Shown here: piece by piece, positions 1 through 64,000 of the stretch | How the letters are laid out: every line of letters starts with the position of its first letter | How positions within the stretch are numbered: the stretch's first letter is position 1 | Assembly: GCA_050084515.1 (NCBI GenBank) | Contig: CM114271.1 | Coordinates: 18,972,001-19,036,000, forward strand | DNA: 64,000 nt | Origin: Blasia pusilla | Taxonomy: Eukaryota | Reading direction: 5' to 3' | Made by a program: the position numbers and the translations under genes | Notes under the pieces: model-generated | What the model was told of the DNA's origin: nothing | The model's input: the letters and a program-made list of their open reading frames with translations, nothing else | The model's database searches: none

Positions 1-3000
1 TATTGTAAGTTGTTGAGCAAGAGAGATGCATGACTATGCCAAGCTAGTGGTTATCGAGAGAATGAAGCATGATCATACTCGTCACTAGATGCATGGCAAC
101 ATATACATAAGAGTGGTGGTCAACATGAGGGCAGACTGTACGATTAATTCAAGACATGAACTTAGAACTTAAGGTTGATTCAGCCTATGTATAAGCAGTC
201 CTTACTTTAAGAGCATCAAATGGTAGGTGCTCTTTAAGGGTATGGATTTGAACATCGTTTAAAAGGTTTGTATAGATCTGCAAGTTTCATATGTCATTCT
301 AAAACTCCCATATTGCATGTGTATGAATGTGACACATAAGAAGATATTAAGATGGGGAGTTGAGATCATACTTCATTATGCGGAAGTTATAGAGGTGCGG
401 CAAGAATAATCAGCAAGCATGGAGGCGAGAACATGTGGTTGTCTAAACAATATTGTGTTTGAGGAATGAAAAACTCCATAACAACAAGTAGAAAAAAGTC
501 TCTAGGAACAACAAGCTCACATATGGATGAGGTGAGAACCTCACCTAACTGAAAATAAAAAGAGTAATATGAAAAAATGATGTTGGTAGTGTGGAAGCAT
601 GCCTTGTGACTTTTTCTTCTTCTTTTTTGGAAACTCTGACGTCTATTGCTCTCATTGTAGGAGGAGCGGGTATTTTTGGTTATAAAATATATGACAATGA
701 GCGTGAAATGCTCGAAAAGACCAAGCCCTAGACCAAAAAGATTAAGAGCTTAACCAAAATAATAGAAAGTGTGAGTTGGCTAAAAGGTAAAGTTGATTGA
801 CATAACACATCACTATATTTTTGTATGTATAAAGTTAATAGAAATAAAATAATAGAAAGTGTGAGTTGGCTAAAAGGTAAAGTTAGACGTTGCAACAATC
901 ATGTGTGCAAAATAAGAGCGGAATGGATTAATTGCAAAAAAATTGTGGCAAACCAAGATCACAAGATTGTCCATCATTGTAGTAGAGTTGTTATTGAGCA
1001 CGCTATAAGTAACTCTAAAATTGAGCATGAGAGCATGAGTGTATGAACAGAGCATTTGATTAAATTGTCAAGAGTATTGGTGAGATCACTAGTCTATGTT
1101 GATCATGAGCTAGTAGTTAAATAGATATTCAATATATAGTAGAGACCTGACTCCGAAGCTTGCTATCAAGCTCTATGTACTCTCTAATTTCCTTGGAGAA
1201 CTCTTTGAACTGAGTCTTGGCAGCCTCTAGCTTTTGAAGAATTTGAACCACATGAGCTAGTTTATCTGCCTTAACACGGCTAGCTTCTTAAGCCACGCCA
1301 AGAAGATCAGTGAGAATGTTAAATTCAATACCAAGCAAAAAAGATTGTTCTTCAGCTTCATCCACTATTGAACTAATAAGGTTGTAATCGCTATGGGAAG
1401 AGTGTTCTCAAAATCTGTACATAGGTCGGTATAAGAAGGTATCTCTTCTTTACCTGAAGTCCAATTTGAGTAGCCCTAGACAACATAAGTATTATGTGAT
1501 TCTTGCAAAATAAAGTGCAAGTGTGATACAAAATAAACAAAAATCAGCTAGAATTGAGTTGTCCTAACCCTAAGTTGAAGGTCATTAGAATCTGCAAAAT
1601 ACAAAGCATTGGTAGGTCAGGTTTAATCTTAGAATATGATGACACAGAAAATGTACATGTTAAATAGAAAAGGAAGAGGATGATGTGCAAGAGTTGGTAC
1701 TACCTGCAAAAAAGTCTACTAGGTGCACTTGCGTTTGCTTACAGACTACAAAGTTAAACCAAAATCCGCAATCTGGGCTTGTGTAACATATGGCAAAGGT
1801 GGAATAGAAGCATGGATTCCAGACTTAGATGAACTAGCTTGATCTTGAGGAGGATTGGATGATAACCTAACAATGTCATCAAAGTCGAGTAGAATAGGAA
1901 AATGGCTAAGAATATTTTCAACATCAATAGGGATAGGCTTAAAGGCCGGTATTTGGCCATTGTCTTGGAGAGTCTTCATTCTTCATTCTATCAATAAGGT
2001 GAGTGCCCTTTTTTAATGTTAAGTCAAGCAATTTGTTAAGTGGTAGATGCAGTCAATGTTGCAAAACACGAAGTTGGTCCACCCTAATACCACCAGAGAT
2101 AAGGTTAAAAAGTCTTATTGCATCTTTTTTTTACGAGGATGGTCTCCTTAAAGTCAACATTCTTGAATTGCAAGACTTCTTTCTAAATGCTTGAGGACAT
2201 GTTAAATCGTGGTGATGATTAGAAATTGAAATTTGGAAGGAGTGGCAATTCATGCTCTAAAGTAATGGTAAGATCATAGAAGAGGTAGAATGTCCCTTGA
2301 TGTTGGTGCATCCTAGCTAATTGAACCTTTTGACCTTCATGTCCCATTGCTCGCCTTGACTTATCAAGCTTTGTATCTGCCTATCAATGACATCGTGTTC
2401 CCAAAATGCACAAACCATTCCAAGGTTATCCATGTATTTGATCTTAACTTCTGTTGGGAAAATAAATCATGGTTTGGATTCTTTTGATTGAGCATGTCAT
2501 ATTGCTTAAAAACTGACCTAACAACTAGCAAACAGGGTCTAGCTATAATCGATCCTTGGATCTCATGAGTTGTCATAGCATACATCTTCGCTCCTCTTAT
2601 ATGATAGACTTGCAATAGGCGATTTTCGGAAAGGGTTTGCTAGGGTTTTCTTGGCCCCATTACGAAGTATTAATAGCATCTAGAGAATTTATTACATATG
2701 GGTGGTAGATGTTAGGGATTTCCTACTTGTTCCAAACAAAATTCTCGTAGGTTGAATAACACCTATAGCTAATTGATGCTTCAAATTTCATGAGTTTCAA
2801 CTGAGTTGAGTTACATTAGACTTGTATTCCCGGATATGGGAGAGAATTCTACACTAGTATTATAGTTTCATGTATCATACAGAAAGGCGAAAAGCTCATA
2901 TGGTGCCTATCTCCCCAATTTCTTTCTTGAGGAAGATGAGTACTCAAGAACTCCCGTATTTAAACGCTCTACGGAGGCTATAAGCATGAAATATATGCAA

Positions 3001-6000
3001 TAGTGCTTGCTTGCTATCGTTTATTACTAAGCAAATCATTCCACGATAGAGAGAGCATCTTGGGCTCTCATGTAGAATAGTTGGAAATGCAAGAAAAATA
3101 TGAGATTTGTCTAGGAGACACTTTCATTTAGGAGTTTGATTCAGATTCTACCACATCCGATTTCCTTTCTAGTTATGTATGCCCCAACATTTGTTCTGAA
3201 GTGTCTCACAATGGGAATAGAACTAACAACGTAGTCTGCCTATTCCATCATAGGCTTCCTCAACTTCTTGAATTCCTTGCTTGGGTCTCGTTTTGAATCG
3301 AAATTAATGAAGCACTGAGGTAGCCAAAGAAATGATTTTTTCCTATCCTAGTAAGATCCCGATTGGTGAAAATTATGTTTTGGCCTTACTTGCACACAAA
3401 TTGCTTCCGTGCATGCCACATAACACAAGAGGTATACAAATTTCCTTTCAAGTACGTTAGTTAGGGGACCAGAGTCCTTTCCAATGGGTTGGCTTAAGAC
3501 TTGTCCAAGGCATTGTTCAACCACAACATGGAGCTAATTTACCAAGGTTGCATGTGGACAAAGTCCGTGTCTGTGGACATGTCCATGGATTTACGGCTTT
3601 CCTAAGGAAGGACTTTTCCATGTGGGCCCACCTCCCCCTTCTTTCTTATCCCCCCATTTACCTCCATGTTTCACACTTTCCTATTTCATCCTTTTCCCAC
3701 CTCCATCCCCTCCCCCCTTATTGCCCCGCTCACCCATGCCTTGCCTTCCACCACGAGCTATAAGTGTGCATCCCACCTCTTGCAATCCATGTCCGTGGAT
3801 ATGTCCATACTTGTCTGTCCATGACCGTCCTGGGGACGAACTTGTTCGTTTTTGTGCAACCATGTAACTTACTATCTGCCTGCTCTAGCCTAATCATAAG
3901 GTTGATTAAGAGGACCAAGTGAATTTTTGGAGGAAGAATATGCGAAAGAGGCAAGCGATGTCAAAATTGCAGCTGAAGTTCCCAAATGCTGCTATCTGCA
4001 TCTTCTAACTTCAAAAGAGTAAAGTGACACAAACTAACAAGATGGGGGAAGGATACACAACGTTCCACCACGTACTTGTGGGAAACTAATTTCCAAGGCA
4101 AACAAGGAGCAAAAACAACAAGCACTAGAAGATATGTTGGGAGAAAGGTAGGGTTACTTGAAGCGTACACTACATAAGGCAACCAAACTACCTCAATCAA
4201 CTAGCTCACTTAAAACGTATGATTGGGAAGAAATCAATTGCAATCTTCTTTCACAACGTTTTAGAGACAAACCACTATCAATGTATTGGCCATACACTCT
4301 CTGCCTTCCTGATTTAACGTAGAACTACGAGAGAAGATCAATACTTGGGGATTTGAGAGAGGGAGATCATATGACAAGGAATTCAAACATTGATGCGTAG
4401 AGCCTATCCAAGATAACCATGTAATGCAATTTGATTGTAGAGTCCTTTAAATTATAGAACTCACCTAGAGGGACGTAAGATGAAACCCAATGTGAGGTAT
4501 ACAAATGAAACAACTCTGGAGTAGAACCGCATATGAAGTCACATCAAGATCACCAAATTCATAAGAAGATCGTAGAAAAGGAAAAGTACATAAGAGCGCA
4601 CTTGAGAAAGAAGTGGAGTAGAGAAACCCAAAACTACAAAACAAGACGACCAAATTGGGAGGAAGGTCGTAGAAGGCACAGCAAGGCTCGAGCAAGAAGG
4701 AAAGAAGAGAAAGTGAAGACAATAAAATAAACAAAGATGGAAAAGCAAGAACAATTCACTACATTCGTCCTAAATTGTGCTAGTAGAGGTTGGGCCCAAG
4801 GATGTGAGTGGGTCGGGAAAGCGTGAGATAGGACCGTCACAGACAACTAAGATTGATTTAGTTGCAATCGCACATTCTTTATGTTGGTAGTTAAGCTTTT
4901 GTTGCTTTATGGATGGATTAGTGCTCATACCAAGAAATTGGCATGAGTAGCATCTATAACACTAATAATGAAGAAAGTGGCGACGTTGGCCCTAGGTCAC
5001 GTTGCATTAGGAGATTTTGCACATGGAATACTAAGGGAAGGTCCCCATAGATCGGACGTATGGGTCATTGGTCTTGGTCCTAGGATTGATCTGACAAACA
5101 CGTTTTGTAAGTTTCAAGCTATTGCACTCAACGGTCAAGCAACATCAACCGGTTCTCTACTCACCAACGAGACAGAGACGACATATATGATTAAAGTTAT
5201 AGGCTACAAGCAATATTATGGCAATTAGAAACCGGTTGGAATGCTTCCAATGACCCTATGATCGTCCTTGCAATTTTTTGCCAAAAATTTCACGGCTTGC
5301 CAAGACCAAAGATTATTTCGTGGTCTTTGCAATCTCAGCCATAGATTCTCAATAACACAACTTCTGTGACCCAATAAGGGTTCCGTGGGGACTTGCCCTA
5401 AAGGAGAAGAAAACTCAAGGAAAAAAAGAAGAATAAATTATCCTAGTCCTAGGTCACATGGTCTTAAGGGATCGGACATGGCGGTTTTCACTATCAATAA
5501 AGTTACGACTCTCCAGAACAAGATATGTGTTGCAATTGTCAACCTCAAAAGCTGCAATATTGAGATACAAAACCAGCAACACAAAGTCACCTTGGATGAG
5601 TATTAATATCGTGTTGCACTTATAGAGGCCATGATTATTTTTTCTCTTTTTGTTTTGGATTTTTATCTTCTCTAATTTAAATTTTAAATTATAATTTTAT
5701 TCATCATACATCATAATTTAAAAATCATGTGTATTAGGTTAGGTTTCATGAATAATTCATCAAGACAAATTTATTTTTTTAAACAAGGGGAAATCACAAA
5801 AATTTAACTCTTAATATTTGACAATAAGAGAAAAAAATAGTTATTTTCAACAAGATATTATTTTCTTTAACAAAAAATAATTTCTTTCCAATAAATCAAG
5901 TAAGATTTTCTAACCATACAAGACTTTCACTCCCATATACATATATATCAATCAAAGAGATGGCTTGCATTAATAAGAAGAATAAGAATCTATACAAAGA

Positions 6001-6199
6001 GAGTCAAGGAGAGAGAATGAAGGAGAGTGTCATCCCTCTATCTCTATACATATTATAAGCTAGGATTAAAAAATATTTGCAATAGAATCCATATAAAGGC
6101 CTATCACCTTATTTTATGTGCTAATATATGCACACATTTTGTATGACCTTTCATTGTAAATATTAATTTACTAGATTACATGAGTTATCTTCAAATTGG

Positions 6200-6830
6200 C
6201 ATAGGTCAACGTTCTCCATCGAGATCAACCATATATCTTTTATATCGAATAGAATTTAATGATATCAAACTTATGTCTAGATAGTATATTAGCGAGGAGA
6301 TAATCCAAATGTTGATATGTGTTTGCATATAAAGCTCTACTTCTCTTTTTCTAAGATTTTATCTCTAATAAAATAATAATATACCTCCATATGCTTTATC
6401 CTCCCATGAAATACTATATTGTTTGCCACATGAATGTTATCTATACTATTAAGAGAGGATGGGGTTAGAATCCCTCCTCCTCCTATTGACACATGTCCTA
6501 CGGGAGCTTTCTTGGTGGTAACACGTGGCAAAAAAAGAATTAAATATAATCAATGAGTGAAAGGGGTGGAAACGTTAGATTTATCTTGACGGATGGAGGT
6601 GCGTACCCAAGTTTTGTGTCACCCGTGCATAGCACGGGCAACGCTCTAGTTGATAATATCCACACATATGAAAAATAGATCTTTGAGCGTTTAGAGCGTT
6701 GCCATGTCAATGTGTGAATTGGTTGTGACGCTTTGAAACGCTCTAAATCTACATCTTTAAGAAGACTTTTCATCCAAACCAATTCACACATTGACATGGT
6801 TGCTTCTTTATATTAATTTTATATACATAA
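6200..6830 (-). mobile_element. Degenerate Ty1/copia RNase H 3' fragment, interrupted by a mini-Helitron
   Basis: Minus-strand peptides MCELVWMKSLLKDVDL and VDIIN|NIHVANNIVFHGRIKHMEVYYYFIRDKI match copia RNase H motifs (CEaxWl; DNxsai..anNPvfHaRtKHie). The frame is continuous once 6440-6649 is removed. Outer bounds approximate. Confidence 0.8.
6440..6649 (+). mobile_element. Non-autonomous mini-Helitron (210 bp)
   Basis: Starts TCTATACTATTAA after A6439. Has a subterminal hairpin CCCGTGC-ATA-GCACGGG (6622-6638) and ends CTAG (6646-6649) before T6650. No TSD; inserted at an A|T site. Confidence 0.9.
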
Positions 6831-8355
6831 AGGATATTTTGACAGACGTGAGTTAGTATCTCTTACCTCATAGCACCCTAAAAAAGATAGGGTTAGTTAA
6901 TTCGTATTTTAGAAGACTTAATGGACTTTATGGGTAACTTGGAGAGTTTGTGACTCTTAAGATTTTCGATGTTGTGGAGCGGGACCAAATACTCGAGAGG
7001 AGGCCTTCACCAATCATGTTGTCTTAGTATCTACGAGTGCATTCCTAAAACTCTAGTATTCAAGAAGTTTCTTACATTTTTTAAATTTTTGGTAGAGATA
7101 CTATCTCCAGATTGCTTATATGATGCGGGGGAATGCCATAGAGAATATGAGGTGGGGAAGGAGCAACAATGGATTTGTGCGCTAATATCAACCAGCTTTG
7201 ATTCATATACCTTCTTGGATTGGCTTGTCAGAGGAGATTACTATTCGAATGATGGTTCCTACAATGAGGGTCAAGAGTAGGAGGACAATTACAACGACAA
7301 TGATATTCGCCTTATAAAATGTTTAGCTACTCTAAGGCAAAGTAGGAGGCCCTTGTTGGATAATACACATAGTGTGGATGTATGAGGCCTATCTAGGCAT
7401 TTACATACAAAAGCATGTGACAACAGAGCCATCGAGGCGGTTATGGGCAGTTAAGCATTGCGAGCAATGGCAATACCCTTTACGACATCTGTATGTATCA
7501 AACCTTATGTAGGTCTAGTGTGCCTTGCAAGTGCAGCACACTATGTGCATGCCAATAGCATTGGTAGCATGTGCAAAAATAGTGTTGATGACCCTACACA
7601 ATTTTTTTGGAAAAATACTATCCATATATGTAAAGATTTGTTCGTTATTGCGTCATTAAGCTCATGTGATTGGAATGTCAAGTTTCTTCAGAGGAAATTT
7701 GGTTGTGAGAAAAAAATTCAAACCTATTTTTTTTTTCTTAAATAGATTGCAAGTTTTGTGCAAGTCTGACTCAATGACTCACAAACTCCATTGCAACTCA
7801 ATTACGAGTCAAAATCGCAATTAGCTTATATTGCAACCGCAACATCACAAAAACTTGCTAGTCTAGTGCAAGTTCTTTGCAAGCCAACTTCAAGCTAATT
7901 TTGACTAGATTGTGAGTAATAAAGCAAAAGTTTTAAATTACTTCAAAGTCATAAATTGGGAGTTGGAGTCTCAATCTTGCAAGTAAGTTGCAAGTGCAAC
8001 ACTCACAATGCTTTCATTGAACTACATATGTATTCCAAATAAGATGTAGCTTTTGTGTCGCGACCCTCATAACCAAACAACACCAAATAGGTGCCAAGCA
8101 GAACACGCTTCCGCAACATTTAATGATTTACGTTCAAGGAGAGTAGGCGCGCGACACTTTGGGACTCACTTAGTCATTTTGAATGTTGTAGTGTTTATCC
8201 CAAATCTTGAATGATTTGCAAGTGTTGGGGAGTGAGAGATTAGGTTAGTATCTGACCCGGTGTAGATCTATTTAGCTTGAAGGATTTGTTTGAATTTTGT
8301 AATGAAAGCTTCTACGACACACAAGATCAAGATTCAAGATACTAGGTGCACAATA

Positions 8356-8685
8356 CCTAAGCCAACTCCACATCCTATATGTGCCTATATGTGACTGACC
8401 TTGATATGGCCAACTTGCAATCATCAAATAAATAACGCCCATTGGGTCTAACTCATGCGCCTCCAATAGTGAAGTATCAATTGGCAAGGAACTCTAGTAA
8501 CCCTATATTGTTGTTGCTAATAATAGATATTGATATTGTAGCCTCAACTAAGCTACATGTTGTAGTAGGACATATCTCACCACCTTATCCCTCTCCACGT
8601 ACCAATATTGTTGTATGCAAAGACATGCTTGAAAACTAACAACCAATCCAATGTTAATCTTGCTAAATAGATCCAATACTCTAAT
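8356..8685 (-). pseudogene. Decayed DNA (cytosine-5)-methyltransferase domain within a retrotransposon polyprotein
   Basis: One minus frame (3 stops) reads IRVLDLFSKINIGLVVSFQACLCIQQYWYVERD...LPIDTSLL...IYLMIASWPYQGQSHIG. These correspond to C5-MTase motif I (vLdLFxGxG), motif II (acidic E/D) and motif IV (dl.iaGwPCQg.S). Removing a 10-nt duplication (cacatatagg x2) extends it to GCGVGL. Confidence 0.8.
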
Positions 8686-9477
8686 ATCCTTCTTTAGATA
8701 TTGCCACCAATCAAATTTGTTGGCTAGGTTAGGAGACTACTAAAAATTTATACTATCAATATCTACCATGGTTTCCAATCTATCACTCCATTAGTAACTT
8801 GGTACTAAATCATATTGATAGTGAATTGACATATTCATCTCCTAACTACCATTCTCAAGCATAGGAGGTTGTCTTCTCTTAGTAATCCAAGGTAAATCAC
8901 ATAGGATACAACATTGCTCTTTCAACCAAAAATATCATAGGACTGCAAATCAATCACTATTGCCTTGGCTTGCACTACCAATCTTTGTGTTAAGTGTTTT
9001 GGATGAAGCCTCACCGCCATCTTTTAATGCACAATAAATTGGGTTGTACTGGCTCTGTCTAATGAGGTCTAAATCCAGAAAGAACATCACTCTATATTAG
9101 CTTAAATTAGGATGAATTCCATAAAATCCACCTTCCATGAGATCAAGGGCTACGCTTTTCCTATTTCATCTAACAAGATGCATTGTATACAATATACTCC
9201 ACCTCCATGACTAACCAAGAGGAAAATATCACTCTAGTTGTGCAACAATACCACTCTATGTATAACCATGGTGAACTCAATAGCGGGTCTAGCTAACATC
9301 TCCGCCAATATTGCAATTGCAACCTACCATGAACAAGTGATAGAAGTCTTGAGCATAGGCTCTAAGAACAAGTCTTCTACCTCTTCAATCACCATTTTCA
9401 AGTAAGAGGCAATAATATTATCCCCACATTCACATAACGTAGTGGTGAGCCGAAACATCTTGGCCAGTCCAAATACC

Positions 9478-9789
9478 TATTGAAGATTGAGTTACAATCA
9501 AGCTCATGAGATACATGAACTGCTATATTTGGTACTCATAGGAAGTAGGGAAGCTTAATTTTGGTTAGTCATTTAAGCACGATTATCTTAACTATGGTTA
9601 GTTAATCACAATTAGTCTAACTCGAGACTATGGTTAAGATTAGAATTAGGGTCGCTTGTACATACCCTACATAATTGAGCAGGGGACCAGCCTCCACTCA
9701 TTCTCTCATTGCAAAATATTATTCTTCATGGTAGTGTGTAAGTGTGAGAGCCGTTTCCACTAGTTATGCTTCTTTAGCAGTCTTCTACA
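9478..9789 (+). repeat. 5' LTR of copia element 1
   Basis: Direct repeat of 13990-14302 and 55955-56367; ends CA immediately before the PBS. Confidence 0.95.
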
Positions 9790-12700
9790 TGGTATCAGAG
9801 CAGTAGGAGAACATCACTTGAAGTTCTTGGTGTTTGAGGAGAGAAGAGAGGCAAGAGAAGGCACAAATTCATTTTGGGAGAAGGAAATTTCCTTTAGAGT
9901 TTAGTGGGTGCAGATTTCATGTGGAGCTTTAATGTGATAAAACTTTTGAGGCATTTTTTAGGGCTTTCCCGGTCGATGAGCCATCTGGGTCCGAATTGGT
10001 TGAAAATGCCAAAGGCTAGGTCTAATCATCTTGTAGGGCTTGTTGAGAGCTTTCCAACGCATCCAAAATCGCTCAATTTTGATATTCTGAGCTCATGCAG
10101 TAGCAATTTCCATGTAGGAAAGTGTAATTAGTGAAGAAAAGTTGTGTAGTTTGGTCTCTACATGCCAATTTCGACTAGTTCTTTCATACAGTTGATCAAT
10201 TTTGGAAAATTTCAGATCGATTTCTCTTTAGGAGTAGTCTATGCTTTAATTGGAGCAGTGATGAGCATGAAATTACGTTTTTATGAGTGAAATTGTTCGT
10301 CATGGAGTATTCCTCAGCAACAATCACATGCGAGAAACTAGATAAGCATAATTATAATGTCTCAAAGTTGCGCATGAAAAAATTTCTCATGGGTCAAGAA
10401 CTTTGGGAGCTTGTCATATGTGATAAGGCCAAGCCAGAAGGTGACTCAATTGACTTGAATGTTCACGCTTGGAACAGACAGAGGCAGAGGGCGTGGTAGA
10501 AGCTTTCGTGGTCGTGGTGGATATCAAACATATGGAGGAAGAGGCACTCAATATAATATCACTCAATCAACTATGAATCAGTACCAGATACAATCACAAT
10601 GTGGTGATGGTGGAAATTGTTGGGATCAAGATCAACAAGAGAAGGTCCCTGGATCTTGTAATTACTGTGGGATAAAGGGTCTCTATGCAAAGTTTTGCTT
10701 CAAGAAGAAGTCAGATTTGAGAATAGGAGCCTTATAGCAACAAAACTATGTATAGCAACAACACCAAGGGCAGTACCATGAACAACAACATTCATAAATT
10801 GAGCATCTTTTGGTCATCACTTATCATATGAGAGCAATGGTCAAGAAAGACTCCACAACAGATTGATATATTGACTCTGGTGCATCAAATCACATGACCT
10901 CACAAGCTTAATGGTTCAGTAGTATGGAGTCGGTGAAAGATCTTGCAATTGTGAACATAGGAGATAACACTCAACATCATATCACGCATATCGATAAAGT
11001 TCCAATAACATCATATAGTCTTTGTGCTATTGGAAATATTCCTTACGTTCCTACCATTGTAAGAAACTTGATCTCTGTATGACAGATAGTAGAACAAGGT
11101 TATCAAGTGAAGTGTAACACATATGGTTGTTAAATTAAAACAATGGATGACCAGACTATGATAGCCAAATGAACTAGATGTGCCAGAATGTTCAAATTAG
11201 ATATTTCTATGCTAGAGATTTAAACATCAATGGTCAAATTGGCCAACAAGTCACAAATCTAAATGTGTGGCATAAGAGAATTGGACATATGAATTTTCAA
11301 AGATTACAGAGTCTTTCATCATTTAATATAGTAATAGGACTTCATAAATTAGCAAGGATTACTACGTTAGAGGTATGTCTTGCTTGCCAATTTGGAAAAC
11401 AAGCTAGATTTCCTTTTCCAAACCAAGGTAGAAGAACATCCAAGATATTGGAGTTGATTCACACTGATGTGTGGACAGCATCACAACATAATCTTAGTGG
11501 TTGCCAGTACTTTGTTTCATTTAGTGATGACTTCTCTAGGTATATATAGGTATACTTTCTGAAAGCCAAGTAAGAGGTATTCTCAGTATTCTAAACATTC
11601 TGAATTCTAGTAGAGAAGTAGACTGGATAACACATTCTGAAATTCCGTTGTGATGGAAGAGGATAGTATCTTTCAACAGAGTTTGATGGCTACTTACGTT
11701 AGAATAGCATCCAACGGGTCAAGTAACTTGTCGTTTCATCCCACAACAAAATAGAGTGGATGAGAGGAAGAATCAACATATTTCTTAGGCGACACGAGCT
11801 ATGCTGAATAAGAAGAACCTACCTAAAATGTATTAGGCAGAGGTTGTAGCGTATGCAGTCTTCTTGATCAACCAAACTCCAACAACACAAGTTCATGATA
11901 AGACTCCATTCGTAATCTTGACAAGAAGTAAACTTGATTTTTCCTTCCTAAAAGTATTTGGTTGTATTTGTTATGCTCATGTTACTTCTGAAAGACGTTA
12001 GAAATTAAACCCTAAATATAAAAGATGTATATTCATTGGCTACGCTGATAGAACTAAGGGGTATAAGTGCTACATTCCATCCTCTAGGCAGCTTATTAAG
12101 TTGCGATGTTATCTTTGATGAGCTAAAGTCATGGTATGCTCCATCTGAGCCTATTCCACCTCTAAAATCGTTTATTGAGGGAAAGAATATGACTGTAAAC
12201 CAAGAGACATTGTCTTCAAATTCCCCAAGTACTAATGCAAGATTATAAGAGATCCTAGATTCGTCAGTTAAATTTGTGAGTCCAAGGACGGGAAGAGTAC
12301 GTATTCAGTCTGTTGACACTAGTCACAGCTTGAGTCACGTGTCAAAGGCATCTACCTCTAAACAACAACTTCGTAGATCAAGTAGAGTCACACATCCTGT
12401 TCATATATTCATAAATGAAGGTTTCCTTGCGATACATCATGCATATATGATGATTACCCTTCAAGAATTGGAGCTGAGTTGTTTTGAAGAAGCTGCAAGT
12501 AAAGTCGAATGGATTGAAGCTATGGAGGAAGAGCTTGTTGCATTAAGATATCAATAGACCTGGGAGTTGGTTGATATACCTTCCCGTAAGAAAGCTATTG
12601 GTTGCAAATGGGTTTACAAAATCAAGCGCAATCAAGATGGTATAGTTAACACATACAAAGCGAGATTGGTGGCTAAGGGCTATGCATAAAAATATGGCAT

Positions 12701-13989
12701 CGAACATGAGGAAATCTTTAGCCCTATTGCAAATATGGCGACTGCAAGAATATTGGTTGTAGTTGTAGTAAGTAAGAAGTGGAGATTACATGACATGGAT
12801 GTCAAGAATGCCTTCTTGAATGGATATCTATATGATGAGGTATATATGACTCAACCAATTCGATATGAGCATCACGAGTTTCCATTTCGCGTATGCAGGC
12901 TGAAGAAAGCTCTATACGAGCTCAAACAAGCTCTAAGAGCTTCATATGGCAAGATAACATACGTCCTACAAGAGTTGGGTTTTAGGGTATGTGATTCTGA
13001 CTCCTTGTTATATGTCTTGAGAGGACAAGATCATACGGTTATCATTGTGTTGTATGTTGACAATGTCTTGATTACTAGGAGTATTGAGGATATGATAGAA
13101 CAAGTCAAGCTAAAATTACAGACTGAATTTGATTTGAAGGACTTGGGAGAACTCAAGTACTTCCTTGGTGTTGAGTTTATCAAGGTTGGAGAGAGCATGG
13201 TTACTACAACGGCAATATGCTCTTCACATGCTTTCAAAATATGGCATGATGGCTTGTAAGCCAATCTCTACATCGTTGGACCAGAGTGTAAAGCTAAGAG
13301 TGGATGAAGGAGAGTTGCTTGCAGATTCTAATATGTAGAGGCGCATGGTTGGAAGTTTGATTTATCTAACTATAACCATGTCAGATTTGAGCTATGCAGT
13401 TGGCCTAGTGAGCCAATTTATGCAAGAAACTCGAAAATCTCACTTGATGCTGTGAGGAGGAATATGCGGTATGTGAAATTATTTGTTCAATAGGGCTTCA
13501 ATTTGAATCTTTTCCGAGTTTACAATTATAGGGATTCACATATGTTGATTGGATAGGAAGCGTGTCTGATCGACACTCCACATTTGGTTATTCATTTACT
13601 TTGGGAAGCTCAGTTATAAGTTGGGCTTCAAAGAAGCAACCTACAGTTGCTTTATCTTCAACAGAGGCTGAATACAAAGGAGCAACTAATGTAGCATGTG
13701 AGGCGGTGTGGCTTCATATTAGTACCTTAGGACCTAGTGTAATATATGCAGATACTATTAGGAGCATCAAGCTTGCTAATAACCCCATGTTTCATGCTCG
13801 TACAAAATATGTTGAGGTGCACTATCGTTTTATGAGAGAGAAAGTGCTTGCAAGAGAAATTGATCTTTTGTATATAGATAAAGATCAGCAAATTGCTGAC
13901 ATCTTTACAAAGGCATTGTCCAGAGATAAGTTTGAGATGTTTAGAAATGATTTAGACGTTAAAGATATCGATATGAGTTTGAGGGGGAG

Positions 13990-14302
13990 TATTCAAGATT
14001 GAGTTACAGTCAAGCGCATGAGACACTTGAACTGCTTTATTTGGTACTCACACAAAGTAGGAAAGTTTAATCTTGGTTAGTCAGTTAAGCGCGATTATCT
14101 TAACTATGGTTAGTTAATCACAGTTAGTTTAACTCGAGACTATGGTTAAGATTAGGGTTAGGATTTCTTGTACATATCTTATATAATTGAGAAGTGGACC
14201 TGCCTCCACTCATTCTCTCATTGCAAATTTTCATTCTCCATGGTGGTGTGTGAGTGTGAGAGCCGTTTTCCATCAGTTATGCTTTTTTAGTAGTTTTCTA
14301 TA
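13990..14302 (+). repeat. 3' LTR of copia element 1
   Basis: Follows the PPT; homologous to 9478-9789; followed by TSD ATACC. Confidence 0.95.
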
Positions 14303-16689
14303 ATACCCCAATGGCAAAATCTCTTATAGCAAAAAAATAGCTTTATAAATGGCTATAGCCACCCTCAATATCTTGTTTGACATTGCTCTTGAATTGTATC
14401 ACAAGCTGTTGATATACTCAAAGTTAGCCTACCTACCTCCTCTTATTCCAAGTCTAACTCCGCGATCGCTCATGTAGTCATATTGCGGTCGCCTACATCT
14501 AGGAAATTCCATTCATCCATATAGGATCCTCTTGATCGCTACCACTAACATAAGATGTAGATGCTATTGATCCAAGGTTAAGAAGTTAGAATGCCATCAT
14601 TGCAATCTCCTAATGTAGTTTCTCTATTTGAGATGTTATCTCAAATTCATGCCCATGTTCTGATATAGTCTTGTTGATGATGTAGTCCTCCACATGACAA
14701 CCATGTGAGCTCTGGTTGTTGCTACCATGCATATGATGGCATGGATCTTTAAAATGCTGGTTCTTTGCACTCCAGGTACGATCACCCTTGAATGTGCGTG
14801 TTGGTTGGCCAACGCATGCTCTATCTCCCTTGGATCATCCATTGCAATGACACCCTTCTCAGTGACCCGTAGCTGAACACGCTCTATCAACAAGAATACT
14901 AAAGTTAGTGTTGGGCTAGTTGAAAACCTAATTGACCACTCTCACACTTGTCTTGTAAGACATGATTGATCATATGAAACTATGCATGGCAAAAATTAAT
15001 TGACGTAAGCACGTATAGGTCTTTCATAAACTCTCGCCAAGTAGACGTTGAAAGTTCTAGATGCTCACTAGCTTCTCATTCCAACCCCACTAAAGCTCCT
15101 CAGTAACTTCTAAAAAAACTTCACAAGCAGGTTGGATGTAGGTCATGTCCTTAAACTAGCTCCGGTCACCCTCTTATCAGCAGCATCCCCAGTCCTCCAT
15201 CCAAGCTATATGAGGTGGCCTTAGCGCCTATTCTAGGCTACACCATGAGCCTAGTCGAGTTCATATAGTACATCTAAACACTAATAGAACCTTCATGCCT
15301 CAGTCTTTATTAGTTGCAAAGCCGAAAACTAATAGGAAATTTTCATAGGTGGATCCTCTAGGTGTTAGAACACCAACCTACAAGAAATGAAAGGGTTGTT
15401 CTCTCGTGCACCTCATGGGCCGTGTGTATCAAACCACAATCCATAATCTATGATGAACTAGTGTAGATCTAAGGTGCCTAGCCCTACTACACATAAGAAT
15501 GGATGTTGTAGGCACCTAAGAGGTATGACAATTTAGGCATGGTGATGATGACATCACCTCTCTTCAACAATTGGAAAATTTTCTCCCCCTTGATGTAAAA
15601 AACTTGACCTCCTTGAAATCTAGCTTGAAATTGACATAGCTCGGAAATTAATGGTAGCATGGTGCAACTACGAGTGTTATGGCATAGCAACAAAGGTACA
15701 ACAAAAATTAGAGTGATATGGAAATAAGAAAAAAAGTATCAAAGTAGAAAAAAAAATTGTACAAAAACAACAAAAGCGATATAGCAACAACGTTATGGCA
15801 TTGTACAACTACAAGCCGCATAATAACAATGGTAACACGATACCACTGTGGGTATCGTAGTATGGCTATATTCAACATCATATGTCCATAAGCAATCAAT
15901 GCAACTTTGACATCTACCTTTGAGAGTGTCATAGTTTCCCAAACTCACTGTTAAGTGTGAACGGTGCAACATGCTATATTGCGACACACTAAGTAAAAAC
16001 CTCCACAATGCATAGCATTTCGCAGTCGGATTATACGTGTCGAGAAAATTCATTGCAAGAAAAATGGAAAACCACTTATCAATGTTGGACTAGAATCTAA
16101 AAAAAATCGACATGACGACTCATCGATAGCATCAAAAAATTTCAATACAACACAACAAATCATTGTGGACAAAAACTAGATGGATCACGAGTAGCATATA
16201 GTGAAATCAAACCCTAAAATTGGACAAGAAACTTGCGTGGGGCAACTTGGAGATCAAGCTGACTCAAGCATGATGCAAGAAAGCATGGGGAAGTGTGGTT
16301 GTTAAGCCATCACGACATGGTGGCACCTAGGGTGGCACGACCACTGCAAGATTAAAACTAAGGTCAACCAACTCAATGGCTAAATAATCAAAGTGATTGC
16401 TATAATTTGTATCTTGCTTGCCTATTTCATGCAGCATTAATTGCATTTCATTCCTAGCTTTGAAGTCTAAAAAGTTGGAACTCTCTGAAAACAACAAAAA
16501 AACTCCTAATCATCAATCATTCACCATCTTGCGACATCCAATCTAACAAAACTTTGGCAACAATTTTGCATAAAAATGTATGATATTAAAAAATAGCTAA
16601 CTAAGCCTTTACAACATTCTCATGGACATGTCTCTAACTGAAAAAAAATGCCAAAACTCCATGCTTATGCTTTAGAGCTTTTGTATGGC

Positions 16690-16882
16690 CTCGTCACCTT
16701 TCTCAATAATTTTCTCTCATTCTCTCCTAAATTTGAAGTAAATTAACACTCTCACATCACAACTCTATCATATGTCAAACCAAACCTACTCTCATAGTAA
16801 GAAGCCTGAAATTTATCTCAAGGCAAGATACGACCATAGCTCTGCCACCTTATGGAAGAAGGCTCAACAAAGAGAGAATGAG

Positions 16883-16914
<32 letters not shown>

Positions 16915-17190
16915 GGTGATCTATGCATATATATTATGCATCTATCCATGACCCTCTATATCAGATAAAAAGGCATATTCTATACAAGGAAGTCAATTTT
17001 CAATAAGTCCCCTAATATTAAAAATAGAAAGTTCCTCCAAATACTCCCAAGTGGACCCTAAGTTAGGGAAAACCTACAAACTTGGGTTCCCTACCCGATC
17101 CACAAGTCATCCTTGGCCTTGCAAGATCAACCCCCGAACTCTTTGGGCACGTCAAGCAACTACTCTATGCTCATATGTAAATGATGCAAT
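16690..17190. repeat. Dispersed LTR-like repeat, family shared with ~51140-51598 and ~57080-57648; contains (CT)13 at 16883-16908
   Basis: Shared blocks aaggcaag..gaccatag, aacaaagagagaat.agctctc, aaaatagaaagttcctc and gtcatcct. Bounds approximate. Confidence 0.65.
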
Positions 17191-17833
17191 ACACAAGATA
17201 CATGAGAATGGAGGGGTTGTAAAAAATGACTATGCTATATCCTACAAAGAGACGGGATTATAATGAGGCGATGCAGCCACAATTATAATACTAACGACTC
17301 ATTTTAGTGGAAAACGTCACTTTTCATCGCATGGGAAAACAAATTTTACTTTCATAGCTTTATCTCTCATAAACGAGAGGACACAAAAATCTTACTAAAC
17401 GGACTTATATATTCATATGTATAAGTCAACGACAAGTATTTTAAATTGCCCATCATTACCCAATAACTTACCTTGAAATTGATCCAATAATTTTATTGAC
17501 CTCCAAAATAGACCTAAAATTATCCAAGCATACATGTAAAAAATGAGCTCGATAGAAGCACCAAACTTAAAAAAGAGAAATTTTTGAAAAAAAATTCTCC
17601 TTTTATATTTTGACGAAAACAATTTCGACAAATATAAGCCGAGTACCTCAACTTTTTTTCAATTAGATATAAAAATTCTAGATTAATATTACATGTGGAT
17701 GTATATATGATATTTTTTTAATATAGTACCCCAATATTATATGACGACGGTAAAAGAAAACCTTAATGGTTGGATTTAATTTAAATTTGGATGACAACGG
17801 ATCCATGAACTCTGCCTCCTATTAGCGAACGAA

Positions 17834-18643
17834 CCCACTTACCTACACTACAACGATGCGGTTCTAACTAGGCCTGCCCCAACCATCGATGGTTGGTTGG
17901 ACACATTACGAATGTCGTCGGAGTCTGGATCCACTTGGTGTGCATTTGGCACGGTGTCCAGTTGGGGGTGAGAGGATAGCCACTCACGATGCAGTGCGGG
18001 ATATTATGTTCTTTATTGCTTGAGAGAGTGGCTTCCATGTACAGATAGAGAGGCACTACTCCATGCGGGATTCCCTTATCCGTGCTGATCTCTACATGAC
18101 GCGGGAGTTTGAGGTGGTGGTAGCAGATGTTGTAGTGACGGATCCTACGCGGGAGGCGGTGCGAGCCCAAGTGGAGGCACAAGGGAGATTGTTGCAGGGA
18201 GCGGCGGCGGTAGCGGCGGCGGAGGTCAAGAAGACCTACATTTATAGTCAGCTTCATGATGGACATCGATTTATCCCCCTAGCCATTGAGATGTACGAGG
18301 CTATGGGGGAGAGGTTTGACTAGTTCCTTACGGATTGCGCCCATCATCTCCAGTCGAGAAATGGGTTGTCCTTAACCACTGCGATACTTTATTGTGGGCA
18401 ACGGGTCTCCATGACTTTGCAACGTGTCCAGGCAAACGGGCTTTTGCGGCGGGCTCAGACGGTTGGAGACGCCATTGCTAGAGGCCCACTTAATAGCAAT
18501 CATAGTTCTCTAAGTGTTACTGATGTTGTCTCTACTATTATGATTTTGATCGCTAGAAAGAGAGGCCTCCTTCTTTCTCCTCGGGACCGGTTTTGGATCT
18601 TTTTCCCTCGTTTGTATCCTTATGCGTTTCCCATCCTATTTTT
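17834..18643 (+). mobile_element. 5'-truncated non-LTR retrotransposon with restriction-like endonuclease (CRE-like), 14-bp TSD
   Basis: TATTAGCGAACGAA at 17820-17833 and 18644-18657. The frame reads LGLPQPS..EC...HLARCPVGGERIATHDAVRD..E...RADL....ADVVVTDP...K..Y...FIPLAIE, i.e. a CCHC knuckle plus PD-(D/E)xK-type RLE motifs. T-rich 3' end. Confidence 0.85.
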
Positions 18644-18947
18644 TATTAGCGAACGAATGAAACGAAAAGTCTATTAACTTAAGTTCTTCGAACCAGGGTC
18701 CGGGGAGTTTTTTTACCAGAGGGGGTAAATTTCTGGCAGTAGGATGAATAGACCGGTAATTAAAAAAATTTAACCGGTTTGAAAAGGTAATATTTGAAAC
18801 TTCCGGGAAATTTCTGGAGTTTTTTTAAAGTGTTCAGAAATTTTCCGATATTTTATTATTCTCGGCAATTCATTTCTGATTACTCGGAATGTTGTTCAGT
18901 TGATATCCGACACTTGAAAAACTAACCGGAAAAAAATTTTCACGTAC

Positions 18948-19041
18948 TCTTGGACTTAAGCCTCTTTTCATTTCTTCTCCACTTCTGGAGTCTTGGACTT
19001 AAGCCTCTTTTCATTTCTTCTCCACTTCTGGAGTCTTGGAC
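18948..19041 (+). repeat. 43-bp tandem duplication (2 copies plus partial)
   Basis: tcttggacttaagcctcttttcatttcttctccacttctggag at 18948-18990 and 18991-19033. Confidence 0.9.
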
Positions 19042-19267
19042 CTCAATGTTCATGCAAACATTCACTTCAAAGTTCACACTTTCTTTTAGTGCCCTTTTAG
19101 TTCACACTTTCTTTCATCCTTGGCAGGAATTGAACATGGCTAGGCCTCCCACCAGCTGGGAGCCAAGGATTTTACCCCTCTATAATACATTGAAGCTTTT
19201 AGTAAAAGCTTCAATGTATTAGAAAAGGGACCCCCTTATCCCTACAACTAAGCTTTTCCCCCTCATC

Positions 19268-21501
19268 TTACACATCCACAACAACTTCACTTGGGTCTAA
19301 GGCATTTAAATTTACGCGAACTTCTGGTGGAATTTCTATCTCAGAATATATCTCGGGATTGGCATACACATACCTAAAGTGTCTTTGAATTCTTCCAAAG
19401 AACTCTGATTCAACCAACAAACCTTCATAATCATCTATTTTCCCCTCCAAGGCAATCCTAAGAACAACATCCAAATGCTTTGTCATTAACCTATTCCTAC
19501 TTTTAGTCTTGATCACATTCTTCACAGAGAAAGCTCTCTCACAAATAGCAAAGATTAAACACTGCACCCCTAGCAAAGATTCGCTAAAATGAGCAAGTTA
19601 GAGAACTTACATTGCAAGGACGGGCTCCAACTTACCATAGCCCACAAGTCCTTGAAGTTCCGATCTTTCCACTCCGTCGTGGCCATGAGCTTAAATGATT
19701 GAAACTCTTGTTTCACAGCTCCTACACTCAGTAAAGAAGGTTGCAAGTGACCTTTGAAGGGTAAGTCTGTCCCAAAATGTGCACAGAGGTCATCCAATTC
19801 CTTACAACCCCAACTATTTAGTCCCACTTGCCTTGAAGGCATGTGCAGAGGATTCATTATCCTCATAGCACTAATCAAGTTGTTATCCCTAAACCGATCT
19901 CGTAAAGCTACACAAACACTCTCAGAAAAATTCTTCTGAAACAACAAGGCATCCTCTAGATCCTTTCCTGTCCGATTCCTCAACATTTCTATGCTATGGA
20001 ACTTCTGCCCCTAATCTCAGATTGAAAACGTTTCAAATAACCCCCTGGAGGACCAAAGTCAGATAGAATGTGACTACCACTTTCTTCAGAGAAAGTGGAG
20101 GCATTCAGATCAGGTTCTCCATTACAAAATTCATTGTTATGGAAGCTATTTCAGAAGTCACTATACTACCTATGGTACTAACATCTACAAACTTATATTG
20201 GAACACCTTACTCAAGTTAGCAAGAAGAAACAAAATATCTGCCAAAAAGTACAGCTGATAAATCATCTGAAATGATCTGAGCTTGTTATACAAATTTGCA
20301 GCATTACCATCATCTTTCGAAGGGGAGATATCTCTAAAATATGCAAGGACAGATTCCAGTGAGTCACATAAAGTAGTAATAGCCTGCCAACGCGACAACC
20401 AGCGAATCTTGTGGTACCTCTTCATCACTTTCTGAGAATCGTTCAACTTTTCTCGCAAAGTTGCAAGACCACACTTCCTCTTGGACGACCTTCTAAAGTA
20501 TCCAGCTACTGCATTCAAAATTGAATCTACTTCTATAGATATTTCCTTACACCCTACACCTTTTGCTGATGTTAAAGCAGCGAGATTCGTCCTTTGCGCC
20601 ACACAATGCACAGACAACATAAAAGGATTTATCTTATGTTTCAACTGAGATGCTACTCCATTTTGGCTTCCTACCATAGTAGAAGCTCCATCAGATCCAA
20701 AGGCAACCAATTTTGATCCCTCAAGTCCCGAATCCTTTATCAACTCCAACAAATTTTTAGTGACTGCGTTCGAACATTTCTCTGGACATTGGAGCAATCC
20801 TATAAAACAACTCTCTACTTGCCCCTGATCTAAGTAAGTTGCAAATACAACAAGATGTCCAGTGACAGATATATCTATGGACTTGTCAATCATTATCCCA
20901 AAGAAAGGAGATTGTTGCACTTTAGAAAGGTTCCTCCTGAGAAGAACCTGGCTAATATAAAAACACATATCAGCACAACTTTTTTCATCTTGGTACAAGT
21001 CGCATGTTATAGGTGCATTCACAGATATCAATAACTTACACAGATTTGAGAACTTTGAAAATGGCAGGGCTTCCTTTGCAACGAAATATGCACATTTGAA
21101 CAGAGTCAAAAGTGCAATATCATAAGTCCGATTTGTGGTGGCTATAGCCTTGGCCATGGATCTGTTCCCCACATTCACAGCCCATGCAAGCTTCATGTGC
21201 TCATTCGACTTACCATGATCTGTGAAGGCCGAAACCTTACAGTTAATGGCACCATCCCTGGCAAAGGAGCTTTTCCCTTACCCTGTCTATAGACTTTGCA
21301 AAAAATCCGACCAGATTCTACATGGAATTCTATCCAATCGAACAAAGTATACCAAACATCCTTCCAAGCCAATCTATTTTTCTCACTCTGACTTGTCGGA
21401 TGAGTATTTGATTTGTCCCCTTCTCTCCCATCCGATGATCCTGACCTACTGTTCTCCTCTGCAAGGTCTTGACTAACTTCCTTGTGTAGCATCTCATTCA
21501 T
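19268..21501 (-). pseudogene. hAT transposase (ZNF862-like), frameshifted
   Basis: ORF pieces 21193-21501, 20105-21196, 19570-19986 and 19268-19576. They carry an N-terminal Zn-finger-like W..LFDWI...IFC, catalytic D in FFGIMIDKS, second D in FGSDGASTMVG, CxxH degraded to CVAQ, IRWLSR, and the C-terminal CERAFS..N.IKTK.RNRL motif. Confidence 0.9.
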
Positions 21502-22089
21502 TGTTCATTTGTCTCTTAGCCATGTAGAGGCTCAGAGAATGCAAGAGGAGTTCACTAATGTAATCCAAACCATGAGCCCCCATGCCCTACCCAAGGCTCC
21601 ACCTGGGAAAAGCTCTAAGCGAAGCTATGCAAGCTGCACAACATAAACCTGTCACTTAGTAGGTGCTAATGAAACAATGGAGCTCAAGAAAATGTGGATC
21701 TGAAAAGTACTCAAGACTCGGCAAAAGATACAATGCCAATGCAATGTGAGCCAGAGCTGTCGATACTCAAGCTGGGGGGAAGATGGGGGATGGCGGGAGG
21801 GCAGGGAGGGCATGGAGGGGCTTGGAAAGAAGCAGACAGGCAGTAGCGGCGCCGGATCCCTGTCCCTCCCGTTGTAGTTCCTTTCTCTCGAACCCAATCA
21901 AAGTCTGCAGTTCAAACAAGGCACATAGCAAGCAGCAACGAGATAGCAACAAAAAGCACCTACCTCACAACGACGCGAAACAACAAACAAGATAGCATGC
22001 GGGTGGAATGGCAGGATAAAGCAGAATCGAAAGCTCAAGCCAGCTTTGCTTGGATTCAGGAGGTATTGACAGGGATACAGTGGCGGACC

Positions 22090-22760
22090 TCCGCTCTACC
22101 CCCTGGACAATCGAGTGAGGCTACTGCGCCACCGAGGAGCCGGGAGCAGTCGAGGACCAGAGGGCCGAGGTGAGACTCTGAGACGAAAGGAGGCATGCAA
22201 ATGCGAACCCCTCCACTCTACCCCTGGACGATCAAGTGAGGGCGTCGGGTGTGTGACTTGCGAGCAGTCGAGGACCCGAAAAGGAGACGAATAAGGCATG
22301 CAAATGCCAACGCAGCCAACCCCTCCACTCTAGCCGTGGACGATCGAGTGAGAAAGCCAATGAGTCGGGACTCGTCACTCCCGAGCAGTCGAGGACCTGA
22401 AATGCAGACGGAAGGAGACGAATGCACCTTGCAAATGCCAACGCAGCCAACCCCTCCACTCTAGCCGTGGACGATCGAGTGAGGGCGCCAGTGAGTCGGG
22501 ACTCCTCACTCCCGAGCAGTTGAGGACCTTAAACATAGACGGAAGGAGACGAATGCACCTTGCAAATGCCAACCCCTCCACTCTTCCCCTGGAGTCTGGA
22601 CGATCGAGTGAGCTCAGTAAGGGCGCCGCGGAGTCGAACCACACGGAATGGAACTTTCTGGCGTCTGTTTTGTACCTAGAAGCTTTTCTCTCTTCTTCTC
22701 TCCGAACTTCGGAACTTCGGAAGCAAGTTCCATGGAGTCTGGACGATCGAGTGAGCTCAG
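22090..22760. repeat. Diverged tandem array (~6 units of ~110-145 bp) inside the hAT element
   Basis: Core GGACGATCGAGTGAG (or a 1-mismatch variant) at ~22105, 22226, 22338, 22469, 22598 and 22741, mostly preceded by CCCCTCCACTCT and followed by GAGCAGTCGAGGACC-like blocks. Confidence 0.85.
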
Positions 22761-23912
22761 TGAGGGCGCGGCGGAGTCGAGGAGTCGAGGACCATAGGAA
22801 TCGAGGAGACGAGGAGCCGAGGAGCCGAGCTGCCGAAGTGCAAGGAGACGGAAGCACACTTATCACAGTCTTAGCAGACGTAAGGATTGGAGACGAGGCC
22901 CCGGTTCGAGTCGAGGAGCCAAAGTGCAAGGAGACAGAAGTAGACTCGCAGAGTTCCCGCAGACGAAAGCATTGGAGTCGAGGACTCGAGGACCGTGAGC
23001 AGCCAAGCACTCGAGGACCCGAACTGCAAGGAGTCAAAAGGAAACGAAAAGGGACGAATCGACCAGACAAATGCGAAGTTGCGAACCCCTCCACTGAGTC
23101 CGCTCTACCCAGACTACCCCCTTGAGCCCCCTCGGAGCGAGTCGAGCGACGGAGTCTCGTCACTCGTGAGTCGTGACTGGAGTCTGGACTCCTCGACGAG
23201 GACGTCCAGGGCCCCACGCCCGAGCCGCCCGACGGCCCCGACTTGCCGCTTAACCCCCGGGGCCCCGACTCCCCGAGTCCTGAGTCTCCTGACGTTGCGG
23301 CTGGCCCTAAGATGGAGGGCCCCGATTACATCTGAGAATGTTCAGTTTTCCGGCAGCCGGCAACTGATGCGGCAGCAAACCGGCATGGCTCTTTTGCCGA
23401 CTACCAGAATCCGACTGGCAAACTGCCGGAACAGCGTATTTCCGTCACCTGTTCCCGGGGAATCAGTAGAAATCTGCCATATACCTTTCCGTCCAGCCAG
23501 TTTCCGGGAAACCTCTCCCCGCTGTCGGAATTTCGGCCGGAAAGTTCGAACTCCCCCCGGATTTCTCTGAATTTTCCCGGCTAGGTCAACACGTAGCCCC
23601 GGTTCTGCCGTTCATTGCTTCGAACTTCTTCCGTTCTGTGATGGCCTGCTAAATTCCGTTGGTGGCTGTGAGATCGCCGTAATTAAGATGCTCAGGCGTT
23701 AATTAGTTCCCAAATGCAAGGCCGGGGCGTCTGCTCAGCCTTCGCTAACGCGAGATTACAGCCATCTTTCCGTTACAGCCGACAACGGAGCCTCTCGGTG
23801 TGCGTTCCAGCCTTCAATTAAATAATAAAAGAATAACGACGGCCTCTCTCCGTCCGTGCAAGCTAACACTGTACCGACTTCTAAAATGCCACTTGTCAAT
23901 CAATCAATCAGC

Positions 23913-24307
23913 CAAACTCGGCCCCACCAACTCCGCTACCACCGAACGCCACCGGACGTCAAAAGGGTGAGAACAGTTTCCATCCTCTCACAATTCCATC
24001 CATCTACCACATCTCCGTTTTCCCTGCTCGCCCCCTCACCTCACGACCATTCCATCCATCCATCCGTCTACCACAATAGAGCGAAGCAGGAAACGTCAGT
24101 AAAAAATCAACGAACTCGCCCCTAAATAAGTACTTACTCTAAACTCGGCCACCGACTCCGACTCCGCTACCGCCAAACGCCAGCGGACGTCAAAAGGGTA
24201 AGAAAAGCTTCCACCTTCCCACAATTCCATCCATCTACCACATCTCCGTTTCCCACGCTAACCCCCCACCTCACGACCATCCATCTACCACAATAGAGCG
24301 AAGGAGG
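23913..24307. repeat. Imperfect direct duplication (~170-180 bp x2)
   Basis: aaactcggccc...ggacgtcaaaagggt...cacaattccatccatctaccacatctccgtttccc...tctaccacaatagagcgaag at 23913-24090 and 24141-24307. Confidence 0.85.
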
Positions 24308-24958
24308 GGACGCGTTAGGGAACTCTTGTCTCTATTTGGGTGCACATATGGCCAGAGCTCGTGGTCCCAAATTTGCAGATTCTTTGAGGTTAGTGGGGAT
24401 GACGTTAAAAGAACCCCCTTAAGAGGCAGAAGAAGTTGAACTAAGTGGGTAGGATCGATTCCGTTGGGAGGGCTTCCATGTGAGGAGGGGATACCAACTC
24501 GTTTTATAAAAGGTACATGAAAAGTCCTAGGGACTATGGTGGTGAAAGATAAAAAGGAGCTTTCATAGGAGGGAATAACTCGAAGACCCACAAGATTAGT
24601 CTCACATGTTGTTAATGTGGGAGGGGTGACTTGAACCATTCGATATTATCATCTATCTTGCTTCCGTTTACTCACCCTTGAGTGAGTGGTGTCATTTATT
24701 GCAAATAAATAGCAGAATAGAATAGCCTCGCACCATGAGAAATAACAAAGTACAAAAGAATAAGATAAAAACACAAAACCAAATCGCCTCTACTAATGGG
24801 CCACTTGGATTATATGACCAGCGACTAAGCTCTTGACACATGTGACCCTTCTATTGAATGTTTAGGACCCCTAGTAGGGAAAAACGGTCATGGCCAAAAC
24901 CTGCATACTAATAATAATAATAAAATAGTCCCTTCATATGATTTGATTTGTCTTATTT

Positions 24959-26573
24959 AATAATATATCCACTTTATTATAAAATAATCTTCACAAGAGG
25001 ACCAAGAAAGGGAATAACAAAAAAGGGCATATTTTGACCAAGATGAGTCAAAATATGCATGCAAGAATGCAAAAAGAAAATGGCAACAAGCCAACGCAAA
25101 CATCGGCTCAACGAGTTACACGATTGATAGCCTGAAACAAATCTGACAAGAACACGAGTGGATGGTCAGACGTGAATGGACGACGGGACGAGCGACCCCC
25201 CACCACCTCTGCACGAGGTATCAATGCCAAGGCTTGTGCACGTTGTAAGGCCACTGAGATGCATTGCCAAAAATAAGTAGTAACTACCGAGAGAGAAGGA
25301 CTACGAGAAGGGGCAAGGTGATGATTCTCGAGGGAGTGGTGAGCACATGTTTTCAGGAAAGTATCAAAAGACACATGTAAATGACATAATACTTCCACTG
25401 CAAAAGGAATAAATCCATCAGTCGCATGTCTCACAGCATAACTTAACTCCTTGATTCTTGCTGCAGCTTTGGCCGCCAAACCTTTGGTATGTGCGGCTCG
25501 ACACACCAAGTCAGAACGTGTTGGATCAGCAACCACCACATCACCTAGTATCTGAAATCCACCTCGAGACATAACAAGACCCACTCTCCGACGAGAGGTT
25601 GCTTGTGTGGTTGAAGGTAGGACGTGGAGTTGCTCTTGCCCAACGGTGTATCTTGCAGTACGAGCCACCGATGCTACCGCCTCTCTAATGATATTATGTG
25701 TGGTCATTCGTTCTCCACCATGTGCACATCGGAGAATATGGATACCCTTGGCATCAATGGGATCCCCGCATACACAATTCGGCACACCTAAGAGAGAAGG
25801 ATGGGGAAGTCCAAGACGTAACCGCAAAGCTATCGAGAATATACTTCGAGGAAGACGAAATGGAAGAATAAGAGGATTTGGAGTAAGCCACGCCCCCGCT
25901 CCGGTACCCGCACATGAACGTAGACGAGCTTGATTAGAATCAGAGGATGCCTTGGAGAGAATGCTGTAAAAGTTGATTTGATGCAGATTCTTTGAGATAT
26001 GCTCTTGAAGTCGATCAAGCCCTTTCGTAATCAGTTGACTGAAAGGGGGTAGAATTGCTTGTGGAGCAAGAGGAAGAAGAGCTCGTGCAGATCTCAGTTG
26101 TTGTTGAAATAACAAGTCGCCCTCCTCTACATGGGCGATATGATCCATCAAGATAGGTGTATCTCCTTGGAGAAACCTTGAAGCCATAATCGGTGCTACC
26201 AACGCCCAACTCCCCAAAAAGGCTGCGGGAGCACATGCGTTTGTGGAGGAAAATCCCACCCCTCCAAAAGAAATAGGCAAGATAGCTTGTCGCAAAGCAA
26301 AGACGCCGTCCTCTCCCTCAAAGGTATTCGGGCCAAGAAGTTGACCAAAAGTTGCCAAGATAGAAGCATCAAAAAAGGCCAACCAATGTAAGAACCTTGA
26401 AGTGGGAGGACGAGTGCGAAGAAGGTAGGACAGAAGTCGTAGAAAACATTGGGAGAGAATCCCATAAGCCACTTGGGGATCCCCTAGAAGAGGTACAAAT
26501 AAAGCCATTCCACGTCTTTCAAAAGGGCCTCATCCAAAAACTTTGGGACATAGTTGATGAAGCCAATTGGGAC
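24959..26573 (-). mobile_element. 5'-truncated CRE-like non-LTR retrotransposon (RT C-terminus, thumb, CCHC, RLE endonuclease)
   Basis: The 466-aa ORF 25108-26508 has LPISFGGVG, AAFLGS, GAGAWL, LRLRLGLP..CVCG...HILRC..GGERMTTHNIIR and GDVVVADP...K..Y...FIPFAVE. Upstream VPIG marks the RT end. T-rich 3' UTR with AATAAA. Possible TSD CTTATTT (24952-24958 and 26573-26579). Confidence 0.85.
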
Positions 26574-27473
26574 TTATTTTGTTCCCTTCCTCTCATAATG
26601 TTTTCTTTCTTTTCATTGGCTTCCATTTACCCTTAAGTTATACACATCCCCTTCTGCCCAATAGAATAAGAAATAGGGCGTCCCATTTGGAGGAAGCAAA
26701 GCTTTGGATGTCCTTCAACAATTTGAGCATAAACTAGGGACGACTTTTATTTATGTCGGAGTGGCTTCAATTTTGAAGGATTTCGTAATTTTGAAGGTGC
26801 GTGACTTAAATACTCGCATATTCCTATGGGACGTCCGGTCATAGGAGGTGAGCGTCCACCTCCGACGGCAACCCGAGCACGGCATTTGACCGTATAAAAA
26901 ATTACAGCTTTGGACGCCATATCCTACGGAGCGTTTCTGTAACTTTCTGAGATGCCCTAATATTCGGTTTGAGTTTTGTATTGCATCCACCCCACATTTG
27001 TATCTTCATTGGATTCGATATTTTTTCCCACAATATTCCTCCAAATATCGTTTATTCTTAGCTCTACACGGTCATTCAAATCTAATTACCACAAATTTAA
27101 TGTGATGTATAGTTTCCTTGCTAGATGCATCATTTTGTGTACTTACACTACGAAGAAAATTCATTTTTCTTGCCCTCTCACAAGATTTCTATGTTTAGGT
27201 AAAAGGAACAAGGAAAAATTGGATATGGGTTATTTATTTGTGAGCTAAAATACCAGAATTCTAAACTCATAACTTAATTTCTATTATTTTCAGTATCCTT
27301 ATACTTTCCCAAGTTCAAGTCTACGATTCTTTCACGGAGAACCAAAATTCTTTAAATCACTACCTATGGATACCCAAGTTGTTTCTTAGGGAGAGAACTT
27401 CGACATTTTTCTAGAAAAGAAAAGAAAAGAAATTTAAACAAGGTACCTAAATTCATTAGTAATTAAATATAAA

Positions 27474-27912
27474 TCTACACTATTAATAAGAAAACGGGCA
27501 CACACATAGATTCAAGAGAAATTGTATTACCCATTACCATGGCTCATTTATATGCAAAGCTTATGCATTAAGAACATGGGCAAAATTAGCTTTCAACTAC
27601 CTCTTACCCATCCTCATGTATATTCCATGGAATTGAAGTACATTCCATGTTGTGGTGAGGAGGGGCCCCATGTGAAGGAATTTCAAGAAAATGTGGTCCT
27701 TTAGAATGAGAAGTGCAAAATTTTGACACATATCATCTTTTGAAGCTACATGGCTTCATCATTAAACTCTCCTTTCCAAAACTTTTGAGTTAGGGACATT
27801 TAATAGAGTCTTCCAAAATCAAAATTTAAATATTTATATCATTAATATTTTAATATAATTTATTTTCTAAATTCTCTTTTACCCTTATGCGTCACATGAG
27901 CATTCCTACTAA
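27474..27912 (+). mobile_element. Degenerate non-autonomous Helitron
   Basis: A|TCTACACTATTAATAAG start; decayed 3' hairpin (cccttatgcgtcacatgag) followed by CTAA|T at 27909-27913. Confidence 0.6.
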
Positions 27913-29759
27913 TATGTACCATTCGAAGAATTCCAAAATGATTGCACTCCAATATGAATAAAGAAATAAATTGGAAGGACCCCTCTAGTAGTAACTCTCA
28001 TTTACAACCTAATTAACCTTTATTATACTATGGCAAGTTGTAACTAAACTAGTAAGCCTCCTAGTATTAAAATTCCCCAACATTTCAACCCTTTAAGCTT
28101 TTGCATGTGCATAAGTGGATATAAAAGTTCAATAAAGCCTGAACAAAGTCAAGACTTGAGTATGACACTTGTAAAATCTTTGCTATCACCTATAAATCTT
28201 TATTTAATATCCACCTTAGAAAATTAAAAAATTGGAAAAAATACACATCCACTTAAAAGATATTCCTATGCACCAAAATTTGGAGGATACTTAGTTCCAC
28301 ATCTTTGATTTGTCCCATTGCAAGACATAAACACTTTCATAAAGCAAGATGAATGTAGGAGAGAAGTTTTGACTTAATTTCCCTCTTGTCATAGGAGAAC
28401 AAAATCGCTCCATGAAACGCCAAACTACCTTGTTAGACTCCTTCTTCGGAAAAATCTTCATGATACCCCAAATTGACTATCCTCAGTTGAAAAAAATTCG
28501 GAAGATCGGCATGATAAGAGAGACATTCCCATATGAGCACACATGAACATGGAACCCAATATGAAAATGTGTCACAAACACAAAGCATTGTGAATAAGAA
28601 TGAAGTAAGAGAGCAAGGATATGAACACAAGAATATGACCCCAACATCAATATGGAAGAATAATGGTGCATAGGAACATTATGCGATTATCTAGCAGCAA
28701 AAAGTAACCGAATTGGAGGCAAATGCGTTTCCCACTATACGAAAAGTGGGAATGGAGAGGATTAACATTTGGGGGCAATTCAGATTCGCATTTGGGAAAG
28801 GGGGGCAATTTCATCCTACTCTCAAGTTGGAGAAGCCAAATTCCCACGTGTCCAAAAATGAGAATAAATAATTAAAAATACAAAAAGTCATAAACCAGTA
28901 GGATAAATCTCACAAGTTAATGAGACAAATGATATTCCTCAAAAAATCAAGTATATAATTAGATATTCTCCCTCCCTACCTATACTCCATGGCCATATGT
29001 CACTCAAGAAACATGAAAAGCACTTATAAAGAAATAAATAATAAATAAATAAATACAATTGCACAGTATGAGGAGACATTAATGCCTCTCATCCACGTGG
29101 TAACTGTGGACGGAATGTTTCCAGTGAACTAGATACTGTGAAACCGCCAATGACCTACCGTAACTTTCCAGCGCCGACACCTCACCGGCCCTGGGTTTTG
29201 GTCGGTAAACCGGAAACTTTCCCAGAAATTCTCCGGTCGCGAAAAGCGTCAGCGTCTCTAGTGTTTATCTCATAGATCTGAATACGATCCGGAGGATAAA
29301 GCAAAGTTCAGATCTGACTTTTTACCGTACAAGAAAGCGACTTCGGCGGATTCGGCCAACGATATGCAACGAACAATCAAGAATTAAAATATTAGAGTAT
29401 TAAAATACAATTATGAAGAATTGTATTTCGGCTTAGGCACGAATTAGTTCAAATAAGTGAAAGTAACTATAAAAATAACTAATATGAGAGGAAAAATATT
29501 AATACTGAGTAGAAAAAAACCATCACAAAAAAAAATTCGTAATAATATTAAAAAAATTAATACCAAAGAAAAATAAGGAGGGTTAACTTACAAATATTAA
29601 CACAGAGTGGAATAAATTCAAACATCCTTATTAAAATGGTTGACATCTTCATTCACCTTTAGAGAAAATTGAGTCCTAGGGTCCTATATAAACATCATAA
29701 AAAAGATAGATTGTCTACTAAAATTTGTAGAATCAATAATTTTAATTTTTCAACTAGGA

Positions 29760-32700
29760 AAAAAACTTTATAAGAGGATAAGGAAAGACAATGGTATCCC
29801 CAAAGGGAAAGAAAGAAAAAATGCAAAAAGAAAATGGTAACTCATAAAATAACTCAAATTAAATGATTAATAGTTTGAAGCAAGTCCGACACAAACGTTT
29901 TTTATTAGTCATACATGAATGGACAACAAGATTAATGGCCACTAACTAGTTCAGCTCAACGTATCAACACTAATGTTTATACATGTTGTAATGTCGTTGA
30001 GATGCATTGTCAACAAAAAGTTGTAATAACGGATAGAGAAGAACTATAAGAAGGGATGAATTGATGATTCTTAAGGAAATCGTGTGCACAATTTTTAGGA
30101 ACAAAAGACACCCGTAGGTGCCCAAAAATTTTAACTACAAAAATAATAAATCCATCAATTTCATATCTCATAACTTTATTTATCTCATTGATTTCTTTTT
30201 TTGCATTGACCATAGAACCTTTAGTATGTATCACTCGTAACACCAAATTAGAAGACGTTGGATCAACGACCACAACATCAACTAATAAATGGAAGTTACC
30301 ACTAGACATAACCATGTCAATTTTTGACTAGAGATTGCTTGTGTAATAAGAGGTAGGGCATGTAGTTGCTCTTGCCAAATAGTTTATCTTGCAGTATGAA
30401 CCATTGATCCTATAGCCTCTTTGATCACATCATAGATCGTCGTCCATTCTATACCACGTGTACATTGGAGAATGTGGATATTCATTGCATCAATGGACAT
30501 GCAAAGTTCATAAGTCCACATACCTAGAGGTTTGGAGAATATACTATGTGGAAGATGAGATTCAAGAATTTTAGGATTTACATTAAGGGAAGCCCTCACT
30601 AAAATACCTACAAATGAATGCATACAATCTTGATGAGTTTGAAAGGTTGCCTAAGAGAATGCTTAAAAAGTTGATTTTGTGTAAATTCTCAAAGAAAAAC
30701 TCTTGAATTAAACCAAGCCTTTCAATAATCAATTCATTGAAAAAGGATAGAATTGCTTGTTTATCAAGTGGAATAAGAGCCCATGAAGATCTTAATTGTT
30801 GTTGGAAAGGTAGACCCCCCTCCTCAACATATGCCACATGGTCCATCAAGATAGATGTATCTTAATATTTCTTGTTGTGTGGCCAAGACATCAATATCTA
30901 CATATTAGGACCAAGAAGTTGGCCGAATGTTGAATTTTCATGATACAAGTGTTATAAGAGGCCACTCTATGTAAGATTTCAAAGGTATGAAGACAAGTGA
31001 GAAGAAGGTAGGAAGTATGTTGAAGAAAATATTGGACAAGAATCCCATAAGAAACTTAGGGATCCCTCAGACAAAGTAAAATATTAAGCCATTCTTTATC
31101 TTTCAAAAGGACCCTTTTGAAGAACTTGGACGCGTAGTATATGAAGACAATTGGGACATAAGAAATCAAAACCCTTCAATAAATATGGTAAAATCACTAG
31201 TAGGTGGGATAAATGTTGAGGGAAGTTATGAAGGAGATTATCTATGAAATTTACTAGGTTTAACTTCAAGGTTTAAGACAAAGAGTTGTTGTATAAGATA
31301 TATCGGTATAAGAAAGAACCACTTGAGAATGAGTGATTATAATGCGTGTGTTATTAGGAACAGAAGGGAACAAAGCAAATGTAAATTCTTGGGCTAATGC
31401 TCAAAGGACACAATAATGTATACAAATAAAAAGTGGATCATTTAAGGGATAGCCTTAGAGAATACTTATTCTTTGGAAGTAGCATAGTGAGAATAGCTAA
31501 TTTTTGTATCTTTGGTATAGAAGGAGCGGACAAATGGAATGAGATTTTATAGTTTTTCTCCTACAAAGTGTAACTCTTCACATATAGTTGCACAAGAAAC
31601 TAAATTAAATGTGTTAGCCACATTGAATTAAATCATAATCTAATTTGAATTAATATCAAGAGTGGAGTGTATTCGATGAACCACTTCCTCACAACCACCA
31701 TAGATGTGAGCATAGATGGCCAATGAAATTTACGAGGAAATAAGTTGGTATTTAAGTGAGAATAAAATTGCAAGTAAAGGAATCAACTATCAAAGTAGTA
31801 TAATATGTAGCTCTGCAGTAGACAAAGGGCGAACACCATAAGGAGGGTTGTCAATAGACAATAAGGGAAGATCCCCTAAGAGCCTAGAGATAGAGTACGG
31901 CAGACAACATGTCCCAATATGTGCACACATCTCATGTAGAAATTTGAAGCCACTTGTTGAATCTACTAGGATAAAGCAATAGTGGAGATGCTAAAAGTTT
32001 GTCGTGCACCTACCACCTTTAATTCCCATCTTGATGTTGTGGAAGCTTGTATTCAACAAGTCATGCTCTCGTTGTTAATCTACGTCAAACACACTTATAT
32101 TAGCCATGTTTTGGATCAATCAGCCTTGTGTCTTTCGAGATAGGATCTTGGATCACTCCTAAAGATCAATAGTCCTAAACAAGATCAGATACCAATTCTT
32201 AACCCCCCACTCTCCAATACAAGAAAGTCATTCAAGACTTGGGATACTTTACCGATTATGTAGGTACTTGAAATGATGATAGCAAGCCTGATAGTCGAAC
32301 TCCTAATGAACCTAGAATAAGTCTCTAATCAAGACTCAGAATATGTGTCCCATATCAAGATTCAAGGTTAGGATGCAAAACTAGTTTGATTGGACCAAGC
32401 TTTAAATCATAATCCAAACGCTAACCTCGATCATAGTTCATCACATGCTCTTGGTGGGAAAACTTCAAAAAGAGCAATTACTTTAAGTAAAGACCTTGAT
32501 ATTAGTGTATCCCACTCTACGTGCTTATCATGGGAGGGATTCAATACAATAACGTCTTCAACATAGCCTACTTTGGGAATTTTCTTCATAGTCTTTGCTT
32601 ATGAGCAAACACTCTATTATGCATGGTTTTTTTTGGAACCTCATAACTAGACACGCGCCAACACAATAATAGGATGGAAACGCGTTAAAATCTCACAAGT

Positions 32701-33450
32701 GAGGCCAGAGTTACAAAAGTGAGACATGAGCCTTAATGGAAAATGTGAATGATAATGGGTATAACTTGGAAGAGCATGACAAAATCTAGGAAGGAGCTTG
32801 AGAGAAGCTCAAGCTCGACTTTCAAGGAGGCTTAAACCTAGCTTGGAATATAATTGAGCATTTGTTGGTTCTCCATGTTTGAGGTTGCATCTATTTCACC
32901 TAAGATGATTTTATAATGAATAAGGTGGTGTTGAAAAATATTTGCATGTGTTGGTTCCAACATACCAAATAAATAGAAAAATGCACAACCAAAAGTCTAG
33001 AAAGAAATCAGAAATTATTAGAATGCTAGTTTGGGTTGAGGGCCACAAGGAGCGACCTGATATGATACTTTGGAAGAAGGATTAGCCAAATATTTCTAAA
33101 ACTAGGTTTGAAGGGTAGGATCTCTAAGGGAATTTGGAATCTAAACCTTGCGTTGAGAATCATGGGAATTGAAGGGTAGAAAATATGAGAGTTGGAAGCA
33201 AGGGTTTAGAGGAGATATGTAAGGATGGCAAAGTATTAGGAATCGGTAGTAATGGATTGAGATTATAATGAGTGGAAAGAGATGGATAGAGGATAAGGGA
33301 GGATAGAGAAGAAATATAGAGATTGTAGTGGGTGTATGAGCATCAAGAGGAAAATGGCGAGATCTACGATGAAGAGTAGAATTGAGGGAAGAGGTTATGG
33401 ATAAAGGAGGGTGTGTAGAACTAGATAAGTAAGGATATGGGTTGTGCCGA
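29760..33450 (-). mobile_element. Long, heavily decayed copy of the same CRE-like non-LTR retrotransposon
   Basis: ORF remnants 30010-30849 align with the 466-aa ORF (DHVAYVEEGGLPFQQQLRS; LVDVVVVDPT). Upstream RT motifs GVRPLSTAE (~31810-31837) and FNVANTFN (~31606-31630). The 5' limit is approximate. Confidence 0.75.
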
Positions 33451-35058
33451 TCACAGCAAATAAAATAAACAATTAAAGGGTATGTAGGAGAAAAAAGGGG
33501 AACCTCCTACAAATAATTTTTGTGGATTTATTTAGTTTTTGAATATTAAATTTTTTTAATTTATAACATATGGAGACATACTTTTACACCACTTTCCAAA
33601 ATTATATCTTATGGAAAATTCATTGAAATATTCTCCAATTTGATGGAACCATCTTCTTAGGAATTGAAATACATATTTTTTGTCATCTCATATGTATTAA
33701 TTTTATACATACGTATTGTGAAAAATTCATCAATTTTTTTGCAAATTCATTGATTCAATACTTGGAAGATGTCTCATCAAAATTGGCATGCCCCCACTTG
33801 GCAATCCAAATATATTTGATCCCTCAAAATTTTCCTTCGAGAAATCTTAATATTGGAATTTAAATTAATTCCAATTATATTGGAATTAATTTAAATTATA
33901 ATTAAATAATAGTATATTTACTCCCAATTTTGGAATTTTATAGACCATTACATAGTGGTATGCAAAACATAAAAGAAGATGAATTCACTAAACTCAGCTA
34001 CTCCCATAAGATTTAAGTGATGAGATAAAACCCATTATTTATCAAGAGACTATTACGGTGGGGTTCAAAGCTTGTAAGAAGTCATTTTTTTAAGTGAAGG
34101 TTACAACCAATTTTTGTATAATTCAATGAGATACCATGAGCATTATTGAGATTCTCTAAAGCCGTAGGAAAGAGGATTTCACAAATTTTTATTCTTCAAT
34201 ACGTGTTTTGAATTAACATGTACCAATAGTAAGGCTAACTAGCCAGGATGCCCATGCGATGCACTAGGATCCCAACTATTATACTTGAAGTGGAGATCTT
34301 TCACACCAGGAAGTGGGGATTTTTTACTAATCAAACATTTAAGCTTTTGTGGCCTAGAAGCTCTTGGTCTACTTAGTTTATAGGTAAGTGAGATTCAAAG
34401 TATCACGACTCGCTCTATCTTGATTGATACATATTTGAATCCCACAAAGCGTGCTAAACAAGACCAAACTTGACTTTGGCACTCTTACTTCCACCGGCTC
34501 CTAATCTCCTCACCACAAACATTACCACCTACTACTTTTCAACCCCCAAACACGCCGAGTTCCCCCTTTAAATCTTGCTGTTCTAGGCCGCACATTGGTT
34601 TTCTATCCGTTTATGAGATTCAATTATTCCGTAAAAGAGTTGAATGGTAGCATGATTTTCTAAAAATGCGATTTCCACGAAATATAAAATTTATCATATT
34701 TTAAGTAAGAAGTTAAATTTACATATCGGGAAAGTCTTAAATATTGTCCATCTTTATTCGAACCTAAAGAAAACTTGTTTCCGAATTGAAACGGCTCCAA
34801 CCTGAAAGCAAAAGCGAACGTAAACCCTTGACTGATATCCAAACCGCTAAAAACTACCTCTTTATGAGCGGGACCTTTTCAGGTGACGCGATTGAGAGGA
34901 ACGGAGCAAACGAATAACAAAACGATCGCGCCACATTTAGCGAGCGGACTAGCTTAAGTTAACAGAATATAAAACTTCAATAGAAAAGAGGATGGGAAAC
35001 CCATCAGGATACAAACGAGGGGGGCACTATTAAGTTAACAGAACGTCGGCGGTCGCGG

Positions 35059-35251
35059 GACACGTTAGTCGTGACAGTAGGCGTAACAGAATGCTATTTT
35101 CCTTAACCAATCCCGTTACACGACCCTTCGGGGGGAGCATTCGTTCATTCATTCACGTACTCACTAACTGCGCCGATGTCCGTGACACCGTGTGCTGCTG
35201 AAACTCTCCCACGCGTCCTGTCTCAGGGAAGTGTCCCGCTGCGACGCGTGG
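35059..35251 (+). promoter_or_regulatory. Putative ABA-responsive elements upstream of the HVA22-like gene
   Basis: GACACGT (= ACGTGTC, ABRE) at 35059-35065, plus two CE3-like ACGCGTGG motifs in inverted orientation (35209-35216 and 35244-35251), in a CpG-rich region. Confidence 0.45.
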
Positions 35252-35763
35252 TGCACTGCAATAATGACAGCAGGCGCCGGCCCGGTGGCTTTATACCATC
35301 AGTCAACGAAAGGATCCGTAGGGAGCTCGAACCCTGCCAAGTGGAGCAGGTGACTGTGGGGTATTAGGTTCTGCGGTGGAGACAGAATAAGGCACCGGTT
35401 GTGGGGCAGGGATCCATGTTCTCCTCCTTGAGCTCTGCGTCTTAGCCATCTTCGAGAGCTCTGTGCGGTAGAAAGTGCGGGAATTTGCGCCAGTGAGTGA
35501 GTGAGCGAAGGCGAGAACCAGAGAGAGAGAGAGAGAGAGAGCGGGCGAGGAGAAGGTGTGGAGTGGAGTGGAGTGGAGTGGTGGGAGGGGAGGCCTGGTA
35601 CGACGATCGCGCATCTAATCGCGGGCGGTGGAAGGCCAGGGTTTGCGCCTGTGGACGGAGAGGCGGCTGGTTGGTCGGTGGGGCTTGGAAGTAGTCGGAG
35701 GAGCAGGGAACGTTTTTATCGCCTCTTTGAATTGAAACGAGGGACGGGCGGAAGGAATCGGAG

Positions 35764-38895
<3,132 letters not shown>

Positions 38896-39858
38896 AGCGA
38901 GATTCCGAACTCATTTTGTAGCTTGAAGAAGTGGGTAGCCAGAGTATTTTGTAATGTTGCACCAGTCCAGCTTGTTTCGAATTGCTGACATCTCTGAGGA
39001 ACTGGCTGTAATGACGTTTGTATATACATCTATCTCCCTGCTGCTTTCTTTCTCACCCTTTCCCTCTTTTCTCTCACCGGAATGATTAATTCTCTCGCCA
39101 CTTTGTATCCATGCTAAGCAACCTGATTGTGTGTTGAAACAGTTGACCAGGTACAAGTCAGGCAGAATTAAAATCCTTCTGGTTAGCAAGGTGAAGGTAG
39201 TGAAACATAATTCGGGTAAAGCTGGCCATCAATTAGTTGTGAAGATGTTGTGGAGGCGTGCAGTGGAGGCGAGGCAGACCACCGGATTGTATAGAAGAGC
39301 TTAGAATCGGCTTCCACACATCGCCACTATCTCGTGTCATGCGAATGTTCCGGAACGAGTAGTGTAACTTCGTGTGATACGCAGCTTTTGGAGAGGGATT
39401 GGACCAGCGGGTTTCTCCTTAGTATGGACCCTTCCACACGTCATTTTCCTGTACGGATTGCAATATAAACAGACGTCTGTTTTGGGTGCGAATTTGATGG
39501 TCGTGATTTGGATGCACCCTATTGTCAGGGCGAGGAGTTAGGGTGAGTGTTCTTGGGAAAGAATCATGCATATCCAGACTTTTCTCCCGAAAGTGGAGCT
39601 TGCGCTATTCCATCAAAATGCATCACATGTCCTTTCTCTCTGATCCGTTTCCATTGTCACGTGAAGGCCGCCCTGAAACTCGGGCTCACTTGCATTGCGT
39701 TGCTAGCTGGAGTGGTAATGGATTGTTTCTCGTTCACTATAGAACCACCATCATTACAGATCGAATTCTTTTGTACGCTCGTAGACCTGCGAACCTGCGG
39801 AATCATGTGCGGCCTCGAAATCATGTTTGGTAATGGAGCAAGTCTACAGTGGGAAAAT

Positions 39859-41095
39859 TTGTCTACCAATATCTTCTTGGAATATAATGAATGATTCCGC
39901 AACCTGCAAGATAGTGAGAGAACGATTCAGTAGTTCCACGAAAACTGTAAGAATAAACTATCGTGACGGAAGGAAGTTTTCTCAAATATGTCGACAAGTA
40001 ACCCACACTTCTTCTTGTGAGCATGAATCACAAGAAGGGACACATGTACTCATGGGATTGTACTACGATGGGGAGACACCTTTCCTGGAACTGGAGGCTG
40101 GAGCTTTCTTAGCTAACTGGCTCCCTACAACCGCAGACCGCGGAAAGAAGATTTCGTACCCACACTTGCTTTAGTACCGGTGGATCTTTAAACCGTGTTC
40201 TAACGTCAGTTTGTTACACTCCAAAACCGGCTCTATTGACAAATCTAGCCTGGCCATCTTCCAACCAGATCTTTCAAGCTGAACACCTGCAGCACTTTGT
40301 CCAAACAGTGGCTCTACGAATGAGTCGGGTAACTCTCACAAGTACAAGTTCTCAATCATCCCTCACGACTCCAAGTGCAGAACCATACCCTACCAGTGCA
40401 AGTGCACAATCATCCAGATTTTTTACGATTGAAAGAGTACAATCATGATGTATCCTAACTTAATCTCAAAGAACTTGCAAACCTCTTCCGTGCGAGAAAG
40501 CGCCGGAACGTGCAGTGAACATCATCGACACTTGACGTATGACTGCTCAAACTTATCTACCAATATCTTCTTTGAACGAAAATCCATCATTCTGCAACCT
40601 TCAAGATAGTGAAAGAACGATTCAGAAATTTCACAAAAATGGAATAAAGAAACTGTCGTGACGTGAAAGGAACTTTCGCAAATAGGTGGACAAGTTACTT
40701 AGACTCTTCAGCATGAAACACAAGAAGTGTAAACGCTCCATATCTGATGTAATATCACGGGGAGAAACGTATCCTGGAACTCGAGGCTGGAGCTTCCTTA
40801 GATAATTGACGCTCTACAACTGTTGAAAGAAGGTTTTCCACCAGATGTTTCATGTTGAACACTTCTATCACTACGTTCAAACAGTAGGCTCTACCAACAA
40901 GTCGATGAACTCTCACAACTGGAAGTGCACAATCACCCCTTACAATCAAAGTGTACAATCATCCAGATCTTTCACAATTGAAAGGGCACAATCATGATGT
41001 ATCCAAACCTGATCTCTTTGAAACAGCAAATCTCTCTCATGAGAAAGAACCGGAACGTGCGGTGATCAACAGCGACACTTAACGCATGACTTCTC
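39859..41095. repeat. Old tandem duplication (~690 bp plus ~540 bp)
   Basis: Colinear shared blocks tctaccaatatcttc, caagatagtga.agaacgattcag, cctggaact.gaggctggagct, acaatcatccagat, acaatcatgatgtatcc and ccggaacgtgc in 39859-40545 and 40553-41095. Confidence 0.85.
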
Positions 41096-41790
41096 GAGTC
41101 GGTAGGTTACGCAACATAATAACGCCTAAAGGCAGGCTAATACTCCGATTATCAAACAATCACCACGACATGCTTCGAAGCTGACGAATACTCCAGTTTG
41201 TAAAGTTCCATAAAGGACAACTCACTCACTTTGTCATGATGAGTCAAGATGTGCGCTACAGCATCATATACTTTTACGATAAAAGGTTACCTTTAGTGTA
41301 TAAAACCCAGAGCTACTTTCGCTGGGGATGAAGAGTTCACCTACTTCTTGTTGGAGCCAGTGTACCGGTTTGCGTACCATCAGGTCCATGGGCAAACCTG
41401 ATTCCATGATACCGTGCGTGCGACTTCAAGATAACAGCTCTCCTCGACTTTGATGGGCTAAATTGATTCCATGATACCGTGTGTGCTCTTCCAATAGAGT
41501 TCACCAACCAACTCTACTGAGGTAGAGCTTGAAGAAGTAAGACCGACTTCAAGATACAGCTCTCGTCTTCGTTGGAGAGGGCATTAATGCTTTGGGTGTC
41601 ATGAGGACAATTGTTAACTCTTTCGCATGCCTGACCTCTAAATGAGAAGAATGGCCGATCTCTTCTGATTGAAAGATCCAGATGGGTTATCTTTGGTAGA
41701 TGAGAAGCATTGGTGGTAGAGTCCCTTCTCTTCTCATGGGCTCTAGTCAAGTCTCAAGATTAGTAGCTTCCAACTTTTGAGGCCTCATGG

Positions 41791-42720
41791 TGTTGTAAAC
41801 ATATTTGCAAGCTTCTCCAAATAAGACCCCAAAGTGGAATGGTGGATGGAGGAAGTGAACCACAAGTGCCCGTGGTTAATAATAATTAATTTTGAATTAC
41901 CCATCCAAAATGTATAATTGAATTCAAGCAATCTTATTGGTTTAGATAACGAGCGATTCTATTGGACATGTGTCAAGAGGATAGGTGATCTCAAAATGAT
42001 AGGCACTCTCCAATAATAATATAGATTAGTGTTACTCTCATTGGGTTCCCTCTTTGTCTCTAGCATATGTGATCACAAACAAAAGGATTTCTCTACAATT
42101 GGTATAACGATTGGTTGGAGTGGGAGCAAAATTTAGAAGTTAAATATCCAACTTGGCATTGTGAAAGATGCAAATAGAGGATTATCCCTAACAAAAAAAT
42201 CTTTATTTGCCATTAGGAGGTTTGACAAACAAACATGTAACCATGAAAGGATAAAAATGTGCTATTCTAGACGGGAAGGCCCTAGGTACAATTCGACTTT
42301 CTCTGGCCTCCTTTGTGGCTTTCAACATTATCAAGGGAAATACTAGGGAAGATCTTATGACTGCTCTTGGTAGAATATATGAAAAACCTTTGGCATAAAA
42401 CAAGGTTTTTCTTACTAAGAGGTTGCTCAATATGAATTTGATAGATGGAGGCTTAGTGGTTGAACATCTTAATGAGATAAACACTACGACAAACCAACTA
42501 AGTTGTGTGGGCATTGAATTTGATGATAAAGTCAAAGCTTTGTTAATCTTGTCATCTTTTCCAAAAAGTTGGAATGGCTTGATCACAACGGTGAGTGACT
42601 CTTTAGGATCATCTACCTTAAAGTATACAGATGTAGTGGGATTGGTGTTGAGTGAAAAATTTTGCAAGCAATCAAATGAAGCTTCAAACTTTGCTTTAAA
42701 TGTTGAGAGTCCTAGAAGGA
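41791..42720 (+). mobile_element. Copia 5' remnant (putative LTR, decayed PBS, gag UBN2-type fragment)
   Basis: ORF 42423-42824 begins MNLIDGGLVVEHLNEINTTTNQLSCVGIEFDDKVKALLILSSFPKSW, a Tnt1-like gag. CA at 42096-42097 is followed by TGGTAT at 42100. LTR start is tentative. Confidence 0.7.
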
Positions 42721-43140
42721 AATCTTCGAGTCTCCGGATTTACATTTGCTATGATTCTAGAGTATATATCTATCAGGTGGATCATTTGTATATTGATATG
42801 TATAATAGATGGATTTCATCTTAGATATGTGTTAATGACAAAATACAGTTAGTAATGTGTATGTGCATGATAAGGCATATTTAAGTCCACGGATACACAC
42901 TTTTTCGACGAGTTTGTCAATATACAATCAGGCTTGCGTTTTCGTTTTCGGATAGAATCGAAGATATCTTTTTAATTGGAAGTATAAGACTTTTGGATTC
43001 GTTTCTTGTTATATTTATGCCATATCTAACTTTGTATTATATTAAGATTAAAAGAATTAAGAAAATATTTTTGAATCAAATTGAAGTCATTTTTGAATCA
43101 AATTGAAGTCATTTTTATATGGTGATAATTTTGAATTAAA

Positions 43141-43790
43141 ATATAATCCACTTTATTCAAAAAATAAACCTTTAAAGAGGAAAAAAAAATGCAATAACAT
43201 CCCAAGAAAGGAAGAAGGCAAGTAATGGAAAAAAAAATGGCAACAAGCTAGCATAAAAACCATCTAAAAAAACTATACGATTAATAGCTTGGAACATATA
43301 TGACATAAATACTAATGAAAATTTCATGGAAACGGACTTGAACATGGACATGTATGGACATACCCAACGCGTCCCTGATTCCCCATACAGGCTAAATACG
43401 TGGGAACGAGTGCGAGCAAGGATCGAAAGGGTGTGCATGCTATGAGCCCTTTCCAAGCCCACGTAGAGCTTACATGTGGCCCGCACTAATCCGAAATAGG
43501 CTTGCATAGGGCTCGCACAAGGCCTGCACGGGATGATGCGAGCCTCCATGGGCTTGGTGCGAGCTACAAAATTGGTAGCAAGAACGGATGACAGATCGAC
43601 GTTGGACTAGGTATCCTAGTACGAGTTGGCCAAACAGAGATCTATGTTATGGCCAAGGCAAACATGTGTGCAAACCGTGGGAGATTACAAGTGGAAGAGG
43701 ATCTTAGGAAAATCTCAATTGTTATTGAAATAATAGATCCCCCTCCTCTACATGCACCACACCAATCATGATCCATCATAACTACCTTGG
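43141..43790 (-). mobile_element. Fragmented fourth CRE-like copy (3' end plus internal piece)
   Basis: 43141-43340 matches 24961-25180 (atccactttatt; aaaatggcaacaag). ~43710-43780 matches ~26090-26155 (ttg.tgaaataa...cctcctctacatg...atgatccatca). Unrelated sequence lies between. Confidence 0.65.
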
Positions 43791-44839
43791 GTAAGAATTT
43801 TGGAAGTAGGGGATATCCATGACCTTACATAAGTTCAAAATCAGGAATTTTCAATTCTAGAATGATTCCATCTTATTAATGTGTAATGATGACACATCCA
43901 AAAGATATCATCTTTCTTTTTGATTTTTTTTTTCATAAAATATGCTTGGAATGGAACATAATAGAAAAAGCGAGGAATCCAATGATACCCTTTAAATTTC
44001 ATTCATTCATTCTTTCTTCTCTAAGTTAAACAATAACTTAATGTTTCCTCCACTATTGTCCATGATATTGAAGGGTCTACATACAAGTAAGAATAAGCAT
44101 TGGTGGTGGTAGGAATGTCATAAGATTGGAAGGTGGCTAGTAATACATATCATGGAGGTGGTGCCAAGGAATATGCTCGACACAAGCATTCAATATTTTC
44201 TTTAATTATTTTCCAATGATATTACTAATTTGCATTAGGATTTTTAAAATGTAAAATTTTCAATCTATGTCATATGCGAGGAGTCCAATTTTTAAATTCA
44301 AAAATTACATTGCTAGTCATATGTCTTTCAAATTTTCAATGATGTAGTGTAAGATTATTATATGACTTAATTTATTTTAAAATTAATTTCATTAATTTTT
44401 TCTTAATATTATTCTTTCCTATGCATTGAATGAAAAACATGCTACTAATGTCATACATTTTTTTTTCTAATTTCAACAAGAATTCAGGTTATCTATTTCA
44501 TGAGTTTTTTCCATCTTTTTTCAAATTAATTCTCTTGATTTTTTATTTTTTAAATTTTGATTATTTTCATTCATCACATAAAGCATTAAACCATAATCTA
44601 TAGTATTGTCATATTATGAGTGAAGGAATGTAATACTTAATTTAATTTTAAATTTATTAATGTAAAAATGTCATTAGCACTTATTTTCCATTCATTCCAA
44701 ACAACCTTCAATCTAAAACACTTTGTCATGTGCTCTTTCTTTTTAATGTCCAAATTTATTCATTTTAGAGTTTCTTATAGGACTTTGTTATCTCTTTTTT
44801 CCTCCAAAATAGATAATCTCATTATTCTTGATGCATTGC

Positions 44840-44842
<3 letters not shown>

Positions 44843-44880
<38 letters not shown>

Positions 44881-45605
44881 GAAGAAGGTATCATATGAAA
44901 GTTCAAAGAGACTCTCACCGAGTGTGAGTGCTGACCATTTAACTTGTTGGTGTGGAGCTTCCAAGTGTCAACCAGCCGTGCCCTTCACCACCCCCATCTA
45001 CTTAACCTGGTTGGGATCCCCAATAAGCATCACTTACCAAGGCAACAACTTTGGGCAATGAATCTAGGCAAGCTCATCGTGAATTATGATGGTGTTACTA
45101 GCTTAGCAATATCAACATATGCTGATGCTCTATGCGTTGTAAATTTTGTGTGTAGGAGATCAAGTAGTGACTAGAGGTCACTAGTTTTGCTTGTTCAAGG
45201 ATAATCTTATAGGAGAGAGAGGTCAGACATTTTCATGGCTACTGAATATATTTTTAAAGCATATGAGAGAGATTGTACTCATTAAGTAGTGTCTGTTATA
45301 GCCTTGCGACCATAGACCCCTTGCTCTGGTTGGACTGTGTTTGAGACTGGGATGGATGTAGAGAGAGAAAGAAGTGAAGAATATATCATATGAAAGGAGG
45401 GAGACACTCACATATACTGTGAGTGTTGACCATACATCGTGGTTGTGCGGAGCTTCCAAGTGTCAACCAAGAATCTTTCTTTGATCCCCATCTACCGAAC
45501 CTGATTTGGATTCCCAATAAGCATTACTTACCAAGGCAACAACTTTGGGCAATGACTCTAGGCTACTGAATGGGTTGAATAATTCTAGTGTTACGAGCTT
45601 AGTAT
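44843..45605 (-). mobile_element. Two short 3' fragments of the LINE at 46470-47932, the first starting in (AG)17
   Basis: Blocks ggagcttccaagtgtcaacca, caactttgggcaatga, gcttagcaatatcaacatatgct and gagagaggtcagacattttcatggct are shared with 46480-47075. Confidence 0.8.
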
Positions 45606-46469
45606 GCATGTAGTAAGTAGTGCATGCCGTAGCCTTCAAAGTTTTGGGCTTTCAATTACGTTAGCCTACAATTACTTTCGGCCAAGACTACTTTGGGCTT
45701 TCAATTACCTACTACGATGAAATAGTAGTATCCATCAATGGTTTTTCATCTTGCATTCATACTTTAGGTCTTGCAGTCAAATAGTTTCTTACATAGATGC
45801 AACTTACAAAATTGAATGAATTCTTAGATTAATGTTAGTATTACTAACTTAGAAATATACCGATATGCTTCTGCGATGTGTAGGTGCATTATATGCCCGA
45901 TCTGAATAGGAATAACTTCGACGAAAGAATATTATTTAAGTTAAAGAACCTGATCTCTTGTGCAATAGTGGATGGAAATGTGCAGGCGAGGCTTTTCAAT
46001 ATAGTAAGTGAGTCGGGAGCAAGTATATAATCAGCAAACCAAAGGTAAGTTCAAATCTCTTTATTTGATTACTAGTAAATATTTTCTTAGAAAGTATAGT
46101 TATGTTATGTTATGTCCTCTCTCTCTCTATCCACTATCCAACCAGTGCACAGGATGTTTGGTTGTAATATATATACTCGTGCTCTTGCTACATAATGAAA
46201 GTATGCTCCATCCAACGACAGACTACACAAGGATATGAGACTATAATTCAAGACGAGGCTTTGAGGATCCAATATAAGAAAGTAGGCCAATGACACGGGT
46301 GAAAAATTGAGAAGATTAATCAGAGTCCCAAATTGTACATTGCCCTACCTCCTTACACTGGATCCTCCAAGTCGCCTTGTGAAATGGCGAGAAGATCTCA
46401 AGTACCAATACTTGGAGGGAGAGAGACTATTCATTAATTAAGTTGTGCATGTAGAGAGATTAAGTACTT

Positions 46470-48099
<1,630 letters not shown>

Positions 48100-49208
48100 C
48101 AGCTTTCATGTTGGTTAAATACTTGTTTTTTCTAATAGAGCTCTTTGATATTTAATTTGTGCGTAGGTAGCTTTAAAGAACTCTCACCAGCAAGCTTTGC
48201 ACAATTATGTATTCCAACTTTCTTAGGCAAGGCTATTGAATAGCCTCTGATTATGGAGGGCAACTTATCTTCCGGAAGTCTGTGTGATTTAGAATATTTT
48301 TTGTTGAGGTTGCGTGGTCTTTCAGTGGATTTGAAAAAGAAGATATTGCAGAAGAGTAGGCCTTTAGGGATATTTGATCGGATCTTGGCTTTGCCAATCC
48401 TTGTCCGGGTAAGGATTTTACAGTTGATTGATGATTCCAGAGGAAATAACCATGCCAATGGTTGTAGGGTTGGGAAAAGAACATTATTTGACATGGCAGA
48501 GCGTCATTTCTATGTTAGGTTCGTTGATGTTATTCTCCGCCATGATGATAGATATTCTTTACTTGCTTGGATAATGGTCCAGATGGTTGGTAAGGTCACT
48601 ATTCATATATGCCACGATAAGCAAGGAATGGCTATTGGGACATATACTGATGTAAATGTTACAAAATTAGTGTGTTTGTTAGAGTATGCAATTGAGGTCG
48701 GTGGAAAAAGTGTCAAAGTACGTTTAGAGTACAATAACTTTTGGGAAGGGAAAAGTCCAGGAGAGCAAGTTTGCACTCGCTCAAGGAACCAAACTGTTTT
48801 TGGAAGGATATGTTGTACTACTACATGGCAGAGAATTCCAACACCTGATAGGTATTGGTTGTTAGATTAAGCTTGTTAAATGCCATAAAGTAGGATCACA
48901 TTATAGTGGGACCTTTCTTTCATCCTTACTTTCATGGATACTAAAGTTACAATTCTCCCCCGCCCCTTCGACTGAATGGTAATTTTGATTAATGTAACCA
49001 ATTTTCATTAATCAAAATCTTGTGAAATGATCGTGGTTTCTTTGCATATTTGACTTCGGATATGATTTGTGAAGCAACAAGTTTCTTTAGGAGTGTTTGA
49101 ATGTGACTCTCAGGAAAGTAACTTAGATTTTAGTTTTTTTTTCTTAACAGTTTCATGCTCTTCTTTCCTCGAGAGTTTCCAAGAAAGCTAAGGGACTGCC
49201 ATGGATTG

Positions 49209-49374
49209 TATTAGATAAAAGTATAGTAATGGCTCACATTTTTACATAGGTCTAAGTGTGAGCCATTACTATACTTTTATCTAATAATGTGAGCCATTAC
49301 TTGGACATAGGAAATCCTTACGTCATCCTAATGTGAGCCATTACTTGGACATAGGAAATCCTTACGTCATCCTA
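49209..49374. repeat. 30-bp perfect inverted repeat followed by a 44-bp tandem duplication
   Basis: Arms at 49209-49238 and 49257-49286 with an 18-nt loop; atgtgagccattac...catccta at 49287-49330 and 49331-49374. Confidence 0.95.
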
Positions 49375-49379
49375 ATAGA

Positions 49380-51062
49380 GTGGCTGCGCATGACTCAAAG
49401 TTATGGCGTAGAGAGCTTGCTAGGGCTCAGACGGATGGTAAGAGATGTATTAAATGCCCTTGCAATGAGTGCAAGGGGCAGAAAACTATAACATTACATA
49501 CAGTAGATCTTCACCTCCGAAGAAATGGTAGATTTCCCTTATTCCGGTTGTGGAAACGGGTAGAAGAAAGGGACTCCTCTAATGAGAAATGGCTAGTTGA
49601 AGACCAAATGGATAGTAGAGATCATCAGAAGTTCATAATCGAGTCAGTAGTTAGACAAAAAGATGAGTGTATTGAAAATAGGGAGGCAACGCATAATCGA
49701 CACTTAGCCCTACTATAGACATGGATGTTGATGTTAACCAAATGTTGAACGAGGTGTTTGCCCAATATGACCAAATTTATGAGGGTGAAGTTGGTCATGG
49801 AGGAGGGGAAGTTGGAGAAGAGCCGCATGAGACGACCACAGACATCCCAACTTCAGAACTTGATATGCTAAATGAAGCATGCAAGCCACTATTTCCTGAT
49901 GCCAAAGTATCTACGCTAGCTTTTATCATGCATATTTTCAATATTTCCGGGGCACACGGTGTACCCAATATAGCAGTTGATGAACTCTTTAAGCTGCTTG
50001 GAAAACATGTTCTTCTAGAAGGTAATCGAGTGCCAAAAAGTCATTATGCAACCAAGAAGTTAGTGGGAAAGTTGGGGTTGGGTTACAATTCCATTCATGC
50101 TTGTACTCAAGGGTGTGTTTTGTTTCGTGGGGATCTGCATGAAGTTGAAGTATGTCCAAAATGTGGAGAGAGTGGATTCAAGAAAGTTGGGAAGAGTATG
50201 GTTCCGTCCAAGGTCTTGAGGCATTTTCCTATCATCCCAAGACTACAACGTATGTTTAGGTCCAATGCACTTTCAGAATTGATGTGTTGGGCACCTGATA
50301 ATATGAGTAGGGATGGTATTGTTAGGCATACTGGAGATTCTAAAGCATGGAAACATGTGGATGAATTGTATCCAGATTTCCAACTTGAAAAGAGGAATTG
50401 TTGATTTGGTTTGTCACTAGATGGTGTAAACCCCTTTTCAAACAAGGCTAGCTCATGGTCTACTTGGCCCGTTTTACTAGTGAACTATAAATTGCCACCT
50501 TGGTTACAAACCAAGAAATTTTCCCTCCAATTGGTTTTGATCATGCCCGGCAAGAAGAGTGTGAATGCGTGGAATATTGACACTTTTCTCGCTCCAATTG
50601 TGGAGGAGTTCATAGAACTATGGCAATGTGTAGACTTTTATGACGTGAGATGGGGAGTGGAAGTTTAGATTTAGAGCCCTTATCCTTTGTACTATCAATG
50701 ATTATCCAGCATATGGACTAGTTTCTGGGCAAAGTCATGGTGGAAAACTTGCTTGCACTACTTGTGGTCCTAGATTGGACTTGGACTTTTCGAAAGAATG
50801 TGGCAAGCCTATTTTTGGAGGCCACCGTCAATATCTGCACCCTAGCCATGAATGGAGACATAGAAAGTATGGTATCCACTTCAATGGTGCAGGTGAATCT
50901 AGAGAACCTCCCAAACCTATCTCAACAGATAATATTCTACAATGGGCAGAGGAAAAGTTGATCTACGACATAAATGGTGGCCGGGAAGATCATCCACAAG
51001 ATCCTTATAAGAAGACAAGTGTGAAAAGGAGGACAAAATTGTTTGACCTGCCTTATTGGAAA
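49380..51062 (+). pseudogene. CACTA/En-Spm (TnpD/Tnp2-like) transposase, frameshifted and 3'-interrupted
   Basis: Transposase-associated CPCNEC...HLRRNG domain, then IHACTQGCVLFRG..CPKCG, LRHFPIIPRLQRMF, HTGDSKAWKH, DGVNPF..STWPV..NYKLPP, TINDYPAYG, HRQYL and LFDLPYWK. Confidence 0.92.
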
Positions 51063-51139
51063 GTATCCAATAGACTTCAATAGTGTTTTGAATGTAAAAA
51101 CAGAATGGTTTGTGTGATTGGAGTGATTTGTGTGAGTGG

Positions 51140-51598
51140 ATCCTTACAATGCTTCTACGAAGTTTTCCTCACCGGCCTATGGATTACACACACAAGGCAA
51201 GCAAGACCATAGCTCGGCCGCCTCATGCCAAGAGGTTCAACAAAAAGAGAATGAGCTCTCAAGCTCTCTCTCCTTGAGGTATACCCCTCCCCTCTCCCAA
51301 GCTCTCTCCATGGTAACCTATGCTCCCAAGTCATCTCCTTGGCTCTTGACCTTATGTAGGAGGTCAAGGGCCACTTACCAAAAATATAAAGTCGACCATA
51401 TACTCAAAATGGTATTTACTTAAAATAGAAAGTTCCTCAATATGGCTCCAAATGAGCTGAAACGAAGGGGAAATCTGTTCTCTCAGGTTTCCCAGGGCCT
51501 CAGCAGGTCATCCTCGACCTCTTGAGCATATGCTCAACTACTCGCGAAGGCGCTCTACTAGATCTCACCGATCTATCCTAAAAGATGTGACACGTGCA
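51140..51598. repeat. LTR-like dispersed repeat, homologous to ~57080-57648 and ~16690-17190
   Basis: Colinear similarity over ~420 bp to 57231-57648, ending ..gtgaca.gtgca. Confidence 0.75.
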
Positions 51599-51599
51599 A

Positions 51600-53597
51600 C
51601 TGATGCAGCGCTCCTTACGCGCATCGATCAGTTGGAGCAGAGGATTGGTACCATGACCATGATGCAGCTACAAGCAGACGCGGAGTTGAGAGTAGCTAGT
51701 GTGGCGCCAACCTCCACATCTTACCAAGATTTTGGTGAGGATTCTGCGGGGATGGGATTTACGTGTAGTGTGGCTCAGGTTGAGGTTGCGGTGGTGAGTT
51801 GAGGTGCTACAAGAGTAGTGGATCCATCGAGAGGTGGGGTGGAGATTGACTCACAGGAGGGGACCGATGGGCGGCAGGCCAAGGTTCCCCGTCGTTCACA
51901 TTGTCGGAGGCACTACATACACCGTCGATGATGTCTGGACGACCGATAGTACCCATGGGTGGGACATGTGTGTCGACGTCACGAGGAGTTGGAGAGATGA
52001 CTCTTATGCCGGCTCGAGTGGAGCAAGTTTTGACCATGTTGTTGGAGGTGGCCACTAGGGTAAGCCACGCTCCGTTGTTTTCCGCCATGGAGTTGGCGAT
52101 ATTGGGAGTTGGACCAGCGGAGGTGTTCCGACTGGCCGCCACATTGTGTGAGCGTGGAGAGGTGGTTGCCTCTCATTTAGAGGTAGTTGAGGAGGTGGTG
52201 GACTTGCCCTCGGAGCAGATGCTCGGAACGTCCCCCATTGAGTCATGGCATGCAGCGGCGGAAAAGTTGGTAGATATGCCAGCTCGACCGCCATAGATCG
52301 AGCGATGATGATACCAGGTGTGGTGTTGTTGGATAACCGAGTAGGAGTGCTTCGCTTGGTTAGTCCCACAAGTACGGTGTACCATCCGCAGCGTGTCCTA
52401 CTTGATTCGGGAGCGCAACCCTTGATGTTAGGGAAGGCGGCGTCTTTGGCTTTGGGTTTACGGAAACGCAACATTGAGCCTTGTCCCTTTGAGATAAAGA
52501 CCTCTATTGGGGGCGTATCACCCACACGTGACTCGATAAGAGTTGGTGGTTAGACTCCAACCAGAGCATGAGTCGGATAGTGCGATGGTGCGCACTCGGG
52601 CGATTACGACACCGGCAGAGTCATGTGATTTGTTGGTAGGGAGTACAATGTTATATCCCCTTGGGTTCATTTTGGATTTTTGGAAGGAGATGATTTCTTA
52701 TCAGCCAAGGTGGCGATCAGATGATGGACGGGTGAGCCATCTACCGGTGCAGTTTGCAAGAGTTAGTGGTGGTCGATCGGGTGAGGATACAGTGACCACA
52801 TTGGAAACATTCACAGGTGGTGTTAGTTGATCAGAGAGTTGTTGGGGAGGAGCACACATGCGGAGGACATTCCCATAGCGGATAGTCCCATGGAGAGATA
52901 TGCCAGGGTGGGTGTCTCTTCCCATGGTGCGGAGTTTGCTTTACCATTGTTGGGTATGGGCAAGGAGTGTAGCCGAGCTCATGAGGCAAGCATGGAGTAG
53001 TGCTTGTGTTTTTGAGCAGACAAAGTCAGGTGACAGTCATGCTCTTGGACTGGAGACTTCATATGTTTGGGTACCACACGTATTGTGTGGTAGCGTTTGG
53101 ATCAGGGTACTAGAGTCTTAGATCTCTTAAGAGGGATCAACACGACGGATAGCTGTAGTGTGGTAGAGTTGCAGGGATGAGAGCACCGATGGTGCTAGAT
53201 GTGTATAGGATAGGAGATCTTATTGGGTATATATGTGTGTGCTATCTAGAGTTAGGGGGACCCAACTGCCAGGTAGGGGGGCGGTTGTGGGATCCCAATG
53301 TATATTCCTGAGTGTATTTCGTTTATGTGTGGATCTACATGTATGTTGGGGAAGATCCGTGTTGTGTGGTGTATAACGATGTGTATGCGTACGACAACTG
53401 TCACATCTTATTTCGGCGTAGGTAGAGTTCTATTGTGTCGAAGGTACAGAGAGTGAGCGGGCTGTTTGGATGTAACTTCGTCTCAAGATGTCCGATGAGA
53501 TTGGCGACAAGTCTGTTATGTTAGAAACATCGTTTATGGCGATTTCACTATTTTGGTTTTAGTCCGTAAGGTGACTCATTGACCGAGTCAACGATCA
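51600..53597 (+). mobile_element. LTR retrotransposon copy B (gag C-terminus, retropepsin protease, start of DNMT), internally deleted, with PPT and putative 3' LTR
   Basis: Protease VLLDSGA (D at 52404) and downstream DLLVG. DNMT motif I remnant RVLDLLRGINT at 53112-53144. Polypurine tract 53271-53284, then TG at 53286 to CA at 53597. Homologous to the minus-strand copy at 8356-15400. Confidence 0.75.
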
Positions 53598-53604
53598 TCT
53601 GGTA

Positions 53605-56367
53605 AGGCGGCACGAGCTATGCTAAATGAGAAGAACATGCCTAAGATGTATTGGGAAGAGGCTGTAGCGTGTCCAGTCTTCTTAATCAACCGAACTCCAA
53701 CAACAGGAGTTCATGATAAGACTCCATTCGAAGTCTTCACACGAAGTAAATATGATTTTTCCTTCCTTAAAGTATTTGGTTGTATTTATTATGCTCATGT
53801 TCCTTCTGAAAGACGTCAGAAATTAGACCCCAAATCTGAAAGATGTATATTTATTGGCTACGCTGATGGAATTAAGGGATATAAGTGCCACATTCCATCC
53901 TCTAGGAAGCTTATTATTAGTCGTGATGTTGTCTTTGATGAGCTAAAGTCATGGTATGCTCCATCTGAGCCTATTCCACCTCTAAACTTGTATGTTGAGG
54001 GGGAGAATATGACTGTAAACCAACAGACATTGCCTTCAAATTCCCCAAGTACTAGTGTAGGATTAAGAGAGGTCCTAGATTTGTCAGTTAAATCTGTGAG
54101 TCCATGGACAGGAAAAGTACGTATTCAGTCTGTTGACACTAGTTAGAGCTCGAGTAAGGTGTTAGAGGAATCTACCTCTGAACAACAACTTTGTAGATCA
54201 AGTAGAATCATACATCATGTTCATAGATTCATAAATGAAGGTTTCCTTGCGACACATCATGCATATATGATGACTATCCTTCAAGAACAGGTGCCGAGTT
54301 GTTTTGAAGAAGATGCAAGTAAAGTCGAATGGATTGAAGCTATAGAGGAAAAACTTGCTGCATTAAGACATCAACAGACTTGGGAGTTGGTTGATGTACC
54401 TTTCGGTAAGGAAGCTATTGGTTGCAAATGGGTTTTCAAATTCAAGAGTAATTTAGATGGTACAGTTAACAAATACAAAGCGAGATGGGTGGCTAAGGGC
54501 TATGCACAACAATATAGCATCGATCACGAGGAAACATTTAGCCATGTTGCAAAGATGGCGACTACGAGAATAGAGGTTATAGTTGTAGTAAGTAAGAAGT
54601 GGAGATTACATCACATGGACGTCAAGAATGCCTTCTTCAGTGGAGATCTATATAAGGAGGTATATGTGACTCAACCAATTTGATATGAGCATCCCGAGTT
54701 TCCATTTCGCGTATGTAGGCTGAAGAAAGCTCTATAAGGGCTAAAACAAGCTCCAAGAGTTTGATATGGCAAGATAACATACGTCCTACAAGAGTTGGGT
54801 TTTAGGATATGTGATTCTTACTCCTCGTTATATGTCTTAAGAGGACAAGATCATACGGTTATCATTGTGTTGTATGTTGACGATCTCTTAATTACTGGGA
54901 GTACTGAGAATATGGTAGAACAAGTCAAGCTAAATTTACAGACAGAATTTGATATGAAGGACTTAGGGGAACTCAAGTACTTCCTTGGTCTTAAGTTTAT
55001 CAAGGTTGGAGAGAGCATGTGGTTACTACAACGACAACATGCTCTTCACATGCTTTCAAAATATGGTATGACGTCTTGTAAGCCAATCCCTACACCGTTG
55101 GACCAGAGTGTGAAGCTAAGAGTGGATGAAGGAGAGTTGCTTGCAGATTCTAATTTGTACAGACACATGGTTGGAAGTTTGATCTATGTGATTATAACCA
55201 GGCCAGATTTGAGCTTTGCAGTTGGCCTAGTGGGCCAATTTATGAAAGCACTTCGAAAGCCTTACCTTAATGTTGTGAGGAGGATTATGCCGTATGTGAA
55301 ATTCTCTATTCAATTTGGGCTTCAATTTGAGCCTTTTTCGAGTTTACAATTACAGGGATTCATAGATGCTGATTGGGCAGGAAGCGTGTCTGATCGACAC
55401 TCCACATCTGGTTATTCATTTACTTTGGGACGGGCAGTTATAAGTTGGGCTTCAAAGAAGCAACCTAGAGTTGCTTTATCTTCAACAGAGGTTGAATATA
55501 GAGGAGCAACCAATGCAACATGTGAGGCGGTGTGGCTTCATCGATTACTTGTTGAGATTGGTATTAGTAACTTAGGACCTAGTGTAATATATGCAGATAA
55601 TATTCGTAGCATCAAACTTGCTAATAACGTGCGAGGCCAAGTAAAGCACATCAGCAGAAACAAAGCGGAAAGAGAGGACATGACAGGAGAGGAGAAGTGG
55701 GGAGAGGAGAGGAGGGAGTGGCAAGGCAAGAGCACTGCAAGGGGGAGTCTGGGTGTTTCATGCTCGTATAAAGCATGTTGAGGTGCACTATTATTTTATC
55801 AGAGAGAAAGTGCTTGCAGGAGAAATTGATCTTGTGTATATAGATACAGATCAACAAATTGCTGACATCTTTACAAAGGCATTATCTAAAGATAGTTTGA
55901 GATGTTTAGAAACGATTTAGGCGTTAGAGATATCGATATGAGTTTGAGGGGGAGTATTGAAGAGTGAGTTACAGTCAAGCTCATGAGACACGTGAACTGC
56001 TACATTTTTTACTCATACAAAGTAGGGAAGCTTAATCTTGGTTAATCAATTAAGTGCGATTATCTTAACTAGAGCTAGTTAATCCACAAGTAGTCTAACT
56101 TGAGACTATGGTTAAGAATGTACTGAAGTACTTGACGGTCCGGAAGACAGTAAAATCTGCTTAGTCTGTATTTCTGCCCCGCTTTTTTTTAATTTTTGTA
56201 AAAAAAGCTTTTTAGATTAGGGGTAGGGTTGCTTGTACATACCTTATATAATTGAGAAGGGGACCAACCTCCACTCATTCTCTCATTGCAAAATTTCGTT
56301 CTTCATGGTGGTGTGTGAGTGTGAAAGCCATTTCCCACCAGTTGTGCTTCTTTAGCAGTTTTCTACA
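53605..56367 (+). mobile_element. 5'-truncated Ty1/copia element, same family as 9478-14302 (integrase C-terminus, RT, RNase H, PPT, 3' LTR 55955-56367)
   Basis: Near-colinear DNA similarity to 11788-14302. Motifs YVDD, DADWAG and SWASKKQ. Two foreign inserts (55629-55753 and ~56118-56216). Confidence 0.95.
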
Positions 56368-57079
56368 GTTCCTTCCACTTTGGATTTTACTCAAATAACC
56401 CCCTGCAAATTGGGATATGCCCTCCTAAATCTGCTCCAACTTGCACTTTTTGCTGACATATCCCTCAACAGGTGGGTCAACTTCACCCTAAAATAAATTT
56501 CGACCGCTTGCACCTGCAAGGGACAAGCCCACTTGGCTAATCCACTAACATAAGAAATATTTTTCTTTTCTATCTTAAGTAAAAATTTTTACCAATAAAT
56601 TTGAGAACTACTCCTTCCTCACGTGGTGGCTATAATAGCCCAACGAAAACCGGCGTAACTTCACGCTGAGATGATGAAATTATGCACTATTTCTTCGAGT
56701 TTTTCGATCTTCAAAAAATCAAATTGATTTCTTTATTTGACCTTCCAATAAAAATTGATGGCGACTGTCGTGCAGCTCATGGTCTCTTTCTCCTACAAAA
56801 ATTTTGGATTTCTCCCAATGAAAATTGAAAACCTGTGACAAAAAAAACCAGAGAGCTACATGGTACTCCTGCGAACAACAACATGGAGCAACCTATACCC
56901 ATACTCAATTTCTAATGAAAATTGGGCAGCGCTTCCGCGTGCCACTCTCCCACATGAAAAATCGACAAAACACAATGTACAAGCAAGTAGCCCTTGCTCC
57001 GGTGAGCCTTCCCATCAGCCGTTGAATGGGAAACACGGTCCCTAACCTGCACCAGCAACGAGCAAGCTCCTTAATTGAA

Positions 57080-57147
57080 GTTCTATCACTCCTTCATTCT
57101 CTCTTTGTAAATCGATCAAATCTCTCCCTCACAACACAATGTCTCAC

Positions 57148-57198
<51 letters not shown>

Positions 57199-57648
57199 AA
57201 ACCAAATCCATTCTCCTAATGAGAGGCTTGGGTTACACACACAAGGCAAGGAGGACCATAGTTCCGCCGCCTCATGCCAAGAGGTTCAACAAAGAGAGAA
57301 TAAGCTCTCAAGCTCTCTCTCTTGGAGGTATACCCCCTTTCCTCTCCCAAGCCCTCTCCACGGTAACCTATGCTTGCAAGTCACCTCCTTGGCTCTTGAC
57401 CTGCTATATCCGGTCAAGAAACACTTCTCAAAGTGGAAAGTCAACCATACTACAAATGGAAACTTACCCAAAATAGTAAGTTTCTTTATATGGCTCCAAA
57501 TAAGCCGAAACAAAGGGGAAACCTGATCTCTCATATTACCCGTGGCCTCAGCAGGTCATCCTTGACCTCATAAGGTTGTCCTCCACTATCTCTAAAGGCA
57601 CTCTACTAGATCTCGTTGATCTATCCTAACAAACGTGACAAGTGCATC
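57080..57648. repeat. LTR-like dispersed repeat with (TC)21 at 57154-57195
   Basis: Homologous to 51140-51598 and 16690-17190; may extend left towards 56368. Confidence 0.7.
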
Positions 57649-58368
57649 ATTAATCCGTTTGGAAAGTTCTTCTTCTTTTCCCACAAAGCTACAAACTTTA
57701 TCATCTCCTAGATAAACTTTCCCCAAGTCTTCATGACTTCAGGACATGCAATATGGACTCCATAGATACAACAAAGAGATTTGAATGTGATCTTCATACA
57801 AATCCTAGCCACTCTTACTCAAGACTCAATACTTAAGTATAATTGGATTGTATCACACATCCTAACTTATGATATCTAAAAGATGAGATCTATCCTCTTC
57901 AACTTCATCAAGCGTATCATGGCTATCATGGCTGCCTCGTGACAACTCCATGGTAATCTATGTGCATAGGTTCAAGTTTGCATGTGGACAAAGTCCATGT
58001 CCGCAAACTCATGTCTCTCCATAAGACGAATTTGTCTATCTGAGAAATTTGTTTTTCTTGCATTATCCCCTCGTGTTGGCCTTTGGCCCCCTGTCCTGTC
58101 GCGATCCTTATAGCCAAATGAGCGTCTATGCAGAACATCAAAACTCATGTAGGCTCACACTAGGATGGAAGCTCATCGGAGAAGTTCCTTGAAGGAGACA
58201 TGGGATGTGAGACACGAGTAAGGATAGGCGTTTCAAGTGATGAGGGTCGGGACCCACTTAAACAAGATCAAATGCGAAGCAAGATTTGAGAGGAGCTCAA
58301 GTTCCATAGAGTTGGATTCCAAGAGGATTTGGAACGTGATTAGGGTTTGACAATTTTGCGGTGTTTAA

Positions 58369-58492
58369 GGTCATAACAAACACATTTAATATGCTTTTGG
58401 GATAAATAAGATAGCGTTGCAAAGCTTATGGTCATAACAAACAGATCCAATATGAGTTTGGGATAAATAAGATAGCGTTTCAGAGCTTATGG
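58369..58492. repeat. 61-bp tandem duplication in probable retroelement non-coding DNA
   Basis: ggtcataacaaaca...tgggataaataagatagcgtt...agcttat at 58369 and 58430. Confidence 0.85.
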
Positions 58493-60616
58493 AAAGAAGA
58501 TTCCAATGCACCAAAGATCCAGACAAACGAATGAAGACAAATAAAAAAACTTCCCCTTAACTATCAGAGTGGTAGTTGGATTGAGGGCCAAAATGAGTGG
58601 CCCAAGAGGACTTTCCTAAAGGCAGGGAGGGGTGGAGATCTCTAGAACTATATAGAAGAGGAAGGGTCTCAAAGGGCTACTTGAGACTTGAACTCTAGCT
58701 TGGAGCGTCGTAGGGCGAACCAAGGACATAGAATGGATCGGGAGGTTGGCTTCGGGGTTGTGGACACCAAACCAAGTCCGAGAGGGGGTGAATTTTAGAT
58801 GTTCACTTTGGACCTCAACCCGTGAGTCAATTCTTGGGTCTCGATTAGTGTCTCATTCTAGATTCATTGGACAATTGGAACCACCGGGTACGCAAGCGCC
58901 TTTTTAGGTTCATGGACTATCTAGGAAGTTCATTTATGAAAAACCTAGATTCAGTTAGCTATCCATATGCAACCTTGTTTTCAACCCACCTCACTTTTTC
59001 ACCTACCTTATGCTTCCCTTTTGCCCCACCGCCCTTCTAGTCCCTCTTCCACCTTACCTCCATGCATGATGCATACCTAAAACACCACTTCAAACCGGCC
59101 ATAATGCTATTCCCTACCTCACCCGCTAGCCGCTAATGCTTTTGAGATTCTTCTTAGTACTCTTCCTCACCAAAGTTTATTTATTAACTAGTTTTTTTAA
59201 TGAGGTGGTCTTACCTCCCACAAGACTCATCTTTAAAATTTTCATGTAAGTCATCAAAGTGACCACTTTGTCATACCCTTTTGTGGTACACCCACGTGCG
59301 CTCCTCATCATTCCAACAAAACCAGTTAATAAATAAATATGTCACCGAGCTAAGTCTCGTGATGTAAGAAAACCAAACAAAAGTATTCGAAGAAAACATC
59401 ATTCGTAACTCAATGCACTACTAATAGTTCGTTTTTCTTACGTGAAGAAAGTGGTCCAAATGTTATCGCTTCATTGCTCATCGCACTAAGAAAGGATTTA
59501 TAGTCTTCAGTAAACTATCCAGGAAAGCCATCCAAGATATTATCGAGAGAGAGAGACAGAGATGCCTCAGTAGTGAAAGTCTCTAAGGCAGATCGCTGGC
59601 GTTATGGAGCTCTTGCGGGATGTCGATATGGCAATCTCAAGTCTGTGGCGGCGACTTGACTTTCACCGCCTTTGTTCCAGATTCCATGGAGATATGGTTG
59701 TATGGAATGTGCGTCCTCGCTCGAAACGTGTGCAACCTCGTTTTTCGATTGAGTGTCTGTCGATTTAGGTTTAAGCGCTTGAGCGGAATCGGACATTATA
59801 CATGATCTCACAGCTCGAGAACTGTAGATGTAACAGGGAAATATGACTTGATATGTGAAGTTGCGAGATGAATCTTCAAATCTGGAAGAATTTGGAAAGA
59901 AAGAAAAGATAGTGGCACTGTTACTTTGTCACTTCTAAAGTTCTTGCAGTACATGGTACATAGCAGGAAATAATAGCTGTATGGAAGGAAATTCAATCGA
60001 CGAAAAGCAGGAAGGATCACCGATCACGGCGACTCGACAGATAGAGGAGGAGAGATGAATGCAGCAAGAAGCTCGACAGAGTGACAGCTGCGTACATTTC
60101 GACCTCTCGAAAAACGATGCTGTACAGTTGGTGCTTCGATTACAATCGCGTTTATCTCATTCCTATCACTGAGCTCAGTTATCATGAAGTTTCTATCGGA
60201 CAGAGCGGTCATATATTCAACGCTATCCAAATTGTTGTTGCAATGAGAGAGTGTCCCGGCTTTCTAAACTTGGCTACTACAATTACCTCAACATCCGCTT
60301 CCCGACCAGACCGTAAATAAAGGTCACTAGATCACAGTTCGCCAATGCCTGTAGCATTTGGAGTCCCTTGTTGCGCCGCAGAACAAGTAATGTATCTCCT
60401 GCAGTTTTCCTCGCACCGACCTGATTGCTCAAACCTGGACTACTGTAGTTGTGTGCTCTAAACATCATCCTCAGGACTATCTGCCGGGATTACTCACCAG
60501 ACCGAAGCACGCTCGATAGTCCGCAAGAGCACTGATATTTCGAGATAATCGCACATGCTCCGGCGGATCCACGGGTGTGCAGTAGTAGCTCAGTTTCCGC
60601 CTTCGAACGAGGGGAC

Positions 60617-60619
<3 letters not shown>

Positions 60620-60648
<29 letters not shown>
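60620..60648. repeat. (TA)n microsatellite
   Basis: Seen directly. Confidence 0.95.
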
Positions 60649-60651
<3 letters not shown>

Positions 60652-63360
60652 TATGAGTCAGCGTTCTTCATTAGGATTCGCGTCGCGCATCTCGGAGCCC
60701 TCTCTCTCGCGAGGTTCGGATAGCGTTTGTTGGAGTATGATATTCCGTGGGACCCCAGATGCACTACTGATCTCGAACCATCGATCCGTTCTTTCCGTGA
60801 TCTCGGAGGAGATGGGACGAGTTTCGGAGCACAAACGTGACCCGCGCGCCGAGATATCGGCCTAGTGCAGAGCGATGGAGGTGGAAACTTGCCTCGAACG
60901 ATTCGCGCGCGTTACTCATGGCCGAATTCAATCCCAAGCACTATTTGATTTCGGATTGAGTCGCGTTTCTAGTCCATGGGAGCTCCATGTCCTTCGGGCA
61001 CCTCTCACGACCAAGACGAACGCTAGCACCGCCCGTAGTCCGACATCGACTCGATGAAGGCGACAACTTCTCGAAACCGAGAGAGGGGGCAGTGCCTCCT
61101 CTCTCGGTTTCGTTCAGTCGCGTGACTCAAGCCTTAACGCGAGAGGATAAGATGATGGTGCACGTCGGGAGATGCAGCGGCATAAATTGTGGTGTCCGAC
61201 CTTGTGGTCATGAGGAGACGAAACTGAATCATCGGGTCGCTCTGCACGTCTCCAGAGTCCCCGAAATCGCGTCATTCGACTGTGCAACGGCAGTTCCGCT
61301 CCCTTTGAAGAAAATCAGTCAATGAATTATTCTAAAATCGCAGCGCACTATCTCCAATGCCGAAAGCCGAAGTGTAGAGATGCCTAAAGATTTCCAAATC
61401 AGCAAATATGATGATTCGGACTCTGCTTAGCAGACGGAGAGTGGGATTGAAGCATACGGCACGAGATTAGTTGTCTGGCGCGAGGGTTCATGAGCACACG
61501 GCTCGAGCTTGAAAGCGAAATCACCAAAAGGGAACAGATAGGTTCATTTGCACACAGCTCAAGCTCGAAACCGAGCAGGAGGAGAACATGGAGCTATCCC
61601 TGCGAAATCAGTCGTACATCGTAGAATGTCACGATCCACTACTGAAGCACCATTTCTTTCATGCGCAGAGATCCTCAATACCGAGATCGATCCACGATAG
61701 TACATGTTTAATAGATACTGATCGTAATGATCGTTTATTGCATAGAACAACATCCCTCAATATATGCCCAGCGAGACGGATCGACGCAAGTGCTACAAAG
61801 TGCATGCAGTTTTCATCTATCCATTCGTCGGGTGGCGTTCTCGATCGCGTCACCTCCTTCTCGTTCTGCACGATCGGCACTAACTGTCCGAATAGTTAAA
61901 CACATGAGGGACGTCAACGTCCAGTAAAACTCCATGCCTCTCGCCCGAATCGGGCGCCGGCAACTGAAGACTCGTAGTTGGTCTGTCGATTGCGAAGCAG
62001 CGAGTGTCTCTGAAGGTTTCAGCTCCATCCGCGATACCTCATATCGATAGTAGTAATTATCTGCCCGATAAATAATCGTGCGTGTATGACGAGCGTCATG
62101 ATCGCATCCTCTCATCTCCTGGGAACCCAGGAGAAGCGGCCTCTTATTCAAATCTGCACTCTTGATCGTCGTCCAAAGCTGCGGAAGGCCTCGTCTCTTG
62201 CACCTCCATCGGCTAATTACGATCAACTGAACTCATGGTTTTTATTCTTACAATTCTGACGGGAATCGGACCTGCCTTCTTCAAAAATGGTGATTAGTTT
62301 CATGCAATTTGCAGTGGTATATCTTCGAGAGCAGCGTTAGCAGATGGCTGGCTATATCTATATGTATGTGTAAATAGTTATGGCGCTGCATCGCTATTAG
62401 CTCTCATGAAGATGAACTGCGGTCCTAACTAGTTCGTATAGAGCTGACGGCGGTCGATGGGAATCATACATACCTTCTTGAAAAAGGAAGGTAAGTTAAA
62501 CATGCAGTTCTGATGTTTGAGGGCTGCGGGTGGCTATGAATCTCGCACCTCCGTCAGCTGGCCTGGATCAGCAGCAGCTGCGTTTGGAAGTCGTCCTCGA
62601 AGTCGCCGGAAAGTCCTAAGGCTCGGGTCCCCGCCAAAAGCGGAACTACCTACCTCCTGCACAAGCATCTCGAAACCGGGCGCAGTATGGATCTTTCAAA
62701 GTGATGGGTGGCTGCATCGCAAGCTCGCACCTCGATCAGCTATTCGTGATCACCTGCGCTATACCTACCTGCCTACAAGAAACATTATACTTTCGTGTAC
62801 CGCACGCACAGATGGTGGAATTCTAGAAAATGGGGCGCAGACTCTGACAGAGTATACACACATGTACACGCCTCCTATGGTCTAGTTTTCTGAAACCGCA
62901 TCAATTTGGTCAAGTAGTACTACTTACGGGCGGGGTCCGAGCAAAGCTCGCAACCGTGGGCCCTAATATTACGTTTGATGGACCGACAGAATTCTCGTGG
63001 GGCAGCGGGTGGCTATTGCGTGCACCTCGGCCGCTCCTATGTCCGGTCTCCTACAACTATACGTATTTTAATGACTAAGAATTCATCCTCACTAGGGCTC
63101 CGAATCCGAGGTTTGAAGGAGGAGCGCACAGCGAGCTTGCAATCGGGAAGCTGGTGGGCGCCGAGTTCACATGTATGGCACACGCCTCAACCTCTTCTTC
63201 CGGGGACTGCAAAATGCAACCTTGCGAGTGCTTCGGTTCAGACTTACTCCAGACGATTCTGTACAAAAAGGAGCTGCTCGATCGACGTGAAGATCGTTGT
63301 AACCGACCCCGCGCAGGTGTTCGATCGGCGAATGGAATCGAGGGCTCGTGGCGATCCGTC

Positions 63361-64000
63361 TCACCAGAAATTCGAGTCCGATTCATAAGTCTGTCCGAAG
63401 TACCAGTCCGGTGGAGTCAAGTTGTTGACGACTTTAACGTACCCGTTGCTCAAAGTGACTATGAATGACAGCTTCTGGTTGGTGAGTTTCACAGGGCACT
63501 CCCAGAACTGCCCCCAGTTCCGCCTCATCGTGTACCAAACGGTTTTGTCTCCCCTCATTTTCATGCCTTTCACGTCTCCGGCTCCCCCCACGTTGAAAAT
63601 CAGCACGAGGTTGAACCAAGGGTTTCCACTCAGAAAGAATTTGATCCCTCCTACCCTCTCGCACGGTACCCTGTTCAAAACACATGCGTCGAGACACAGA
63701 TTTAGATCACACACAATCCTCTCAGTCAGTTCGAGCGAGCGCTAACGATCCAGGACCTCGCCGTGCTTTCATGCCAGAAGCTGCTCTCCTCGCATTCGTG
63801 ACCTTGGGTCTACGCTCTAAATCGAAACTCGACACGGACTGGCGTGATTCCTTCCAGATAGGACACTGACGGTTCTACCAGGTACATTCAATGCAATCGT
63901 GTGGGACTGACACTGGCGAGATTCGAGTACCTCCGGTAGTTGACGGGGATGATCCCGGCGACAGACTGGGCCATCTTCGCGAACATGACGAGCGGCAAAT
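63361..64000 (-). CDS. EXPA: Alpha-expansin, 3' part (exons 63931->64000 and 63361-63670; intron 63671-63930)
   Basis: DLPLVMFAKMAQSVAGIIPVNYR|RVPCERVGGIKFFLSGNPWFNLVLIFNVGGAGDV...WYTMRRNWGQFW...LSFIVT....WYFGQTY. GT-AG intron at the position conserved in expansins. Confidence 0.95.

Follow-up and report, generated by a model that had tools for sequence, protein, structure and literature searches.

A decayed fragment of a probable LTR retrotransposon from Blasia pusilla with a putative DNMT3-type methyltransferase remnant next to its protease region

Methyltransferase domains carried by retrotransposons

Retrotransposons that carry a DNA methyltransferase (DNMT) domain have been published for dinoflagellates and for one charophyte alga, according to de Mendoza 2018 (PMC5890265), and the literature claim of an earlier note on the DNA analyzed here, which named captures in both groups, agrees with that text. 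The same source describes KnitGypsy-Dnmt3 from Klebsormidium nitens, an element for which a 2026 preprint (10.64898/2026.05.21.726589) uses the name 'streptophyte Gypsy-DNMT3'. A figure legend assigns DIRS-like repeats to the K. nitens elements (PMC5890265), and Sarre 2025 calls the streptophyte case 'LTR Copia'. In Symbiodinium, SymbioDIRS-Dnmt3 and SymbioLINE-Dnmt are likewise retrotransposon-borne C5 methyltransferases, and SymbioDIRS-Dnmt3 methylates CG de novo in yeast; the authors argue that the Symbiodinium elements acquired their DNMTs independently, leave open the role of element-encoded DNMTs, and treat methylation of an element's own cDNA as speculative (PMC5890265). A search of the full-text literature, a scope outside which most subscription journals fall, found no report of a Gypsy-DNMT3 element in a land plant.

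We analyzed a window of 64,000 nucleotides from B. pusilla (assembly GCA_050084515.1, contig CM114271.1, positions 18,972,001 to 19,036,000). It is highly probable that nucleotides 8275 through 9473 (minus strand, hereafter copy 1) represent a dead and truncated fragment of an LTR retrotransposon whose family encodes a DNMT3-type methyltransferase between the aspartic protease (PR) and the RT-RNase H-integrase part. As in this family, the DNMT3-type domain of KnitGypsy-Dnmt3 is unrearranged and lies within the Pol polyprotein of a gypsy-type LTR element. The window differs from that case in that its host has plant-type transposons, the named relatives nearest to it come from a liverwort, and its copies are dead fragments; moreover, the DIRS-like repeats given for KnitGypsy-Dnmt3 contrast with the plain repeat pair of a related metagenome locus (L001). 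The Symbiodinium elements are set apart by DIRS and LINE backbones and by a different host lineage (PMC5890265). Sequence comparison supports placing the window element with the known streptophyte Gypsy-DNMT3 kind, so far described only in algae.

A methyltransferase relic next to a protease region

The peptide that the earlier note had singled out (IRVLDLFSKINIGL...QYWYVERD...LPIDTSLL...LMIASWPYQGQSHIG) is indeed present in a single minus-strand frame running from 8685 to approximately 8383, and the relic to which it belongs comprises motifs I, II, and IV plus approximately 35 further residues before it ends (Table 1). The continuation given as '(CGVGL)' lies in another frame because the 10-bp duplication that directly follows motif IV shifts the frame; when read in frame after this duplication, GCGVGL agrees with the family sequence GxGQGL.

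Table 1. Features of the two element copies and of adjoining sequences in the 64-kb window.
Feature	Position	Strand	Basis or detail
Copy 1, DNMT3-type C5 cytosine methyltransferase, N-terminal third (putative)	8275..8790	-	phmmer, tblastn of relatives, A1 HMM, alignment
Copy 1, motif I (SAM-binding loop)	8644..8676	-	LDLFSKINIGL; family consensus LDLFGGIxTGL
Copy 1, motif II region	8587..8607	-	YWYVERD; family YVYVExD
Copy 1, in-frame TAG stops (3)	8548-8550, 8503-8505, 8494-8496	-	sequence
Copy 1, motif IV	8395..8415	-	SWPYQGQ; family GWPCQGH
Copy 1, perfect 10-bp tandem duplication	8374..8393	-	CACATATAGG x2; sequence, directly after motif IV
Copy 1, decayed retropepsin-like aspartic-protease region and upstream leader	8892..9473	-	tblastn of relatives
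Nested Ty1/copia	9478..14302	+	LTRs ~9478-9789 and 13990-14302; target-site duplication ATACC, 9473-9477 and 14303-14307
Candidate 5' LTR of copy 2, 419 nt, TG...CA	51180..51598	+	82% identity to 57229-57646
Copy 2, leader and protease region of related element	52012..52851	+	P0023 residues 6-254, E=9e-31; P0115, 2e-29
Copy 2, very start of DNMT domain (RVLDLLRGINT from 53112)	53067..53144	+	tblastn P0009, P0015
Candidate 3' LTR, partner of 51180-51598	57229..57646	+	repeat match

The homology of the relic is visible only via intermediate relatives; direct matches to Pfam or PDB entries are lacking. The Pfam DNA_methylase profile (PF00145), by which the earlier note had proposed to judge its claim, gave no match at E<=10 when all three minus-strand read-through frames of 8272-9600 were examined by hmmscan. 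Likewise, phmmer searches of PDB sequences with the relic yielded no DNMT but only two chance matches, and neither a first word-indexed protein search with the relic nor a tblastn search of phage genomes produced a match. A phmmer (HMMER) search of 1.84 billion proteins with the read-through of 8272-9096 (minus strand) recovered 45 proteins at E<=1e-3, six of which are at E<=1e-10, and all 45 alignments fall on query residues 87-242, corresponding to the claimed methyltransferase stretch. PF00145 scored above its cut-off in 11 of 15 relatives scanned (none in the other four), such that the proposed profile test fails for the read-through itself and succeeds by way of its relatives.

We also built an HMM from the DNMT domains of six relatives (A1, 343 positions). 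Its sole match in the six-frame window is at 8389-8706 (minus strand), where HMM positions 5-110 are aligned with a score of 77.3 bits, and tblastn with the relatives covers 8790-8275. These comparisons confirm the identification of the relic as the remnant of a predicted C5 cytosine methyltransferase domain. Because every key residue named in the earlier note is substituted and no direct Pfam or PDB match exists, one might suspect that decayed AT-rich DNA resembles methyltransferase motifs by chance, or that an integrase zinc finger has been misread. Such an explanation has a negligible probability and is refuted by the proteins recovered with phmmer and by the A1 scores, as none of 10 shuffled windows scored above 2.0 bits and the alignment of the relic with the family is collinear over approximately 105 HMM positions through motifs I, II, and IV. 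The DNMT-family alignment specifically rules out that the peptide derives from the decayed zinc finger of a gypsy integrase (WW..KKDI...C..C).

Copy 1 is dead. The SAM-binding loop (FxGxG) of motif I is not intact, with two glycines replaced by Ser and Lys (LFSKINIG versus LFGGIxTG), and the catalytic Pro-Cys of motif IV is lost through a Tyr codon at 8404-8406 (WPYQG versus WPCQG). At the alignment columns of the TAG stops, the nearest relatives carry Gln, or Arg/Gln. Motifs VI, VIII, IX, and X (ENV, QxRxR, the target-recognition and C-terminal parts) are present in the relatives, whereas HMM positions 111-343 remain unmatched throughout the window, and copy 1 is truncated after motif IV. With these lesions, the frameshifting duplication, a copia element at its 5' edge, and no RT, RNase H, or integrase, copy 1 cannot work and is a fossil that has no function of its own.

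Upstream of the DNMT relic and contiguous with it lies the protease region. The protease-like 'ILLD' stretch was found where the earlier note had placed it, and the Asp of this LLD... motif is encoded by codon 9168-9170 in a region that carries several stops and frame changes. The region matches residues 3-193 of P0023, a protein from the liverwort Calypogeia fissa, with E=1e-21, and other relatives match as well. Within the family, Pfam protease families score above cut-offs (both) in P0018 and below them in P0113, P0114, P0108, P0124, and P0127. Copy 1 has been separated from its former upstream sequence by the nested copia element, which is younger than copy 1 and has the primer-binding site TGGTATCAGAGC. 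No continuation of copy 1 was recognized beyond this insertion, where the best tblastn match has an E value of 0.86 and the score of a local DNA alignment (28) is about that of shuffled sequences (mean 26). A likeness at the copia junction that had been noted by eye was dropped because tblastn did not recover it.

A second copy and the architecture of the family

A related element, copy 2, is located on the plus strand of the same window. Its protease motif LLDSGAQP (52398-52421) looks intact, and with a GC content of 51% it is less AT-shifted than copy 1, to which it is 63% identical over 588 aligned nucleotides. Of its DNMT domain, no more than the beginning is present, for which A1 gives a weak score of -1.5 bits; homology with the family stops after 53144, and a 5'-truncated copia element begins at approximately 53583. 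Two copies of a 419-nt repeat that flank copy 2 (Table 1) are candidates for the LTRs of this DNMT-bearing copy. The pair also encloses the copia fragment, and no target-site duplication, primer-binding site, or polypurine tract was recognized for it. A third partial copy of the repeat resides at 16819-17119. We rejected the repeat as an LTR of copy 1, as this sole partial copy near the flanks of copy 1 is on the plus strand and therefore in the wrong orientation.

Among the stored relatives, we considered as informative those that include the start of the DNMT domain and at least 200 amino acids upstream of it (n=29). A PR homologue precedes the DNMT domain within one predicted protein in 17 of these, and the remaining 12 have no PR in the available upstream sequence. 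The claim that a DNMT follows the protease is therefore borne out by a PR-DNMT unit recurring in these 17 relatives, in L001, and in P0030.

This recurrence bears on whether the relic might instead derive from a host DNMT3-like pseudogene, or from a piece of a host gene captured by another transposon, that came to lie beside an unrelated protease relic by accident. Host DNMT3 genes are retained in non-seed plants, the family profile is nearest to DNMT3, and copy 1 lacks an LTR, an RT, and an integrase, all of which fit a host origin. Nevertheless, we consider it very unlikely, because PR followed by DNMT occurs twice in the window in copies that are only 63% identical, the same order is found within single predicted proteins of the 17 relatives and in L001, and the best matches are TE-linked proteins rather than annotated host DNMT3.

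The remainder of the element can be reconstructed from its relatives. A CCHC gag region, PR, and a complete DNMT follow one another in P0030, and in three Closterium proteins (P0044, P0014, P0046) RVT_1, RNase H, and the integrase zinc finger come after the DNMT. In L001, PR (7345-7755) is followed by DNMT (7851-8971), RVT_1 (~9627-10026), RNase H (~10215-10500), Integrase_H2C2 (~11047-11155), and rve (~11217-11472), and direct repeats of approximately 280 nt (2772-3042 and 12597-12874) with 81% identity are located 9.8 kb apart. L001 is, as predicted from its sequence, an LTR-flanked element with the entire Ty3/gypsy order PR-DNMT-RT-RH-IN. It also has a decayed knuckle-like string in one frame. 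A second metagenome locus (L002) shows 27% identity.

The order gag-PR-DNMT-RT-RH-IN that the earlier note had anticipated is therefore seen piecewise in P0030, the Closterium proteins, and L001, and not in the window. A DNMT3-type domain resides in a gypsy-type Pol ORF in L001, the Closterium proteins, P0018, and P0030, whereas the window copies show the PR-DNMT junction only. No RT, RNase H, or integrase of the Gypsy-DNMT3 family survives in the 64-kb window, nor was a CCHC gag or an LTR attributable to copy 1 found there. A Pfam scan of the whole minus strand of 1-24000 detected no methylase, RT, or integrase, and only hAT DUF4371. The term 'gypsy-type' is for this reason applied to the window copy by bracketing from its relatives.

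A PR-DNMT unit might also sit on a backbone that is not Ty3/gypsy, such as one with a DIRS-like or mixed repeat structure. In P0043, the DNMT is followed by a different-looking RT/RNase H-like region for which Pfam RVT_1 makes no call at E<=0.01, and this difference indicates that the backbone may vary within the family. The DIRS-like repeats of K. nitens (legend in PMC5890265) and the 'LTR Copia' label (Sarre 2025) point in the same direction, as does the window's lack of a surviving RT or integrase. However, gypsy-type RVT_1, RT_RNaseH, Integrase_H2C2, and rve follow the DNMT in the Closterium relatives and L001, and L001 has a simple direct-repeat pair rather than DIRS-like repeats.

A FastTree phylogeny points the same way. 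It comprised 68 sequences and 98 columns, K. nitens P0089 having been removed from the initial 69 rows on account of its coverage, and it was used for nearest neighbours only, as it has no support values and was rooted arbitrarily on the three weakest PF00145 matches. The relic groups with P0004 and C. fissa P0001, the window clade neighbours that of Closterium and is separated from P0043, and P0022/P0089-like sequences form a separate clade. We therefore judge a non-gypsy backbone to be unlikely and retain the Ty3/gypsy reading, in which the family polyprotein would have the standard order plus one extra domain, the DNMT directly after the protease. In intact members, the protease would be expected to free the enzyme from Pol, and the freed enzyme might methylate de novo the cDNA of its element, the new insertion, or host DNA in the vicinity. 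Methylation of its own cDNA by the element is speculation.

The class of the enzyme was assessed with the family profile. When A1 was compared with PDB sequences, the best matches were DNMT3C, DNMT3B, and DNMT3A (5e-26 to 1e-22), followed by DRM2 (~1e-10) and by HhaI and DNMT2 (~1e-6); DNMT1 and CMT chains are absent from the best 60 of the 66 structure-database matches listed. The proposal of a 'DNMT3-like' enzyme is upheld by this ranking and by the unrearranged motif order, and DNMT3 class is supported for the family profile A1 and not for the relic alone. Animal DNMT3A/3B/3C (PDB 8tci, 6kda, 2qrv, and others) match at profile positions 9-235 and 260-328 and have the motif order I to X in common with the family. 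Unlike these enzymes, the transposon-borne domain is set in a retroelement polyprotein without ADD or PWWP, and the window relic retains motifs I-IV only, with its catalytic residues gone. DRM2 is a DNMT3-derived de novo methyltransferase of plants with circularly permuted motifs. Its structures (PDB 7l4c, 4onj) match A1 positions 9-139 at ~1e-10 to 9e-12 through their residues 225-352, in the C-terminal half, whereas the gypsy-borne family is unrearranged, unlike DRM.

Distribution in streptophytes and the surroundings of the relic

The named relatives come from the liverwort C. fissa (P0001 and P0023), from Closterium species, and from K. nitens (P0089), the closest being those of C. fissa. 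The K. nitens protein matches A1 with E=6.7e-66, whereas its match to the relic is weak (E=0.002) and restricted to motif I. Both C. fissa models keep LLDSGAQP, LDLFGGINTGL, and GWPCQG, are stop-free over the modelled parts, and are encoded on contigs 41.7 and 46.8 Mb in length. Taken together, the window, the proteins of C. fissa and Closterium, and numerous environmental contigs suggest a broader distribution of the gypsy-DNMT3 lineage among streptophytes than has been reported, and the lineage appears to reach land plants. More tentatively, DNMT3-bearing gypsy elements may have been carried or moved from charophyte algae into land plants, at least into leafy liverworts, where some copies could be intact and active; we regard this scenario as possible but rather doubtful.

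If it were true, an embryophyte genome would harbor a transposon-encoded de novo methyltransferase beside the host DNMT3, DRM, and CMT enzymes. Cytosine methylation is the main route by which plants silence transposons, and a transposon equipped with a de novo methyltransferase of its own would therefore invert the relation between host and element. It can now be tested whether an ancient capture was followed by vertical inheritance across the water-to-land transition, whether bryophytes hold intact copies, and whether these influence host methylation patterns.

With respect to the surrounding sequence, the earlier note had named HVA22 and expansin as host genes; a search for expansin motifs gave nothing convincing in the window, and only an HVA22-like exon was seen. 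The window also contains remains of plant-type CACTA and hAT transposons. Among listed public sequencing runs, three DNA runs contain part of this sequence, and no RNA run is listed for it. The decay of the relic had been attributed to deamination of methylated DNA, and this attribution holds in part, as G/C-to-A/T transitions are in excess (84 versus 40) but 94 transversions are present as well.

Methyltransferase homology of the relic

The earlier note had proposed that a decayed LTR retrotransposon carries a DNMT3-like methyltransferase domain directly after its aspartic protease (PR). The peptide that it quoted from this relic (copy 1) is present in one minus-strand frame, which reads ...WWQYLKKDIRVLDLFSKINIGLVVSFQACLCIQQYWYVERDKVVRYVLLQHVA-stop-LRLQYQYLLLATTI-stop-GY-stop-SSLPIDTSLLEAHELDPMGVIYLMIASWPYQGQSHIG..., and all three in-frame stops are TAG. 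The single-frame claim holds for the main peptide but not for the terminal CGVGL, which lies in a different frame because a perfect 10-bp tandem duplication just past the WPYQG of the relic shifts the reading. The protease-like string ILLD was also found.

Pfam hmmscan of the three read-through frames of the relic yielded no DNA_methylase (PF00145) match at E ≤ 10, an outcome that, read literally, the earlier note had named as counting against its claim. Phmmer against all PDB chain sequences, including DNMT1, DNMT3, DRM2, and HhaI, returned two chance matches only, and no match came from tblastn against 50,697 phage records or from a word-indexed search of longer proteins. After these direct tests a misread integrase zinc finger was suspected, until an exhaustive phmmer search changed the picture. 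The query, a 275-residue read-through of 8272–9096 (−), was compared with 1.84 billion cluster representatives and recovered 45 proteins at E ≤ 1e-3 (six of them at E ≤ 1e-10), all of which align query residues 87–242, the stretch claimed to be methyltransferase. Fifteen of the 45 were scanned with Pfam; PF00145 exceeds the gathering score in 11, and four have no methylase match.

The entire window was translated in all six frames and searched with an HMM built from six relatives (A1, 343 positions). The only match lay in copy 1, at 77.3 bits over HMM positions 5–110, versus a top score of 2.0 bits among 10 shuffled windows; positions 111–343 matched nowhere in the window. With some relatives as tblastn queries, the similarity reaches 8275. 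In a MAFFT alignment with 18 relatives, the relic is collinear with the family across motif I (LDLFGGIxTGL in the family, LDLFSKINIGL in the relic), motif II (YVYVExD, YWYVERD), and motif IV (GWPCQGHS, SWPYQGQS). Missing from the relic are ENV, the xAHRxR motif, and the C-terminal ERERxMG...G.A.DV block, all kept in the relatives. We conclude that the finding is real and that its original interpretation is essentially right.

Note that the class assignment rests on comparison of the A1 family profile with PDB sequences, not on the relic alone. The best matches are the catalytic domains of DNMT3C, 3B, and 3A (5e-26 to about 1e-22), followed by plant DRM/DRM2 (9e-12 to 3e-10), whereas DNMT2, M.HhaI, and M.HaeIII reach 1e-6 or weaker. 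A1 matches the C-terminal halves of DRM/DRM2, as expected of a permuted enzyme. By this profile evidence the family is classed as DNMT3-like, in agreement with the earlier note, and, unlike DRM, as unrearranged.

Element fragments and their setting in the window

Tblastn with P0023, a relative from the leafy liverwort Calypogeia fissa, matched directly upstream of the methyltransferase relic, and the protease-plus-leader region is therefore real too. The same protein revealed a second fragment (copy 2), in which LLDSGAQP looks intact and the methyltransferase domain is represented by its start; past 53144 there is no further family homology.

Coordinates of features (window positions, except for the metagenome contig locus L001)
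Feature	Position	Strand	Details
Copy 1 peptide	8272–8736	−	single frame
TAG stops	8548–8550, 8503–8505, 8494–8496	−	
Tandem duplication	8374–8393		
A1 match	8389–8706	−	
ILLD string	~9168–9180	−	
P0023 residues 3–193	9473–8892	−	E = 1e-21
79-nt inverted match	8196–8272, 32168–32246		75% identity
Copia RNase H-like fragment	6337–6549	−	short; ...VFHGRIKHMEVYYYFIRDKILEKEK
Nested Ty1/copia	9478–14302	+	LTRs ~310 nt, 87% identical
Its target-site duplication	9473–9477, 14303–14307		ATACC, 5 bp
P0023 residues 6–254	52117–52851	+	copy 2; E = 9e-31
LLDSGAQP	52398–52421	+	copy 2
Methyltransferase start	53067–53144	+	copy 2, short; RVLDLLRGINT...
Truncated copia	~53583–56760	+	RVT_2, SH3-like domain, apparent 3′ LTR
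419-nt TG...CA repeat	51180–51598	+	
Its partner	57229–57646	+	82% identity, 6048 nt apart
Its third copy	16819–17119	+	partial
CACTA/En-Spm-type transposase remains	~49400–51000	+	Transposase_21 in two frames, Transpos_assoc
Open frame, 390 aa	20108–21277	−	DUF4371, E = 6.5e-6 (below cut-off)
Longest open frame, 473 aa	25111–26529	−	higher-GC region
HVA22-like exon-like stretch	~36600–36750	+	
Long (GA/CT)n microsatellites	~47709–48098, ~57100–57220		
L001 direct repeats	2772–3042, 12597–12874		81% identity
L001 PR	7345–7755		
L001 DNMT	7851–8971		
L001 RVT_1	about 9627–10026		
L001 RNase H	about 10215–10500		
L001 Integrase_H2C2	about 11047–11155		
L001 rve	about 11217–11472		

Directly to the right of copy 1 lies a Ty1/copia element with broken pieces of gag, integrase (IN), reverse transcriptase (RT), and RNase H (RH) reading frames, a tRNA-Met-type primer-binding site (PBS; TGGTATCAGAGC), and a polypurine tract (PPT) ahead of its 3′ LTR. 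Because it is nested at the 5′ side of copy 1, the DNMT element is the older one and was cut off there; no continuation of copy 1 was detectable upstream of the copia. At the opposite end, the 79-nt inverted match begins exactly where the DNMT-family homology stops and may mark the boundary of a further repeat by which copy 1 was truncated. The short copia RNase H-like fragment lies ~1.7 kb past this end.

Pfam scans of 1–24000 (−) and 48001–58500 (+) detected copia, CACTA, and hAT domains only, with no DNMT-family RT, RNase H, or integrase, and tblastn of Closterium proteins and the translated RT–IN region of L001 found no RT, RH, or IN match in the window. What the window preserves is two fragments, both dead, of an LTR-retrotransposon family that bears DNMT3; the local copy is without function.

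Copy 2 lies ~420 nt downstream of the 419-nt repeat. A candidate link between this repeat and the DNMT element is plausible. The copia fragment, too, lies between the paired repeats, for which no target-site duplication, PBS, or PPT was recognised. The CACTA-type remains are directly upstream of the repeat. The enclosed copia, of the same kind as the nested one, adjoins the end of copy 2, is 5′-truncated, and begins inside the integrase C-terminus. Elsewhere, a C17orf113-type zinc finger lies near the 390-aa open frame, which resembles a hAT-like transposase. The exon-like stretch has a motif typical of HVA22/TB2/DP1 proteins; a motif search did not find the expansin gene also named earlier. 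The CACTA, hAT, and copia elements of the window are of plant type.

Element architecture in relatives

All 139 proteins stored at that stage matched the A1 HMM, and 29 were informative, with the start of the domain and no fewer than 200 residues upstream of it. A P0023-type protease region precedes the domain in the same protein in 17 of these 29. The other 12 show no P0023-type protease homologue in the upstream sequence available, mostly only 230–300 residues; in their clade (e.g., P0048, P0050, P0052) the protease lies ~350 residues or more upstream of the domain. By Pfam, P0018 has a gag-type aspartic protease (residues 92–189) followed by DNA_methylase (416–498), P0044 has DNA_methylase, RVT_1, and RT_RNaseH in that order, P0014 has DNA_methylase then RT_RNaseH, and P0046 additionally has an integrase zinc finger. 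In P0030 (1775 aa), a CCHC knuckle and a protease region accompany a complete methyltransferase domain. Protease families exceed Pfam cut-offs in P0018 and fall slightly under them in P0113, P0114, P0108, P0124, and P0127 (20–22 bits versus 24–28).

One scan of metagenome contigs yielded L001, whose six domains are ordered on a single strand between direct repeats. The predicted gag-PR-DNMT-RT-RH-IN order is seen here, with a decayed CCHC-like string in a frame upstream of PR as a putative trace of gag. L001 2772–12874 is a decayed ~10-kb element of complete order, LTR-gag(?)-PR-DNMT-RT-RH-IN-LTR; it has no ORF of at least 150 aa, and its GC content (38.5%) is AT-rich like the window copy and close to the window background. 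In P0043 (1230 aa, run-assembled), an N-terminal family methyltransferase precedes an RT/RNase H-like region not recognised as RVT_1 by Pfam, and this protein may represent a different retroelement backbone with the same DNMT.

Decay pattern and taxon range

The earlier note had attributed the damage to deamination of methylated DNA. The changes at the catalytic Cys and motif-I glycines are of the transition kind that it described, as are the three stops, which occupy columns with Gln or Arg in near relatives. Copy 1 has 37.3% GC and a CpG observed/expected ratio of 0.25, versus 51.2% and 0.71 in copy 2. Across 588 aligned nucleotides (63% identity), 84 transition-type sites pair G/C of copy 2 with A/T of copy 1, versus 40 in reverse. 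This bias and the transition-type lesions are therefore compatible with deamination, which is directionally supported, but there are also 94 transversions and the two copies are too divergent for rigorous polarising.

DNMT3-bearing LTR retrotransposons are already known as a kind. De Mendoza et al. 2018 (PMC5890265) describe DNMT3 domains within the Pol ORF of a Klebsormidium nitens gypsy element and DNMTs in Symbiodinium DIRS and LINE elements, and leave their role open among cDNA methylation, self-limitation, and evasion. A 2026 preprint (10.64898/2026.05.21.726589) names "streptophytes (Gypsy-DNMT3)," and Sarre et al. 2025 term the streptophyte case "LTR Copia." Full-text searches, with supplements and most subscription journals outside their scope, found no report from land plants or Zygnematophyceae. 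What is new here is the wider taxon range, and the interest lies in the presence of the family in a land-plant lineage rather than in the fossil copy.

Relatives occur in Calypogeia fissa (P0001 and P0023, on contigs of 41.7 and 46.8 Mb), Closterium sp. NIES-53 and NIES-54 (P0014, P0044, P0046), and K. nitens (KFL_005250035, P0089; E = 6.7e-66 to A1); the remaining relatives looked up are environmental or run-assembled records. In a FastTree phylogeny (68 sequences, 98 columns) with an arbitrary root and no supports shown, the relic clusters first with P0004, next with Calypogeia P0001, and after that with P0002 and P0003, with Closterium nearby, and P0022-type sequences form a separate clade. 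The K. nitens protein, left out of the tree for coverage, is 49% identical to the P0022 type.
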